64,000 nucleotides of DNA from Agathobacter rectalis (GTDB lineage: Bacteria > Actinomycetota > Coriobacteriia > Coriobacteriales > QAMH01), in NCBI GenBank assembly GCA_963590525.1, contig CAVAPV010000001.1, positions 45,680-109,679 of the forward strand, in the 5' to 3' direction. This document shows, in pieces, positions 1-64,000 of the stretch. A program made the position numbers and the translations under genes. Within the stretch, counting starts at the first letter, position 1. The number at the start of each line of letters is the position of its first letter. Below the pieces are notes generated by a model. That model was not told where the DNA came from. It saw nothing but the letters and a program-made list of their open reading frames with translations, and ran no database searches.

Positions 1-495
1 CCCATCGCGGGCTTGGGCGTGGACATCGTAGAGATCGCGCGCATGGAAGAGATCCTCAAGCGCACGCCGAGTTTTAGGGAGCGTGTCTTTACGGCTTTAG
101 AGCGTGATTATTGCGATGCCAAGCATAATCCGGCCATCCATTACGCCACGCATTTTGCCGCCAAGGAGGCTGTTCTCAAAGCGTTGGGAACAGGCTTTGC
201 CGACGGCATCGGCTTTACCGATGTCGAGGTCTCCCATGACCTCAAGGGCAAGCCTCTTGCCATCTTGCATGGGCGCGCAAAAGAGATTGCAGACGAGCAT
301 GGCATCATAGACATCCCCATATCGCTGAGCCGTACGCACAACACGGCAGTGGCCAACGCCATTGCCACAAGCGAGGCAACAAAGCCTGTCGTAGCTCAAG
401 AGCGTGTGAGTCCCAAGCAGCAGATCGCCAGCGCGTTCAAGGAGCTGCGGGGTATGCTCGACGATATGGATGATGACGAGCCTGCTCGTCAATAG
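1..495 (+). CDS. acpS: holo-[acyl-carrier-protein] synthase (4'-phosphopantetheinyl transferase); the 5' end probably lies just outside the window
   Basis: ORF-track ORF 13..495. The same frame is open back to nt 1 and reads PIAGLGVDIVEI, so the conserved N-terminal GxGxDxxEI block of AcpS begins before the TTG at 13. The FAAKEAVLKALG block is also present. Confidence 0.85.
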   Translation, partial: PIAGLGVDIVEIARMEEILKRTPSFRERVFTALERDYCDAKHNPAIHYATHFAAKEAVLKALGTGFADGIGFTDVEVSHDLKGKPLAILHGRAKEIADEHGIIDIPISLSRTHNTAVANAIATSEATKPVVAQERVSPKQQIASAFKELRGMLDDMDDDEPARQ

Positions 496-525
496 CATGC
501 TGTTTGATTGACAAAGGAGAGGCTG

Positions 526-1491
526 ATGACTGTGGCCAGCATGCATGCAAGCGAGTTTGGAGCCGGTGATGCGGCGCGCTTGATAAGCGCTCCCGCTGCC
601 GATGCCAACAAGTACACGCGCGGCAAGCTCGTTATCGTTGGCGGCAGCGCGCAATATCCGGCAGCCCCTGTGATGAGCGCACTTGCTGCTGGCAGGACAG
701 GTGCCGGCTACACGGCGCTGTGCGTGCCCCAAAGCGCGGCAGGCGTTGCTCATGCTCACTTGCTGAGTACGACAGTTGAGGCCATGGCCGAGCAAGACGG
801 CGCCTTGTGCGAGAGATGCGTGGTAGCACTTGAGCACTCGCTTGCCAAAGCGCGCGCTTTTGCCGTGGGGACGGGTATGGGGCGTACCACGGCGACAGAG
901 GCGTTCTTGCGGGCTTTTTTGACCTCGCCTGTGGCTTGCAGGATCCCCGGCGTTGTAGATGCCGATGCCCTTGCGCTTCTGGCTGGCTGGCAAGAGGGCC
1001 TTGCCGCGTTGCGTGGTGAAGACGCAGAGGCGTTGGTGCTTACGCCACATGCGGGCGAGGCTGCTCGCTTGCTGGGAGAGGGTCGTCGGGTGCAAGATCT
1101 TGTTGCCGATGCGCTCGAGCTTGCGTCACGCTACAAGAGCGTTGTCTGCCTCAAAGGCCCCGATACGGTAATCGCCAGCCCTGATGGCCAGGTTCGCGTT
1201 GTGATAGCAGGTGGCCCGGAGCTTGCCAAAGCTGGGACAGGAGATGTCTTGGCAGGAATCATAGGCGCGTTGCTCGCTCAAGGCGCAAGCGCGTTTGATG
1301 CAGCATGCTTGGGTGTCTACTTGCATGCCAAGGCAGGAGCCATCGCCGCAGCAGACCTTGGGGTTTGCTCTATGCTACCAGAGGACTTGCCGCACTACAT
1401 CGCCAAGGCTATCCGCAGCTTGGAGCCGCGCAGCAACAAGCTGGCGCAGGCTCAGGCTAATGCAGAGCGCAGGGCGGTTTCTGGGTTGTAG
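526..1491 (+). CDS. nnrD: ADP-dependent NAD(P)H-hydrate dehydratase (YjeF C-terminal / carbohydrate-kinase-like domain only)
   Basis: ORF 508..1491. KYTRGKLVIVGGS, GPDTVIA and GTGDVLAGIIGALLAQG motifs. The ATG at 526 is preceded by AAGGAGAGG. Confidence 0.8.
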   Translation: MTVASMHASEFGAGDAARLISAPAADANKYTRGKLVIVGGSAQYPAAPVMSALAAGRTGAGYTALCVPQSAAGVAHAHLLSTTVEAMAEQDGALCERCVVALEHSLAKARAFAVGTGMGRTTATEAFLRAFLTSPVACRIPGVVDADALALLAGWQEGLAALRGEDAEALVLTPHAGEAARLLGEGRRVQDLVADALELASRYKSVVCLKGPDTVIASPDGQVRVVIAGGPELAKAGTGDVLAGIIGALLAQGASAFDAACLGVYLHAKAGAIAAADLGVCSMLPEDLPHYIAKAIRSLEPRSNKLAQAQANAERRAVSGL

Positions 1492-1665
1492 CGTGCAGGT
1501 TGGCTGTGGCATCGCCGCCTTCCCAATAAGGAACTCACCTTTAGCCTTGCAGGTTATACCCCTGGGCTTTGCTGCATTTCTTGCGGCTCTTTGGCGTGTA
1601 GACCTGCGGTTTTTGGTCTACCATGGTCTGAAGTCTTACACCGCATGCTGCTCAAAGGGGGTTAT

Positions 1666-2988
1666 ATGTCGGATTTTGTGAACTATTTTGGATCAACGCC
1701 GCATGTGGCCTCTAAAAAAGAAGAGGATGCAGCCGCTCCCGTCGCAGAACCCTTTGACAGCGCAGATGGTCAGCTGAGCTTTGGCGAGCAGGTCGATAGG
1801 GCTGCGCATACGCCCTCGGTGGGACTCAGATCTGACTACACTCCCCAAACGCTTTTGCGTGATGCCTGGGTAGAGGTCGACCTATCTGCTATCGCCTACA
1901 ACATCAAGACGGTGATGCGCGCTGTTGGGTCGCGTCGCCTGCTTTGCGCGGATGTGAGTGCAGATGCTTACGGGCACGGCGCTGTTCGCGTTGCCAAAGC
2001 GGCGCTTGAGGCTGGCGCAGATCGCCTGGCCGTTGCCACTCCAGAAGAGGGTGTGCTTTTGCGCCAAGCGGGCATCAGCGCCCCGATTCTTATCAAGACC
2101 CAACCCTGCGCAAACGCCATCGAGCTGCTGGTTGCCTACAATCTCACGCCGGCGGTTTTTGATGCCAAGTTCGCGCTCGACTATGCCGAGTATGCAGACC
2201 TCCAGGGCAAAAGCGCTCCGTTTCATCTCGAGGTCAACTCTGGGATGAACTGCAACGGCGTCTTTTATCTGGACGCAGCCGATTTTATCCGCAGCGTGAG
2301 TTTTCATCGCGCGCTCAAGTACGAGGGCACCTTTACCGTCTTTGGCATCTGCGACAACCGCGACCAGCTCGATTTTAACGAGCAGTGCCGTCGCTTTGAA
2401 GAAGCCTTAAGCCAGATTCGCACGGCGGGGTTCGATCCTGGCATCGTGCATGCGGCAGACAGCTACACGATCTTCAAGTATCCGCAGCTGCACTACAGCA
2501 TGGTGCGCATGGGCAGCTGCATGTACGGCATCGACGCAGACCTCTATGCCACCTCTATTAACGTGCTCAAACCGGTCATGAGCGTCAAAGCGCGTGTATC
2601 CCAGGTAACAGAGCCCCAGGTGGGAGAGGGTGTGGGCCGCGGTTACAACTACCGCGTGGGCATGCCGGTGCAGATCGCCACGGTGCCCATCGGCTATGCA
2701 GACGGCATCTCGCCTGCGCTTGCCCGCAGTGGCTTTAGGGTGCTGTGGCATGGCATGGCCATAAACCAGGTGGGCGATATCGGGATGAACCAGATGATGG
2801 TCGAGATTCCGCTCAAGTACTCGGTTACCGGCGTCAAGGGCTCGGCTTTGCCAGGCGACGAGATCGTCATCATCGGCGAGCAAGGCGACCTCATGATCGC
2901 CTGCGAGACGATGGCCGAGTCTTTGCAGGCTCTGTGCCCGCAGATCACCGTTCTCTTTGGCCAGCGCCTGCCCAAGGTGTACCTGTGA
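1666..2988 (+). CDS. alr: alanine racemase-fold protein at the canonical alr locus, with an atypical active site (see findings)
   Basis: ORF 1591..2988. Colinear with Alr: DAWVEVDL...AYGHG...PILI...HLEV.SGM...MVRMG..MYG...VPIGYADG. The ATG at 1666 follows AAAGGGGG. The PLP-Lys position reads Ser (AGT, 1957..1959). Confidence 0.8.
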   Translation: MSDFVNYFGSTPHVASKKEEDAAAPVAEPFDSADGQLSFGEQVDRAAHTPSVGLRSDYTPQTLLRDAWVEVDLSAIAYNIKTVMRAVGSRRLLCADVSADAYGHGAVRVAKAALEAGADRLAVATPEEGVLLRQAGISAPILIKTQPCANAIELLVAYNLTPAVFDAKFALDYAEYADLQGKSAPFHLEVNSGMNCNGVFYLDAADFIRSVSFHRALKYEGTFTVFGICDNRDQLDFNEQCRRFEEALSQIRTAGFDPGIVHAADSYTIFKYPQLHYSMVRMGSCMYGIDADLYATSINVLKPVMSVKARVSQVTEPQVGEGVGRGYNYRVGMPVQIATVPIGYADGISPALARSGFRVLWHGMAINQVGDIGMNQMMVEIPLKYSVTGVKGSALPGDEIVIIGEQGDLMIACETMAESLQALCPQITVLFGQRLPKVYL

Positions 2989-3584
2989 CGGCGCCTGATA
3001 GCGCTCGCAATGCTCAATGCGCTTTGGAGCAGCTTGCGGAGCAATGCGCAAGCTGCGTTGCGTGCGAGCTTGCCGCTACACGCACCAACGTCGTTTTTGG
3101 CGTAGGCGATGCATCTGCCCGCGTGATGATCATAGGCGAGGCGCCCGGCAAAAACGAGGACCTCACAGGCGAACCCTTTGTGGGGGCAGCGGGCAAGAGG
3201 CTCGACGCTATGCTTGAGCGTGCGGGCATCAGGCGCAGCGACGTCTACATCGCTAACATCTGCAAATGCCGCCCTCCCAAAAACCGCAACCCCAAGCAGG
3301 CAGAGATCGCTGCCTGTACGCCGTGGCTCAAAGAGCAGCTTGAGCTGGTACATCCAGAATGCATCATCACCTTGGGCAACTTTGCCACGCGTTATATCCT
3401 GCAGACAAACGAGGGCATCACCGGTCTGCGCGGCCGTGTGCACAGCGTAGACGGCTTTAACGTTCTGCCCATGTTTCATCCGGCCGCCTGCATCTACGAC
3501 CGCAGCAAGGTTGCGGCGCTCGAGGCGGATTTTGACTTGCTAGGCTCTTTACTGGGCAGCCGTCCTGCCAAGGAGGAAAGATGA
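2985..3584 (+). CDS. uracil-DNA glycosylase, family 4 type
   Basis: ORF 2745..3584. The upstream part overlaps alr, and the GTG at 2985 overlaps the alr TGA (GTGA). CASCVAC, GEAPGKNED, PFVGAAGKRLD and KCRPP motifs. Confidence 0.8.
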   Translation: MTAPDSARNAQCALEQLAEQCASCVACELAATRTNVVFGVGDASARVMIIGEAPGKNEDLTGEPFVGAAGKRLDAMLERAGIRRSDVYIANICKCRPPKNRNPKQAEIAACTPWLKEQLELVHPECIITLGNFATRYILQTNEGITGLRGRVHSVDGFNVLPMFHPAACIYDRSKVAALEADFDLLGSLLGSRPAKEER

Positions 3585-3994
3585 AGGAGTATCTCTCCCA
3601 TAGCGTAGAAGAGACGATGAGTGTTGGTGAACAGCTTGCCGCAGACGCAAAGCCCGATGACTGCATCGTGCTCACAGGCGATCTTGGTGCTGGCAAAACG
3701 CACTTTACCAAGGGCTTTGCCGCGGCTTTGGGCGTCAAAGAGGATGTGACGAGCCCCACGTTTGCCATCGTAGAGGAATACGAGGGCACTAAGCTGCGTT
3801 TGCTTCATTGGGATCTCTACCGCTTGGAAGAAGACTGGGAGCTCGAAGACGTCGATTGGTACGGCCTTACAGAAAGCGGCGCGGTGAGCTTGGTCGAATG
3901 GGGCGATAAGTTTCCGGATGCTTTGCCAGACGATTATCTGCACGTGGATATTCGCGTGGCTGACGATGGCACGCGCATCATCAACGTTGGGTAA
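3581..3994 (+). CDS. tsaE: tRNA t6A37 threonylcarbamoyl-transfer complex ATPase subunit TsaE
   Basis: ATGA overlap with the UDG stop. GDLGAGKTHFTKG P-loop, SPTFAIVEEY and DLYRL motifs. Confidence 0.9.
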   Translation: MKEYLSHSVEETMSVGEQLAADAKPDDCIVLTGDLGAGKTHFTKGFAAALGVKEDVTSPTFAIVEEYEGTKLRLLHWDLYRLEEDWELEDVDWYGLTESGAVSLVEWGDKFPDALPDDYLHVDIRVADDGTRIINVG

Positions 3995-4158
3995 AAGGAG
4001 CCGTGTTTGGGTGGCTTGCCTTCCTGCTGCAAAGCGGTTGGGGAGACATGCAAGCAAGAGGTGGCCAACCGGTTCACATCATCGCCACCGCCCTGTTGCC
4101 AAGCTGTGTAAACCTGTTCAGGCTTTTTTAAGACCTTGCCGTTAAACTTGGTTGCATT

Positions 4159-4935
4159 ATGGCAGAGACTAATCCTTACAAAGTACTTGGCTTGTCCGAT
4201 GGCGCCTCTAAAGAAGAGGTGACTAAGGCTTACCGCAAGCTGGCCAAGAAGTACCATCCAGACCTCAACCCCGGCGACGAAGAAGCCGCTAAGAAGATGG
4301 CCGAGGTCAACGCTGCGTACGATTCCATCACCAACGGCACGCCGTACGGTCCTAAGGCCCGTCAGCAGGCGCACAACCCCTACGCCTCTGCCGGCAACCC
4401 CTACGCCGGGCAGTCCGGTGCCGGCGGCTACGGCGGTCGCGCCACCTACACCTACGACCCCAGGACGGGGCGCTACACGCGCGTGGACGGTAACGGCAGC
4501 AGCGGGGAGTACTATGATCCGTTTGAGGAACTCTTCCGCAGCTGGTATGGCAACCAGCAGGGCAGTTCCTCGTCTAGCAGCAGCGGGCAATCCTCGTCTG
4601 GTTACTATCAACAGCAACAACAGCAGCGTCAGCAGCAACAGCAGACCAGGCGCACGACGACGTCTTTCTTTGGCGGAGGCTGCCTGACGTGGATCGTTGG
4701 GCTTATCATCCTCAACATAGTTCTCAACCTGTTCTTGGGCAGCTGCTCCAACTTGTTCTACGGAGCTCATCGCGTGTACAGCACCACACCGCAAAGCCAG
4801 TATAGCCAGGTCTACAGCAACAATGACAGCGGCTCTGACAGCAGTTCCAGCCAAAGCAGCGGTTCTGGAAGCTACGGAACCTACAGCGGCTACGGCAGCA
4901 GCAGCTCCTCTTCCACAGTGACTTCGACGCTTTAG
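4159..4935 (+). CDS. membrane-anchored J-domain (DnaJ-like) protein with low-complexity Q/S-rich regions
   Basis: N-terminal J domain (NPYKVLGL...[29 protein letters not shown] present), a poly-Q tract, one hydrophobic helix ([20 protein letters not shown]) and a Ser-rich tail. Confidence 0.8.
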
Positions 4936-5018
4936 GAGCTTCTTGCGCTGCACGCTGCGCCTTTATGCGCAGTGAAGTAAAATGCCAAGCGATTGTGCAG
5001 TGCTTTACCGGAGGCGAG

Positions 5019-6341
5019 ATGTCCACAGCTAAAGACAAGCAAAGAGCAAACGACCGCAGGATGGGCCTTACTTTTGTGGCTGTCCTCGTGGTTGCGGTGA
5101 TCATATTTGGCGGTGGGGCCTACTTGTTTACCCGGGCCTTTACCGGCCATGTCAAAACCGCTGCAGACTACGAGACCATGGAGCTCGAGGCTGCCAGCTA
5201 TTCTAGCAGCGTGCAGGCCAGCGGCTCGTTTGAGTCTGGCAACACGACTACCGTCAGAAGCGAGGTCGACGGCAGCGTGGCTAACGTGGCAGTCAAAGAC
5301 GGAGACGTGGTCAAGAAGGGCGATACGCTCTTTACGATAGAGAACGAGGACATAACCGCCGATTTCTCCACGACGCTTGATGCCTACGTCAAAGCTCAAG
5401 ACGATGAAAACGCCGCCATCAAGCAGGTGACAAGCGGCAAGGCAAAGCTCAAGCAGGCGCAAAAGACGCTGACCAAGGCCCAGACGGCGCTTGACAAGGC
5501 GCGCACCGATGCAGAGCAATCGGACGAGGAAGATGCGGCAAGCTTTAACGAGAAGCCCTATCAGGCTGCTGTCGAGGCAGCCCAATCCAACGTCGATTCT
5601 GCCCAAGAGACGCTTGACGTGCTGCAGGAAAACAAGACAAAGGCCGTTCAGGCAACCGAGGCGGCCAAAGTCGCTTATAAGAAGGCCGCAAAGAAGGTTT
5701 CCAAGCTTACCGTCAAAGCCTCTGTGGGCGGAACGATCGCATCGCTTGCCATCGAGAAAGGCTCTGCGGTGACTGCAGCTTCAGAGGCAGCGGCGATGAA
5801 GATCGTCGATACAGGCGACATCGTCGTCGTGGTCGAGGTCCCCGAAAGCCAGATCGCCAATATCGCCAAGGGGCAAAGCGCGACGGTGTCTTGTCCTTCG
5901 CTTGATAACGTCTCTTGCAAGGCAACGGTGACGCGCGTGGCGGATACGCCGGTCGAAAGCGACCAAAACGCGTCTTTGTCCAGCCAGCAGGTTTCTTCGT
6001 CTGATGGCACTCAAGACGCTGACAACACCGAGCAACTTGCAGCAGAGGGCGCCAAATACCAAGTCACTTTGAAGCTCAAGAAGCATGACGACGCGATCAA
6101 GATCGGGATGAGCGCGGATGCCGATATCACCGTGCAGGACTTTGGCACGGTGTTCTATGTGCCTTCTACCTGCGTAGCTACGGGTAATTCCGGCTCTTAT
6201 GTCGAGGCTGTTGTCGATAAGAGCACCGTCAAGCAATGCGGGATCACCCAGCTTGGCACTGCAGACGATGGCAAGCTCATCATCCAGGGTGCGTCGCTTG
6301 CAGACGGCACCGTTATCAGGACGGATCTTTCAAACAGCTAG
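5019..6341 (+). CDS. HlyD/MacA-type membrane-fusion (periplasmic adaptor) protein
   Basis: ORF 4965..6341; the ATG at 5019 follows GGAGGCGAG. N-terminal TM helix, lipoyl-like hairpin (GSVANVAVKDGDVVKKGDTLFTIEN), a long coiled coil and a beta-barrel block (VKASVGGTIASLAIEKGSAV). No cognate pump gene is adjacent. Confidence 0.75.
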   Translation: MSTAKDKQRANDRRMGLTFVAVLVVAVIIFGGGAYLFTRAFTGHVKTAADYETMELEAASYSSSVQASGSFESGNTTTVRSEVDGSVANVAVKDGDVVKKGDTLFTIENEDITADFSTTLDAYVKAQDDENAAIKQVTSGKAKLKQAQKTLTKAQTALDKARTDAEQSDEEDAASFNEKPYQAAVEAAQSNVDSAQETLDVLQENKTKAVQATEAAKVAYKKAAKKVSKLTVKASVGGTIASLAIEKGSAVTAASEAAAMKIVDTGDIVVVVEVPESQIANIAKGQSATVSCPSLDNVSCKATVTRVADTPVESDQNASLSSQQVSSSDGTQDADNTEQLAAEGAKYQVTLKLKKHDDAIKIGMSADADITVQDFGTVFYVPSTCVATGNSGSYVEAVVDKSTVKQCGITQLGTADDGKLIIQGASLADGTVIRTDLSNS

Positions 6342-6430
6342 CACGTCTTTGCGGACAAGCGCTCTGCGCGTGATTCTACAAAATCCCGCTCTTATACAAG
6401 CGGGTTGGTTTTCTATCAACGAGGTGTGTT

Positions 6431-8761
6431 TTGGGTTCTCAGGCTTTGATTGCGTTGGCATTTGATACGGCAAGCGAGATGCTTGCTTTGTGCGTGGGCG
6501 ATGTGTCCGGTGCGCATCCGCACGTTATAGAGGCCCATGACGCTGCGGCCCCACGTAAATCCGATCAAGTCCTGCTTTCCCGTGCGGGCGACATGCTCGC
6601 CAAGGCGGGGCTTGCTGCTGGCGATATCGACATGGTCGTCGTTGGCAGGGGCCCGGGCTCTTTTACGGGTGTGCGCATCGGCATCGCAACAGCTAAAGGC
6701 GTGGCCTGCGGTTTGGGCTGCCCGGTCTACGGTGTCTCTACGCTTGATGCTGTAGCGTGGCATGCATGGCGCGGCGGCGTGCGCGGGCGCGTGGGCGTGG
6801 TAGAAGACGCCATGCGCAAGGAGGTCTACCCCGTGCGCTACGATCTGAGTGACAGTGGAGTAGAGCGCTTGGATTTGGACAGTGTCGCCAAGCCTGCCGA
6901 TGTTGCAGCCAAGTGGGCTGAGGCAGGCGAGCCACTTACGCTTTTGGGTGACGGCCTGCACAAGCATGCGCAGCTCTTTGACAACGAGCTCTTTACCCTG
7001 GCGCCCCAGGAGCTTTGGACCCCGGATGGAGAAGGCTTGCTGCAGGCATATGCTGCCTTGCGTGATCAAGAAAGGCTGGGTAGCGGGGACCCTGCCCTTT
7101 TGCTGCCCGTGTACACGCGCCTGTCTGATGCAGAGGAGGCGGAGCGCGCCCGCCTGTGCATAGCAGACAACATGCCTGCAAGCGGTGTTGCCGACGGCCG
7201 CGCCGTTGGAGGGCTGTTCTTGCATCCGATGTCTGTCAACGATGCCGATGCGGTGGCGCAGCTGCAGGAGCGCGCCATGCCCAAGGACGCATGGACAAGC
7301 GGCAAGCTTGCAGACGAGATAGGCCGCACCGATCGCAGCTGGTGGGTGGCGCGCAAGAACGGAGCGCTCGTGGGATGTGCGGGCGGCCAGGTCGTCGATG
7401 GTGAGCTGTGCATCTTCAACGTGTGCGTTGATCCCGACGAGCGTCGTCAGGGCATCGCGCAACGTTTGCTCGAGCGCGTCACGACCGACGCCCGTGCCCT
7501 TGCCGCAGATACCGTCACCTTGGAGGTGCGCTGCGACAACAAGGCCGCTTTAGCGCTCTACCATGCCATCGGGCTTGAGGATGTGGGCGTGAGGCCGCAC
7601 TACTACCATGACCGCGCCGATGCGATGATTATGCGCGGCACGCTTCCCTTGCATTACAACTATGGCGCGGCGGATGCCATCAGCAACCCCATGCGCACAG
7701 GAGACGGCCCCCGTGCAGCAGCAGATGCCTGCCGCAAAGCTCAAAAGCCGCTGATTCTCGCCATAGAGAGCTCTTGCGACGAGACAGCCGCTGCGGTGGT
7801 CGACGGGCAGCGCAATATCTTGGCCGATCAAGTGGCAAGCCAGATCGACTTCCATAGTCGCTTTGGCGGCGTCGTGCCAGAGATCGCAAGTCGCAAGCAC
7901 ACCGAGGCTATCGTGCCCACAGTGATGGATGCCATGGAGCAAGCAGGTGCCTCTTGGAGCGATCTGTCTGCTATCGCGGTAACCCAAGGTCCCGGCTTGG
8001 TGGGTGCCCTGGTAGTGGGCTTGGCCTTTGCCAAGGGCCTTGCCTTTGCCACGGGGTTGCCGCTCATCGGCGTCAATCACTTGGAGGGGCACCTCTACGC
8101 AAACCGCTATGTGGCGCCCGATATCCAGACGCCGTTTGTGGCCCTGTTGGTAAGCGGCGGTCACACCATGCTCGTGCATGTTAAGGATTGGGGCGACTAC
8201 GAGGTCATCGGCTCGACAAAAGACGATGCGGTGGGCGAGGCCTTTGACAAGGTTGCCAAGGCCTTGGGCCTGGGTTATCCCGGCGGGCCCATCATTAGCC
8301 GCTATGCCGCAAGCGGCAACCCCAAGGCGATCGAGTTCCCGCGTGCGATGATGCACAGCGGCAATCTCCAGTTCTCGCTTTCTGGCCTCAAGACGGCTGT
8401 GGTCACCTACATCAACAAGAAAAACGCTGCGGGCGAGGCTGTTGACATTCCCGACCTCGCTGCAAGTTTTCAGGCGGCGGTGGTTGATGTGCAGACGCAT
8501 AAGGCCTTCAAGGCTTGCCGGCAAACAGGCGCTAAGACGCTGTGCATCGGCGGCGGCGTGGCAAGCAACCCGGCTTTGCGCGCGGCGCTGTCCGACTATC
8601 TTGGTCGCCGCGGTATCCGCGTTATCATGCCGGACGCGCATGCCTGCACAGACAACGCCACGATGATCGCAAGCTGCGCTGTGGATCTCTGCAACGAGGG
8701 ACTCTTTGCCGATCTCACAGCCGATGTCATCGCCCACATGCCCCTGCGCACCAAGGACTAG
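6431..8761 (+). CDS. tsaD: TsaB - RimI (GNAT acetyltransferase) - TsaD triple-fusion protein
   Basis: Single uninterrupted 776-aa frame. N-terminal YeaZ/TsaB (ALAFDTAS...GRGPGSFTGVRIGIATAKG), central GNAT (QGIAQRLLERV...TLEVRCDNKAALALYHAIGL), C-terminal Kae1/TsaD (ILAIESSCDETAAAVV...GVNHLEGHL...LLVSGGHT...GGVASN). Confidence 0.85.
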   Translation: MGSQALIALAFDTASEMLALCVGDVSGAHPHVIEAHDAAAPRKSDQVLLSRAGDMLAKAGLAAGDIDMVVVGRGPGSFTGVRIGIATAKGVACGLGCPVYGVSTLDAVAWHAWRGGVRGRVGVVEDAMRKEVYPVRYDLSDSGVERLDLDSVAKPADVAAKWAEAGEPLTLLGDGLHKHAQLFDNELFTLAPQELWTPDGEGLLQAYAALRDQERLGSGDPALLLPVYTRLSDAEEAERARLCIADNMPASGVADGRAVGGLFLHPMSVNDADAVAQLQERAMPKDAWTSGKLADEIGRTDRSWWVARKNGALVGCAGGQVVDGELCIFNVCVDPDERRQGIAQRLLERVTTDARALAADTVTLEVRCDNKAALALYHAIGLEDVGVRPHYYHDRADAMIMRGTLPLHYNYGAADAISNPMRTGDGPRAAADACRKAQKPLILAIESSCDETAAAVVDGQRNILADQVASQIDFHSRFGGVVPEIASRKHTEAIVPTVMDAMEQAGASWSDLSAIAVTQGPGLVGALVVGLAFAKGLAFATGLPLIGVNHLEGHLYANRYVAPDIQTPFVALLVSGGHTMLVHVKDWGDYEVIGSTKDDAVGEAFDKVAKALGLGYPGGPIISRYAASGNPKAIEFPRAMMHSGNLQFSLSGLKTAVVTYINKKNAAGEAVDIPDLAASFQAAVVDVQTHKAFKACRQTGAKTLCIGGGVASNPALRAALSDYLGRRGIRVIMPDAHACTDNATMIASCAVDLCNEGLFADLTADVIAHMPLRTKD

Positions 8762-8766
8762 CGTCT

Positions 8767-9795
8767 ATGGATGCTAAGGCTAAGACAACCTTGCTGCTCA
8801 TGGTCTCTGGTGGCTCGGACTCCGCGGCCATGCTCGAGCTTGCGGCGCTGTATGCGGCAGGTAGGCAGCCTGCCGGCCCTGCAGGGCAGATGCTTTTGCA
8901 GATGATGGGCAAGGCGTTGCCCAAGCCGCAGGATGTTGCGCTTTTGGTCTTGCACGTCAACCATCTCCTGCGCGGCAAGGCCTCTGATGGCGACGAGGAT
9001 TTTGTCGTCAAGCGCTGCCAGGAGCTGGGCGTAGCGTTTAGGGTGCGTCGTGTGGATGTCGCAACGCTTGCAAAGGCCAGCGGGCACGGTATGGAGGCGG
9101 TTGCCCGCGGCGAGCGCTACCGTCTGGCATCAGAGGTCCTTGCTGCTGCATCGCGCGGTCAAAACGGCCTCATCCTCACCGCCCATACCCTAGACGACCG
9201 TGTCGAGACCTTTCTCATGCGCTCGCTTGTGGGCACCGGCCCCGGTGGCTTGGCAAGCATCCCACGCCGTCGCGGCAATATCGTCCGTCCGCTTTTGGAC
9301 GCAACGCGTGCCCAGCTGCGTGATTTTTTGGCCGAGCAGCATCCCGGCATGCCGCAAGAAGAGCTTTGGCGCGATGACGCCACCAACGACGACGGCTCCA
9401 ATTTTCGCAGCAGGGTGCGTCATGAGCTCGTACCCGTCATGCGCGCGCTCAAGCCGGGCTTCGAGGCAAGCCTCGCACGGACGATGGACCTTATCGCCGA
9501 GGAAGACGATGCGCGTGCGCAGGCGGCACAGGGCGTGGTGTATCGCAACCTGGAGCTTGACGAGCAAGGCGCCGTGTTGCCCCTTGCGGCGTTGTCTGCG
9601 CTTGACGTGCCGCTCAAGCGCAGGGTTATCCGCCAGTGTCTGCTCGTGGTCAACCCCGATGCCCGCCTGGAGTCTGCCCAGATACAGCGCGTTTTGGACG
9701 GTATCGAGTCTGGCGGGGATTTTGCCGTGGACGTGGACAGCTCGATCCGTGTCACCGGTGACGCAAAGAGCTTGCGCATGCGCACTGTGGGTTAA
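8767..9795 (+). CDS. tilS: tRNA(Ile)-lysidine synthetase
   Basis: ORF 8542..9795. The upstream part overlaps tsaD, and the ATG at 8767 gives MDAKAK...LLLMVSGGSDSAAM (PP-loop SGGxDS). Confidence 0.85.
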   Translation: MDAKAKTTLLLMVSGGSDSAAMLELAALYAAGRQPAGPAGQMLLQMMGKALPKPQDVALLVLHVNHLLRGKASDGDEDFVVKRCQELGVAFRVRRVDVATLAKASGHGMEAVARGERYRLASEVLAAASRGQNGLILTAHTLDDRVETFLMRSLVGTGPGGLASIPRRRGNIVRPLLDATRAQLRDFLAEQHPGMPQEELWRDDATNDDGSNFRSRVRHELVPVMRALKPGFEASLARTMDLIAEEDDARAQAAQGVVYRNLELDEQGAVLPLAALSALDVPLKRRVIRQCLLVVNPDARLESAQIQRVLDGIESGGDFAVDVDSSIRVTGDAKSLRMRTVG

Positions 9796-9900
9796 GCTGC
9801 TGGCGGCTAACAAAACCATCAGTTGACGGATTGCGCCGCGTGGCGGGTTGCCGTCTTGTCAATGGCATAATCGGTGGATGTCCAAAGTGAGGAGTGTTTG

Positions 9901-10440
9901 ATGAGTCATCCCGATATCACCCAAGTCGTTTTGAGCGAGCAACAGCTCAAAGAGCGCGTGGCGCAGATGGGCAGCCAGATTGCTGCCGATTACGCCGGCA
10001 AAGACCTCGTCGTCGTCTGCATCCTGCGCGGCGGTGCGATCTTTGCGACAGACCTCGTGCGCTCCATCGACCTCCCCCTGGAACTCGATTTCATGGCCGT
10101 GAGCTCTTATGGAAACTCCACTACCTCTACCGGGCGCGTCCGCATCCTCAAAGACCTGGCAAGCTCTATCGAGGGCAAGCACGTCTTGATCGCAGAGGAC
10201 ATCTTGGACTCCGGCCTTACCTTGAGCCATCTCATGACCTTGCTCAAGCATCGCAAGCCTGCCAGCATAGAAATCGCCGCGCTTCTCAAGAAGCAAGGCG
10301 CCCAAAAGGTCGATATAGACTGCAAGTACGTTGGGTTCGACTGCCCAGATGCCTTTATCGTCGGCTATGGTCTGGATTACGCAGAGCGTTATCGTAACCT
10401 GCCCTTCATCGGCGTTTTGGACCCAAAGGTTTACGCTTAA
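9901..10440 (+). CDS. hpt: hypoxanthine phosphoribosyltransferase
   Basis: ORF 9874..10440. VLIAEDILDSGLTLSHL PRPP-binding motif, FIVGYGLDYAERYRNLPFIGVL, and the conserved tilS-hpt-ftsH order. Confidence 0.9.
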   Translation: MSHPDITQVVLSEQQLKERVAQMGSQIAADYAGKDLVVVCILRGGAIFATDLVRSIDLPLELDFMAVSSYGNSTTSTGRVRILKDLASSIEGKHVLIAEDILDSGLTLSHLMTLLKHRKPASIEIAALLKKQGAQKVDIDCKYVGFDCPDAFIVGYGLDYAERYRNLPFIGVLDPKVYA

Positions 10441-10485
10441 AGGAATCACCTCACTAGAAAACGAGTCATAAGGAGTTCTCTCGAC

Positions 10486-12600
10486 GTGGAAGAGCCCAAG
10501 ACCAACAACAACAAAAACACTGGGTCCAACGGCAAGGGCCCCAAAAGCCCCAACGGCAGGTCGTTTATCCTGTATGCGCTTCTTGCGATGGTGTTTATCG
10601 CCATCATCTCGACCCAGTTTTGGGGCAACCAGCAAACAGAGCAGGTAGACCAGCTCGCCACAAGCGAGTACGTCACCGCTGTCAACGAGGAACGCGTGGT
10701 AGAGGTCACGTACTTTGCCGCCAAGGCAACGCTTGAGGGTACCTACTACAAAGACTCCGGCGCGCAGTCCAGAAACGAGGTCACCAAGTTTGCAAGCGCC
10801 TATATCGGCGATGACTCCCTGCAGGCTTTGATGGCCGCGCATCCCAAAGTCAAGTTCACCGAGGACGTCTCGTCCTCCAACTGGATGCTGAGCTTGGCCA
10901 CCTCTATCATCCCGCTGGTTTTGTTCGTCGCCGTGATGATCTTCTTCATGCGTCAGATGGGCGGCGTCACCAACAAGCAGATGTCGTTTGGCAAGACCAA
11001 GGCCAAGATGGGGGCTCAAGAGACGCCTAAGGTCCGCTTTGCAGACGTTGCCGGCATCGACGAGGTCGTCGACGAGCTCGAAGAGATCAAAGACTTCTTG
11101 GACAACCCGGCCAAGTACCAGGCCATGGGTGCCAAGATTCCTCGCGGTGTGCTCTTGGTGGGGCCTCCGGGCACTGGCAAGACGCTGCTTGCCAAGGCAG
11201 TTGCCGGCGAGGCGGGCGTGCCCTTCTTCTCTATCTCTGGCTCGGATTTTGTCGAGATGTTCGTGGGCGTGGGTGCATCGCGCGTCCGCGATCTCTTTGG
11301 CCAGGCCAAAGAAGCCGCCCCCTCTATCATCTTCATCGATGAGATCGATGCCGTGGGCCGCCAACGCGGTACCGGCATGGGCGGCGGTCATGACGAGCGC
11401 GAGCAGACCTTGAACCAGATGCTCGTCGAGATGGACGGCTTCGAGGACAACGAGTCCGTCATCCTCATCGCAGCAACCAACCGCGCAGACATCCTCGACC
11501 CGGCGCTGCTGCGCCCCGGCCGCTTTGACAGGCAGATCACCGTGCAGCCGCCCGATTCCAAGGGCCGCGAGCAGATCCTCAAGGTCCACTCCAAGGGCAA
11601 GCCGCTGGCTGCCGGCATCGACTTGAGCCGCGTGGCACAGCTTACGAGCGGCTTTACCGGTGCAGACCTCGCTAACCTCATGAACGAGTCCGCGCTTTTG
11701 GCGGCGCGCCGCAACAAGCCCTGCATCACCTCCGATGAGCTCAACGAGTCCTTTGAGCGCCAGGTGGCCGGCTTGCAGCGCAAGGGGCATGTCCCCAACG
11801 AGAAAGAGCAGCGCTGCATCGCCTACCACGAGTGCGGCCATGCCTTGGTGGGCCACTTGCTCGACAACGCAGACCCCATCCACAAGATCACGGTCATCGG
11901 CCGCGGTCAGGCACTGGGCTATACCTTGTCCATCCCCGAAGAAGACAAGGGACTCAAATCCCGCAACGAGATGATCGACGACATGGCGATGCTCTTGGGC
12001 GGTCGCGTTGCCGAAGAGATCGTCATCGGCGACATCACCACTGGCGCCAGCAACGACCTCGAGCGCGCGACCAAGATGGCGCGCAACATGGTCACCGTCT
12101 ACGGCATGAGCGACAAGCTGGGTCATCGCGTCTATGGCCAGCAAGAGCACAACCCCTTCCTGGGTCGCGACTACACCTCTACGCCGGATTACTCGGATGC
12201 TACGGCAGATCTCATCGACGCCGAGGTCACGCGCCTCATGAACGACGCGCACGACACCGCGTACCGCATCCTCACGCAAAACCGCGACCAGCTCGAGCTC
12301 ATGGCCAGCGTGCTTCTTGAGCGCGAGACTGTCGAGGGTCCGGCTGTTGAGGCGTTGCTCAACGGCAAGTGGGACGAGTATCTGGCAGATGAGGCAGCGG
12401 GCAAGATCACAAAAAACAGCGATCTTTTTGGCTTTGATGAGACCGCGCAAGAGGCTAAGCCCCAAAAGCTGCAGGCTTCGGCAAATGACGGCGCTGCTCA
12501 GGATGCCGCTGCTGCCGACGAGGCAGATTCTAAAGCCCCCAAGGCAGATGCCGCGAACTCTGCAAGCCCGGATGCGCCCAAGCCGCCGGAAGGCTACTAG
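10486..12600 (+). CDS. ftsH: ATP-dependent zinc metalloprotease FtsH
   Basis: Two N-terminal TM helices, Walker [14 protein letters not shown], Walker [13 protein letters not shown] region and the zinc site HECGHAL. Confidence 0.95.
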
Positions 12601-12666
12601 CAAGCCGTTGCTCTTGAAGGCTGCAGGTTGCGCCTCTCTTTGAGAGCGGCTGGCTCAAAGGCAATC

Positions 12667-12703
12667 AAGGCAGGTGTCTTTATGGCGCCTGCCTTTGCTT
12701 TTT
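12667..12703 (+). terminator. putative rho-independent terminator after ftsH
   Basis: AAGGCAGG ... CCTGCCTT stem followed by TGCTTTTT. Confidence 0.5.
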
Positions 12704-12791
12704 GCCTAATAACATTGCGCAGTTGGGCCTTGGCGTTACCTGCTGCGCTATGATTACGCGATACGTTTTGGCAAGGTAAGGAGACATACAG

Positions 12792-13364
12792 ATGGATCAC
12801 GCAAAGATCGAGGAAGGCGTTCGTCTCATCCTCGAGGGCGTGGGAGAAGACCCCAACCGCGACGGCTTGCTTGAGACGCCGGCTCGTGTTGCACGCATGT
12901 ACGAGGAGATCTTGGCGGGCATGAACGAGGACCCGGCCGAGCTCTTTGCCCACACCTTTGACGAGGGCCATCAGGAGATGGTCGTTGTGCACGATATCCC
13001 CGTCTACAGTATTTGTGAGCACCATCTGGTGCCCTTCTACGGTGTGGCGCATGTCGCCTACATCCCCAACAAGAGCGGACGAGTGTGCGGCATCTCCAAG
13101 CTCGCGCGCTTGGTCGACCTCTATGCGCGCCGCCCGCAGGTGCAAGAGCGCCTTACCAGCCAGGTGGCAGATACCTTGGTCGAGCAGATGAACCCCAACG
13201 GTGTCATGGTGGTCATAGAGTGCGAGCACATGTGCATGACTATGCGCGGTGTGAAAAAGCCCGGTTCCAAGACCACGACCTCTGCCGTGCGCGGCACCTT
13301 TGCAAAAGACGAGCGCACGCGCGCAGAGGCACTGCGCCTCATCATGGGCGGGCGTAGCAGATAA
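12792..13364 (+). CDS. folE: GTP cyclohydrolase I
   Basis: [27 protein letters not shown] and ECEHMCM motifs. Confidence 0.92.
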
Positions 13365-13455
13365 CCGCTTTGAGATAGCTTTGACAAGGCAGGGGCCGGA
13401 TTTATCCGGCCTTTGCTGTAGTAACGGGAACTTGCAAAAAGAAGGTGCGTTTTAG

Positions 13456-14730
13456 GTGATCTGGAAGGCAAAAGACAGGGTATTTGACGGCAAGCCGCTA
13501 GTCATGGGCGTGCTCAATGTAACGCCGGATTCCTTTAGCGATGGCGGAACCCACAATGCTTACGACGATGCAGTTGCTTTTGCGCAGGAGATGCTCAAGC
13601 AGGGGGCAGACATCATCGACGTCGGCGGAGAGTCTACGCGTCCGGGTTCTGCGGCGCCCTCTGTTCAAGAAGAGCTTGATCGCGTGCTGCCGGTGGCGCA
13701 AGAACTGGTGCGATGCGGTATGTGCGTGAGCGTCGACACGCGCCATTGGGAGGTCGCCCAGGCTTGCGTTGAGGCGGGCGTGCATATCATCAACGATGTC
13801 TCGGGGTTTAGAGACCCTAAGATGCGCGAGGTCGCTGCGGCAAGCGACTGCGGCTTGGTGGTCATGCATATGCTGGGCGAGCCGGGTACCATGCAAGATG
13901 CCCCGCACTACAAGGACGTAGTGGTCGAGGTGCGTGATTATCTGCTGGCTCAAGCTCGTTTGCTTGAAGATCTGGGAATCGAGCCCCAGCGCATCTGCAT
14001 TGACCCGGGCCCCGGCTTTGGCAAGACCTTTGAGCACAACCAAGCGCTCATCAGCGCAACAAAACAGCTTGCCTCTTGCGGCTACCCACTTATGGTGGCT
14101 GTGAGCCGCAAGAGCTATATAGGCGCTGCGGCAGGAATCGACGTTCCCGCACAGCGTGATGAGGCAAGTGCTTTATGTGCGGCGGCGGCGATGCATCATG
14201 GCGCGCTGGTTGCTCGCGTGCATGATGTGGCAGCAACCAAGCACATGCTCGTCAACTCAAAACGCGTTCTTGTGGCGCTGGGGTCCAACATGGGGGATCG
14301 CAAGGCCTATTTGGATGCAGCTGTTGAGGCGCTGCGTAAGACGCGTGGCGTGTGGGTCTACAGCGTGAGCAGCTACGTAGAAAGCGAGCCTGCCTACAAA
14401 GAGGACCAAGCGGCCTTTGCCAATGCGGTGGCAGTGCTGCAGACGGTGCTTGCTCCGCAGGAGCTGCTCGATGCGCTGCACAAGATCGAGACCTCGTTGG
14501 GACGTGTGCGCCATGAGGCAAACGGCCCGCGCACCATCGATTTGGACATACTCGACTACGAGGGCATGGTGAGCGATGGCGTCTCATTGACGTTGCCTCA
14601 TCCACGTATTCTCGAGCGCGACTTTGTCGTCACGCCGCTGCTCGAGGTCGAGCCGGGATGCGTTTTAGCTGATGGTGCGCCGGTTGTGCGCGACAGAATC
14701 GCCTACGGCAAGGTCATCGGCCAGCTGTAG
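13456..14730 (+). CDS. folP: bifunctional dihydropteroate synthase / 6-hydroxymethyl-dihydropterin pyrophosphokinase (FolP-FolK fusion)
   Basis: N-terminal DHPS (GVLNVTPDSFSDGG, IIDVGGESTRPG, DPGPGFGKT). C-terminal HPPK (LVALGSNMGDR, EPAY, GPRTIDLDIL, LTLPHPR). Confidence 0.88.
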   Translation: MIWKAKDRVFDGKPLVMGVLNVTPDSFSDGGTHNAYDDAVAFAQEMLKQGADIIDVGGESTRPGSAAPSVQEELDRVLPVAQELVRCGMCVSVDTRHWEVAQACVEAGVHIINDVSGFRDPKMREVAAASDCGLVVMHMLGEPGTMQDAPHYKDVVVEVRDYLLAQARLLEDLGIEPQRICIDPGPGFGKTFEHNQALISATKQLASCGYPLMVAVSRKSYIGAAAGIDVPAQRDEASALCAAAAMHHGALVARVHDVAATKHMLVNSKRVLVALGSNMGDRKAYLDAAVEALRKTRGVWVYSVSSYVESEPAYKEDQAAFANAVAVLQTVLAPQELLDALHKIETSLGRVRHEANGPRTIDLDILDYEGMVSDGVSLTLPHPRILERDFVVTPLLEVEPGCVLADGAPVVRDRIAYGKVIGQL

Positions 14731-14828
14731 GGTTATAGGCAAAAAGTGTTCGATCTAGGCTTGGCGCTGCAAGTCCTGCGGGGCGGAAGAGCCGCAGTCG
14801 AGACATCTAGTCGCAACCCAGGTAGATC

Positions 14829-14857
14829 CGCAGGTGAAAGTAGGGGAGAGCACTGCT
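14829..14857. repeat. 29-nt intergenic motif, copy A (CGCAGGTGAAAGTAGGGGAGAGCACTGCT)
   Basis: Identical at 26 of 29 positions to 59026..59054, by direct comparison. Confidence 0.5.
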
Positions 14858-15150
14858 TTTCCGGCAGGTCGCTGTGACGTGCAAGGGCCATGTGCTCGCG
14901 TCGCTCCAAAAGCCCTGCGTGCCTGACGGCACGCCCTATCACGTCGCGCCTCACGGCGCGACAATTGTGATCTCTTGGGTAAACTGTCTTTCGTTACAGC
15001 TGCGACAGATAAGAGCGGTGCGCTGTGCAAAAAACACGCAAAGTAAGTGCCTACTTCGCGTACTTTTTGCTAGCAAACTCGAGCCCCACTCAGGCAATCC
15101 GTGGCCGTATGCCGGCAAGTAATTTCGAACACGCTTTTTGCCTATATGCC

Positions 15151-15185
15151 AAAAGACGTCGCCTCAGGTTGTCCCGGGGCGACGC
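15151..15185 (-). terminator. putative terminator downstream of tRNA-Sec
   Basis: The minus strand reads GCGTCGCC-(14 nt)-GGCGACGT followed by CTTTTGG, immediately 3' of the tRNA. Confidence 0.45.
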
Positions 15186-15197
15186 TTGTGTTTGCTA

Positions 15198-15294
15198 TGG
15201 CGGAGATGCGTGCGAATCGAACACACCCAAGACGCTTTTCACGCCTCACAACGGCTTTGAAGGCCGCGGGAGCCACCAGACCCCAACCATCTCC
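15198..15294 (-). tRNA. selC: tRNA-Sec (anticodon UCA)
   Basis: The reverse complement reads GGAGATGG-TT-GGGGTC-TGGT-GGCTCC-C-GCGGC-CTTCAAA-GCCGT-(24-nt variable arm)-GTGTG-TTCGATT-CGCAC-GCATCTCC-G-CCA. It has an extended acceptor arm, a 6-bp D stem with a 4-nt loop, a UCA anticodon, a long variable arm and an encoded CCA. selA lies 1 kb away. Confidence 0.85.
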
Positions 15295-15519
15295 GTTTTG
15301 CGTCCGTATATCCTAGCAGCAATCAAGGGCAATGCGGTGTCGATTGGTTGGATGTCGGGTTTGCGGCAGCTTGCAGGCGTGCTTCGACGTGTGTAAGCGG
15401 ACTTACCGGTGCCTCAAAGGCTTTGCTCAATTGCGTTGTAGCAGCAGCAGACATCTATGCATGCAGAGTGCGTTGCTATACTTCTTTGCTGACGATAATC
15501 CCTTGCTAAGGAGGAGAGC

Positions 15520-16317
15520 ATGGCATCGCATAACCCCTGGGAGCTTTACGACGAGATGATCGAGGGCATCCCGCAAGACATCCAGGTCAAAGACTACGCG
15601 TTGGGTATCCATTGGTCGTGTCTGGAGGCAGAGTGCGGCATGGGCGTGGCCTTTACCACGCGTCAGGGTGCTATGCGCAAACAAAAAGACGACCTGCGAG
15701 GCAAAAGCCTCAAAGAGGTTGCCGCGCTTTCAAAATCCTGGTGCTTTGAGGAGGCAACCCTAGGCGTGGCGGCGCTCAATGCTTGGTATTCCAATCCAGA
15801 GCGCCTCGAGCTCTACGGTATCAAGACCGATTTCGAGGACAATCTGGATGCAGACGAGTCAAGTCCCCGTTTGGGCAAGAAGCTCGACGCCTTCCAACTT
15901 TACAAGCCGCAGATTGCCGCTCAAGGCGATGCAAACGTCGTGGTTGTGGGACATTTTCCCCATGCGGCAGATATCAGCGAGTACGCCAACCTCACCATCT
16001 TGGAGCGCGTGGTCAAAGACGAATGGGATACGCCCGACCCCGCCTGCGAGTACGTTATGCCCGCGGCCGATTATGCTTTTATCACCGGCGTCACGATTAT
16101 GAACAAGACGGTTACGCGCCTGCTCGAACTGTCTCGCAGCGCCCATACAGTCATGGTGGGCCCAAGCGTGGTTATGGCACCTGCGCTTTGCAAACGCGGT
16201 GTGGAATGCATGGCTGGCAGCGTTGTGACCGATCCGGAAGCTGCCAAGTTTGGCTGCGCAAACGGGGCGGGGCAGATCTTTGGAAAGAGCCTGCAAATGG
16301 TCATGGCGCGGCCGTAG
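15520..16317 (+). CDS. DUF364/DUF4213-type (Rossmann-like, putative metal-chelation) domain protein
   Basis: 265-aa ORF with an AGGAGG RBS. The overall pattern (WELYDEMIEGIP...GIHWS...GMGVAFT...VVVGHFP) recalls the DUF364 family; assignment is from memory only. Confidence 0.6.
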   Translation: MASHNPWELYDEMIEGIPQDIQVKDYALGIHWSCLEAECGMGVAFTTRQGAMRKQKDDLRGKSLKEVAALSKSWCFEEATLGVAALNAWYSNPERLELYGIKTDFEDNLDADESSPRLGKKLDAFQLYKPQIAAQGDANVVVVGHFPHAADISEYANLTILERVVKDEWDTPDPACEYVMPAADYAFITGVTIMNKTVTRLLELSRSAHTVMVGPSVVMAPALCKRGVECMAGSVVTDPEAAKFGCANGAGQIFGKSLQMVMARP

Positions 16318-16377
16318 GCTGCCTTGCAAAGCGCCGCAGGCTTCCAGATCGGTGCTGCCTGCAGCGCTTTTACTGCC

Positions 16378-17817
16378 TTACAGCTCCTTAAAGTACTCCC
16401 CAAGAGCGGTGACGCATTCATCGGCCTCTTGCTCGTTAAGCAGGGTGCGTACCTCTAAGAAGAGCTTGTCGTGGCTTACGCGACCTATCACGGGAAGCGC
16501 GCGATTGCTGATCATGTGGCGCTGGCAGTCTGCGACGCTGCCCTGTTTGAAGTCGATAGAGACAGCCCAGCTGTCTATGTCGCACATGGGCAGCGCCCCG
16601 CCGCCCGCGCGGCAGATGCTTTGCTCGACGGTGATGTCTGCAGCATCGCAAGGTAATGTTGCCCTGAGCTTTTCTGCCAGGCTCTCTGCTGCTGGCAAAA
16701 CGCTTTCTGCGCTGGCAGAGAGCATGCGCAGCGTGGGGATCTCTTTTTGGGCGCGCTGCGGGTCCAGGTAGAGGCGCAAGGTCGCCTCAAGCGCGGCAAG
16801 CGTCATCTTGTCTAGGCGTAGCGCACGGGCCAGCGGGTTTTTCTTGAGGCGGTCGATGAGCTCTTTGCGGCCAGCGATGATACCTGCCTGCGGCCCGCCC
16901 AAGAGCTTGTCGCCGCTAAAACTCACGAGGTCTGCGCCCTGCGCAATGCTTTGCGCAACGGTTGGCTCGGCGTAGTCTCCAAAGCAATCCAGACGAACAA
17001 ACGCGCCTGAGCCCTGGTCTTCGTAGACCAGGATATCCGGCTCATCGCAGCCAACGCGCGCCACATTTGCCTTGTCTGCAATCTGGCGCAGCTCGCTTAC
17101 CGTTACCTCATCTGTAAAGCCGATAACGCGAAAGTTCGAGCGGTGCACCTTGAGGAGCATGGCGGTGCTGCTGCTTATGGCGCGCTCATAGTCGTAGGGG
17201 TGCGTCTTGTTGGTGGCACCTACCTCCACCATGGTTGCATGGCTTTGGGCCATGATGTCTGGGATGCGAAACGAGCCGCCTATCTCGACTTCCTCGCCGC
17301 GCGATACAACGGCCTCGTGACCTGCGGCAAACTCCGAGAGCACCATCATGACGGCGGCGGCGTTGTTGTTGACGGCTATGGCAGACTCCGCCCCGGTCAA
17401 AGCGCAGATGAGTTGCTCGCAATGGCTGTGACGGCTGCCGCGTGCCATGGTCTGCGTGCTGTACTCTAACGTCGAGTAACCGCTTATCACATCGTTGACG
17501 GCGTCTACGGCGTCTTTTGCCAGCGGGCTTCTGCCCAGGTTGGTGTGGACGATGACGCCAGACGCGTTGATTACTCGGCGTAAAGAACGTTGACGCAGGC
17601 TCAGCGTTTTGAGCTGTGCGGCTGCGGCGATCGCATCAGCCTCGACGCTGTCGATGCACCCGGCGAGTATCCCTTGGCGCACGTCGTCGACGGCTTGGCG
17701 GACGGCATCGGCAACGATGCTGCGGTCGAGCTTGCGTACGGCTTGCTGCAGTGCCGGGTGCCCGAGGACCTCTTCTACTTGGGGAAGCGCCCTCAAAAGC
17801 TCGTTTCTGCTGCTCAT
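16378..17817 (-). CDS. selA: L-seryl-tRNA(Sec) selenium transferase
   Basis: ORF 16378..17871; probable start at MSSRNELLRALPQVEEVL (17817). PLP-Lys block SFSGDKLLGGPQAGII. Confidence 0.9.
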   Translation of the reverse strand: MSSRNELLRALPQVEEVLGHPALQQAVRKLDRSIVADAVRQAVDDVRQGILAGCIDSVEADAIAAAAQLKTLSLRQRSLRRVINASGVIVHTNLGRSPLAKDAVDAVNDVISGYSTLEYSTQTMARGSRHSHCEQLICALTGAESAIAVNNNAAAVMMVLSEFAAGHEAVVSRGEEVEIGGSFRIPDIMAQSHATMVEVGATNKTHPYDYERAISSSTAMLLKVHRSNFRVIGFTDEVTVSELRQIADKANVARVGCDEPDILVYEDQGSGAFVRLDCFGDYAEPTVAQSIAQGADLVSFSGDKLLGGPQAGIIAGRKELIDRLKKNPLARALRLDKMTLAALEATLRLYLDPQRAQKEIPTLRMLSASAESVLPAAESLAEKLRATLPCDAADITVEQSICRAGGGALPMCDIDSWAVSIDFKQGSVADCQRHMISNRALPVIGRVSHDKLFLEVRTLLNEQEADECVTALGEYFKEL

Positions 17818-17976
17818 CGCCTGTTCCTTTCCAAATGTTTGCTGCCTGCCCGTTGGCTTGGATGTCAACATGCGGTTATCCTACACGAGCTTTGCCCGCG
17901 TAAAGTGCTGTACCGTGGGTGTGCTCGCCAAACAACGCAGCTCCCTGGAGGTAAACGGCAGCAAGGAGGATAGCCG

Positions 17977-19212
17977 GTGAGGATCTTGCATGTGACAGCG
18001 CAAAAGCCCGATAGCACGGGTAGCGGCGTCTACTTGGCTCAAACGGTCGCCTCCCTTGCACGTCTTGGCTGCAAGCAGGCGGTGCTTTGCGGTGTGGACG
18101 TTGCGGATGACATTAACCTGCCCGATGGCGTGGATGTTTTTCCCGTGCGTTTTAACACCCCAGAGCTGCCTTTTGACGTGTGCGGCATGTCAGACGAGAT
18201 GCCTTACCCCTCTACGCGTTACCGCGATCTGACCCCGTGTATGCTCGAATGCTTCGAAGCGGCTTTCACAACACGCATCAAGGAAGCTATCTGCAGCTTC
18301 AAACCGCAGGTTATCGTCTGCAACCATCTGTATCTGGTGACGGCTTTGGTGCGCGAGGTCACGCGCGTGCTGGAGTGCAGCTGCCCGGTGGTTGCCATCT
18401 GTCATAACACCTGCCTGCGCCAGCTTGGCCAGCATGATTTGGAGAAAGAGCGCATCATCGCTGCGGTGCGTGATGCGGATTTGATCTTGGCTCTGCATGC
18501 CGAGCAGCGCGAGCGTATTGCGCGGATGTTTGGCATCGATGCGGCAGACATCGGCATCATAGGCACGGGTTACGATGCGAGCATCTTTAATTGCGCGACA
18601 GCAGAGCAAGGCACAGATGGGCTGCCCGCCAAACAGCCTCTCTCGGTTGTCTATGCCGGCAAGGTTACTTACAAGAAGGGCGTAGGCAGCTTGCTTGATG
18701 CGCTCGATGTGCTCGAGCTTCCCGCTAAGAGCGTGCAGGTGCGCTTGTGCGGCGGTCTTGGGCCGGATTACCAAGGCGGCGTGCTCGAGCAACGTATGCA
18801 ACGCAATAGCCAGCTGGTAAGTTACGCGGGGCGCCTAGCGCCACAGGTGCTTGCCGGGGAGTATCGCGCGGCAGAGCTTTTTGTCTTGCCATCTTTTTAC
18901 GAGGGGTTGCCCCTTGTGGTCATAGAGGCTTTGGCCTGCGGCTGCAAGGTCGTGGTCACCGATCTGCCGGGTTTGCGTCCGTGGATAGAGGCCAACATCC
19001 CAGACGCTCCTGTTAGCTACGTTGCCCCGCCGCGCATGGTCTCGGTTGATGAGCCGCTTGAAGAAGACCTGCCTGCTTTTGCGCAGCGCTTGGCGCAGGC
19101 TATGCAAGATGCCTTTGCTCAACCAGCGGTTGAGGCAGATGTGAGCGCGCTTTCTTGGGATGCCTTGGGCAAGAGGCTTTTGGGTTGCTGCCAAGGCTTG
19201 CTGCGGTCTTAA
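17977..19212 (+). CDS. glycosyltransferase, GT4 (GT-B fold) family
   Basis: MRILHVTAQKPDSTGSGVYL N-terminus and the C-terminal EGLPLVVIEALACGCKVVVTD motif. Confidence 0.75.
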   Translation: MRILHVTAQKPDSTGSGVYLAQTVASLARLGCKQAVLCGVDVADDINLPDGVDVFPVRFNTPELPFDVCGMSDEMPYPSTRYRDLTPCMLECFEAAFTTRIKEAICSFKPQVIVCNHLYLVTALVREVTRVLECSCPVVAICHNTCLRQLGQHDLEKERIIAAVRDADLILALHAEQRERIARMFGIDAADIGIIGTGYDASIFNCATAEQGTDGLPAKQPLSVVYAGKVTYKKGVGSLLDALDVLELPAKSVQVRLCGGLGPDYQGGVLEQRMQRNSQLVSYAGRLAPQVLAGEYRAAELFVLPSFYEGLPLVVIEALACGCKVVVTDLPGLRPWIEANIPDAPVSYVAPPRMVSVDEPLEEDLPAFAQRLAQAMQDAFAQPAVEADVSALSWDALGKRLLGCCQGLLRS

Positions 19213-19401
19213 AGCTGCGTTTAGCCCCAAAGCGCCGCCTGTTGATTGCGATAGCGGTGCCAAGCGGTGCAGCATGCAGCCGCCGTCTTTACAAGTATTC
19301 CATTTCCTGCAAACTCGCTATCTGCTAGTATATTTGCACCTGTGAGCGCATCTGCTCATGCAAAAACGTAGCATTCAAACACACCACTAAGGAGGTGCCC
19401 C

Positions 19402-19863
19402 ATGGACGAAGCCGGCATCGAGGAGCTCCTCGACGAGCTCACCGAGCGCATCGAGAACTCCAAGCCCGCCCTGGGTAACAGCCAAAAGCGCCAGGTCGAG
19501 ATCGGGCCTGTTTTTGAGATTATCGACGAGATCCGCGACATCCTCCCCGAAGAGCTGCGTCAGGCGCGCATCATCGTGCGTGACCGCCAGGGCATGATCG
19601 AGGCTGCAGAGATCGATGCCAACCGTATTCTCGAGGATGCAGAGCGCCAGGCAGACCAGATTGCCAGCGAGCAAGAGGTCGTCCGTCTGGCCGAGGCCAA
19701 GGCAACAGAGATCATCGAGGAGGCCATGGTCCGCGAGCGCGAGATGCGCGTTGGCGCAGAAGACTACGCAGACCAGATCTTTGCCAACCTGGAGACCAAC
19801 CTGGACAACCTCCTCAAAAACGTCACCCGCTGCCGCGCTCGCCTCAACAACACGGCAGACTAA
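19402..19863 (+). CDS. coiled-coil protein of unknown function (ATPase stalk-subunit-like heptads)
   Basis: 153-aa ORF with an AAGGAGG RBS. Highly charged helical sequence, located upstream of yceD. Confidence 0.6.
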   Translation: MDEAGIEELLDELTERIENSKPALGNSQKRQVEIGPVFEIIDEIRDILPEELRQARIIVRDRQGMIEAAEIDANRILEDAERQADQIASEQEVVRLAEAKATEIIEEAMVREREMRVGAEDYADQIFANLETNLDNLLKNVTRCRARLNNTAD

Positions 19864-19904
19864 CGGCTTGCCAGCCAAGCTTTTTGACACCGCAAGGAGA
19901 ACCA

Positions 19905-20660
19905 ATGCAGGCATTTCCCCAATCCATCTATCCCGAGCTCGCCAACTTTGGTGGCATCCGCAAGCTGAGCGGCACCCTCGATGAGCTCTCGTATGAGGTT
20001 GGCGGCATGCATGTAGAGACTCCGGGTGGCTTCGAGTACGAGGCAACGCTTACCAACACCGGAGAGGCCATCTTGCTTCAAGGCAATGTTCGCACGAGCG
20101 GCACCACGCAGTGCGCACGCTGCCTTGAAGAAGCCCGCGTTAGCGTTGAGGCAGATTTGCAGGGCTATTTTCTCTTGAACCCCGACGAGCTTGCCCAAGG
20201 CTATGAAGAAGACGAGGTCGATGTCGTCGACGCAAACGGCGACTTTGACATCTCCTACAACATCTTGGCGGCCGTGGCCTATGCCACGCCCTTTGTGGTG
20301 CTGTGCAAAGAGGATTGCAAGGGGCTGTGCCCGCATTGCGGCTGCAACCTCAACGAGCAAACCTGCGATTGCGCTGCCAAGCCAGACCCGACCAATCCCT
20401 TTGCGGCGCTTGCCGGCTTGAGCTTTAGCGACGAAGACGTTGCTCGTGGGCAAGCCGCGCATGACGAGTTTGGCGATGTTGCCGCTCAGGTGCAAGAAGA
20501 AGCAGACATTCCAGAGCTCACCCCGCAAGAGGCGGCAGAGCTTGAGCGCGCGCTCGATGCCATCTTTGCCGATGGGGCTGCCGGTACCTTGGAGTTTGAC
20601 GAAGAAGGAAACCTCGTCTTTATAGAAGACGAGCAAGACGACATCCAAGACGACGAGTAG
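19905..20660 (+). CDS. yceD: YceD/DUF177 family protein (large-subunit rRNA accumulation protein) with an acidic C-terminal extension
   Basis: ORF 19884..20660; the ATG at 19905 follows AAGGAGA. CARCLEE ... CKEDCKGLCPHCGCNLNEQTCDC motifs. Confidence 0.8.
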   Translation: MQAFPQSIYPELANFGGIRKLSGTLDELSYEVGGMHVETPGGFEYEATLTNTGEAILLQGNVRTSGTTQCARCLEEARVSVEADLQGYFLLNPDELAQGYEEDEVDVVDANGDFDISYNILAAVAYATPFVVLCKEDCKGLCPHCGCNLNEQTCDCAAKPDPTNPFAALAGLSFSDEDVARGQAAHDEFGDVAAQVQEEADIPELTPQEAAELERALDAIFADGAAGTLEFDEEGNLVFIEDEQDDIQDDE

Positions 20661-20669
20661 GGCTGCGCG

Positions 20670-21932
20670 TTGTCTGATTACTACAAGACCTACACCTGCC
20701 CGGTTTCAAAGGACTGCGGCGGTTGCGAGTGGTTGGCCGTTCCCTATGAGATCCAGCTCAAGCGCAAGCACGAGGCGCTCAAAGAGCTCTTCGAGCCCTT
20801 TGGCGTAGAGCCGGACGCCGTCTTGGGAATGGACGAGCCTTTGGCCTACCGCGCCAAAAGCATGACGCCGTTTCAGCCGGCGCCGCGCGGCAAGCTTATC
20901 CATGGCATGTACAAGCTGGGCACGCACAAGCTCGTAGCGTGCGAGAGCTGCTTGGTTGAAGACCCGCAGGCGCGCCCCATCTTTGACTCCATCGCCCGCT
21001 TGGCGCGTGAGTTTAGGATCAAGGCCTATGACGAAGACCGCGGCAGTGGTCTTTTGCGCCATGCTATCGTGCGCTGCGCTGCCAATACAGACGATGTCAT
21101 GGTCACGCTTGTATGCAACAGCAAGGAGTTCCCGCATAAGAGGGAGTTTGTGCGCGCTCTGCGTGACGAGCATCCAGAGATCTCTACGGTCGTGTTCAAC
21201 GTCAACACCCGCAATACCAATGCCGTTTTGGGCAACCGCGACAGCGCCGCATATGGGCAGGGTTGGATAGAGGACAAGCTTTGCGGTCAGACCTTCAAGA
21301 TCCCCAGCTCTGCGTTTTACCAGACCAATCCCAAGCAGACCGAGGTCCTCTACAACACCGCTGTCAAGCTGGCTGGCTTGCACGGCGGAGAGACCGTGCT
21401 CGATGCTTATTGCGGTATCGGGACCATAGGCATCGTTGCAGCGAGCCAATGCGCCAAGCAGCAGCGCGAGGGTACGGCGCCTGTCCACAAGAAGAAGGCG
21501 GCCAAGGCGGCAGCCAAAGGCAAAAAGGGAGCGCAGCCGCAGGTAAAGCACATAGAGCTCACCGGCGTGGAGACCACGCCCGCGGCGGTAGAGATCGCTG
21601 CAGAAAACGCGCGTCTCAACCACATCAAGGGCGCGAGCTTTGTGGCTGCAGACGCGGGGGAGTACCTGCAAAGCTGCGGCAAGCATTTTGACGTGGTCTT
21701 CATGGACCCGCCTCGCGCTGGTGCATCAAAGGAGTTCATCGAGGGCTTGATCGCCGCGGCTCCCAAGCGCGTGGTCTACATCAGCTGCAATCCCCAAACG
21801 CAAGCGCGCGACATAGAGCTGCTGCAAGGCAACTACAAGCTTGAGCGTGTGGTTCCTGTGGACATGTTCCCGCATACCAAGCATGCCGAGACCGTGGCAT
21901 TGCTGTCTAAGGGTGCAATCGACTCGAAATAG
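20670..21932 (+). CDS. RumA/RlmD-family 23S rRNA (uracil-5)-methyltransferase (no TRAM domain, Lys/Ala-rich insertion)
   Basis: CPVSKDCGGCEW Fe-S cysteines, FYQTN, DAYCGIGTIG SAM motif, MDPPRAG, YISCNPQT and DMFPHTKHAE. Confidence 0.8.
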   Translation: MSDYYKTYTCPVSKDCGGCEWLAVPYEIQLKRKHEALKELFEPFGVEPDAVLGMDEPLAYRAKSMTPFQPAPRGKLIHGMYKLGTHKLVACESCLVEDPQARPIFDSIARLAREFRIKAYDEDRGSGLLRHAIVRCAANTDDVMVTLVCNSKEFPHKREFVRALRDEHPEISTVVFNVNTRNTNAVLGNRDSAAYGQGWIEDKLCGQTFKIPSSAFYQTNPKQTEVLYNTAVKLAGLHGGETVLDAYCGIGTIGIVAASQCAKQQREGTAPVHKKKAAKAAAKGKKGAQPQVKHIELTGVETTPAAVEIAAENARLNHIKGASFVAADAGEYLQSCGKHFDVVFMDPPRAGASKEFIEGLIAAAPKRVVYISCNPQTQARDIELLQGNYKLERVVPVDMFPHTKHAETVALLSKGAIDSK

Positions 21933-21975
21933 GCGCATGCGGAGTTCTCGTTGGGGAACACGGCAATGCCTGCAC

Positions 21976-23190
21976 TCAGCTCCATTCCTTGGCCAAGAGG
22001 AAATCGCGGATATTTCGATGCTTGATCCCGTTACGGCTCATGTCAAACTCGTCGAGAGAAACGACGTATTTGGGGAAGTTGTCGCGGATGCTGTCATATG
22101 CGCCAAACTCGCGCTTAACGGTCTCTTCTGACGCCAGCAGATAGGCGACCTGAACGTACAGTTTCTCGCTGCGCTTGGTGCATACAAAATCGATTTCTTT
22201 ATCGCCTGTTCTGCCCACAGTTACTTCATAGCCCCTGCGCAGCAGTTCCAGATAGACGATATTTTCCAAAATGAGATTGATATCTCGCATATTGCCACCG
22301 AAAACGGCCTCGCGCACGCCATGATCGGCAATGTAGTATTTTTCATTGGATGCAAGGATTTGTTTGCCCTGTAAATCTTCCCGCTTCACTTGATAGAACA
22401 GGTATGCTTCGCGGCAGTATTTGATGTAGTTCAGAATTGTTTCTGGAGCAACGGTGCGTTGCTCGCTTTTCAGGAACTTTGCAAGAGAGGTAGCCGAGAA
22501 GGTCGTACCAACATTTGCAATCACGTAAGCAATGATTCGTTCAAGCAGATCGACGTCTCGGATTTTATTTCGTTTTACGATGTCTTTGAGCTGGACAGAG
22601 CTGAACAGATCTTGAAGATACTGTTTGGATGGCGCATCTGCGTAGTGGAGATTGGCGAGGTAGGGCATACCTCCGGCAAGCAGGTATTTTTTGAAACACT
22701 GCTGGATGGGCGTATCAGGCGCAACCGAGTGGTACAGCTCCATGAACTCCTCAAACGAGAACGGATAAATCACGAACTCCACATATCGGCCGCCTAAGTA
22801 AGTCGCAAGCTCTCCGGACAACAGCTGTGCATTGGAGCCGGTGATGTAGATGTCACAATCTAGCGAAACGCGGAGAGAGTTGATGCACTTCTCCCAGTCC
22901 TTGACCTCTTGCACTTCATCAAAGAACAAGTAGACCTTGCCCTCTGTTTGTGCGGCTCTTGCGGTGATCTCGTCATGCAGGGTCTGTGCGGTTTGGAGGT
23001 GGGAATAGCTCATATCTTCAAAATTGATGGAGATAAACTGTGCCGGGCTGACACCGGATTCTGCGAGTTCTTGTTTGATCAGCTCTAACATGACCGACTT
23101 CCCGCAACGGCGGATACCAGTCATGACTTTAATCAGTTCTGTTCCGATAAAAGGACGGATACGGCTCATGTACAGCTCGCGTTTGATCAT
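21976..23190 (-). CDS. AAA-type ATPase with a C-terminal DUF4143-like domain
   Basis: 404-aa ORF. P-loop TGIRRCGKS, Walker B YLFFDEVQ. Sits in visibly AT-richer DNA. Confidence 0.8.
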   Translation of the reverse strand: MIKRELYMSRIRPFIGTELIKVMTGIRRCGKSVMLELIKQELAESGVSPAQFISINFEDMSYSHLQTAQTLHDEITARAAQTEGKVYLFFDEVQEVKDWEKCINSLRVSLDCDIYITGSNAQLLSGELATYLGGRYVEFVIYPFSFEEFMELYHSVAPDTPIQQCFKKYLLAGGMPYLANLHYADAPSKQYLQDLFSSVQLKDIVKRNKIRDVDLLERIIAYVIANVGTTFSATSLAKFLKSEQRTVAPETILNYIKYCREAYLFYQVKREDLQGKQILASNEKYYIADHGVREAVFGGNMRDINLILENIVYLELLRRGYEVTVGRTGDKEIDFVCTKRSEKLYVQVAYLLASEETVKREFGAYDSIRDNFPKYVVSLDEFDMSRNGIKHRNIRDFLLAKEWS

Positions 23191-23543
23191 AATTTTTGGC
23201 CCCCTCGCGATTGAATAGAGCGCAGTACATTTATAGGTGAATTTTAATGGCTAAATAGTAAATTTATAAGTTGTATCTTATAAAACTCAAAATGCGGCAA
23301 AGAAATTAAGATAAAAACGAATTTTGATGAAGCCGTAGATGCTTTTGGATCCGCAGAGGGTTTTGCCAAAAGAGGCTTTGCGTCGTCTGCGGTGGCAATA
23401 ATCGAACTTGAAAAAGCCCTAGAAGTGCCGTTGGGCGGCAGGAGAAAACATCCGCGCACCCTGAGCGGCTGTTATTGCATTTACCGTATAAAATCAGCTC
23501 ACTGGATGAGAATGATCGGATGCTTTGCTGGGAGGCATGCGTT

Positions 23544-26500
23544 ATGGCACAGGAGCCAACGACGGCGGGAGCAGATTCCAAGAAACTTGCCCAACATATC
23601 TCAAATTCTTACCCGAGCTTGGAATCTAAGGCAACTGCAGAACTCTCGGGCTTGCTGGACGAGAGCATGATCGCCGCCCTCACGGCGGATTATCTAAATG
23701 TTTATATAGTCGAACCCGAGGCAAACCTGGGGTCGATCCTAAAGCTTGACGGGTATGTCGTTGCCGGTATCCATAAAACGCCAAAGAACTTCCCTTATCT
23801 GGAAATGCTTTCAAGATATGCAAACGACCGCGTATGCGATGAGGATAAAGAAGGGTTCTTGCAGATCTTTGAGCCGGAGGCTTTGACCAAGATCTTTGCC
23901 GATGGAAGAGAGAGGCTTGAACTCAACTACCGGGTTCCGGTCGATGGTGGGCTTGAACACTACAGCGGGCTGTATATCCGCATCTCAAAGGACGCAGAGC
24001 CCTTAAGGCTCATTGCGGGCTTTAGAAGCACAGAAGACGCCATCACCATACAGAGCAAGACCAGAAGAGAGGGAATGGACAGCGCATACGAGGCTTTGTC
24101 CGACCTGTATTTGGCGATGTTTCGCATCAACATCAAGGAGAACACGTACGCGTCGATCAAAACGACCGAGGCGGTTTTAAAGTACACGATACCCAACAGC
24201 AGCCGCTACGACGTCAATCTGCAGGCGATTATGACGGCACTGGCCGACGATGAGAGTCTGGAATCTGCATTGGAGTTTCTCGACTTGAGCACCATCGAGA
24301 AAAGAATGCAGGGAAAAAAGCACATATGCGTCCATTTCAAGGGCAGGGTTGCAGGCTTGTGCAGGCTGCATCTTATAAGGGAGTCTTGCGATGCAAAGGA
24401 CAAGCTGAGCCACGTGATCCTTGCAGTGGAGGTTTTAGACGAGGTTGCCAAAAGCTACGAGAAGCTCGATGCGATGCACGAGATCATCGCGGCGTCAAAG
24501 ATGGGCACCTGGAACATCTACCTGCTTGACGGGCAGCCCCCAAGAATGGAAGCCGATGATCTCATGTTGGGGCTTCTAGGGGTCGCAGGCAAAAATCTGA
24601 CACCCGAGCAAATCTACGACGCATGGTTTGCAAACATCTCTCCAGATTCGGTGGAATCGGTTTTGCGCAGCGTTGAGAAAATGAAGAGCGAGGGAAGGGA
24701 TGAGAACACCTATCTGTGGAAGCATCCCGTTTTAGGAGAGAGGTATGTGCGCTGCGGCGGCACGGCCAAACCGGTAGAAGGCGGGTTTGTGCTCCGGGGG
24801 TACCACTATGACGTCGATGATGTAGTACGCGAGCAAAAGAAGAAGGACAAAGCGCTGGCAGAGCAGATCGCGATCATCGACACGTTGGCTTCGAGCTTCA
24901 AAAACGTGTTCGTAGCAAACCTCAACAGCCAGACGGCAAAGGTGGTGCGCCTTGCAGAAGACTACGATGTCAGGGCCGTTACCGACGTCATGCAAAGCGA
25001 GTTTCCCTACGACCCCGTGATAAAGCAGTGGATACAAGAAAACGTGCATCCAGATGACAAGGAGAAGATGACCCAGGCGCTCAGCTTGGAAAACCTCCGC
25101 GAGGTGTTCTCTAGGCAAAACGAGTATAGCGGCACCTATCGCAGCACCGAAGGTGGAAAGCTGCATCACTACCAGTTTGATTTTAGGAAGGCAGACGACA
25201 ACGGAAACGTCGTAGCCGGCTTCCAAGTCATCGATGCGATAGTCGAAGAGCATGAGCAGCAGGCAAAGCGAGAAAGGGAGCTGGAAGACGCACGTCTGCG
25301 CCAGGAAAGGGAGCACGCAGAGGTTGTGAACTCTCTTTCGACGATATACTCCACCATCTTTAGCGCTGACGTCGACACCCATCATTACGGCATATTGACC
25401 AGCGTGCCCCTTATGAAAGAGGCGATAGAGGCCGAAGGCAACTTTGATGATGTGAAAGACAAGATCCTGGAGCTTTTCATCGAGCCGGAATACCGGGACC
25501 TGATGCGCGATTTCTTGGATTTAGACACGCTTGCGCAGCGCCTTGAAAACGTTAATTCCATAGCAACGGAATACAAAGCGCCTACCGGCCAGTGGATGCA
25601 GTCGCGCTTTGTCGTAAAGAAAAGAAACGGTGACGGCACGGCAAAAGACGTCCTCTACGTTGCCAATGACATCACCAAAGAAAAGCTGCGTGACCTCGAG
25701 CAACAAGAGGCGCTGTCTCATGCCTTGGCGGCGGCGCAACAGGCAAACAAGGCCAAGACGACGTTTCTAAACAGCATGTCCCATGACATCCGCACGCCGA
25801 TGAACGCTATCGTCGGGTTTACGGCGTTGGCGCAGGCGCACAGCGACGACCAAGCGCAGGTGCAGGATTATCTGGCCAAGATCTCTACCTCCAGCACCCA
25901 CCTTTTGAGCTTGATAAACGACATCCTCGATATGAGCCGCATAGAGAGCGGCACGGTGAAGCTCCAAGAGACCGATGTTCACATCCCGGACTTGCTGCAC
26001 GACCTCCGCACGATGATACAAAGCCTTGTCAAGGCAAAAAACCAGAATCTCTTTATCGATACGCAGGACATAGTGCACGAGGACGTGATCGCAGACAAGC
26101 TCAGGCTAAACCAGGTTCTGCTCAATATCGTTGGAAACGCAATCAAGTTCACGCAGCCTGGTGGTGACATCATCATCCGGCTTGTCGAGAAACCTTGCAG
26201 CATAAAGGACCATACAACGTACGAGTTCTCTGTAAAAGACAACGGCATCGGAATGTCCAAGGAGTATCTCGAGCATATATTCGAGACCTTCACCAGAGAA
26301 TACAGCGCAACTGTCAGCGGCATCCAGGGCACCGGTCTTGGCATGGCGATCACCAAGAACATCGTGGATATGATGAACGGCGATATAAAGGTCGAAAGCC
26401 AGGTGGGAAAGGGCTCTTTGTTCACGGTCACCTTGAACTTGCAGGTCAGGGACGGGTTTGTTAAGTCGGAGCCTATCCCCGAGCTTTTGGGTGCAAGGGC

Positions 26501-27305
26501 GTTGATCGTGGATGACAACATGGACACCTGCAGAAGCATCAGCAAGATGCTCAGAGGCATACAGATGCGCCCGGACTGGACCACGTCTGGCAAGGAGGCT
26601 GTTGTCCGTGCGCAGGATGCAGCAGAGATGGCAGATGAGTACAAGGCCTATATCATCGACTATCTGATGCCGGATATGAACGGTATAGAGACTGTCCGTC
26701 GGATCAGGAATGTCATAAGCTCAGAGGTCCCGATCATCGTGCTCACAGCATACGATTGGACGGATTTTGAATACGAAGCAAGGCAGGCGGGGGTTACGGC
26801 CTTTGTGTCAAAGCCGATCTTTATGTCGGAGTTAAGAGCCGTGCTGACGCAGCCGTCGGGCAAAGAAGACGCCCAAAATGCCAAGCAAGAAAAGGTGATG
26901 ACTCGCGATTACAGCGGCAAGAGGGTTCTTTTAGTAGAGGATAACGAGCTAAACCGCGAGATTGCCACTGCGATCTTGGAGGAAACAGGCGTGACGGTGG
27001 ATGTTGCAGAAGACGGCGATGTCGCGGTTGCTGCCATCGACAAAGCCCCCTCAGATCAATACGATTTGATTTTCATGGATGTCCAGATGCCAAAGATGGA
27101 CGGGTACACTGCCACCAGAGAGATCAGGACGTTGCCCGATAACAAGAAGGCAAACATCCCCATCATCGCCATGACGGCCAATGCCTTTGAAGAGGACAAG
27201 AGAAAATCCTATGAATCGGGCATGAACGGACATATCGTGAAGCCCATTGGCATAGAGGTGATCTCTAAGGTCTTAGACGAGGTGTTTGCGATAAAGCGCG
27301 ACTGA
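23544..27305 (+). CDS. soluble hybrid sensor histidine kinase (multiple PAS-like modules, HisKA, HATPase_c, two receiver domains)
   Basis: ORF 23475..27305; the ATG at 23544 follows GGGAGG. H-box SHDIRTPMNAIVGF, N/G boxes (NAIKFT, DNGIGM, GTGLGM). REC1 ALIVDDN...DYLMPDMNG. REC2 VLLVEDN...MDVQMPKMDG...AMTANA. No TM segment is seen. Confidence 0.88.
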   Translation: MAQEPTTAGADSKKLAQHISNSYPSLESKATAELSGLLDESMIAALTADYLNVYIVEPEANLGSILKLDGYVVAGIHKTPKNFPYLEMLSRYANDRVCDEDKEGFLQIFEPEALTKIFADGRERLELNYRVPVDGGLEHYSGLYIRISKDAEPLRLIAGFRSTEDAITIQSKTRREGMDSAYEALSDLYLAMFRINIKENTYASIKTTEAVLKYTIPNSSRYDVNLQAIMTALADDESLESALEFLDLSTIEKRMQGKKHICVHFKGRVAGLCRLHLIRESCDAKDKLSHVILAVEVLDEVAKSYEKLDAMHEIIAASKMGTWNIYLLDGQPPRMEADDLMLGLLGVAGKNLTPEQIYDAWFANISPDSVESVLRSVEKMKSEGRDENTYLWKHPVLGERYVRCGGTAKPVEGGFVLRGYHYDVDDVVREQKKKDKALAEQIAIIDTLASSFKNVFVANLNSQTAKVVRLAEDYDVRAVTDVMQSEFPYDPVIKQWIQENVHPDDKEKMTQALSLENLREVFSRQNEYSGTYRSTEGGKLHHYQFDFRKADDNGNVVAGFQVIDAIVEEHEQQAKRERELEDARLRQEREHAEVVNSLSTIYSTIFSADVDTHHYGILTSVPLMKEAIEAEGNFDDVKDKILELFIEPEYRDLMRDFLDLDTLAQRLENVNSIATEYKAPTGQWMQSRFVVKKRNGDGTAKDVLYVANDITKEKLRDLEQQEALSHALAAAQQANKAKTTFLNSMSHDIRTPMNAIVGFTALAQAHSDDQAQVQDYLAKISTSSTHLLSLINDILDMSRIESGTVKLQETDVHIPDLLHDLRTMIQSLVKAKNQNLFIDTQDIVHEDVIADKLRLNQVLLNIVGNAIKFTQPGGDIIIRLVEKPCSIKDHTTYEFSVKDNGIGMSKEYLEHIFETFTREYSATVSGIQGTGLGMAITKNIVDMMNGDIKVESQVGKGSLFTVTLNLQVRDGFVKSEPIPELLGARALIVDDNMDTCRSISKMLRGIQMRPDWTTSGKEAVVRAQDAAEMADEYKAYIIDYLMPDMNGIETVRRIRNVISSEVPIIVLTAYDWTDFEYEARQAGVTAFVSKPIFMSELRAVLTQPSGKEDAQNAKQEKVMTRDYSGKRVLLVEDNELNREIATAILEETGVTVDVAEDGDVAVAAIDKAPSDQYDLIFMDVQMPKMDGYTATREIRTLPDNKKANIPIIAMTANAFEEDKRKSYESGMNGHIVKPIGIEVISKVLDEVFAIKRD

Positions 27306-27570
27306 GCCAGCTGCTTGAGTCTTGAGCGCGTCAAACCGCAAGGGCGCGGCTGACGCGCTCTAGCAAGCAGCAAGGCGGGGATGAGCGCTTTGGAGCTTGG
27401 CAACGCGAGCTTGCCGTGCGTAGAAACTGCGGCCTTGATGTCAAAGATGCGCGATCAATGAATCTTTCTTCTTTGCGTTATCTAAAGAACTGCGCAAGGT
27501 GTATATTGTTATGCCTTTGAATACGTGTTTTGCAAAGAGAGAGTTCGAGTTCGAAAAGCAAGGCGAAGGC

Positions 27571-29421
27571 ATGATGGCAGATGTGTCAAACGAGAATACC
27601 AAGCGTAAAAACCAGGACGAATCGCTCGAAGAGCAGCTGATGGTTTTCAACACGCTTGCTCGTCATTTTAAAAACGTCTATTGGGTGGACCTGGAAAAGA
27701 AGACGGCAAAGATCCTCAAGCTGGATGCAGAATACGTGGATGTTCCAGGTAAAAAAGACCATCGAGAGTTCCCGTTTGAGGCTGTGATCGAGCAGTGGGT
27801 CAACACCGTTGTATGTCCGCAAGACAGAGAAAAAGTCAGCAAGGCAATTACGGCAGAAAACATAAAGAAGGTTTTCGAGACCCAAGATGAGCTCGTCGGA
27901 AACTACCGCAGCCTTGTAAACGGAGAGATCTATCATTACCAATATAGCTTTGGAAAGGCAGACGAGGCCGGCACAAAGGCTGTGGCGGGCTTTCAAAACA
28001 TCGATGACATCATCAACGAGCATCAGCAAGCCGAAAAAGCCAGAAGAGAAAAAGAAGCTGTCCATCAAAAAGAAGTCGAAGAGCAGCTTGCGATCATCAA
28101 CGCCTTGTCCCAGGGCTTTAGAAACGTGTTTGTCGCCAATTTAAAAGAGGGGACGGCGCGAGCCATACGACTTGCCGATAGCTACAACGTCAAAGCGGTC
28201 AGAGACGCTGCCGGCCATACTTTTGAGTTTGACGCCGTTGTCGATCGATGGGTGCGCGAGACTGTTCATCCAGATGACAAAGAACGGATAAAAGCGACGC
28301 TCAATGTAGAGAATATCAGGCAGGTGTTCTCAACGCAGGATAAGTACGTGGGCGTATACCGCAACATAGAAGACGGCGTGCAACATTACTACCAGTACGA
28401 CTTTAGAAGAGTCGGCGATACGGATATCGTTGTAGTTGGATTCCAGATTGTAGATTCGATTATCGAAGAGCAAGAGAGAATCAAAAAGAGAGAGCGTTCG
28501 CTTGAGGAAGCGCGCCTTAAAGAGGAGAGGGAGCATGCAGAGGTCGTTAATTCCCTGTCTGCTATCTACTCCACGATCTTTAGGGCAGATATCGTTACCC
28601 ACGAGTACGAGGTGCTGACAAGCGTGCCGCTTATGACACAAGTCGCCTCGCGCAAGGGCAATTTCGACGATGTAAAGGACGTGATCATAGAGTCCTTTAT
28701 GGAGCCGGAGTTCAGGCAGCCCATGCGCGAGTTCTTGGACGTGGATACGCTTGCGCATAGATTTGAAAAAGTAAACACCGTAGCGACCGATTACAAGGCG
28801 CCTACGGGGCAGTGGATGCAGGCTCGTTTCATCGTCAAGCGCAGAGACGCCAACGGCAAAGCGGTAGAGGCCCTCTACGTTGCCCGCGATATCACAGAAG
28901 AGAAACTCATGAGGCGCCAGGCTGAGTATGACTCGATGACCGGCGTGCTCAACCGCGGAGCCTTTGATCAGATCGTGAATCTGATGGAAAAGGACAAGCG
29001 AGACTTTGCGCTGGTCTTGGTGGACGTGGATAACTTCAAGAACGTCAACGACACTTACGGGCATGCGGCAGGCGACAGTGTTTTGAAACGGGTGTCAAAG
29101 TTTTTGGTCGAGGGTTTTCGCTCGATCGACCGCGTCTATCGAATCGGCGGAGACGAGTTTGCCGTCGTCATGATGGATGTGACAAGCAAGCATGCCTATA
29201 CGATCGGCAAGAAGATAGGCACAATCAACAGCCAGCTGGCTACGCGCGAGGGGGATGCCCCGGCGGTTTCTTTGAGCGCGGGAGCCGCGTTTATGGATCG
29301 CGAGAACCCGGGAGAAAGCCTGTTTAAAGACGCCGATCTTGCTTTGTACTACGTCAAAGAACATGGCCGTAACGGATGCCATGTCTATTCGGCCATCGAT
29401 GCAATCGCGGCCAAGCGATAA
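27571..29421 (+). CDS. diguanylate cyclase (GGDEF) with N-terminal PAS-like modules paralogous to the adjacent kinase
   Basis: ORF 27499..29421; ATGATG at 27571 follows AAGGCGAAGG. DVDNFKNVNDTYGHAAGD, RIGGDEFAVV. Confidence 0.88.
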   Translation: MMADVSNENTKRKNQDESLEEQLMVFNTLARHFKNVYWVDLEKKTAKILKLDAEYVDVPGKKDHREFPFEAVIEQWVNTVVCPQDREKVSKAITAENIKKVFETQDELVGNYRSLVNGEIYHYQYSFGKADEAGTKAVAGFQNIDDIINEHQQAEKARREKEAVHQKEVEEQLAIINALSQGFRNVFVANLKEGTARAIRLADSYNVKAVRDAAGHTFEFDAVVDRWVRETVHPDDKERIKATLNVENIRQVFSTQDKYVGVYRNIEDGVQHYYQYDFRRVGDTDIVVVGFQIVDSIIEEQERIKKRERSLEEARLKEEREHAEVVNSLSAIYSTIFRADIVTHEYEVLTSVPLMTQVASRKGNFDDVKDVIIESFMEPEFRQPMREFLDVDTLAHRFEKVNTVATDYKAPTGQWMQARFIVKRRDANGKAVEALYVARDITEEKLMRRQAEYDSMTGVLNRGAFDQIVNLMEKDKRDFALVLVDVDNFKNVNDTYGHAAGDSVLKRVSKFLVEGFRSIDRVYRIGGDEFAVVMMDVTSKHAYTIGKKIGTINSQLATREGDAPAVSLSAGAAFMDRENPGESLFKDADLALYYVKEHGRNGCHVYSAIDAIAAKR

Positions 29422-29588
29422 AAGCCCGGGCGAGGTTGCCTGTTGCCAATAGGTAGCTTTTGACAGCGTTTTTTGCTCGAAAAGCACGCGCTTTAGGGGC
29501 GGTTGCTTTGGCTGGGTTGGAGTGGTGTTGCCTGCATCGTGTGCTGCATGACAAACCACATGCTGCAAGCTTGAGGAAAAGAAACCTC

Positions 29589-29617
29589 TTCACAGAAGCG
29601 TTTTAGGGTGTTAGAAT
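29589..29617 (+). promoter_or_regulatory. putative sigma-70-type promoter of rpmF
   Basis: TTCACA, 17-nt spacer, TAGAAT (with upstream TGT), about 70 nt upstream of the rpmF ATG. Confidence 0.45.
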
Positions 29618-29684
29618 ACCAATTCGCGTATTTAGTATTTACGGCTTCCTCACACGGAGGGCCGTGTAGGAAAGGTATTGGATC

Positions 29685-29864
29685 ATGGCTGTACCCAAAA
29701 GAAAAACCGGCCGAGCAGTCACTCATGCTCGCCGCTCCGCTAACGACCGCTGCGCGACTCCCGCTCGCTCCGTCTGCCCTCAGTGCGGCGAGGTCAAGCT
29801 TCCCCATCGCGTTTGCCCCAGCTGCGGTTACTACAAGGACCGCGAGGTCCTCGAGGTCGAGTAA
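29685..29864 (+). CDS. rpmF: 50S ribosomal protein L32
   Basis: Not in the ORF track (59 aa). Translates to MAVPKRKTGRAVTHARRSANDRCATPARSVCPQCGEVKLPHRVCPSCGYYKDREVLEVE. Conserved MAVPKRK start and CxxC...CxxC. Confidence 0.95.
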   Translation: MAVPKRKTGRAVTHARRSANDRCATPARSVCPQCGEVKLPHRVCPSCGYYKDREVLEVE

Positions 29865-29893
29865 ACCTCAAAACCCATCGCATTTTGCAAATG

Positions 29894-29920
29894 AAGCCAG
29901 CCTTATCGGGCTGGCTTTTT
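29894..29920 (+). terminator. rho-independent terminator after rpmF
   Basis: GCCAGCC-TTATCG-GGCTGGC followed by TTTTT. Confidence 0.7.
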
Positions 29921-30084
29921 GCATATGCGGCGCTTGTTTTGCACAGAGCTGTTGCGCGCTGTAGCGGCAGGCTGTCTTAGCGGTTATTCTGTTTGGACGT
30001 ATAGGCACCATCGCATAAGCTTGGGCAGGCCCAGCGGGCATACGCAAGCGTGTGCGATCAACAGAGAGGAGACCGTCAGTGGAG

Positions 30085-31071
30085 ATGGTCAAGCTTGTCG
30101 TTGACGCATTGGGTGGAGACGATGCCCCAGGCGTCGTGCTAGAGGGCGTAGAGATGGCGCTTGCGCAGGCGCAAGACATCCACGTCATCCTCACCGGCCC
30201 GGCAGAGGTCGTCGAGCCGTTTGCCGCTGCGCACGAGCGTTGCGAGGCTCATGCCACCACAGAGTCCATAGATATGGGCGAGCACCCGGCTATGGCAGTG
30301 CGCAAAAAGAAGGATTCGAGCATCGTCGTAGGCTGCCGTCTGGTCAAAGAGGGAGAGGCTGCCGGTTTCTTTAGCGCGGGAAGCACCGGTGCGTGCATGG
30401 CGGCGGCAACGCTGGTCATGGGCCGCATCAAGGGTGTGAAGCGCCCCTGCATTGCAAGCGTTGTCCCAAGCCCCGTGGTCAAGTGCGTTTTGGGCGATAT
30501 GGGCGCTAACGCAGACTGTCGTCCCGAGTACCTGCTGCAGTTTGCCAAGATGTGCCGCGTTTACTCCAAGGAGACGCTGGGTGTGGCCAATCCTACGGTT
30601 GGCTTGCTCAACATCGGCGAGGAGGAGACCAAGGGCTCCGAGTTTGCCCAAGAGGTGCATCAGCTCCTCAAAGAGCAGTGCCCTGGGTTCATCGGCAACG
30701 CAGAGGGCAAAAATATCGCCTTGGGCGGCTTTGACGTCATCGTGACCGATGGCTTTACCGGCAACGTGGCGCTCAAGACCTTCGAAGGCGTTGGCAAGGC
30801 GCTTTTGGGTTCTCTCAAAGAGGCGCTCATGTCCTCTACCAAAAGCAAGCTGGGCGCCCTGCTTATCAAAGACGCGCTCAAAGACCTGATGAAGAAGGTC
30901 GACGCCGATCAATACGGCGGAGCGCAGCTTTTGGGCGTCAAGGGCGTGTGCCTCATCGGGCATGGTAGCTCTAACGCCAAGGCCATTTGCAGTGGCGTCC
31001 TTGCCACGGCCCAGGCCATCAGGCAGGACATGCCTGCCAAGCTGGCGGCGGCGATCGGGGAGGGCGAGTAA
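30085..31071 (+). CDS. plsX: phosphate acyltransferase PlsX
   Basis: ORF 30052..31071; start ambiguous (GTG 30079 or ATG 30085). VDALGGDDAP, GNAEG, TDGFTGNVALK, LLGVKGVCLIGHGSS. Confidence 0.9.
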   Translation: MVKLVVDALGGDDAPGVVLEGVEMALAQAQDIHVILTGPAEVVEPFAAAHERCEAHATTESIDMGEHPAMAVRKKKDSSIVVGCRLVKEGEAAGFFSAGSTGACMAAATLVMGRIKGVKRPCIASVVPSPVVKCVLGDMGANADCRPEYLLQFAKMCRVYSKETLGVANPTVGLLNIGEEETKGSEFAQEVHQLLKEQCPGFIGNAEGKNIALGGFDVIVTDGFTGNVALKTFEGVGKALLGSLKEALMSSTKSKLGALLIKDALKDLMKKVDADQYGGAQLLGVKGVCLIGHGSSNAKAICSGVLATAQAIRQDMPAKLAAAIGEGE

Positions 31072-31817
31072 TGGCGCGCAGACCAAGCAAGCTTGTAGAG
31101 AAGCTGGATATCCCCCCGATCGAAGAAAGCCATATCGCAAACCTCGAGCGCGCCGAGCAGATCATCGGCCGCCCCTTTGCCAACCGCGGTTTGCTGCAGG
31201 TTGCCCTCACGCATCCCAGTTATGGCAAGCATACCAAGGTCTCCAACAACTACGAGCGCCTCGAGTTTCTGGGTGACAGCATCTTGGGATTTATCATCGC
31301 CGAGGAGACCTTTGGGCGTTTTCCGGATCTTGAAGAAGGCGGGCTCACGCGCATCAAGGTGAGTTTGGTCTCTGGTGCGAGCTTGTCTAAAGTCTGCGGA
31401 GACGAGGGCTTGGGCGAGTGCATCATCTTTGGCGACAGCGAGGCCGGCACCAAGGGGCGCGGGCTGCATAGCGCGCTTGAGAACGTCTACGAGGCGATTG
31501 TCGCGGCCCTGTATCTGGACGGCGGCATAGAGGCTGCTCGCGATTGGGTCCTGCGCACGTTGGGGCCGCATATCAGCCGCGATATCGCCACCGAGCCCGA
31601 AAGCCCCAAAAGCTCGCTTCAGGAGTATCTGCAGGCGCGTCGCAAGAAGCCCTACTACAAGATCACCGGCATCGATGGCCCGCCGCATGACCGCGTCTTC
31701 CAGGCGCAGGTGTACTGCGACGACGACGTTTTGGGTACAGGAGAAGGCCACAGCAAGAAGGCCGCCGAGGCCGCAGCTGCCGCAGAGGCGCTCAAGGCGC
31801 TGGGCGCGGTCAAGTAG
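31071..31817 (+). CDS. rnc: ribonuclease III
   Basis: TAATG overlap with plsX. ERLEFLGDSILG signature and a C-terminal dsRBD (GEGHSKKAAEAAAA). Confidence 0.92.
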   Translation: MARRPSKLVEKLDIPPIEESHIANLERAEQIIGRPFANRGLLQVALTHPSYGKHTKVSNNYERLEFLGDSILGFIIAEETFGRFPDLEEGGLTRIKVSLVSGASLSKVCGDEGLGECIIFGDSEAGTKGRGLHSALENVYEAIVAALYLDGGIEAARDWVLRTLGPHISRDIATEPESPKSSLQEYLQARRKKPYYKITGIDGPPHDRVFQAQVYCDDDVLGTGEGHSKKAAEAAAAAEALKALGAVK

Positions 31818-31945
31818 CGCTTTCTCGTTTGCATGCAGCGTTTGCTGCGCCCCTGTCACCGCCGATGCCGCGCTGTAAGCGGGGGTGCATGCGCTGCGTG
31901 CTAAAATCGACCAGTTACGCCTGATTGCGAGTAAAAAGGATCCGC

Positions 31946-34900
31946 GTGTATCTCAAGTCACTAGTTCTCAAGGGCTTCAAATCCTTTGCCGACCGTGCCG
32001 TGCTCAAGCTTGAGCCGGGCATGACCGTCGTCGTGGGTCCCAACGGCAGTGGCAAGTCCAATGTGAGCGACGCGGTCTTGTGGGTGCTGGGAGAGCAAAG
32101 CGCCAAGCACTTGCGCGGTCAGGCGATGGAAGACGTCATCTTTGCCGGCAGCTCAGCGCGACAGGCGGTTAGTCTGGCCGAGGTCGACCTTGTCTTAGAC
32201 AACACAGACGGCACGCTGCCGCTTGACTTTACCGAGGTCGTCATCACGCGCCGTATGTATCGCAGCGGCGATAGCGAATACCTCATCAACGGAAGCCCCA
32301 GCCGGCTCATGGACGTGCTGGACATCCTCAACGACTCCGGCTTGGGCCGCGACACGCACTCGATCATCTCGCAAGGCTCGCTGCAGTCCATGCTCCAGGC
32401 CCGCCCAGAAGACCGCCGCGTGCTTATCGAGGAGGCCGCCGGTATCCTCAAGCACAAGAAGCGCAAGGAGCGCGCCGGACGCAAGCTCAAGAACATGGAC
32501 GCCGAGCTTGCGCGCGTGGGTGATATCGCGGCAGAGATCGACCGCCAGCTCAAGCCGCTCGAGCGCCAGGCAAGCCGCGCCAAGCAGTACGAGCAGCTCA
32601 CCGGAGAGCTCAAAGAGATAGAGCTCACGCTGGCAGTGGACGACTTGCGTCAGCTGCAAGGGGAGTGGAATGCTGTCGAGAAGCGCGAGCGCGAGGCGGA
32701 TGCGGCGGTTGAGCTCGTGCGCTTTAGGCTGGAAGAAAAGCAGCGCGAGCTTGAGAAGCTTCAGCGCCTGCTAGAGGAGAAGGGCCTTTTTGCAGGCGAC
32801 TTGGCCGAGCAGCGCCGTCGCTGCCAAGTGGTTTTGTCGCAGCTCGACTCCGGCATGCTCTTGCTGGAGGAAAAGGGCCATAACATGGTGACCCGCTTGT
32901 CAGAGCTGCGCCAAAGCATCCATCAAAACGAGAAGCGCTTGGCAGAAAACCGCGAGCAGCTGGATAAGTCCAGTGTAGAGCAGGTGGAGGCAGCCGCGTC
33001 TTTGGAGACGGTCCAAGGCCAGGTTGCCCAGGTGCGCGAGGCCATGGAGCTCACGCGCAAAGAACGCAAAGATCTTGACGTGCAGATCGGCAAGCTCAAC
33101 GGGTCTGTTCGCCATAACTCCAAGCAGCTCGACGAGGCAACGCTTGCCATCCTCAAGGCAACAGAGTCCCTGTCTACTGCCGACGTCGAAGAAGACCTCT
33201 TGGCGCGTCGCGCCACGCAGATAGAGGATTCGCTTGCTGCAACCAAGACCACGCTTGCCGCACGTCGCGGGCGCATAGAAGAGCTCGACGAGCAGCTTGC
33301 CAAGCTGCAGCAGGATTCTGCGCTGGCAAAAAGTGACATCGACAAGCGCGTGCGCTTGCTAGACGACGCCCAAAAGCAGGCGGCTGCCAAGCGCGAGGAG
33401 CTCTCCGGCCTGGCTGCCGAGCTCAAGGGCCTGGTGGAGGTTGACCGCGCCTTTGATGCGGCAAGCCCGCTTCTAAACTGGGTCACGCAAAGCAAAGAGG
33501 ATATCGACGGCATCGTCGCGCCGCTGTCAGAGCTTTTGAGCGCGCCGTCTGATTTGGAGGCTTTGGTCGAGCTCCTTTTGGGAGAAGACCTCTTTGGCCT
33601 GGCTACTCAAGATGCGCCTGCTGCCCAAGGGCTCATAGAGCGCATCATCGCCAACGATGTTAACGGCGGCGAGCTTTCTGTTGTGCCGGTGCAGGGCAAG
33701 GCGCGCAAACATACCGCCGCGGCAACGGGCGAGCGCTTGCTCGACAAGCTGAGTTTTGACGAGGCCCACGCTCACGTGGCAGATGCCTTGCTGGGCGATG
33801 TCTACTTGGTGGACAGCATGGCAGATGCGCTTGAGGCCGCGCAGGCGGATACGACCTTGTCGCGTTTTGTGACGCGCGACGGCGTGGTTGTGTGGCCCTC
33901 TGGCAAGATCACCTACGGCCAGCGCACGGCAGATGCCCAGGGCGTCTTGGCTCGCAAACGTCGCATAGCTGCGATCAAGGATGCGCAGCCCGGCGCGCAA
34001 GAGACTTTTGAGGCGGCTCAGGCTGCCGTTGCAGCTGCTCAAGAGCGCCTGCAGGTTGCCCAAGCGGATGACTTCGAGCTCTCGCAGTCTATCGCCCAGC
34101 TCTCTGGCGAGCGCGATTCTGCCTTAGAGGAGGCAGGACGCCTGGAGTCAAGCATCACCGGGCTTATGCAAGAGAAGACAGAGATCGGCCAGCGCCGCGA
34201 GAAGGTTGCGGCAGATACCAAGGCCACGCGCGAGCGCGTCGCCAAGCTCGAGCAGGACAAAGAGCGGCTTGCCGCCAAGAAAGACGAGCTCGAAGAAGAA
34301 CTCGCCAAGGTCAAGGAGTCGCGCCGCAGGCTCTTTGAGGACGAGACCGTGTCTTCAAACCGCATCCAGCAGCTGCAAGTCGAGCTTGCCACGGTCAAAG
34401 AGCGCGAGCGTCACCTGCGCACGACGGTCGAGGGTGCGCGCCGCAGCATCACCCAGCTTGAGGAGTCCTTGGAGGTCTCGCGTCAGACGGAGCGCAGCCT
34501 TGAGCTCCTGCGTCAACGCGTCCAACCCCTCCACAGCACTTTGAGCGCCCTGCGCGAATGCGTGACAGAGAAGGCCGAGGTCCTGCGCGATCGCGCCCAG
34601 CTCGAGCAAACGGGCCAGGGAGACCTGCGCAACACAATCGAGGGTGTGCGCAAAGCCGTGGCCGAGCGCCAAAAAGAGGTCGATGAGGCCAGCGAGGGCC
34701 TGGTGCAGACGCGCATCGAGAAGTCCAAGCTCGAGGTACGCGTAGAGCAAGCCATCAAGGCCATCACGCAAGACAACGGCGTGCTCTTGGAGATCGCGCT
34801 CGAGCTTGACGCTCCGCAAGACCGCCCAGAGATGGAACAGCAGCGCGACCGCTTGCAGCGCCGCATCAAGAACCTGGGTACCGTCAACCCCGTTGCTGTG

Positions 34901-35524
34901 GACGAGTACCGCAAGCTCAAGGAGCGCAGGGATTTCATCGCCATCCAAGTGGACGACCTCAAAAGCGCAGCCAAGGCTCTGGAGCACATCGTCGCTGCCA
35001 TCGACCGCAAGATGCGCAACCGCTTTATGGAGACCTTCAACCAGGTCAACGCCAATTTTGACGAGATATTTGCCAAGCTTTTCCCAGGCGGGCAAGGGCA
35101 CTTGGAGCTCACCGACCCAGACAGCCCCGAGACCACGGGTGTCGAGGTTCATGCGCAGCCGCGCGGCAAGACGGTGCGCAAGCAGAGCCTGCTCTCTGGC
35201 GGCGAGCAAAGCCTGGTGAGCTTGGCGCTTATGTTTGCCGTTTACCGCGTTCGCAGCACGCCCTTCTACATCCTCGACGAGGTTGAGGCCGCGCTCGACG
35301 ACACCAACCTGCGCCGCTTGCTGTCGTATCTGGACAGCATCCGCGACACGACGCAGGTGATTATGATCAGCCATCAGCGCCGCACGATGGAGATGGCCGA
35401 CCTGCTCTACGGCGTGTCCATGCGCAGCGACGGCGTCTCAAAGCTGGTGAGCCAAAAGCTCGACCAGGCAATACGCAGCGTTTCGGGCACCAAGGATGTG
35501 GATTCTTTTACCGGAGCAAAGTAG
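31946..35524 (+). CDS. smc: chromosome partition protein SMC
   Basis: ORF 31925..35524; the GTG at 31946 gives YLKSLVLKGFKSF. Walker A GPNGSGKSN, long coiled coils, hinge, signature LSGGEQSL, Walker B FYILDEVEAALD. Confidence 0.93.
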   Translation: MYLKSLVLKGFKSFADRAVLKLEPGMTVVVGPNGSGKSNVSDAVLWVLGEQSAKHLRGQAMEDVIFAGSSARQAVSLAEVDLVLDNTDGTLPLDFTEVVITRRMYRSGDSEYLINGSPSRLMDVLDILNDSGLGRDTHSIISQGSLQSMLQARPEDRRVLIEEAAGILKHKKRKERAGRKLKNMDAELARVGDIAAEIDRQLKPLERQASRAKQYEQLTGELKEIELTLAVDDLRQLQGEWNAVEKREREADAAVELVRFRLEEKQRELEKLQRLLEEKGLFAGDLAEQRRRCQVVLSQLDSGMLLLEEKGHNMVTRLSELRQSIHQNEKRLAENREQLDKSSVEQVEAAASLETVQGQVAQVREAMELTRKERKDLDVQIGKLNGSVRHNSKQLDEATLAILKATESLSTADVEEDLLARRATQIEDSLAATKTTLAARRGRIEELDEQLAKLQQDSALAKSDIDKRVRLLDDAQKQAAAKREELSGLAAELKGLVEVDRAFDAASPLLNWVTQSKEDIDGIVAPLSELLSAPSDLEALVELLLGEDLFGLATQDAPAAQGLIERIIANDVNGGELSVVPVQGKARKHTAAATGERLLDKLSFDEAHAHVADALLGDVYLVDSMADALEAAQADTTLSRFVTRDGVVVWPSGKITYGQRTADAQGVLARKRRIAAIKDAQPGAQETFEAAQAAVAAAQERLQVAQADDFELSQSIAQLSGERDSALEEAGRLESSITGLMQEKTEIGQRREKVAADTKATRERVAKLEQDKERLAAKKDELEEELAKVKESRRRLFEDETVSSNRIQQLQVELATVKERERHLRTTVEGARRSITQLEESLEVSRQTERSLELLRQRVQPLHSTLSALRECVTEKAEVLRDRAQLEQTGQGDLRNTIEGVRKAVAERQKEVDEASEGLVQTRIEKSKLEVRVEQAIKAITQDNGVLLEIALELDAPQDRPEMEQQRDRLQRRIKNLGTVNPVAVDEYRKLKERRDFIAIQVDDLKSAAKALEHIVAAIDRKMRNRFMETFNQVNANFDEIFAKLFPGGQGHLELTDPDSPETTGVEVHAQPRGKTVRKQSLLSGGEQSLVSLALMFAVYRVRSTPFYILDEVEAALDDTNLRRLLSYLDSIRDTTQVIMISHQRRTMEMADLLYGVSMRSDGVSKLVSQKLDQAIRSVSGTKDVDSFTGAK

Positions 35525-35564
35525 GAAGCAGAAATTTTTACCGCAAAGGGAGGTGCGTTAAGCG

Positions 35565-36842
35565 ATGGGACTTCGCGAACGCCTCGCTAAAGCCAGGCGC
35601 AGCCTGACAGAGAACATGAACGTCCTCTTTAAGAGGGGCCCTCAAGTCGACGAGGGCTTTTGGGAGGACTTGGAAGAGACGCTGATCTTGTCGGATCTGG
35701 GCGCTCAAGCCGCCGACGAGATCGTCGAGCGTTTGCGCGACACCGCCACGCGCAACGCTTTGCCGGATGCTTACGCCGTGCTCGATTTGCTGGCAGACAC
35801 CATTGAGGATCTTTTTGCTGTGCCCGAGTGCGACCCGTTTGGCATAAAGCCCGTGTGTGTTTTGTTTGTTGGCATCAACGGCGCAGGCAAGACTACGACG
35901 GTGGGCAAGCTCGCCAACCAGGGTCTTGCATCTGGACGCAAGCCGCTTATCGGCAGTGCAGACACGTTTCGCGCGGCTGCGATCGAGCAGCTCGATGAGT
36001 GGGGTCGCCGCAGCGGGGTGGAGGTCGTCAAACGCGAGCGCGGGGCAGACCCGGCAAGCGTTTGCTACGACGTTATCGACCGCGCCGAGGCTGCTGGCAG
36101 CGACCTCGTTTTGATCGACACCTCTGGCCGTCTGCATACCAGCGCAGACCTCATGCGCGAGCTTGAGAAGGTCGTGACGGTCACGCGCAAACGCGCTGCC
36201 ATGGAGGTCAAGGTTGTACTCGTCATAGACGCGACGACCGGGCAAAACGGCTTGCAGCAGGCGCGCGAGTTCAACAAGGCGCTGGGTCTTGACGGCGTGA
36301 TCATGACCAAGCTGGATGGCACCGCTAAGGGCGGTATCGCCGTTGCGGTTAGCCATGAGCTGGGGCTTCCCATCTTGCGCATGGGCGTGGGCGAGGGCAT
36401 AGAGGATCTGCAACCCTTTGATGCGCATGCGTATGCCGAGGCGCTCTTTGGCGAGATGCGCGACGATGAGCCCGCTGCTGGTGCTGATGATGAGGCGGCC
36501 GATGAGGCATGCGACGGTGAGCCCGCTGTTGCAGATGAGCCTGTCGAGACTGAAGCCGACTTTGAGGCTGCGGTTGAGGTTGAGGTTGAGGCGGTTGATG
36601 TCGAGGCTGAGGAACCGACGCTTGAAACTGAACCCGTGCCTGCAGCAGAGCCCGAACCTGAGGTCGTGGTAGAGCCCGAGAGCGAGGCCGAGGTCGCAGT
36701 TGAGCCTGAACCCGAAGCTGAGACAGCGTCTGACGCAGAGTTTGAGGCAGAGCCAGAGCCTGAAGATGCGGCAGAACCTGAACCCGAGCCCGAGCCTGAG
36801 CCTGAGCAGCCCAAGAAGAAGTGGTGGCAAAAGCTCTTCTAG
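35565..36842 (+). CDS. ftsY: signal-recognition-particle receptor FtsY with a C-terminal acidic E/P/A-rich tail
   Basis: NG domain at the N-terminus (GINGAGKTTTVGKLA, DTFRAAA, DTSGRLH, TKLDGTAKGG). A 129-aa acidic tail (36453..36839) ends in KKKWWQKLF. Confidence 0.9.
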   Translation: MGLRERLAKARRSLTENMNVLFKRGPQVDEGFWEDLEETLILSDLGAQAADEIVERLRDTATRNALPDAYAVLDLLADTIEDLFAVPECDPFGIKPVCVLFVGINGAGKTTTVGKLANQGLASGRKPLIGSADTFRAAAIEQLDEWGRRSGVEVVKRERGADPASVCYDVIDRAEAAGSDLVLIDTSGRLHTSADLMRELEKVVTVTRKRAAMEVKVVLVIDATTGQNGLQQAREFNKALGLDGVIMTKLDGTAKGGIAVAVSHELGLPILRMGVGEGIEDLQPFDAHAYAEALFGEMRDDEPAAGADDEAADEACDGEPAVADEPVETEADFEAAVEVEVEAVDVEAEEPTLETEPVPAAEPEPEVVVEPESEAEVAVEPEPEAETASDAEFEAEPEPEDAAEPEPEPEPEPEQPKKKWWQKLF

Positions 36843-36926
36843 CCTCGACGCCGCAATCACGCGGCCAAAGGCACCCGTGGTACCTTGTCTGCTTAGGTAA
36901 TTTGATTATTCACAGAGGTAAGACCA

Positions 36927-38366
36927 ATGTTTGAGAACCTGTCAGAGAAACTCCAAAGCGTATTTGGCGGCCTTAAGAGCAAGGGCCGCTTGACCGAGGC
37001 CGATATCGACGCCGCCATGAAGGAAATCCGCATGGCGCTGCTCGAGGCAGACGTCAACTTCAAGGTCGTCAAGGGCTTTATCAAGCGCACCAAGGAGCGC
37101 TGCCTTGCGGCCGAGGTCATGGAAAGCCTCACGCCTGCTCAAAACGTCGTCAAGATCGTCAACGACGAGCTCACGGCGCTTTTGGGCGGCGAGACCGTGC
37201 GCTTGGACTTTGGCAGCCGCATCCCCGGCGTCATCATGATGCTGGGCCTTCAGGGCTCCGGTAAGACAACCGCCACCGCCAAGCTCGCCTACCGCCTGGC
37301 AAAGCAGGGCCACAACCCGCTGCTTGCCGCCTGCGACGTCTACCGCCCCGCTGCAGCCGATCAGCTGCAGACCTTGGGTGACGAGCAAGGCGTGCGTGTC
37401 TACCGCGGCGACGGCAAAGACCCCGTGGCCATCGCCCAGGGCGCCGTGCAAGATGCCATCGATTCTATGCGTGACGTGGTTATCGTCGACACGGCGGGCC
37501 GTCTGGCCATCGACGAGGCGATGATGGACGAGGCCGTCGCCATCCGCGATGCCGTCAAACCTGATTATGTGTTCCTCGTCGTCGATGCCATGACCGGTCA
37601 GGACGCCGTCGCCACGGCGTCTGCCTTTGCCGAGCGCGTGGATTTTGACGGCGTGATCATGTCCAAGATGGACGGCGACGCCCGCGGTGGCGCCGCGCTG
37701 TCCATCCGCGAGGTTACAGGCAAGCCCATCGCCTTCATATCCGCAGGCGAGAAGCCCGACTCTTTGGAGGTCTTTCACCCCAACCGCATGGCGGGCCGCA
37801 TCTTGGGAATGGGCGACGTGCTCTCGGTCATCGAGAAAGCAGTCGAGGTCCAAGAAAAAGAGATCGCAGCCGAGGAGGCTGAGCGCCTGGCCAAGGCAGA
37901 GTTCACCTTTGAGGACTTCTACACCGTCATCGGTCAGACCCGCAAGATGGGCGGCCTGGGCAAGCTCGTCGAGGCGCTGCCCGGCGGTGCTAAGGCCCAG
38001 GCAGAGGGCCGCGTGGACGAGGGCGAGCTTGACCGAGTGGAGGCGATGATCAACTCCATGACGCCCGAGGAGCGCAAGAAGCCCCAGGTCATCAACGGAA
38101 GCCGTCGTGCTCGCATCGCCAAAGGCTGCGGCCTTGCCGTGACCGAGGTCAACCAGGTAATCAAGAAGTTCAACGAGACGCGCAAGATGGTAAAGAAGCT
38201 CACCGCAAAGGCGCGTCAGATGGAGCAGCAATCCGGCAAGAAGGGCAAGAAGGGCAAGAAGAAGCGCGGTTTGTTTGGCCGCGGTGGCGGTATCCCCGGC
38301 ATGGAGGGCGTGGATATGAAGTCCATCGCCGCCATGATGAAAGACGGCGGCTTGGATCTCAAGTAG
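36927..38366 (+). CDS. ffh: signal recognition particle protein Ffh
   Basis: GLQGSGKTTATAKLA, DVYRPAA, DTAGRL, SKMDGDARGG, then a Met-rich M domain and a Lys-rich tail. Confidence 0.93.
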   Translation: MFENLSEKLQSVFGGLKSKGRLTEADIDAAMKEIRMALLEADVNFKVVKGFIKRTKERCLAAEVMESLTPAQNVVKIVNDELTALLGGETVRLDFGSRIPGVIMMLGLQGSGKTTATAKLAYRLAKQGHNPLLAACDVYRPAAADQLQTLGDEQGVRVYRGDGKDPVAIAQGAVQDAIDSMRDVVIVDTAGRLAIDEAMMDEAVAIRDAVKPDYVFLVVDAMTGQDAVATASAFAERVDFDGVIMSKMDGDARGGAALSIREVTGKPIAFISAGEKPDSLEVFHPNRMAGRILGMGDVLSVIEKAVEVQEKEIAAEEAERLAKAEFTFEDFYTVIGQTRKMGGLGKLVEALPGGAKAQAEGRVDEGELDRVEAMINSMTPEERKKPQVINGSRRARIAKGCGLAVTEVNQVIKKFNETRKMVKKLTAKARQMEQQSGKKGKKGKKKRGLFGRGGGIPGMEGVDMKSIAAMMKDGGLDLK

Positions 38367-38397
38367 CCTGCAAGTCTTTATCTAGATAATCAGCAAG

Positions 38398-38430
38398 CGC
38401 CCCTAAGCAAAGGCTTTGGGGCGTTCGTTT
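38398..38430 (+). terminator. putative terminator after ffh
   Basis: CGCCCC-(14 nt)-GGGGCG followed by TTCGTTT. Confidence 0.45.
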
Positions 38431-38518
38431 GCTAGACCGTGCCCAACACCGCCGCGCGTCATCTGGAGCGTAGCCGACACCCCCTTGTGTCATCCTGAGC
38501 GAAATGAGCGAAGCGAAT

Positions 38519-38575
38519 GGAGTCGAAGGATCTACGTGCGAGCAATACCAAGCCGCAGGTAGATTCTTCGACTCC
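38519..38575. repeat. 17-bp inverted repeat (stem-loop) within a GTCATCCTGAGCGAA...GAAGGATC-type intergenic element
   Basis: GGAGTCGAAGGATCTAC (38519..38535) pairs with GTAGATTCTTCGACTCC (38559..38575) with one mismatch. Confidence 0.6.
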
Positions 38576-38747
38576 ATGTCCTAGCGGCTGTTTTGTCGCA
38601 TGTTGCTGCATAAGTTAAAAAGCGTTAAATGCGGGACAACTTTAGGCAAAACTGGTGCAAAATGAGAGGGCACGCACTTTTGAGGTGAGGCGTGCTTTCT
38701 GCCCATTCGGCCTTGCTTGGGGCCGACAGGATGATTTGGAGAATCAT

Positions 38748-40358
38748 ATGGCACAAAAGAATGTGAGCCGTCGCGCATTTGTCGCGGGCGGCGCAGCTGC
38801 AACTGCGGGCGCACTGGCTCTCGGCCTGGCTGGCTGCGGCGGCGGAAGCAAACAGGAGAGCTCCAGCTCTTCTAGCAGCTCCGCAGAGGCCACCGGCGGC
38901 GAGATCACGGCTGCAACCGCTTACAGCTCCACCAACTACACCCCGGTTGATATGTGCGGCGGCTCCGCTTTGATGATCGGCGCCACCTGGCATGTCTTCG
39001 AGGGTCTCTACGACCTCGACATGGTTTCCTACGAGCCCTATGCGGCGCTGGCAGACGGCGACCCCGTGGCCGACGGAACCACCTACACCATCGGTCTGCG
39101 CGAGGGCGCTAAGTTCTCCGACGGCACCGACGTCACCGCTGCAGATGTCGTCAACGCCATCAAGACCAACATGGACTCCACTACTGCTCCTACCATCAGC
39201 CCCATGCTCGACTGGATCAAGTCCGTCGAGGAGGCAGACGACAAGGTTGTCGTCACCGCCAAGTACGCCTGCGACGACCTGGTCAAGCCCCGCTTGGCTC
39301 TTTGCAAGGTCTTCCCCGCAGCTGCTACCACCGATGAGCTCGCTCAGATGCCCATCGGTTCTGGTCCCTGGGCCTACGACGCCATCAACGGCGACGACGG
39401 CGGCGAGATCACCTTTGTCAAAAACGAGAACTACAACGGCCCCAAGGCCGCTACTGCAGACACCATGAAGTGGTCTGTCCTCAAAGACGACACCTCCCGT
39501 ACCACCGCTGTGGTCGAGGGCTCTGTTGCCGTTATCGAGAACGTCCCCGACGCCAATGCCGATCAGATCACCGGCGCAGGCGCTACGGTTGACTACGTCG
39601 ACGGCTTCAACCAGGCCTTCTTCATGTTCAACTGCGCCAAGAAGCCCTTCAACGACAAACGCGTCCGCCAGGCCTTCTTCTACGCTATCGACGTCGACAA
39701 GCTGATTTCCAACCAGCTCGTCGGCCATGCAAACGCCGTCAAGGGCTTCTTGCCCGAGGACTCCGAGAACTACTCCGAGGCCTCCACGGTCTACACCTAC
39801 GACCCCGAGAAAGCCAAGAAGCTCCTCAAGGAGGCTGGCGCCGAGGGCCTCAAGTTCGAGCTCATGTGCAACAACAACTGGGTTTCCAACCTGTCTGCCC
39901 AGATCAAGGAAGACCTGGACGCCGTGGGTCTGGAGTGCACGCTCAACGTCTGCACCATCGACTGGGCTACCTTGGCTCCCAGCGACGACGAGCTTCCCTT
40001 TGACGTCATGCTCACCCCGGGCGACCCCACCTGCTTTGGCAAGGATGCAGACATGCTCCTCAAGTGGTGGTACGGCGACAACGTCTGGACCCAGGGCCGC
40101 AGCTGCTGGGCCAAGGGCGACAAGAAGACCTGGAAGTCCGTCCAGGACAAGATGTCCGAGGCTGTCAAGCTCGACGCCGGCGATGCCAAGAAGGCTGCCT
40201 ACGCAGAGATCTGCGACATCATCGCCGAGGAAGTGCCCCTGTACGGCCTGTTCCATCGTCAGGTTGCCACCGGCTACCACGCCGACCAGATCACTGGCTT
40301 TAACCCCATCGGCACCACCGGTCTCAACTTCTTGGGCGCATCCCCTGCCTCCAAGTAA
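38748..40358 (+). CDS. peptide/nickel (family 5, DppA/OppA-like) ABC substrate-binding lipoprotein
   Basis: ORF 38655..40358; the ATG at 38748 gives a Tat-like signal plus lipobox (SRRAFVAGGAAATAGALALGLAGCGG). Confidence 0.85.
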   Translation: MAQKNVSRRAFVAGGAAATAGALALGLAGCGGGSKQESSSSSSSSAEATGGEITAATAYSSTNYTPVDMCGGSALMIGATWHVFEGLYDLDMVSYEPYAALADGDPVADGTTYTIGLREGAKFSDGTDVTAADVVNAIKTNMDSTTAPTISPMLDWIKSVEEADDKVVVTAKYACDDLVKPRLALCKVFPAAATTDELAQMPIGSGPWAYDAINGDDGGEITFVKNENYNGPKAATADTMKWSVLKDDTSRTTAVVEGSVAVIENVPDANADQITGAGATVDYVDGFNQAFFMFNCAKKPFNDKRVRQAFFYAIDVDKLISNQLVGHANAVKGFLPEDSENYSEASTVYTYDPEKAKKLLKEAGAEGLKFELMCNNNWVSNLSAQIKEDLDAVGLECTLNVCTIDWATLAPSDDELPFDVMLTPGDPTCFGKDADMLLKWWYGDNVWTQGRSCWAKGDKKTWKSVQDKMSEAVKLDAGDAKKAAYAEICDIIAEEVPLYGLFHRQVATGYHADQITGFNPIGTTGLNFLGASPASK

Positions 40359-40637
40359 GCAAGCGGCTTAAAGACCGCGTTTTTGAAGCGGGCTGCAGCT
40401 CATGCGAGCTGTGGCCCGCTTTTCTTTGCGCATAACCCTTGCGATCTTGTTGGCAAAGCGTCTTAGTGGCGTGCAATTAGCGGATATCGTCACCGTGAAT
40501 CCCTTTGAGAGACCATATACTTCTGTCTATGCGTTTTTTAGCTGTCGTGCCTGATGGACGGCGTGTTTTGCGGTCTTGAGGGCGCTATAGGGGAGAAGGG
40601 CTCGCACAGCGGCCCCAAGCAAGAAAGGGGGACAAGG

Positions 40638-41594
40638 GTGAACAATCTGCTGCGCCTCATCGGGCGCCGATTAGTCGCACTGCCCATCATGGTCTTGGGC
40701 GTGACCATCCTCGTGTTCTTCATCATGGCGCTTTCGCCGATCGACCAGGCATATTCCGTCTTGGGAGAAAGCGCGACGCCAGAGCAGGCAGAGGCCTATC
40801 GCGTTGAGCACGGCCTCAACGACCCGCTGCTCGTGCAGTACGGCCGCTATCTGGTCAACATCTGCCATGGAGACTTTGGTACCTACGGCGCAGCCAACGC
40901 GTCTGTGCTCGATCGTATCGCAGAGTCGCTGCCCATCACGCTCGAGCTCACCTTTGTGGGCCTCATCATCGCGCTTGTCATCAGCGTGATCTTGGGTGTG
41001 ATCAGCGCGGTCTATCGCGACAAATGGCCCGACCAGGTCATCCGCGTCATCTCTATCATCTTCTTGGCGATGCCGTCTTTTTGGCTGGCGGTGCTCCTCA
41101 TCTTGGTCTTTAGCTTCAACCTGGGCGTCCTGCCTTCTTCTGGCGCCTTGCCGGATTTCTTTAGCGATCCGGGCGGATGGCTTGCGCGCATGGCGCTGCC
41201 GTCCTTTGCTTTGGCGGTTCCTGTTGCAGGCCAGATGATCCGCGTTATCCGCACCTCGATGGTCGAGGAGCTCGACAAAGACTACGTGCGCACAGCGCTT
41301 GGCGCGGGCATCCCCAAGGGCACGGTCATCGCGCGCAACGTGCTGCGCAACGCGCTCATCAGCCCCGTGACCGTCATCGGCCTCAAGATCGCCCATCTCA
41401 TCGGCGGCGCCGTGGTCATCGAGGTCATCTTCAACCTTCCCGGCATGGGTATGGCCATCTTGTCTGGCATCCAGTCCAACTACGTCTTGCTCATCCAGGG
41501 ATGCGTGCTTGTCGTGGCGTTGAGCTTTATCGTCATCAACATCATCGTCGACATGCTCTACATCCTCATCGACCCCAGGATCAGGACGGTGTAG
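40638..41594 (+). CDS. ABC transporter permease (DppB/OppB-like)
   Basis: ORF 40554..41594; the GTG at 40638 follows AAGGGGGA. Begins NNLLRLIGRRLVALPIMVLGVT, with multiple TM helices and an EAA-like loop (DYVRTALGAGIPKG). Confidence 0.85.
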   Translation: MNNLLRLIGRRLVALPIMVLGVTILVFFIMALSPIDQAYSVLGESATPEQAEAYRVEHGLNDPLLVQYGRYLVNICHGDFGTYGAANASVLDRIAESLPITLELTFVGLIIALVISVILGVISAVYRDKWPDQVIRVISIIFLAMPSFWLAVLLILVFSFNLGVLPSSGALPDFFSDPGGWLARMALPSFALAVPVAGQMIRVIRTSMVEELDKDYVRTALGAGIPKGTVIARNVLRNALISPVTVIGLKIAHLIGGAVVIEVIFNLPGMGMAILSGIQSNYVLLIQGCVLVVALSFIVINIIVDMLYILIDPRIRTV

Positions 41595-41596
41595 CG

Positions 41597-43624
41597 ATGG
41601 CTTTTAGAGAGAAGACAACCCAAAAACTCGAGGCCCAGGCGGGCAAGACCGTCAAGGCCAAGCACTTCAAGGCGATGAGCATCGGCGGCAAGATCTCTTT
41701 GGTCGTGCTCGTGCTGATCGTGGCTATCGCTGCCACAGCCCAGTTCATCGCGCCTTACGATCCGCTGGAGATCTTCACGGCGCGCATGGCCCCCAACCAA
41801 GATTTCATCTTTGGCACCGACGACAAAGGCCGCGACGTCTTGTCCCGCATGATGTACGGCGGACGCTACTCGCTGGTCATCGGCTTGGGCGCCACTACCT
41901 TTGCCTTGGTCTTTGGTGCGATCTTTGGCGCTATCGCGGCTGTGAGCCGCAAGTGGGTGTCCGAGGTCATCATGCGCATCATGGACATCATCATGTCGTT
42001 TCCCGGCATCGCGCTGGCAGCTACGCTGGTGGTTGTTTGCGGCCGCACCGTCCCGTCTCTGATCGTGGCCATCGGTGTCATGTACGCCCCGCAGGTGGCC
42101 CGTGTGGTACGCGCTAACATCATGTCCGAGTACGGACGCGACTACGTGCGCGCTTGCATGGTGGCAGGCGATAGGGCTCCTTGGATCTTGTGGAAGCACG
42201 TCATGCGCAACTGCCTGGCCCCTATCTTGGTCTTTGCCATCACAGCTACGGCAGACGCCATCGTCTTCGAGGCCTCGCTGGCCTTTATCAGTGCCGGCAT
42301 CCCCGAGCCCAAGCCCACTTGGGGCAACATCTTGGCCGATGCGCGCGCTGGTGTCTTGGCTGGCCGCTGGTGGCAGGCTTTGTTCCCCGGTATCGCCATC
42401 ATGGTCACCGTGCTCACCTTGAACATCCTGGCAGAGGGCGTGACCGATGCCATGGCTGCCGCTCCCAGCGCACCCATGGAGGCATCCGACTCCAACCTCT
42501 CCACCGACCGCGAGGCAGACCGCCTCGTGGCAGATCCCAAGCTGGCCTACGCTGCTCAGGCAGAGTCCCTGGAGGCTCGCCTGGCTGCATTGCGCGAGGT
42601 GGAGCTCAAGAGGACAGACCGTTTCGAGGCGCGCACCGACGTGCCGCCCGTGCTTGAGGTCCGCGACTTGTGCATCCGCTTCCCGCGTCATGGCGAGGTC
42701 AACGTTGTGGACCATCTCAACTTTGTGGTGCGTCCGCGTCAGACCATGGGCCTTGTGGGCGAGTCCGGCTGCGGCAAGTCCATCTCCTCTATGGCGATCA
42801 TGGGCCTGCTGGACCCCAAGGCGCAGATCAGCGGAGAGATCATCTACAACGGCCGCAACCTGCTTGATCTGAGCTACAAGGAGATGAACGAGCTGCGCGG
42901 CAAGGAGATCGCCATGATCTACCAGGATGCGCTGTCCTCGCTTAACCCGTCCATGCTCATCAAGGCGCAGTTCAAGCAGCTCACCAAGCGCGGCGGCACC
43001 CGCAGCGCCGAGGAACTCTTGGAGCTTGTGGGCCTCGACCCCAAGCGCGTGCTCGACTCCTACCCGCACGAGCTTTCCGGCGGCCAGCGCCAGCGCGTGC
43101 TCATCGCCATGGCGCTCACGCGCGACCCCAAGGTCATCATCGCCGACGAGCCTACCACGGCTCTTGACGTGACGGTGCAAAAGCAGGTCGTGGACCTGCT
43201 CAACCGCCTGCAGCACGAGCTGGGCTTTGCGATGGTCTTTGTGAGCCACGACCTGGCCCTGGTGGCCGAGGTCGCCAACTCCATCACGGTCATGTACGCA
43301 GGCCAGGTTGTGGAGCAGGGTCCTGTGCGCGAGCTTATGACCAACCCCATCCACGAGTACACGCGCGGCCTTTTGGGTAGCGTGCTGTCTATCGAGGCCG
43401 GCGGCGAGCGCCTGCATCAGGTGCCCGGCAGTGTTCCCAGCCCCAAGGACTTCCCCGCTGGCGACCGCTTCCGTCCGCGCAGCAGCCATCCGGACAAGAT
43501 CTCCAACGTGCCGCCCATGCTCAAGCGCCTCAAGGATACAGACCACTACTACGCCGAGCTGCCCGACAGCGAGCTCAAGCGCATCGGCCTTGAGCCTTTG
43601 GTGCCGGCAGAGGGGAGGATGTAA
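41597..43624 (+). CDS. fused ABC permease (DppC-like) / ATP-binding (DppD-like) protein
   Basis: ORF 41177..43624. The upstream part overlaps the preceding permease, and the ATG at 41597 lies 2 nt after its stop. The permease half (MSFPGIALA...) is followed by GESGCGKS, LSGGQRQRV, IIADEPTTALD and FVSHD. Confidence 0.85.
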   Translation: MAFREKTTQKLEAQAGKTVKAKHFKAMSIGGKISLVVLVLIVAIAATAQFIAPYDPLEIFTARMAPNQDFIFGTDDKGRDVLSRMMYGGRYSLVIGLGATTFALVFGAIFGAIAAVSRKWVSEVIMRIMDIIMSFPGIALAATLVVVCGRTVPSLIVAIGVMYAPQVARVVRANIMSEYGRDYVRACMVAGDRAPWILWKHVMRNCLAPILVFAITATADAIVFEASLAFISAGIPEPKPTWGNILADARAGVLAGRWWQALFPGIAIMVTVLTLNILAEGVTDAMAAAPSAPMEASDSNLSTDREADRLVADPKLAYAAQAESLEARLAALREVELKRTDRFEARTDVPPVLEVRDLCIRFPRHGEVNVVDHLNFVVRPRQTMGLVGESGCGKSISSMAIMGLLDPKAQISGEIIYNGRNLLDLSYKEMNELRGKEIAMIYQDALSSLNPSMLIKAQFKQLTKRGGTRSAEELLELVGLDPKRVLDSYPHELSGGQRQRVLIAMALTRDPKVIIADEPTTALDVTVQKQVVDLLNRLQHELGFAMVFVSHDLALVAEVANSITVMYAGQVVEQGPVRELMTNPIHEYTRGLLGSVLSIEAGGERLHQVPGSVPSPKDFPAGDRFRPRSSHPDKISNVPPMLKRLKDTDHYYAELPDSELKRIGLEPLVPAEGRM

Positions 43625-44697
43625 TGGCCGATCAAAACGAGTTCAACGAGCTGTCTGACATCAACGAACATGCAGCAGACTTGGTAGACGCCGCCCAGGC
43701 ATATGCGGAGGGACAAAACGAGCATAACGAGCTGCAGGGAGAGATTCCCAGCGCAGACCCTACGGCGCTGCCGGTTGACAAGGACATCTACGCCGCTCCC
43801 ATGGCGGGACGCCGCGACGTGCGCGAGCAGCTCCAGGCCATTCCCGTGCCCGAGACCTCTGTGCCCGACGACACGCCGGCGGATGCCGGCGAGCCCATTG
43901 TTTTCTTGGATGACATCCATGTCACCTTCAAGACGCGTACCGGCTCTTTGTTCCATCCCAACAAAGTCAAGGCTGTGCGCGGTGTGTCGCTCAAGCTTTT
44001 GCCGGGCGAGACCATCGGCATCGTAGGCGAGTCCGGTTGCGGCAAGTCCACTACAGCCAACGTGCTTTGCGGCCTGCAGACTCCCACCAGCGGCCACGTG
44101 TACTTCAAAGGCAAAGACGTCACTCGCCGCACGGCGGCAGACCGCAAGACCATCGGCCGCGTGCTCAGCGTGGTGTTCCAAGACCCTGCCACCGCGCTCA
44201 ATGCGCGCATGAGCGTCCACGACCAGCTGCTCGACCCTATGATCGTGCACAAAGTGGGCACCAACCAAGAACGTGAGGCCCGTGTTCGCGAGCTCATCCA
44301 CTTGGTGGGCCTGCCCTCAAGCTGCCTCGAGGCGCTTCCCGGCCAGATGTCCGGCGGTCAGCGCCAGCGCGTGGCTATCGCGCGTGCGCTTGCCCTCAAC
44401 CCCGAGGTCATCATCGCCGACGAGCCTACCTCTGCACTTGACGTGTCTGTCCGCGCGCAGATCCTCAACCTGCTCATGGACCTCAAGAAGGAGCTCAATC
44501 TGGCTATGGTGTTCATCAGCCATGACATCTCTACCGTGCGCTACATAAGCGATCGCATCGTGGTCATGAACAAGGGCGTCATCGTGGAGCGCGGCCGCGC
44601 GCAAGAGATCTTTGAGAACCCCAAAGACCCTTACACCAAGCTTTTGCTGGGTGCTGCGCCCTCTTTGCTGCATCCGGGCGAGGAGAGCTTCAAGTAG
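43624..44697 (+). CDS. ABC transporter ATP-binding protein (DppF/OppF-like) with an acidic N-terminal extension of about 90 aa
   Basis: GESGCGKST, MSGGQRQRVAIARAL, IIADEPTSALD, FISHD. Confidence 0.88.
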   Translation: MADQNEFNELSDINEHAADLVDAAQAYAEGQNEHNELQGEIPSADPTALPVDKDIYAAPMAGRRDVREQLQAIPVPETSVPDDTPADAGEPIVFLDDIHVTFKTRTGSLFHPNKVKAVRGVSLKLLPGETIGIVGESGCGKSTTANVLCGLQTPTSGHVYFKGKDVTRRTAADRKTIGRVLSVVFQDPATALNARMSVHDQLLDPMIVHKVGTNQEREARVRELIHLVGLPSSCLEALPGQMSGGQRQRVAIARALALNPEVIIADEPTSALDVSVRAQILNLLMDLKKELNLAMVFISHDISTVRYISDRIVVMNKGVIVERGRAQEIFENPKDPYTKLLLGAAPSLLHPGEESFK

Positions 44698-44752
44698 GCC
44701 TTCAAGTCACATCGCGTTGCCGGAAAGATCGACTCCCTGCAGCGCAAACGCA

Positions 44753-44785
44753 AAGCCCGGTGGTCGTTTGGCTACCGGGCTTTTT
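44753..44785. terminator. hairpin terminator between convergent units
   Basis: AAGCCCGGT-(12 nt)-ACCGGGCTT followed by TTTTT. Confidence 0.6.
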
Positions 44786-44815
44786 GTAGGCGCCATTGTA
44801 TGCAATGCGCGCGCG

Positions 44816-45100
44816 TTATGCCCCTTTGGCTAGAGAATCGGCGAGTATTCTTCTCACGTAAGCGCTCACTGCAACGCCGTCGCTTGCAGCGCGCTTTGCA
44901 AGCTGGGCCTTCATACCGGCTGGGAGCTTGACGGAGAGCAACTCGGTGTCGTCGTCTGACAGTTTTGGACGACCCGGTCCTTTGAGGGTTTCTCCTGTTG
45001 GCTTGCCTGGCAAAACCCCGGCGGCAGCATGTGCCTCCATAGCTTTGAGGGATTCTTCGTCTGCATCAAACAGCTTCTCAAGTTCTTTTGCGCTCTTCAT
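44816..45100 (-). CDS. putative antitoxin, ribbon-helix-helix (CopG/BrnA-like) C-terminus
   Basis: ORF 44816..45133; the ATG at 45100 follows GGGGAGG. GRPKLSDDD...LSVKLPAGMKAQLAKRAASDGVAVSAYVRRILADSL. Confidence 0.6.
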   Translation of the reverse strand: MKSAKELEKLFDADEESLKAMEAHAAAGVLPGKPTGETLKGPGRPKLSDDDTELLSVKLPAGMKAQLAKRAASDGVAVSAYVRRILADSLAKGA

Positions 45101-45104
45101 GAGG

Positions 45105-45368
45105 CTACCTCCCCAATAACCCAAGTTCGGCAAGCACGCTCTTTTGCGCGGGTGTCATTGCGTGATATATCAGCAACCCAAATGTTTTTGCAATCGTCAT
45201 CATCTGAATCTCCCTCGGTTGAGTCGATGCATAGCCAACGGCGACGATATGCTCCTCATTGGGTGCCTGCCGATGCTGCTTTGCTGCAAAGTTCTCCCAT
45301 GCCTCTAAAATCTCGCGCTCGAGCAAACCGTGCTTGAGTGCATGTGGATGAACAAATATCTCGCACAT
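45105..45368 (-). CDS. putative small toxin of a type II TA pair (weak BrnT/DUF497-like pattern)
   Basis: 87-aa ORF ending 4 nt before the antitoxin start. HALKHGLLEREILEAWEN...EEHIVAVGY pattern. Family assignment is weak. Confidence 0.45.
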   Translation of the reverse strand: MCEIFVHPHALKHGLLEREILEAWENFAAKQHRQAPNEEHIVAVGYASTQPREIQMMTIAKTFGLLIYHAMTPAQKSVLAELGLLGR

Positions 45369-45639
45369 GGCATTTCACCTAGTTTCGTCATACTTTATTC
45401 TACTGATACTTTTACTGCAAGTGATCGACGCCTGATGAAATCGTCGACGGTAAGACTCAAGCGTATAGGACAAACCTGTCAGGATTTCAGACCAAAGTAA
45501 GAGCGAAATCAGACTGAGTTGCCGGCGCAGTTAAGACTGGAATCGGAAAAGTCCCGCTCAGGGCAAGAGGTGGCTTGTCTGCTAATCCCGCAAGAGGTAT
45601 CTCATGCTCAAGGCCGGCAAGCTTGCTTGGCAAATTCAT

Positions 45640-45670
45640 TTGACGGTGACGTTGCGTCATGCACGATAAT
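45640..45670 (+). promoter_or_regulatory. MerR-type promoter/operator P1 (upstream of the merR-family gene)
   Basis: TTGACG, 19-nt spacer, GATAAT. The spacer contains the perfect palindrome TGACG-TTG-CGTCA (45647..45659). Confidence 0.65.
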
Positions 45671-45715
45671 CATGAGATTGTCTTTTAACCTGTCAAGCAA
45701 AGGGGGCTCGCTCGC

Positions 45716-46474
45716 ATGCCCGTGCACGAAGAGAGTTTGATGACGGTTGGCGAGCTGGCTCGTCGTGTTGGCGTGACAGTGCGCACCATCCAGTACTACG
45801 ACCAAAAGGGTTTGTTGCATCCCACCAGCAAGGGCGAGCAACAGCAGCGCTTGTACTCCCCAAACGACGAGGAGCGTCTCTACCGCATCCTCACGCTCAA
45901 GTTCTTGGGCTTCTCTCTTACGGCGATCAAAGAGGCAGAAGGTGCCGATAGCTATCAAGAGCTGACGAGCGCGCTCGACAGCCGCATGCGCGAGCTGGAG
46001 CGCGAGAGCGTGAGCATTCTGCGCAACATCAACACGGTCACAAGCTTGCAAGAGCAGCTGGGCAGCGTCTCGCAGGTGCAGTGGAGCGATTTTGCGCAAG
46101 CCATCGGCGATGCCCAAAACCGCGAAGACGTGCTTTGGCAGGCCATCAACGGCGAAGCCTACGAAGGTGAGCCCGTCCCGGAGCTCACGCGTGAAGAGAT
46201 CACTCGCTGGCATCAGCTCATGGGCGACACCGTCGAGGCCATGCACGACGGCATCCAGCCTCAAGACGAGCAGGGGCTCGCGTTGGGACGCCGCTTTGTG
46301 GAGTTGGGTGGAATGCGTGATGCCCTGGCCGGTCTCAAGCGTCTGGCTCACCAACGCGCGCAGGGGCCCAAGCAATACGGGCGCGATTTCTATGCCGGTA
46401 TCCAGCGTAGGACGCTGAGCTTTCTTAAGGACGCGGCAGAGATCCTGCAGCAGCCGGGAGAGCAAGAGCGCTAG
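45716..46474 (+). CDS. MerR-family transcriptional regulator (long Cys-free C-terminal domain)
   Basis: MTVGELARRVGVTVRTIQYYDQKGLL HTH; alternative start at 45740. The translation contains no cysteine. Confidence 0.85.
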   Translation: MPVHEESLMTVGELARRVGVTVRTIQYYDQKGLLHPTSKGEQQQRLYSPNDEERLYRILTLKFLGFSLTAIKEAEGADSYQELTSALDSRMRELERESVSILRNINTVTSLQEQLGSVSQVQWSDFAQAIGDAQNREDVLWQAINGEAYEGEPVPELTREEITRWHQLMGDTVEAMHDGIQPQDEQGLALGRRFVELGGMRDALAGLKRLAHQRAQGPKQYGRDFYAGIQRRTLSFLKDAAEILQQPGEQER

Positions 46475-46557
46475 GATTCTCGCGTTGCCGCTTGCGGGTG
46501 TTCCTGCACGCTTTTTGCTCGGTTGAGGTCGTTTGGCGAGAATTTCTACTTTTGTGC

Positions 46558-46588
46558 TTGTGCGTGACGTAGCGTCACCAGATAGCAT
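46558..46588 (+). promoter_or_regulatory. MerR-type promoter/operator P2 (upstream of the radical SAM gene)
   Basis: TTGTGC, 19-nt spacer, TAGCAT. The spacer contains TGACG-TAG-CGTCA (46565..46577) at the same register as P1. Confidence 0.6.
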
Positions 46589-46612
46589 CCCCTCCCAGCT
46601 TAGAGAGAGGAG

Positions 46613-47623
46613 ATGCAATTGATCGTATCGTGGATGACCACCAACCGGTGCAATCTCAAATGCGAGCACTGCTATCAAGATGCCGATGAATGTGACAGCC
46701 GCGAGCTGAACACGGCAGAAGCCAAGGCAATGATCGAGCAGATCGCCCGTGCCGGGTTTAAGATCATGATCTTTAGCGGCGGCGAGCCGCTTATGCGCGA
46801 CGACATCTTCGAGCTGGTTGCCCATGCGGCGGCACAGGGTCTGCGCCCGGTGTTTGGTAGCAACGGCACGCTTATCACCAACGAGGTGGCACGCAAGCTC
46901 AAAGAAGCCGGTGCGTGCTCTATGGGTATCAGCATCGATAGCCTGGACGCCGCAAAGCACAACAGCTTTCGAGGAGTCGAGGGCGCGCACGAGGCAACAT
47001 TGGCGGGTATAGAGGCCTGCAAGCGCGCTGGGCTGTCGTTTCAGATCCACACCACCGTGGTCGATTGGAACCGCGACGAGGTCTGCGACATCACGGATTT
47101 TGCCCAAGAGCTGGGCGCGGTAAACCACTCCATCTTCTTCCTGATCCCCGTGGGACGCGGCAAGTACATCGAGGAGACAAGCCTCAAGGTGTTGGAGAAC
47201 GAGGCTTTGCTGCAAGACATCATGCGCAAATCCGCCGAGGTTGCCCTCGATGTCAAGCCCACCTGCGCCCCGCAGTTCACGCGCGTGGCCCAACAGCTTG
47301 GTGTGGATACGCGCTACACGCGCGGCTGTTTGGCCGGTCTTACCTATTGCGTGGTAGGCAGCGAAGGCATCGTGCGCCCCTGCGCGTACATGACCGAGGA
47401 CGCAGGCGATGTGCGCAAGCAACCCTTTGATGAGATCTGGGCCACAAGCCCCGTGTTTGAGCGCCTGCGCACGCAGGCTTATGGCGGCAACTGCGGAGCC
47501 TGCGACTACAAGGAGCGCTGCGGCGGCTGCCGTGCCCGTGCTGCGTACTACCACAACGGCGATTACATGGCCCAAGACGATTACTGCGCCTACGGGCAGA
47601 AGCTCGGTTGCCAACACGCGTAA
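46613..47623 (+). CDS. radical SAM / SPASM-domain protein (AhbD/NirJ-like)
   Basis: CNLKCEHC (CX3CX2C), SGGEPL, IFFLIPVGRG, and a C-terminal Cys cluster CGACDYKERCGGCRARA. Confidence 0.8.
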   Translation: MQLIVSWMTTNRCNLKCEHCYQDADECDSRELNTAEAKAMIEQIARAGFKIMIFSGGEPLMRDDIFELVAHAAAQGLRPVFGSNGTLITNEVARKLKEAGACSMGISIDSLDAAKHNSFRGVEGAHEATLAGIEACKRAGLSFQIHTTVVDWNRDEVCDITDFAQELGAVNHSIFFLIPVGRGKYIEETSLKVLENEALLQDIMRKSAEVALDVKPTCAPQFTRVAQQLGVDTRYTRGCLAGLTYCVVGSEGIVRPCAYMTEDAGDVRKQPFDEIWATSPVFERLRTQAYGGNCGACDYKERCGGCRARAAYYHNGDYMAQDDYCAYGQKLGCQHA

Positions 47624-47734
47624 ACGCGGGTGCGAGGCAAACCAAAAGCGACCCGCGGTAAGGCACGACTGGCTGCATGGCGCCGTCGTCGAGCGCAGCG
47701 GTGTAAACAAGAACGTAAGCAAGAGGAGAAACCT

Positions 47735-48721
47735 ATGAAGAAGATGACGACAAAGATCACCGCATGCGCCTGCGCATTGGCGCTGGCGGCAAGCGGCGTT
47801 GTGCTGAGCGGCTGCAACGGCGGCGATGCCGGTAGCAGCTCCCAGCAGACTGCAACCGAGCAACAAGCCGGCTACACCTTTACAGACGATTTGGGCAACC
47901 AGGTGACCGTTGCCTCACATGATCGCGTTGTTGCCGGCATGGGCAGCTTTGCGAGCATCTGGGAGCTGGCCGGCGGTACGCTGGTGGGTGCATCCGATGA
48001 CGCGTTTAGCGATTACGGTATCGAGTCCAGCGCGGATAAGGTGGGCGATTTCTCTGCGCTCAACGCTGAGTCCATCATCGCGCTCGACCCGGACTTTGTC
48101 ATCTTGACCGGTGCAAGCAGCGGGCGCGGTGGCGGCGTTGCGCAAACGGACCTCAAAGACACGCTCGAGGCCGCTGGCATTGCCGTAGCGTATTTCTCGG
48201 TCACCACCTTTGACGACTACCTGCGCATGCTTAAGATCTGCACCCAGATCACGGGCGATGAGGCAGCTTACGAGCAAAACGGCACCGATGTGGCCGAGAA
48301 GATCGATGCCATCAAAGCCAAGGCACAGGGCAAAAGCGCCGGTAGCGTTGTGGTGCTCACCACGTATTCCGGCGGCACGCGTGTCCAGGCGTCCTCCACG
48401 CAGACCGGCATCATGCTAAGCGACCTTGGAGCCAGCAACATCACCGATAACAACTCCAGCCTGCTTTCCGACTACAGCTTGGAGTCGTTGGTCGAGGCTG
48501 ACCCGGACTTCATCTTCTTGCTGCCCATGGGCGATACAGACGAGGCTGCGCAAACCGCGCTCAAAGACCAAACCACGAGCAACCCGGCATGGAAGGAGTT
48601 GAGCGCCGTCAAGAACGGGCATGTGGTCACGCTCGACCCCAAGCTCTTCCTCTACAAGCCCAACAATCAATGGGACAAAGCCTACAAGACCCTCTACAAG
48701 GCTCTGTACGAGCAAAACTAA
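47735..48721 (+). CDS. iron-chelate/cobalamin-type (FecB/BtuF/HmuT-like) ABC substrate-binding lipoprotein
   Basis: ORF 47630..48721; the ATG at 47735 follows AAGAGGAGA. Lipobox LSGCNGG, DPDFVILTG and NGHVVTLDPKLF motifs. Confidence 0.8.
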   Translation: MKKMTTKITACACALALAASGVVLSGCNGGDAGSSSQQTATEQQAGYTFTDDLGNQVTVASHDRVVAGMGSFASIWELAGGTLVGASDDAFSDYGIESSADKVGDFSALNAESIIALDPDFVILTGASSGRGGGVAQTDLKDTLEAAGIAVAYFSVTTFDDYLRMLKICTQITGDEAAYEQNGTDVAEKIDAIKAKAQGKSAGSVVVLTTYSGGTRVQASSTQTGIMLSDLGASNITDNNSSLLSDYSLESLVEADPDFIFLLPMGDTDEAAQTALKDQTTSNPAWKELSAVKNGHVVTLDPKLFLYKPNNQWDKAYKTLYKALYEQN

Positions 48722-48750
48722 TTGCGTAGGGCAAGCTTTAAGTTGCGCAG

Positions 48751-49809
48751 ATGTTTGAGACACGAAGCATGAAGCAGACATCAACCTCACCCACGCGGCG
48801 CAACGCGCAAGCCATGCGCGGCCAGCGCATGGCGGCCATTGCCGTCGCGGCGGTACTGCTTGTGTGCGTTGCGGTTTTGGGTATAACAACGGGCTCGACG
48901 GCGGTCGGGTTGGGCGATGTGCTCGCACTCATAGCGGGAACCAACACCGATCAAACCGCTGCCAACGTCATCGTAAACATCCGCCTGCCCCGCGTGCTTG
49001 CGGCGCTGTTGGCCGGAGCGGCTTTGGCCCAGGCCGGCGCACTCATCCAGGCGGCGCTCGATAACCCGCTGGCCAGCCCCAACGTCATCGGCGTTAACGC
49101 GGGTTCCGGCTTCTTTGTGCTGCTAGCCGCATGCATGTTTCCCAATGCGTTTGCGTTGGCGCCGGCAGCAGCCTTCTTAGGTGCGCTTGTTGTGGCGGGG
49201 CTCATCTTTGGCGTGGCCAGGCTGGGTGGCTCGTCTAGGCTCACGGTGGTGCTGGCCGGTATGGCGTTTACTGCCATCTTTACCGCGGGCATGAACACCA
49301 TACTCATCGTCAACCCGGATGCTTACGTAGGGTCTTCGGGTTTTCTTACCGGCGGGCTTTCGGGCGTCAAGTTAAGCGAGGTCATCGTGCCGGGCATCGC
49401 CATCTGCATTGCGCTGCTTTTGGGGTTGCTGCAAGGCACGCGCCTCAACCTGCTGGCTTTGGGTGACCAGCAGGCGCATTCGTTGGGACTCAACGTGCAG
49501 CGTACGCGACTGGCCGCACTGGCGTGTGCGGCGGCGCTGGCCGGGTGCGCTGTGAGCTTTGCCGGGCTTGTGGGCTTTGTGGGGCTTATCGTTCCGCACG
49601 TTGCCCGTACCCTGACTGGCCACGACAACCGCAGCGTGTTGCTGGCATCGCCCATCATGGGTGCGTTGCTTGTGTGCCTGTGCGACCTGTTGGCACGTAC
49701 CTTGTTTGCCCCGTACGAGATTCCCGTGGGCATAGCGCTCTCCCTGCTTGGCGGGCCTTTCTTTGTGTATCTCATCTTGAAAAAGGGCAGGGGAGGGGTC
49801 AATGGGTAG
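48751..49809 (+). CDS. FecCD/BtuC-family ABC permease
   Basis: IRLPRVLAALLAGAALA, the GLVGFVGLIVPH motif and about 9-10 TM helices. Confidence 0.85.
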   Translation: MFETRSMKQTSTSPTRRNAQAMRGQRMAAIAVAAVLLVCVAVLGITTGSTAVGLGDVLALIAGTNTDQTAANVIVNIRLPRVLAALLAGAALAQAGALIQAALDNPLASPNVIGVNAGSGFFVLLAACMFPNAFALAPAAAFLGALVVAGLIFGVARLGGSSRLTVVLAGMAFTAIFTAGMNTILIVNPDAYVGSSGFLTGGLSGVKLSEVIVPGIAICIALLLGLLQGTRLNLLALGDQQAHSLGLNVQRTRLAALACAAALAGCAVSFAGLVGFVGLIVPHVARTLTGHDNRSVLLASPIMGALLVCLCDLLARTLFAPYEIPVGIALSLLGGPFFVYLILKKGRGGVNG

Positions 49810-50599
49810 CAAGTGCGATACTGCTGTGGGAGTGCGGCTCGACAACATCACCTTTGGCTATGCAGATAAGCCCTTGTTCAGCGAGTTCTCCCTTGAGTTT
49901 GCCGCGGGCAAGGTGACGAGCATTATCGGCCCCAACGGCTGCGGAAAATCGACGCTGCTCAAGCTTATGAGCGGCGCTTGCAAGCCCAGTGCCGGCAATG
50001 TTTGTGTTTGCGAAAGCGACATTGCCGCCCTGTCTGCCAAAGAGCGTGCCCGTCTTATAAGCCTGATGGCTCAAGAACATGCGGCGCCGCCCGTGAGCGT
50101 GAGGCAGCTTGTTGAGTTTGGCCGCTATCCCCATCATGGCGCCTTTGCCAAGCTAGCGGCGCAAGACTACGATGCCGTAGATCATGCACTCGAGGCAACG
50201 GGGCTTGCTTTACTGGCCGACGCAAACGTGACCGAGCTCTCTGGCGGGCAGCGTCAACGTGCCTTCATTGCCATGGCGCTGGCGCAAGATACGCCGGTGG
50301 TGCTTTTGGATGAGCCAACATCTTTCTTGGACGTTTGCGCCAACTACGACGTGATGGAGCTGATGCGCTCGCTCAAAAACGAGCATGGCAAAACCGTTAT
50401 CGCCGTGATCCACGACATCAACCTGGCGCTCAAGTACTCCGATGAGATCTGCGTGATGCGCGACGGCGAGCTGCTGGTGCAGGGTGCGCCTCATGAACCC
50501 CAGGTGCTAAGAGGGGTTGAACGCGCTTTTGACGTGCGCGCCGAGCTTTTGCACGGACAGCTGGGCAGCGCTTATGCTCTCTTCAAGAGCACTACGTAA
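49802..50599 (+). CDS. ABC ATP-binding protein (FepC/FecE/HmuV-like)
   Basis: GPNGCGKSTL, LSGGQRQRAFIAMAL, VLLDEPTSFLD, VIHD. Confidence 0.88.
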   Translation: MGSKCDTAVGVRLDNITFGYADKPLFSEFSLEFAAGKVTSIIGPNGCGKSTLLKLMSGACKPSAGNVCVCESDIAALSAKERARLISLMAQEHAAPPVSVRQLVEFGRYPHHGAFAKLAAQDYDAVDHALEATGLALLADANVTELSGGQRQRAFIAMALAQDTPVVLLDEPTSFLDVCANYDVMELMRSLKNEHGKTVIAVIHDINLALKYSDEICVMRDGELLVQGAPHEPQVLRGVERAFDVRAELLHGQLGSAYALFKSTT

Positions 50600-50708
50600 G
50601 GCAAAGGACGTGTGATCGAGGATTGCGTGCGAGGGCTTGCGAGCTGCAGTTTGTCCCTTGCTTGTTGCCGCAAACACAAACCGCAGCGATGCTCTTACCG
50701 GCAACAAG

Positions 50709-50741
50709 AAAGGCGCCGACGGATTTCCATCGGCGCCTTTT
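50709..50741. terminator. bidirectional hairpin terminator between convergent genes
   Basis: AAAGGCGCCGA-(10 nt)-TCGGCGCCTTT with T-runs on both strands. Confidence 0.65.
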
Positions 50742-50772
50742 GAGCTTTGCTGCTGCCTGTTGCAGCGCGTTT

Positions 50773-52452
50773 TTACTTGACTTTGACGGTGAAGGTCTTG
50801 GAGGCCGCGCTCTTGTAACCTGCGACCTCTGCGGCGGTCACGGTCACGGTGTAGGTACCCTTCTTGGTGCCCTTCTTGACGGTGACCTTGCCCTTCTTGG
50901 AGACCGTCACCTTCTTGGAAGAGGAGCTGTAGCTGATGGCGCCCTTGCTGGTGACGCTGGCCTTGATGTTGGCGGTCTTCTTGGACTTCTTGAGCTTGGC
51001 TGCCTTGAAGGTGACCTTCTTGGACTTGAGTGTCAGGGCGTTGTCTGCGATGCCCTCGGCGTATGCCAGATCACTGATAGCGCTCTTGACGTGCGTTACT
51101 TGCTCGAGCACGGCGGTCTCGGTTGCCTTGGTATTGGCCAGAAGCTCGGTGGCCTCGTCGAGCTCGTCTTTGAGGTTGGACCAGGAGTCTGCGGTGTAGT
51201 TGGACTCGATCAGGCTTTGTGCCTTGTCTATCTGGGCCTGCAGCTTGGCTTTGGTTGCCTTGGACGCAGCGCTAAAGTTGGCGAGGTTCTCTGTGCCGAT
51301 CTTGAAGATGGGCGTCGTGTAGTCCTTGTAACCCAGCGCGTGGACAGTGAGCGTCCAGTAACCGGTGCCGTCGTAGCCCTTGGGAAGCTCGAAGCGCTTG
51401 GACTCGGTCAGGCCCAGCTGGATGTGCATGATCTTGTGCATCCAGTTGTCTGCGGCAAACTTGGTGCCGTAGGTGCGCACAGCCTTGGTGCCGGTTTTGT
51501 CCTTGCCGTAGTAGGTCCAGGTCACAGCCTGGAGGTTAGCGCCCAAGTCGCCGTAGTTTGCGGCCAGGTCCACGCGGATCTTCTCGCCGTAGGCACCCAG
51601 AGAGATACCCTCCTCGATGGCCTCCTCGCTGCCGGCTACCAAGGTGTAGACGCCGTCTGTTGCATCGACGGACTTGGCGGTGGTTGCGGTCTTGAGCGCC
51701 TGGCCTGCGATGCCGCTGTCGGTCTGGGTTGCGCTCTCGTTTGCGGCAGAGAAGGAGAACGTGGTGCCGGACAACGTGGCGGTCTTGATGCCGTAGGTGG
51801 TCGCGGTCACGTTTGCGACGCCGCTGTAGGCCACCAGGTTCTTCTCGGTAAAGCCGCCGGCGATGGTAGAGCCGTTTTCTGTCACGTCAAAGCCCTTGGC
51901 GGCACGGTCTGCCTTGAAGGCCTCGTAATCGCTGGCCTTGACCTTGACGGGCACGTACTTGGTGCCGTAGACCTCGTAGTTGGTCATCGTGTAGGTGGAC
52001 TTGTCTGCCGTGGTCACAACGCCGTTGGCAAAGGTCGCCGTCTCGCCGCTGGTGGTGACAAAGGTCGTCTTGTCCTTCCAGTAGCTCACGGTAAAGTCCT
52101 TGGCGCTGCCATCGGCCGCGGTGGTGTGGATGGTGGCATTGCACTGGTAGCTGCCGCGATGCAGGCCGTGGTTGTAGGTTGCGCGTGACACGGCGTCAAA
52201 GCCGCCCAGGTCGGATTCTTCCTTTTGGTCCAGCTCGTCGCTTGAATCGGTGTTGGTGGCGTTGTAGACGCCCTCGGATGCCCAGTACTCGTCCCAGCTC
52301 AAGCCTGCATAGCAGTAGGTGTACTCGTCATCGGCGGCAAAGGCGCTTGTGATAGCGCTACCGCTTACGGTGGGGGCAAAGGCAACTGCCATGCCACCTG
52401 CCATCAAGGCGCAGGCGGCCTTTTTGGCCAGGGAATTTACGGTGATGGTCAA
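50773..52452 (-). CDS. secreted 559-aa surface protein (FIVAR-like helical module, Lys-rich Ig-like C-terminus, DAVSRAT motif)
   Basis: TTG start after GAGGAG, and a signal peptide (...AITSAFA/ADDEY). The C-terminus KKGKVTVKKGTKKGTYTVTV is shared with the 666-aa protein. Confidence 0.8.
   Translation of the reverse strand: MTITVNSLAKKAACALMAGGMAVAFAPTVSGSAITSAFAADDEYTYCYAGLSWDEYWASEGVYNATNTDSSDELDQKEESDLGGFDAVSRATYNHGLHRGSYQCNATIHTTAADGSAKDFTVSYWKDKTTFVTTSGETATFANGVVTTADKSTYTMTNYEVYGTKYVPVKVKASDYEAFKADRAAKGFDVTENGSTIAGGFTEKNLVAYSGVANVTATTYGIKTATLSGTTFSFSAANESATQTDSGIAGQALKTATTAKSVDATDGVYTLVAGSEEAIEEGISLGAYGEKIRVDLAANYGDLGANLQAVTWTYYGKDKTGTKAVRTYGTKFAADNWMHKIMHIQLGLTESKRFELPKGYDGTGYWTLTVHALGYKDYTTPIFKIGTENLANFSAASKATKAKLQAQIDKAQSLIESNYTADSWSNLKDELDEATELLANTKATETAVLEQVTHVKSAISDLAYAEGIADNALTLKSKKVTFKAAKLKKSKKTANIKASVTSKGAISYSSSSKKVTVSKKGKVTVKKGTKKGTYTVTVTAAEVAGYKSAASKTFTVKVK
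50858..50900. repeat. 43-nt perfect inverted-repeat arm (partner at 61312..61354)
   Basis: The reverse complement of 50858..50900 equals 61312..61354 base for base (CCAAGAAGGGCAAGGTCACCGTCAAGAAGGGCACCAAGAAGGG). Confidence 0.9.
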
Positions 52453-52527
52453 AACGACTCCTCTCGTACGGACACAGCGTGAAGCAGCCCTTCTTGGGCA
52501 CGCTTGGTAACTGCACAGACAGTTTTG

Positions 52528-52543
52528 GTTAGCTTTAGCTAAC
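52528..52543. promoter_or_regulatory. candidate operator S1, GTTAGC-TTTA-GCTAAC
   Basis: Perfect 6+4+6 palindrome in the divergent intergenic region between the 559-aa protein gene and apbE. Confidence 0.45.
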
Positions 52544-52700
52544 TTGTACGGAGCGAGATGTTAGCACGGGCAAACTTAAGGTCAAGAGGGATTTTGGGCT
52601 AAAGGACGAAATCTGTTATTCGTCATGTGAGATAAATCAACAGATCGCTCCATTTGTCGTTTGACCGCGTGTTTTGCATGCGCCAATTCTGATAATCCTC

Positions 52701-52728
52701 TTGCCAGTTAGAGCTTTATCGCTAAAAT
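52701..52728 (+). promoter_or_regulatory. putative apbE-operon promoter
   Basis: TTGCCA, 16-nt spacer, TAAAAT, immediately followed by operator S2. Confidence 0.45.
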
Positions 52729-52744
52729 GTTTGCTTTAGCTAAC
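52729..52744. promoter_or_regulatory. candidate operator S2, GTTTGC-TTTA-GCTAAC
   Basis: One mismatch to S1. Abuts the -10 element, 43 nt upstream of the apbE ATG at 52787. Confidence 0.4.
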
Positions 52745-52786
52745 TATTTAGGCGTCTTAGGGCGCTGCTTTACAGCAAGGGTTTTC

Positions 52787-53845
52787 ATGCAGTTGTACAC
52801 ACGCAGACAGTTCGCATCGTTATTGGGATTGACGGCCGCCGTCGGCGCGTTTGGCGCGCTTGGTTGCTCGAGCGCAGCCTCGCAAGATCAGGCAGACAGC
52901 TCTTCTCAAGATGCCTCGGCTTGGCTTGAAGAGGATCCCAAGAGTGCGACGCTTTTTGTCTTTGACACCGTGGTGGAGCTTAGGGCCTATTGCTCGCAAG
53001 AGCTCATGGACCAAGCGGTAGAGCGCTGCAACTACTTTGAGGAGCGCTTCTCGCGCACTTTGGAGGGCAGCGATGTCTGGAACGTCAACCATGCTGCCGG
53101 CAAGCCCACGCAGGTTGCGCAGGAAACCGCCGATATCATCACCCAGTCGCTTGCGTATTGCGAGGCCTCAGAGGGTCTTTTTGACATCACCATCGGCGCC
53201 GTGAGCAGCCTTTGGGATTTTGTAGAGGGCGTCAAACCCGACGACGCAGATATCAAAGAGGCCATCAAGCACATCGACTACCGTGGCGTGATGGTGGACG
53301 GCACCACGGTCACGTTGGCAGACCCCAACGCCATGCTGGATCTGGGAGGTACCGCCAAGGGCTACATCGCAGATGCGCTCAAGACGCTCTTTACGCAGGG
53401 TGGCTGCGTGAGCGGCGTTCTCAACCTGGGTGGGCATGTGTGCCTCATCGGCTCCAAGCCTGATGGCAGCGATTGGAACGTTGGCGTGCAAGATCCCAAC
53501 GACGACGAGCAGGCGACCATCGCCTCGATCAAGCGCAGCGATATGTCTGTGGTGACAAGCGGCTTGTACGAGCGCCAGTTCAAAGCAGACGACGGCAAGA
53601 CCTACTATCACATCCTCGACCCCAAGACCGGCTATCCCGTCAAGACGGATTTGGTGAGCAGCTCTGTGGTGGGTGCGGACTCCTTGCAATGCGACGCGCT
53701 TGCAACGCTCATGTTCTTGCTGGGGCACGACAAAGCACTCGATCTGCTCAACACGACCGACGGCCTGGAGGGTCTTGTGGTCAGCAAGAAGACGGGCAAG
53801 GTTACCCAAAGCAAGGCCAAGGCGTTTACGTTGGCTGAGGATTAG
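52787..53845 (+). CDS. apbE: FAD:protein FMN transferase (ApbE/Ftp family), Tat-type lipoprotein
   Basis: ORF 52727..53845; the ATG at 52787 gives [73 protein letters not shown]. Confidence 0.85.
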   Translation: MQLYTRRQFASLLGLTAAVGAFGALGCSSAASQDQADSSSQDASAWLEEDPKSATLFVFDTVVELRAYCSQELMDQAVERCNYFEERFSRTLEGSDVWNVNHAAGKPTQVAQETADIITQSLAYCEASEGLFDITIGAVSSLWDFVEGVKPDDADIKEAIKHIDYRGVMVDGTTVTLADPNAMLDLGGTAKGYIADALKTLFTQGGCVSGVLNLGGHVCLIGSKPDGSDWNVGVQDPNDDEQATIASIKRSDMSVVTSGLYERQFKADDGKTYYHILDPKTGYPVKTDLVSSSVVGADSLQCDALATLMFLLGHDKALDLLNTTDGLEGLVVSKKTGKVTQSKAKAFTLAED

Positions 53846-53848
53846 CAC

Positions 53849-54298
53849 ATGGCAAAACCTGCAAAGAGCAAGGCGAGCATGAGAAACGTTGTAGCCGTTG
53901 GCGTTATCGTCGTGGTGGTGGCTGCGGCATTTGGCCTGTGGAGCGCCTTTGGGGCAAGCGCTGCCTCGCAGGCAAACGCGCTTGTGGCTGTGGTGCACGA
54001 CGGTGATGGCGGTACATACGAGTATGCCCTTGATACGGATGTGCAAGAGACCATAACCACGTCTTTGGGCAGCAACCTGGTGGTGGTAAGCGACGGTCGC
54101 GTGCATGTGCAGGAGGCCGACTGCCCCAATCACGATTGCATCAAGCAAGGAGAGATCGACACTCCGGGCCAGCAGATCGTGTGTCTGCCCCATAAGCTCT
54201 GGGTCGAGATCGTGAGCGCAGACAGTGCGTCGAGCACGCAGCAAGACGCGGCAAACGCAAACGCCGATGACGGCTCGTTTGATGTGAAATCGCGATAA
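53849..54298 (+). CDS. NusG-domain-II-like (DUF1312) membrane-anchored protein
   Basis: N-terminal TM helix, then ADCPNHDCIKQG...IVCLPHKLWVEI. Confidence 0.7.
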   Translation: MAKPAKSKASMRNVVAVGVIVVVVAAAFGLWSAFGASAASQANALVAVVHDGDGGTYEYALDTDVQETITTSLGSNLVVVSDGRVHVQEADCPNHDCIKQGEIDTPGQQIVCLPHKLWVEIVSADSASSTQQDAANANADDGSFDVKSR

Positions 54299-54302
54299 GG
54301 GC

Positions 54303-57077
54303 ATGGTCTGTAGCAGCATGCAGGGTGTGGATCGCAATCGCGTGCAGCGTATGGCGCAGTGCGCGCTCTTGGGTGCGCTGGCCTTGGTTTTGAGCTACAT
54401 AGAGACGATGATTCCTCTGCCCTTTGCCGTTCCCGGTATCAAGCTTGGGCTTGCCAATGCCGCTGTGCTCGTGGCGCTTTTGCTTGTTGACAGCCGCGCT
54501 GCTGTTGGGGTGGCGCTTGTCAAAGTGCTGGCAAGCGGCTTTCTCTTTGGAACGCCCACGATGCTGACTTACAGTGCCTGCGGCACAGTGCTTGCCGTTT
54601 TGGTGATGGTTGTCATGGCAAAGCCCTGCGGCTTGGGTGCCGTGCCCGTAAGCATGGCAAGCGCCATATGCCACAACATCGGCCAGTTAGCGGTAGCTGC
54701 GTTCATGTTGTCGAGCACGGCAGTTTTTGCGACCTTGCCCGTGCTGGCAGCGGCTGCATGCGTGACCGGTGCGATCATTGGCGTTGCAGCCCAAGGCGTG
54801 GTGAGTGCCTTGCAGGCAGATGCAGGTTGCGACCGCGTTCCGGTTGATTTGAGCGGCTTAGTGCTGCATCCCGGCGAGCATGTTGCCTTTGTGGGCGCCA
54901 ACGGCAGCGGTAAGTCTACGGCAGCGTTGCAGCTTGCAGGGCTGCTTGCGGCAGGTGTTGCAGCTGATGGAGCTGGCTTTGGGGCGGCAGGTGACCTTGC
55001 GCCGGTGCGCTTGGTGTTGCAGGATCCAACAAACCAGCTGGTCAAGGGTACGGTAGAAGATGATGTCGCTTTTGGCCCGGAGAATCTGGGCATGCCCTTG
55101 CCGCAGATGCGCAGCCTGGTGGCCAAGGCGATGGATGATATCGGCGTGCAAGAGCTTGCCGCAAGCGACGTCAACGAGTTGTCCGGTGGGCAGGGGCAGC
55201 AAGTGGCTATAGCCGGCGTTTTGGCTATGCAACCTGGGGTGATCGTCTTTGACGAGGCGACGTCGATGCTCGATATTGCGGCTCGCGCGCGCTTTGAGAC
55301 CCTGGTGGGAGAGCTGTGCGCGGCTGGCGTTGCCGTGGTGACGGTGACGCAGCATGCAAATGAGGCCCTTGCGGCGGATAGGGCCGTGCTGTTTGAGGCG
55401 GGCAAGATCTCCTACATCGGCACGCCCGCCTGTGCGCTGTCCAAGCTTGAGGCGGATATGTTGCCTGCATGCAATTGCGACGCGCTGCAAGAAGACGCGA
55501 CTGCTAGCGATGCTCCTGCTGCAGACGCGGGTGTGGCCGTGGGCGATGACGCAACTGCAGATGCTGTCGAGAAAGACCGCGCTTTGCGCTGCGACGGGCT
55601 ATGCGTTGCCTACCCAGGCAGCAACGCGCGCGTTTTGGATGGCGTGTCTTTGAGCATTGAACCCGGTTGTGTGCTGGGGCTTACAGGGCCTTGCGGCGGC
55701 GGCAAGTCGACGCTGGCACGCGCGCTTGCGGGCTATCTTTTGCCAGAAGAGGGTGCAGTGCAGCTTGACGGGCTTTGCCTGAGTGCAACGCGCGAGGTGC
55801 AAGACGCCTATCGTCGTAAAGTCGCTTGTGTCGATCAGCGCCCCGAGCAAGCCCTCTTTGCGCAGACAGCCTTTGACGATGTGCTTTTTGGGGCCTTGAA
55901 CTTGGGCTTGGACGATGACGAGGCGCAAGCCAGGGCAGCAGCAGCGCTTGAGGCGGTGGGTGTCGACCCTGATCAGGCCAAGGAGAAAAGCCCGTTTAGC
56001 TATTCCGGCGGCGAGCAGCGACGCATTGCCATTGCGGGAATGCTCGTGCTCAATACCCCGTATCTGATATTTGACGAGCCTTGCGCCGGCCTTGACCCGC
56101 ATGAGCTGCGCCGTTTGGCTAGGCTCATTGCCAAGCTGCGCCAAGAGGGCAAGGGCATCTTGCTCATCGCCCACGACGATGCGTTTTTGCGGGCTTGTGC
56201 GGATAGCGTTGTCGAGGTTTCTGCATTGGGTGCCTCTATGCAGCAGCAAAGCGATTCATGCGCGCGCGTCCCGCGCCGCGTGCCAGCTCGCTTTGGCCGC
56301 TATGTGTCTGGCAGCTCGTTTATGCACAACCTGGATGCACGTGCAAAACTCGTGCTTTGCTTGCTGTATATGGTTGCGGGCTTTGTTGCGCAGGATTGGC
56401 TGGCCTTGGGCTTGGTTGCGCTTTTTGGTGCGGGAATGCTTGCTGCGGCAAAGACCACGCCGCGCCAAGCATGGGCTGCTTTTAGGCCCTTTATAGGGCT
56501 CATGGTTTTTGTGGGCCTCTTTGACCTCTTCTTTACCGGCGGCGATGACGTTTGGTGGCAAGCGGGCCCTCTTTGCGTGAGCGGGCAGAGTGCCTCATTT
56601 GCCGCGCAGTCTGTTTTGCGTTTTGCGCTTGTGGCCATTGCCACCTCGACCTTGATGGCAACCACGAGCGCCACGCAGCTTGGCGATGGTTGCACGGCAT
56701 TGCTCGAACCTTTGCGCCGCTTGGGGGTGTGCATTGACGATGTGGCGCTTTCTTTGAGCATGACCTTGCGTTTTGTCCCGCTGGTCCAAGGCGAGTTCTT
56801 TGCTGTCAAGCGTGCGCAGGAGGCGCGTTTAGCGCGCTTTAACAGCGGTAGCGTGGCACAGCGCGTAAAAGCGTACGGCCCGGTGTTCGTGCCGCTTTTT
56901 GCCGGCTGTCTGCGCCGTAGCCAAGACCTTGCCTTGGCAATCCAAAACCGCGCCTATGGTTGCGTTGCCGCGCGCAGCCGTTACCGCAAGCTCTCTGTGG
57001 GTGCTGCCGATGCGGCTGCGTTGCTATTGACGTTAGCGCTTGTCATCGCTGTGATTGCCTTGAGGGCCATCGCCTAG
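54303..57077 (+). CDS. single-polypeptide ECF-type transporter: Gx-transporter (Hpre_diP_synt_I-like) TM domain + EcfA + EcfA' + EcfT
   Basis: 924-aa uninterrupted frame.
- aa 17-170: PGIKLGLANAAVL-type TM domain.
- aa 178-385: ABC domain (GANGSGKST, LQDPTNQ, LSGGQGQQ, VIVFDEAT).
- aa 427-640: second ABC domain (GPCGGGKST, YSGGEQRR, YLIFDEP, LIAHD).
- aa 665-924: CbiQ/EcfT-like domain (MHNLDARAKL..., SMTLRFVP, AIQNRAY). Confidence 0.8.
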   Translation: MVCSSMQGVDRNRVQRMAQCALLGALALVLSYIETMIPLPFAVPGIKLGLANAAVLVALLLVDSRAAVGVALVKVLASGFLFGTPTMLTYSACGTVLAVLVMVVMAKPCGLGAVPVSMASAICHNIGQLAVAAFMLSSTAVFATLPVLAAAACVTGAIIGVAAQGVVSALQADAGCDRVPVDLSGLVLHPGEHVAFVGANGSGKSTAALQLAGLLAAGVAADGAGFGAAGDLAPVRLVLQDPTNQLVKGTVEDDVAFGPENLGMPLPQMRSLVAKAMDDIGVQELAASDVNELSGGQGQQVAIAGVLAMQPGVIVFDEATSMLDIAARARFETLVGELCAAGVAVVTVTQHANEALAADRAVLFEAGKISYIGTPACALSKLEADMLPACNCDALQEDATASDAPAADAGVAVGDDATADAVEKDRALRCDGLCVAYPGSNARVLDGVSLSIEPGCVLGLTGPCGGGKSTLARALAGYLLPEEGAVQLDGLCLSATREVQDAYRRKVACVDQRPEQALFAQTAFDDVLFGALNLGLDDDEAQARAAAALEAVGVDPDQAKEKSPFSYSGGEQRRIAIAGMLVLNTPYLIFDEPCAGLDPHELRRLARLIAKLRQEGKGILLIAHDDAFLRACADSVVEVSALGASMQQQSDSCARVPRRVPARFGRYVSGSSFMHNLDARAKLVLCLLYMVAGFVAQDWLALGLVALFGAGMLAAAKTTPRQAWAAFRPFIGLMVFVGLFDLFFTGGDDVWWQAGPLCVSGQSASFAAQSVLRFALVAIATSTLMATTSATQLGDGCTALLEPLRRLGVCIDDVALSLSMTLRFVPLVQGEFFAVKRAQEARLARFNSGSVAQRVKAYGPVFVPLFAGCLRRSQDLALAIQNRAYGCVAARSRYRKLSVGAADAAALLLTLALVIAVIALRAIA

Positions 57078-57213
57078 CAGTTGGAGACGTGAAGCCGGCG
57101 CCCTCTGCCAGGTGGCGGATGTCTGACCCTGCCTGCGTTTTGCCGCCCATCTGCCTTGGGGCAAAAATTTCCCAGATGCTTGGGGCGATTGTGGTAATCT
57201 GCTCAGTCTGTGA

Positions 57214-57229
57214 GTTATCTATTGCTAAC
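57214..57229. promoter_or_regulatory. candidate operator S3, GTTATC-TATT-GCTAAC
   Basis: One arm mismatch; 37 nt upstream of the GTG at 57266. Confidence 0.35.
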
Positions 57230-57265
57230 TCTTTATCACCTGCTACTAGAGCGAGGAGAGTGCTT

Positions 57266-57712
57266 GTGAACAGCCATGCCGCGGTCAAGAACTTCATAGC
57301 AAAGGCTTGCTGCCTTGCGGCCGTGGTGGCCTGCATCGTCTCCTTTAGCAATTGGGCTGCTGCGGTCAATAGCGCAGACGCCCAGGTCCAAGCGCAGATC
57401 GATGCCGCCGAGCGTGCCAGCCAGCGCGGTCCTTTTGACGTGGCCGACGGCACCTATACCGGCAGTGCCAAAGGTTACGGCGGCGATGTCGTGGTGAGTG
57501 TGACGGTAAGCAACGGCTATATCGACAAGCTCGAGCTGGTGAGCGCCAAAGACGAAGACGAGGCTTGGCTCAAGATGGCCGTTAAGCTTTTGGATACCAT
57601 TCCCGCCAAGCAGACGACCGACGTCGACGTCATCAGCGATGCTACCTACAGCTCCGCCGGCATCATCAACGCTACGCGCAATGCCCTCAAAGACGCACCC
57701 AAGGCGCAGTAA
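57266..57712 (+). CDS. membrane-anchored FMN_bind-domain protein (RnfG/NqrC-type flavinylation target)
   Basis: ORF 56960..57712; the GTG at 57266 follows GAGGAGAG. TM anchor, then DGTYTGSAKGYGGDVVVSVTVSNGYI...DVDVISDATYSSAGI. Confidence 0.75.
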   Translation: MNSHAAVKNFIAKACCLAAVVACIVSFSNWAAAVNSADAQVQAQIDAAERASQRGPFDVADGTYTGSAKGYGGDVVVSVTVSNGYIDKLELVSAKDEDEAWLKMAVKLLDTIPAKQTTDVDVISDATYSSAGIINATRNALKDAPKAQ

Positions 57713-57714
57713 CC

Positions 57715-59004
57715 ATGGCGGCGCAAGACATGACATCAAACAGAGCCTTGGCTAGCGACACATCGCAGGATGCGTTCTGCGATGCGGATATCCTGGATGA
57801 TATGCCCCGTCGCCTGCCCAAGTTTACTTGCTGCGATAGCTGCGAGGGCTGCGGCGCCTGTGCTGGCGAAGTTGCGACAGCAGACAGGAACACAGCTCAA
57901 GAGCCCAAATCCAACGCAGCCCAAAAGGCAGGGGCAAAGGCCAAAGCCAAAGCTGAGCCCAAGTCCAAGCGTTCCAAACCTAAGAAGGGCTCTGCGGCAT
58001 GGAAGAGGCAATGTGACCAACGTATCCACACGGTAGTGCGCTTTATCGTCCAGATTGCCTTCTTTGTCTTGGCCCCTGGCTTGTTTAGCAGCGCGCTCAA
58101 CGGCGTCAAGTACATCTGCACGCAGATCGGCGCTGTGCAGGCAATCGAGCCTGGCTCCTTTGTCGCGGTGCTTGTTGCCGCAGTGGCTTACACGGTGCTC
58201 TTTGGGCGTTTCTTTTGCGGTTACGCCTGCGCGTTTGGAACCATGGGCGACGTGCTCTTTGGTCTTTTTACGCCGCTGCGAAAACTGCTCCATATCCCTA
58301 GCTTGCAAGGTTATCCTCGTTTGCTCTCATGCTTGCAGGCGTTCAAGCTCGTGGTCTTGGCCGCCGTATGCGCGCTGTGCTTTACGGGTTTTTGGGATGC
58401 CGTTGCCGCATACAGCCCCTGGACGGTCTTTGGCAAGGTGACAAGCGGTGCGGGCTTTGGGGGCGTTGCCATAAAGGGTATTTGCGTTCTTGCCTGCATC
58501 ATGCTGATGCAGGGCCTCTTTGAGCGCTCCTTTTGCCGCTTCTTGTGCCCTATGGGCGCGCTTTTCTCACTGTTGCCCGTGTTGCCATTCTCTCAGTTCA
58601 ATCGCAGACGCGAAGCTTGCGCAAAAAGCTGCAACCGCTGTCAGGATGCCTGTCCGGTAGACATCCACCCAGATCAAGGGAGCTTTCATGCGGGGGAGTG
58701 CATCTCGTGTGGCAGATGCGCTGTTGGCTGCCCGATAAGCAACGTGAACCTCGTCTACGTTCCCGAGTTGCCCGCCGCTGCCTCTGCAGGTGAATCTGCC
58801 GATAAGCAGGCCGATAAATCTGCCGATGAAAAAGCCGCAAAAAAGCCCACAAAGCCCCAGGCACTTGTCAAGTGGCGCGGCAGCGGTGTGCCCACGGTGC
58901 TGGTTAAGGCTTTGGTCTTGCTTGCTGTGTGCTGGCTGGTGGGTTTGCTGCGCTTTGCGCCATCGCCCGCCGATGTCTTGCCCTTTGCCCTGCCCTGGAT
59001 GTAG
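57715..59004 (+). CDS. NapH/MauN-like membrane polyferredoxin (4Fe-4S binding) with a Cys-rich, Lys-rich N-terminal extension
   Basis: FFCGYACAFG, CRFLCPMGA, CNRCQDACP and CISCGRCAVGCP, with several TM helices. N-terminal CCDSCEGCGAC. Confidence 0.78.
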   Translation: MAAQDMTSNRALASDTSQDAFCDADILDDMPRRLPKFTCCDSCEGCGACAGEVATADRNTAQEPKSNAAQKAGAKAKAKAEPKSKRSKPKKGSAAWKRQCDQRIHTVVRFIVQIAFFVLAPGLFSSALNGVKYICTQIGAVQAIEPGSFVAVLVAAVAYTVLFGRFFCGYACAFGTMGDVLFGLFTPLRKLLHIPSLQGYPRLLSCLQAFKLVVLAAVCALCFTGFWDAVAAYSPWTVFGKVTSGAGFGGVAIKGICVLACIMLMQGLFERSFCRFLCPMGALFSLLPVLPFSQFNRRREACAKSCNRCQDACPVDIHPDQGSFHAGECISCGRCAVGCPISNVNLVYVPELPAAASAGESADKQADKSADEKAAKKPTKPQALVKWRGSGVPTVLVKALVLLAVCWLVGLLRFAPSPADVLPFALPWM

Positions 59005-59025
59005 GGGAAGCAGCTCGGATCGATT

Positions 59026-59054
59026 CGCAGGTGCGAGTAGGGGAGAGCATTGCT
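59026..59054. repeat. 29-nt intergenic motif, copy B (CGCAGGTGCGAGTAGGGGAGAGCATTGCT), overlapping the hairpin GGGAGAGC-ATT-GCTCTCCC
   Basis: Matches 14829..14857 at 26 of 29 positions. Confidence 0.5.
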
Positions 59055-59146
59055 CTCCCGCGTAGGCTGCAACATCGTGCGCTGTACGAGCGCCGGCATG
59101 TTTCTGTGCCCGCTAAGAAAAGCAGAAATTAATTGGAATCATGTTA

Positions 59147-59162
59147 GTTAGCTTATGCTAAC
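59147..59162. promoter_or_regulatory. candidate operator S4, GTTAGC-TTAT-GCTAAC
   Basis: Perfect arms, in the AT-rich region upstream of the 666-aa protein gene. Confidence 0.4.
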
Positions 59163-59417
59163 ATTGCGCCCGCAGATGATATTTGCTGCTGCGCTGGTAA
59201 GCGCATCTAAGGCGATTCTCGTCTTTAGAGCTATTCCAAACTAATAACTGTATAGCTTTTGACCTGCGCATATGCTGCATAGCTGCTGCATTCCCAAAAA
59301 CGCGTAGGTAAAGGCGGAGGACCTGTGGGTGCGTGCAAGGCAATGCAATACATGCGCTGCCGCACTAGGTTTCTCAAACGACGGAATCTGTGAGAGAGAT
59401 TCAGAAAGCGAGGGATC

Positions 59418-61418
59418 GTGATAGACGACAAGACCTACGTGTTTGATGCCAGCAAGCCTTTTGCAAGGCGCACGTCTAGCAAGGCTGCCAAAGCCGGAGT
59501 CTTTGCGTTGGCGGCGGCATTGGGCATGATGACCGTGCCTGTACAGGCGTTTGCAAGCTATTTGCCTCAGACCGGCACCGGCAAGGCCGTCATGAGCTCC
59601 ACGGGTGACAGCTGGGATAACCAGCTCAAGAAGCTTGGCGTTGCAAAGAACGCTGATGGCACCAAAACCGCTTCTTACACCGGCATCGCGCATAGCGATT
59701 TGATCCATTACTCCGCCTACGGGCTTACAACGCAGGTTACCTTTGACTCCAAGGGCACCGTCACGGCAATCAACCTCACAAGCGGCAACGAGACCTTTGC
59801 CGGTGCGTGGGGTTACAAGAACGTAGGCAAGCAGGTGGCTGCTATCGACGGCTACCTGCCTGACGGTTGCTCGCTTGACGTTACGGGTAATCGCAAGGAC
59901 GGTTTCACGCCTGCCATCGTTAGCAAGACGGGCCTGAGCACGAGTTTTGCCGGTTTGGCATATTACTCGGTGGATGCAAACGGCAAGGCTACCGCGGTGA
60001 CCCCCAAGACGACCACGAGCGCCTCTGGGGGCAATAGCGGCGGCAAGGCGCGTCCGGGCGCAGCCGCCACCACGTATGACGACTGGGATTACAAGAGCGG
60101 TAAGCTCATGGTGACCGATGATAGCGTCAACGTCGTATGCGTTACCTTTAGCATCGGCGCGGAGTCCGCAATCAAATTCAACACCTATTTCTGCATCGCT
60201 CAAGACGGAACCGTCGATACGGACAGCGCAAGCGCGGCTAACAAGTATCTTGATACGCTTGCGGCAACCACGTGGGATGCGACGCCTGCTCTTGCCGGCA
60301 CCATGGCCGAGACCAATCGCGACAAGTGGACGCTCGTGATGGCAACGGTCAACCTGCAGCGCCAGCTGCTCTCGTGGAGCGAAAGCATTAAAAGCGGCTT
60401 TGAGGCAGCAGGCGAGGTGAGCGATCTTGACACGATCTCTGGTGCAACAAAAACATCCGAGCCGTTTGTTGCCGCGCTCAATCAGGCTTACACGGATGGC
60501 TACATCAAATCTGTAGCCGATAACGTCAAGCTGACCATCGACGGCGGTACTTCCAACGCCATCGACGTCAATGCCAATCCAGCGGACCGCTCCAGCGTAA
60601 GCAAGGACAGCTCGGGCAACTACGTGCTCACTAACGTCTTTCCCTATGGCGAAGATCGCACGGAAGTGCACGGAACCACATTGGATACGATCGAGACGTA
60701 TGCGATTGAAGGCGATGTGAGCACGGCAGAGATCGCAAAGATCGCCAAGGGCCGCAGCGACTACCAGCCGCTTAGCTCATACAGCCCCAAGATGGTAATC
60801 GGTTACGAAGAAGATGATGGCGACCCCATTTATTCCGAAGGATGGCCCGACTTCAAGGATCTGAGCGGGGATATCGATGTCGACTACGATGCAAGCGATG
60901 GCACGGCCCCAATCAAGGTGACGGTCAACAACAAGAAGATCACTCATCTGGCGCTTACCTACACCATAGGACACGGTACCATCACCATGGTGTACGACTT
61001 GAAGCAGATGGAGGCTGCAGCCAAGGTCACAGCCCAGATTAAGTCTATGAAGGCCAACAACGTCAAGCAGGTTGCAGCAGCGCGCAAAGCTTACAACGCG
61101 CTTTCAACCGACGTCCGCGGGTTTGTAACCAACATCGACAAGCTGGTCAAGGCAGAGGCAAATGCAGCCGTCACTGTCACGCCCGCAAGCAAGAGCTTCA
61201 AGGCCTCGGTGCTCAAGAAGGGTGCCAAGAGCTTTAGCGTCAAGGTCAAGGGGTCGACTGCTACAGCGACCTTTAGCGTGGCAAAGTCGAGCAAGAAGGT
61301 TTTGAGCGTGACCAAGAAGGGCAAGGTCACCGTCAAGAAGGGCACCAAGAAGGGAAGCTACAAGCTCTCTGTCAAAGTCGGCAGCGTTTCTAAGACGATT
61401 GCCGTCAAGGTTAAGTAA
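59418..61418 (+). CDS. secreted 666-aa surface protein with an internal FMN_bind-type flavinylation site and a Lys-rich Ig-like C-terminus
   Basis: GTG start after GAGGGA, signal peptide (...VPVQAFA/SY), canonical DTISGATKTS at 60429..60449, C-terminal KKGKVTVKKGTKKGSYKLSV. Confidence 0.8.
   Translation: MIDDKTYVFDASKPFARRTSSKAAKAGVFALAAALGMMTVPVQAFASYLPQTGTGKAVMSSTGDSWDNQLKKLGVAKNADGTKTASYTGIAHSDLIHYSAYGLTTQVTFDSKGTVTAINLTSGNETFAGAWGYKNVGKQVAAIDGYLPDGCSLDVTGNRKDGFTPAIVSKTGLSTSFAGLAYYSVDANGKATAVTPKTTTSASGGNSGGKARPGAAATTYDDWDYKSGKLMVTDDSVNVVCVTFSIGAESAIKFNTYFCIAQDGTVDTDSASAANKYLDTLAATTWDATPALAGTMAETNRDKWTLVMATVNLQRQLLSWSESIKSGFEAAGEVSDLDTISGATKTSEPFVAALNQAYTDGYIKSVADNVKLTIDGGTSNAIDVNANPADRSSVSKDSSGNYVLTNVFPYGEDRTEVHGTTLDTIETYAIEGDVSTAEIAKIAKGRSDYQPLSSYSPKMVIGYEEDDGDPIYSEGWPDFKDLSGDIDVDYDASDGTAPIKVTVNNKKITHLALTYTIGHGTITMVYDLKQMEAAAKVTAQIKSMKANNVKQVAAARKAYNALSTDVRGFVTNIDKLVKAEANAAVTVTPASKSFKASVLKKGAKSFSVKVKGSTATATFSVAKSSKKVLSVTKKGKVTVKKGTKKGSYKLSVKVGSVSKTIAVKVK
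61312..61354. repeat. 43-nt perfect inverted-repeat arm (partner at 50858..50900)
   Basis: See the partner entry. Confidence 0.9.
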
Positions 61419-61446
61419 AAAGACCTGCTCTTTGACCGAGGGCACG

Positions 61447-61476
61447 AGGAGGCGAGCATCGCTCGCCTCCTTTTGT
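61447..61476 (+). terminator. rho-independent terminator
   Basis: AGGAGGCGAGC-ATC-GCTCGCCTCCT followed by TTTGTGTG. Confidence 0.7.
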
Positions 61477-61652
61477 GTGCCTAAAAAGTTAGCCTCTCCT
61501 AAAATTCCTGCACAAAGATACTAGACAACGTCCACTAAAAGTACATAATGCATAGTCGGCTTTTTGATATAGGTGCGATTTGCAATATGTGGGGATCGCT
61601 TCGTTATCGTCAAACCAAGCCGATTTCGTACTTTTAAGAGAAAGAGGGATTA

Positions 61653-63191
61653 ATGGACTTCAGTACTGGAATCTTCTTTTGGGGATTCATGATCGTCTAC
61701 GGCATCGTGATGTTTGCGTTGTCGCCCAAGACGGTCAATCTGGGAGGCTTCTTTCGCGGCGAGGACAAGCAGGGCAAGGACTGCAACCCGTGGATGATCA
61801 CCGCCTCCATCTTTATCGCATGGATCTTTGCTAAATCTGTCACCAACGCCGCCAACATGGGCCAAAGCTTTGGCATCGTGGGCGGTATCGGCTATGCCGT
61901 GTATTGGCTGTGCATCCCGCTGACCGGCTATGCGCTGTATCGCCTGCGCCGCAAGTTTGGCGCCAAGGGCATGGTGAGCTTTCTGACCGAAAACTACGGC
62001 GTCGCCGCGGCCTTCTGCTTTAGCGCTGCCATCTTGGTGCGCCTCTTTAACGAGGTCTGGTCCAACACCAGCGTCATCGGTTCTTACTACGGCACCAGCG
62101 GCACCATGCCGTTTATTCTCGCGGCATTGCTGTTTACTGCCATCACCGTTTTGTACTGCTGCTGGGGCGGCATGCGCGGCTCCATCGTCACCGACGTCTT
62201 GCAGGCCATCCTGTTTGCCGTGCTCATGCTGGTCGTTATCTTCTGGGTTATCCCGCAAGACGGCGTGGGTGCCATCGCCACCAGCGGCAGCTGGACGCTG
62301 GAAGGCGGCGTCGACTTCATCATAGGCGCCGCGCTGCAGTGCCTGTCCTACGGCTTCCATGACGCCGTGCTCACCGACCGCGGCTTCCTTTGCCGCCCCA
62401 AGAAGATGCTCAAATGCTACATCGCCGCAGGCCTGCTGGGCTTTGTCGCCATCGTGCTCTTCTCCACCATCGGCGTGCACTCCTATCTCAACAGCATGGC
62501 TCAAAGCGGCACCGACGCCCCCATCGTCGTTGCGCAGTCCTTGGGTATCGCGGCTTTCTTCATGATGGCCGTCATCATGATCGCCACCGCAGGCTCCACG
62601 CTTGACTCCACCTTTACGGCGCTGTCCAAGCTCACTGCACGCGATCTGCCCGGCATCTTGGGTAAGAAGCCCAAGATGAACCCCCGTATCATCGGCATCA
62701 TCTTCATGATCATCTTTGGCATCGTGGGCAACCTGCCCATGATCATGGGCGCGAGCATCATCACCGCTACCACCATCAGCGGCACGATGATCATGGGCTT
62801 GGGCCCCATCTTCTTGCTGCACGGCGCAGGCCCCATCAAGCCCACCAAGGTCGGCTTCATGCTGGCGTTTTGGATCGGCATGATCTTGGGTATCTGGGAC
62901 GTCGTCAACGCTGCGTCTTTGGGCTTCATGAACATCGGTGCAGGCAAGTACGCCAACTTCTTGGGCGTCAACCTCTACGGCGCCATCGTCTGCTGGCTGG
63001 CCTACATCATCCCCGGCGTTATTGCCAGCTCCAAAGAGAAGGCTGCAGGCATCGAGCCTACTTGGAAGGGCCTTTCCAAAGAGGAGCTTGCACGCCTGGA
63101 CAAGCTCGAGGACGAGGGTGCGGAGTATATTCCGGAATACGACCCCATCGAGAAAGACCCCAAGTGGGTCAACGAGTACCAGGGCGCATAA
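61653..63191 (+). CDS. sodium:solute symporter (SSS) family transporter
   Basis: 512-aa polytopic membrane protein. The N-terminal pattern (GGFFRGEDK...WMITASIFIAWIFAKSV) and about 13 TM helices fit an SSS-like topology. Substrate unknown. Confidence 0.7.
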   Translation: MDFSTGIFFWGFMIVYGIVMFALSPKTVNLGGFFRGEDKQGKDCNPWMITASIFIAWIFAKSVTNAANMGQSFGIVGGIGYAVYWLCIPLTGYALYRLRRKFGAKGMVSFLTENYGVAAAFCFSAAILVRLFNEVWSNTSVIGSYYGTSGTMPFILAALLFTAITVLYCCWGGMRGSIVTDVLQAILFAVLMLVVIFWVIPQDGVGAIATSGSWTLEGGVDFIIGAALQCLSYGFHDAVLTDRGFLCRPKKMLKCYIAAGLLGFVAIVLFSTIGVHSYLNSMAQSGTDAPIVVAQSLGIAAFFMMAVIMIATAGSTLDSTFTALSKLTARDLPGILGKKPKMNPRIIGIIFMIIFGIVGNLPMIMGASIITATTISGTMIMGLGPIFLLHGAGPIKPTKVGFMLAFWIGMILGIWDVVNAASLGFMNIGAGKYANFLGVNLYGAIVCWLAYIIPGVIASSKEKAAGIEPTWKGLSKEELARLDKLEDEGAEYIPEYDPIEKDPKWVNEYQGA

Positions 63192-63238
63192 GCTTGCGTT
63201 AGGCTAGTGCCTACGTTGCGCTAAGAGAAAGTTGCAAG

Positions 63239-63273
63239 GCGGCCGGGCGCTCGTGCTCGGCCGCTTTGGTTTT
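63239..63273 (+). terminator. putative terminator after the symporter gene
   Basis: GCGGCCG-(12 nt)-CGGCCGC followed by TTTGGTTTT. Confidence 0.5.
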
Positions 63274-63329
63274 GGACATGCAGGTTTGCGGCGGCAAGCA
63301 GCGGCCATTCAAAGAGAGAGGAAAAAACC

Positions 63330-64000
63330 ATGGGTTGCGGGAGCAAAAGCGGGGCTGTCGAGCCCCAAGATTACGTTGCGGGGCGCGTATGCCCCATGGA
63401 TTACAAGCTCGATCAAGCGCTGTGGGCGGCAGGCCCTGCGGTTACATGCGATGCGCTGCTGGTTGTGGGCGGCTTGTACGGCAATCCCTTTGCGGGCGAG
63501 GCCGTGCAGCGTATGGCCCAAGCAGAGCAAGGCCGCGTGCAGGTCGTATTCAACGGCGACATGCACTGGTTTGACCGAACCGCGCCCGAGTTTGCCCGCG
63601 TCGAGGAGCTTGGCGCGTGCGGAACTCCTCTGGTGGGCAATGTCGAGGCCGAGCTGCGCCGTGCAGACGATATAGGCGTGGGCTGCGGTTGCGCGTATCC
63701 GGATTGCGTAGACGATGCGTCGGTGGCGCGCTCAAATGCCATCCATCACATGATGCGCGACGAGGTGCGCCAGCATCCAGAGCTCATCGAGCGCTTGCAG
63801 GGGCGCGCTGCGCATATGACGGTGCAGGTGGGGGATGCCAAGGTGGGCATCACCCATGGCGATGAGAAGCTCTTGGGCGGCTGGGAGTGCGGCTTGGATG
63901 ACCTGGCGCTGCCTGCGCGCCAAGCAGAGCTGGATGCCTTTGTGGCGAGCAACGGCATCGACATCCTCGCCACCACGCATACCTGCGCCGCTGCAGCCTT
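63330..64000 (+). CDS. metallophosphoesterase-like protein, 3'-truncated by the window edge
   Basis: Not in the ORF track because no stop falls inside the window. The ATG at 63330 follows GAGAGAGGAAAAAACC. My translation is stop-free to nt 64000 and reads ...VVFNGDMHWFD...GNVE...ITHGDE...TTHTC. Confidence 0.5.
   Translation, partial: MGCGSKSGAVEPQDYVAGRVCPMDYKLDQALWAAGPAVTCDALLVVGGLYGNPFAGEAVQRMAQAEQGRVQVVFNGDMHWFDRTAPEFARVEELGACGTPLVGNVEAELRRADDIGVGCGCAYPDCVDDASVARSNAIHHMMRDEVRQHPELIERLQGRAAHMTVQVGDAKVGITHGDEKLLGGWECGLDDLALPARQAELDAFVASNGIDILATTHTCAAAA

Follow-up and report, generated by a model that had tools for sequence, protein, structure and literature searches.

Regulators of the DtxR/IdeR family in Corynebacterium and Mycobacterium carry out metal-dependent repression of iron-acquisition genes by way of a classical box, TTAGGTTAG(G/C)CTAACCTAA, that overlaps promoters (PMC1382209). 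This 19-bp odd palindrome consists of two interleaved units, each of them a TTAG-N6-CTAA palindrome, with a 5-bp offset between them. In crystal structures of DtxR and IdeR with DNA, two dimers bind the classical box on opposite faces. Below, we describe sites with the same TTAG/CTAA cores, the same N6 spacing and the same promoter overlap at a gene cluster that resembles two classes of flavin-based systems, and we propose that they serve the same function.

The first of these classes is the NapH-like flavinylation system, which is defined by the presence of a PF12801 NapH-like protein in a gene cluster associated with flavinylation (ApbE/FMN_bind) (Meheust et al., 2021; PMC8238504). That survey ties NapH-like systems to respiratory oxidoreductases, reports no regulator for them, makes no mention of Tp47-like partners, and notes iron control only for PepSY-like clusters, via Fur. 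In contrast, the present cluster includes a Tp47-like protein, and we propose that its control is of the DtxR type. The second class is flavin-based extracellular electron transfer in Listeria (FmnB/PplA, ECF flavin transporters; PMC9973259), which, like the present cluster, encodes an ECF-type transporter together with an ApbE-type flavin transferase and an FMN-binding protein that is secreted. The Ndh2/EetAB/Dmk module of Listeria is absent here, and a NapH-like polyferredoxin and Tp47-like proteins stand in its place. We are not aware of any connection of DtxR with the Listeria locus.

The cluster lies in a 64-kb stretch of DNA (the window) for which a first-pass annotation had already named the genes, and Pfam matches agree with those calls. 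The minus strand encodes a secreted 559-aa Tp47-like protein (PBP-Tp47 domains a and c, FIVAR; 50773..52452). Encoded on the plus strand are an ApbE FAD:protein FMN transferase with an RRxF twin-arginine signal and a lipobox (52787..53845, true start ATG 52787), a NusG_II-domain membrane protein (53849..54298), a 924-aa single-chain ECF-type transporter with an Hpre_diP_synt_I-like membrane domain, two ECF ATPase domains and a CbiQ T-component (54303..57077), a secreted FMN_bind protein (57266..57712), a NapH-like polyferredoxin membrane protein (Fer4_5; 57715..59004), and a secreted protein of 666 aa that matches FMN_bind weakly and contains the flavinylation-type motif DTISGATKTS (59418..61418). 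Pfam places the PF12801 NapH-like protein alongside ApbE and a separate FMN_bind protein, as in the NapH-like class. All seven genes are predicted to be regulated through palindromes in their promoter regions. We consider it likely, from the sequence comparisons given below, that five such palindromes are operators, that the protein binding them is a metal-dependent repressor from the DtxR/IdeR/MntR family that acts as a homodimer and has its gene at another place in the genome, and that iron scarcity derepresses the cluster.

Four of these palindromes (S1 through S4) were found by direct rescan with the coordinates and sequences first assigned to them, and a fifth, at 52560-52575, had been overlooked. 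None is assigned a strand. The Tp47-like promoter carries a tandem pair comprising O1 (GTTAGCACGGGCAAAC; 52560..52575; 21.5 bits), which is conserved in related loci L002 and L003, and O2, which is S1 (GTTAGCTTTAGCTAAC; 52528..52543; 25.6 bits); the two are 32 bp apart within one divergent intergenic region. The apbE promoter carries S2 (GTTTGCTTTAGCTAAC; 52729..52744; 26.9 bits). Site S3 (GTTATCTATTGCTAAC; 57214..57229; 21.0 bits) ends 36 nt before the FMN_bind start codon of the FMN_bind/NapH-like unit, and S4 (GTTAGCTTATGCTAAC; 59147..59162; 29.5 bits), at the promoter for the 666-aa protein, is 255 nt from the start codon. The extended consensus of the five 16-bp palindromes is aW-GTTAGC-N4-GCTAAC-Wt. 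Matches with at most one mismatch number 5 in the window versus 0.09 expected from 100 dinucleotide shuffles of it, none of which reached 5. Allowing two mismatches adds one weak match, also without strand, before an SSF transporter gene (GTTAGCCTCTCCTAAA; 61488..61503; 2 mismatches; 14.5 bits), 18 nt upstream of the predicted promoter TAGACA-16-CATAAT. Because 2.17 matches are expected by chance at this stringency, we regard this site as doubtful.

The positions of the palindromes relative to predicted promoter elements fit a repressor. A consensus scan places the Tp47-like promoter at 52558..52585 on the minus strand, with a -35 element TTGACC (52585-52580), a 16-nt spacer, and a TG-extended -10 element TAACAT (52563-52558) that corresponds to the operator half-site GCTAAC plus AT. 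O1 occupies the -35/-10 spacer and overlaps the -10 (TTGACC-16-TGcTAACAT), and O2 begins 14 nt downstream of the -10. This layout recurs in related loci L002, L003, L016 and L028, and the order -35/O1/-10/O2 is found in nine Coriobacteriia promoters. The scan also recovers the apbE promoter TTGCCA-16-TAAAAT (52701..52728, plus strand) that had been reported to abut S2; its elements are kept in L002 as TTGCCA and TAGAAT, and S2 begins immediately after the -10 to span the predicted start site. For the FMN_bind/NapH-like unit, a candidate extended -10, TGgTAATCT (57192..57200, plus strand), comes from reading the sequence and is not detected by the consensus scan. An extended -10, TGcTAACAT (59156-59164), sits inside the right half of S4. 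Thus, the strong sites all overlap or directly follow a -10 or transcription start, as judged from promoters and starts predicted by consensus, which is the arrangement that a repressor fits.

The same placement bears on whether the metal-bound regulator might instead activate some units, or act in both directions. DtxR of Corynebacterium glutamicum activates ftn and dps in this way, expression of both genes being lowered in a dtxR mutant (PMC1382209). Although S4 and the weak 61488 site are distant from their start codons, as such an action might allow, positions on or directly after the -10 are incompatible with classical activation, and tandem O1/O2 clamps are typical of repression. We therefore consider positive or dual action very unlikely. 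We also rejected a MerR-type operator: the promoter spacers around GTTAGC sites measure 16-17 bp, versus the over-long 19-20 bp that such an operator, a dyad centred in the spacer with its regulator gene close by, requires. The MerR of the window has other dyads, GTGACG-N3-CGTCAC, within 19-bp spacers, and the island that holds it is missing from related locus L002. The Peripla_BP_2/FecCD/ABC importer adjoining the cluster lacks a GTTAGC-type site and carries its own MerR operator instead, which counts against our reading.

Footprinting in orthologous clusters, which the first-pass annotation had proposed as a check, bears out the motif. The sample comprises the window and 80 related Coriobacteriia loci, all ApbE-anchored (1.285 Mb). 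It yields 111, 52 and 37 matrix matches at thresholds of at least 13, 16 and 20 bits, compared with 2.65, 0.55 and 0 in a first-order Markov simulation. Nearly all of the matches (98/111) lie no more than 400 bp upstream of homologues of the Tp47-like protein, ApbE, the 666-aa protein, FMN_bind or ECF. The motif is kept upstream of these families in 50 of the 81 loci, rearranged gene order notwithstanding, including those of Adlercreutzia equolifaciens, Collinsella and Senegalimassilia. For example, sites precede FMN_bind homologues in L005, L008, L025 and L028, and homologues of the 666-aa protein in L005, L008, L019 and L028. When the window is aligned with L002 and L003, the operators are near-invariant while the flanks have diverged. 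The motif accompanies these gene families from one genus to another, however the genes are ordered, and this supports the earlier proposal that the four transcription units form one regulon. The proposal of a shared operator for a dimeric regulator likewise gains support from sequence. The suggestion that this regulator is encoded outside the cluster also holds, in that no transcription factor gene adjoins any site in the window or the 80 related loci.

These data leave almost no room for the palindromes being products of chance, repeat elements or RNA hairpins of the attenuator or terminator kind. Perfect copies can form 6-bp hairpins, but the z-scores of these folds are modest (-2.2 to -2.75). 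The arms show 47 one-sided changes versus 8 compensatory ones, which argues for a DNA operator and not an RNA hairpin. Moreover, sites occur in either orientation relative to the gene and have no T-tract, and there is no Rfam match in the cluster. The arm-change pattern, together with the very strong enrichment over both shuffles and Markov simulation, refutes a stem-loop, repeat or chance origin.

The motif had been described as specific to this cluster, which it is not. A metagenome scan for the tandem motif returned 120 contigs, of which the named ones belong to gut Clostridia, including Dysosmobacter and Gemmiger. There, the same tandem palindrome precedes feoA/feoB and DtxR-family genes, and it also adjoins flavodoxin and nrdI genes. 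A FeoA, FeoB or DtxR-family gene lies no more than 1.5 kb away in 61 of the 120 contigs; neighbors within this distance include FeoA (54), FeoB (30) and a protein of ~120 aa with Fe_dep_repress and Fe_dep_repr_C domains (26). Since the motif stands at Clostridial iron genes, the flavin cluster probably belongs, as one branch, to a broader iron regulon.

The closest counterpart is the Clostridial DtxR-family 'metal-dependent transcriptional regulator' of ~120-125 aa whose gene adjoins feoAB in Dysosmobacter, Gemmiger and other Oscillospiraceae, whose sites share an identical consensus and tandem arrangement with those in Coriobacteriia. The consensus GTTAGC-N4-GCTAAC derives from 50 Coriobacteriia and 212 metagenome sites, and its 12 conserved core positions are identical in the two groups. 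The preferred tandem spacings (29, 32 and 34 bp) also match, with the metagenome distribution being constrained by the search pattern. Clostridial feoA promoters read TTGACA-O1-TATAAT followed by O2 ~10 nt on, such that both groups place O1 within the promoter spacer and O2 past the start site. The Coriobacteriia differ in that O1 is shifted by ~4 bp and the half-site itself supplies the -10 (TAACAT). Furthermore, the Clostridial regulator gene adjoins its own sites, which serve feoA/feoB, flavodoxin and nrdI as targets, whereas the targets seen in Coriobacteriia are the flavinylation cluster. A literature search found no paper describing a GTTAGC-N4-GCTAAC operator.

The operator itself is of a known kind, and it is the regulon content that is new. 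The TTAG/CTAA half-site cores lie about one helical turn apart, the motif is linked elsewhere to a DtxR-family regulator gene, as in autoregulation, and to metal-uptake genes (61/120 contigs), and the sites overlap the -10 or transcription start on consensus promoter predictions. The sites are nevertheless not classical double-dimer boxes. Each is a single 16-bp even palindrome, one TTAG-N6-CTAA, with four unconserved central bases and no second TTAG pair offset by 5 bp. Unlike on the classical box, paired dimers here would each have a site of their own, with 29-34 bp between the two sites and both dimers on one face of the DNA. We also rejected a Rex operator. The Rex consensus is TTGTGAA-N4-TTCACAA, in which GTG/GTT and CAC/AAC cores are 8 bp apart, and Rex targets fermentation and respiration genes; the arrangement here is GTT-N10-AAC, and the genes linked elsewhere concern iron rather than redox.

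Classical DtxR/IdeR has a C-terminal SH3/FeoA-like domain that is missing from the likely regulator, which in its size and two-domain architecture resembles MntR of Bacillus subtilis, its top match among solved structures (1.9e-21). Some sources label this regulator 'Mn-dependent' (JGI: 'Mn-dependent DtxR family'). With operator and regulator family unchanged, the sensed metal might then be manganese, in the manner of MntR/TroR. NrdI, which belongs to Mn-type ribonucleotide reductase, is among the neighbors of motif sites, and a few regulator members carry Asn or Asp in place of the Met in EMYLE. However, this Met is present in most of the regulators and invariant in a 35-sequence profile, and the Cys in DACxIEH is present in all of them. 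MntR aligns with Asp and Glu at these positions, such that the ligands are of the DtxR rather than the MntR type. Presumably, the Met/Cys set represents iron-type ligands, as in the DtxR iron site formed by M10, C102, E105 and H106. In addition, MntR controls Mn importers and not feoAB, and no MntH- or MntABC-type Mn importer is among the recurrent families identified beside the sites. Among the neighbors, feoA/feoB and flavodoxin predominate, and these genes are characteristic of iron limitation. On balance, manganese sensing appears unlikely.

Alternatively, a dimeric winged-helix repressor from another family, for instance of the MarR type, could recognize the Coriobacteriia palindrome and respond to a flavin, quinone or redox signal, in which case the likeness to the Clostridial iron box would have arisen by convergence. 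Half-sites of the TTAG type also serve certain MarR proteins, SlyA and MepR among them. DtxR-family, FeoA and FeoB genes are absent from the window and the 80 related loci, and profile searches with the regulator identified no Coriobacteriia member among the matches listed, where the named ones are Clostridial. Likewise, the Coriobacteriia sites all fall in the flavin cluster, with none at an obvious iron gene. These loci are all ApbE-anchored, however, and the sampling is thereby confined to the surroundings of apbE, away from any iron genes at other places in the same genomes. Convergence would also have to account for the 12 core positions, the tandem spacings and the O1/O2 placement shared with Clostridia, which makes this alternative quite improbable. 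The presence of an orthologous DtxR-family regulator in Coriobacteriia, iron as its metal and repression as its action are all inferences on our part.

According to this proposed mechanism, one Fe2+-bound dimer would occupy O1 at the Tp47-like promoter, in the -35/-10 spacer and overlapping the -10, and a second Fe2+-loaded dimer would bind O2, which lies three helical turns from O1 and immediately beyond the start site. At the promoters of apbE, the FMN_bind/NapH-like unit and the 666-aa protein, a single dimer would mask the -10 or the start region. Occupancy of the operators would keep RNA polymerase out. Under iron scarcity, the repressor would lose its metal and leave the DNA, permitting co-expression of the whole extracytosolic flavinylation and electron-transfer cluster.

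What the regulated proteins do together is a more tentative matter. The NapH-like polyferredoxin, ApbE, the single-chain ECF transporter, the secreted FMN proteins and the Tp47-like surface proteins may form one system induced by iron starvation, although we hold this with somewhat less than even confidence. Such a system could take up iron reductively, as a ferric reductase outside the cell, or it could save iron by putting flavins in the place of haem electron carriers. If true, either role would be the first physiological role for Tp47-like domains and for this class of NapH-like flavinylation cluster. Our reading places a flavinylation cluster that has been poorly understood so far in an iron-starvation regulon, and suggests that gut Coriobacteriia turn on a flavin-based electron-export cluster under iron scarcity.

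The four GTTAGC-N4-GCTAAC palindromes reported by the first-pass annotation (S1, 52528-52543; S2, 52729-52744; S3, 57214-57229; S4, 59147-59162) are all present exactly as described, but their number is not four. A fifth site, GTTAGCACGGGCAAAC (52560-52575), lies between the divergently transcribed Tp47-like gene and apbE, at a distance of 32 bp from S1. When one mismatch is allowed, the 64-kb window carries five matches, all inside the 6.6-kb flavinylation cluster, compared with 0.09 expected from dinucleotide shuffles, none of which reached five. Extended by its flanking positions, the consensus reads aW-GTTAGC-N4-GCTAAC-Wt, and its centre shows no conservation. If two mismatches are allowed, one more match, GTTAGCCTCTCCTAAA, lies at 61488, ahead of an SSF transporter gene (61653-63191); this weak match is within chance expectation. 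It stands directly after a terminator-like hairpin, GGAGGCGAGC-atc-GCTCGCCTCC followed by TTTTGTG, on the 3′ side of the gene for the 666-aa protein (hairpin and match together, 61441-61503).

The gene calls made earlier for the cluster hold as stated. It encodes a secreted Tp47-like protein (50773-52452, minus strand), an ApbE lipoprotein whose true start is at 52787, a NusG_II protein, an ECF transporter, a secreted FMN_bind protein, a NapH-like polyferredoxin, and a secreted protein of 666 aa that matches FMN_bind weakly and carries a flavinylation-type motif, DTISGATKTS. A sequence search with the 666-aa protein against solved structures gave no match. We know of no clear physiological role for Tp47-like proteins. 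The ECF transporter is a single chain of 924 aa (54303-57077) in which a Hpre_diP_synt_I-like membrane domain, two ECF ATPase domains and a CbiQ T-component are fused as a whole system, and the same parts form two or three genes in several related loci. The Tp47-like protein and the 666-aa protein have in common a lysine-rich C-terminal segment, …KKGKVTVKKGTKKG(T/S)Y…VKVK (encoded at 50773-50950, minus strand, and 61270-61418, respectively), which suggests that they share a surface-anchoring or repeat module. The gene content fits the uncharacterised ‘NapH-like’ flavinylation systems, which are widespread and mostly lack an assigned function; the same survey describes iron (Fur) control only for PepSY-like clusters (Meheust et al., 2021; PMC8238504). 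ApbE homologues place the organism in uncultured Coriobacteriia; the closest relatives are 75-97% identical, and the named relatives at about 54-58% identity belong to Senegalimassilia, Adlercreutzia, Paratractidigestivibacter and Eggerthellaceae.

The arrangement of the sites relative to predicted promoters is consistent. A consensus scan recovers the TTGCCA-16-TAAAAT promoter that had been said to abut S2; it ends at 52728, and thus S2 begins one base past the −10 element. On the minus strand, the same scan predicts a promoter with TTGACC, a 16-bp spacer and a TG-extended TAACAT (52585-52558). The spacer of this promoter is filled by the fifth site, here called O1, and its −10 element is formed by the half-site GCTAAC plus AT, whereas S1 serves as the second operator, O2, and begins 14 nt downstream of the −10. 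This layout, in which a −35 element is followed by 4 nt, O1 with an embedded TAACAT or TAACTT, 14-16 nt and then O2, recurs in eight related ApbE-anchored loci (L002, L003, L016, L028, L005, L008, L019 and L079). Reading of the sequence places an extended −10, TGcTAACAT (59156-59164), within S4, and TGgTAATCT (57192-57200) 13 nt ahead of S3. The start sites predicted for the four units lie at about 52551 on the minus strand and at about 52735, 57207 and 59171 on the plus strand. Because the sites lie at or next to predicted −10 elements, a protein bound at any of them would be expected to block RNA polymerase, and with start sites predicted in this way every site is placed to do so when occupied.

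Conservation was assessed in 80 ApbE-anchored loci from species-representative genomes with a strict-pattern scan, followed by a scan with a 20-bp matrix built from sites with at most one mismatch. In 1.285 Mb the matrix yields 111, 52 and 37 matches at thresholds of at least 13, 16 and 20 bits, respectively, versus 2.65, 0.55 and 0 expected from a first-order Markov simulation; the strongest matches include the training sites, and the weaker ones are independent of them. Phylogenetic footprinting, which the first-pass annotation had proposed as a check, finds the motif conserved upstream of cluster homologues in 50 of the 81 loci (the window included), with 98 of the 111 matches within 400 bp upstream of such genes (Tp47-like, 63; ApbE, 18; the 666-aa protein, 11; FMN_bind, 5; ECF gene, 1). 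The motif tracks genes rather than positions. For example, Collinsella and several Eggerthellaceae have one long operon from the Tp47-like gene to the ECF gene with sites only ahead of the former, and Adlercreutzia carries sites ahead of apbE, the gene for the 666-aa protein and FMN_bind. When the window is aligned with L002 and L003 (80% and 75% ApbE identity), the operators are almost invariant and the flanks have diverged. Thus, the four transcription units were rightly interpreted as one regulon, given that the motif follows the same gene families across rearranged loci, and the proposal of a shared trans-acting dimeric regulator is likewise supported. An RNA hairpin or riboswitch is ruled out by the 47 one-sided versus 8 compensatory changes in the arms and by an Rfam search of the cluster that gave no match. 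We therefore read the element as double-stranded DNA.

Which protein binds these sites? The remainder of the window holds housekeeping genes, and its only transcription factor is a MerR protein (45716-46474). This candidate was rejected, as it has its own GTGACG-N3-CGTCAC-type operators and its island is missing in L002, where the GTTAGC sites are kept. The motifs of Rex, CRP/FNR, LysR and GntR-type proteins presumably differ from the palindrome in spacing or symmetry, a comparison that serves as a lead only. A lead to the regulator family comes from half-site likeness to the classical DtxR box, TTAGGTTAG(G/C)CTAACCTAA (PMC1382209). This box can be parsed into two TTAG-N6-CTAA palindromes, one shifted by 5 bp against the other, and the motif here corresponds to exactly one such unit. 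The sites are not classical 19-bp double-dimer boxes, and belong to the DtxR family in a broad sense.

A metagenome scan independent of Coriobacteriia, for the tandem form GTTAGC-N4-GCTAAC-N(12-20)-GTT-N10-AAC, returned 120 contigs with GC contents from 0.28 to 0.73 that are not flavin clusters. Most prominent among the genes directly downstream are those for FeoA (54 contigs), FeoB (30) and a protein of about 120 aa with Fe_dep_repress and Fe_dep_repr_C domains (26). At least one of FeoA, FeoB or this small regulator lies within 1.5 kb of the sites on 61 of the 120 contigs, many of which are short. Contrary to the first-pass claim, the motif is thus not specific to the flavin cluster. Other genes following the sites encode flavodoxin, NrdI, DUF2325, DUF3793 and ECF-type modules. 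Exact look-ups assign tandem-site contigs to Dysosmobacter welbionis, Gemmiger formicilis and other Clostridia. Clostridial feoA promoters, with TTGACA, 0-1 nt, O1, TATAAT, about 10 nt and O2, have the same two-operator design as those of Coriobacteriia, and the commonest tandem spacings in both groups are 28-29 and 32-34 bp, although the metagenome range is limited by the search pattern. The operator of small DtxR-family regulators beside feoAB in Clostridia matches the sites studied here. Literature searches on the motif, on small DtxR regulators with feoA, and on DtxR in Eggerthella or Coriobacteriia returned nothing relevant, and this operator of gut Clostridia is apparently undescribed.

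On three contigs, tandem boxes precede other kinds of genes. In L197 (2431-3820), from a Firmicute of low GC content (0.45), they precede a NusG_II and Hpre_diP_synt_I-like pair, and thus part of a flavin-trafficking module lies behind this operator outside Coriobacteriia as well. In L171 (4519-7910) and L157 (1077-8204) they lie upstream of operons for ECF-type transporter parts and paired ABC exporters that also include either a secreted protein of 234 aa or a small divergent regulator; these operons may likewise belong to the Clostridial iron regulon.

Databases name the small regulator ‘metal-dependent transcriptional regulator’ or ‘Mn-dependent DtxR family’, and its profile matches the structures of MntR (1.9e-21), DtxR (2.8e-19) and also IdeR. 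Aligned to Bacillus subtilis MntR, it has Met in place of an MntR Asp (EMYLE versus EDYIE) and Cys in place of an MntR Glu (DACxIEH). The Cys never varies, and the Met is constant throughout a 35-sequence profile, though not in every site-linked member. Met and Cys together form what we take to be an iron-type ligand set, as in the DtxR site M10/C102/E105/H106. This ligand set and a regulon of feoAB, flavodoxin and nrdI point to Fe2+ as the sensed metal, with manganese a minor alternative.

Neighbour listing, clustering, BLAST and HMM searches found no regulator gene near any site in the 81 loci, and no DtxR-family regulator gene was found in the window and the 80 Coriobacteriia loci. A profile search of 5.8 billion proteins gave no Coriobacteriia regulator among the best 120, of which the named ones are all Clostridial; a representative-library search puts the family at 11,332 clusters at 50% identity. 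For 20 candidates with a high-GC-like composition, the names that exact look-ups returned are from Clostridia or Bacillota only. The 12 core positions, the tandem spacing and the promoter placement are the same in both groups, and on these we base the proposal that an orthologous DtxR-family repressor binds at the Coriobacteriia sites. We consider it probable that the sites are DtxR-family iron boxes that repress the flavin cluster.

The MerR promoters (45640-45670 and 46558-46588) have 19-bp spacers with the dyad GTGACG-N3-CGTCA(C/T) and form a self-contained unit of regulation, separate from the GTTAGC boxes and not related to them. That of merR is TTGACG-19-GATAAT, and that of the adjoining NirJ2-like radical SAM gene is TTGTGC-19-TAGCAT. 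The island (45716-50599) encodes MerR, a NirJ2-family radical SAM/SPASM protein (TIGR04055, 525.9 bits versus a cut-off of 500) and a Peripla_BP_2/FecCD/ABC importer. It sits between opp-like ABC genes and the Tp47-like gene, is missing at the same place in L002, and may handle haem or another tetrapyrrole. No iron box was found in the island, and the importer, which adjoins the cluster, has no GTTAGC-type site. At the island edge are two small adjoining ORFs of about 105 and 87 aa (44816-45368, minus strand), one without a Pfam match, that may be a toxin-antitoxin-like pair. Elsewhere, a tRNA-Sec gene (15202-15294, minus strand; Rfam RF01852, 66.5 bits) adjoins SelA (16381-17871, minus strand), which indicates that the organism uses selenocysteine. 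A low-GC stretch at about 22000-29500 (0.47-0.53 versus about 0.60) is possibly acquired DNA; on it lie the genes for an AAA_14/DUF4143 ATPase (21979-23190, minus strand) and a GGDEF protein (27499-29421), with an unannotated ORF of 1276 aa (23475-27305) between them.

The new part of the finding is the regulon content: an entire NapH-like flavinylation cluster, its Tp47-like and FMN-binding surface proteins included, seems to be iron-controlled throughout Coriobacteriia. The cluster has two putative roles, either as an extracellular flavoprotein chain that acquires iron reductively or as an iron-sparing substitute for haem carriers. The operator and promoter design is now defined for a small DtxR-family regulator that is very common in gut Clostridia and apparently undescribed, which helps to predict regulons in microbiome genomes. 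Moreover, the apparent iron box is conserved in gut Coriobacteriia that include cultivable Adlercreutzia and Collinsella, which makes the function of the cluster experimentally approachable and offers a cheap and direct way into a widespread gut-bacterial system that is so far uncharacterised.
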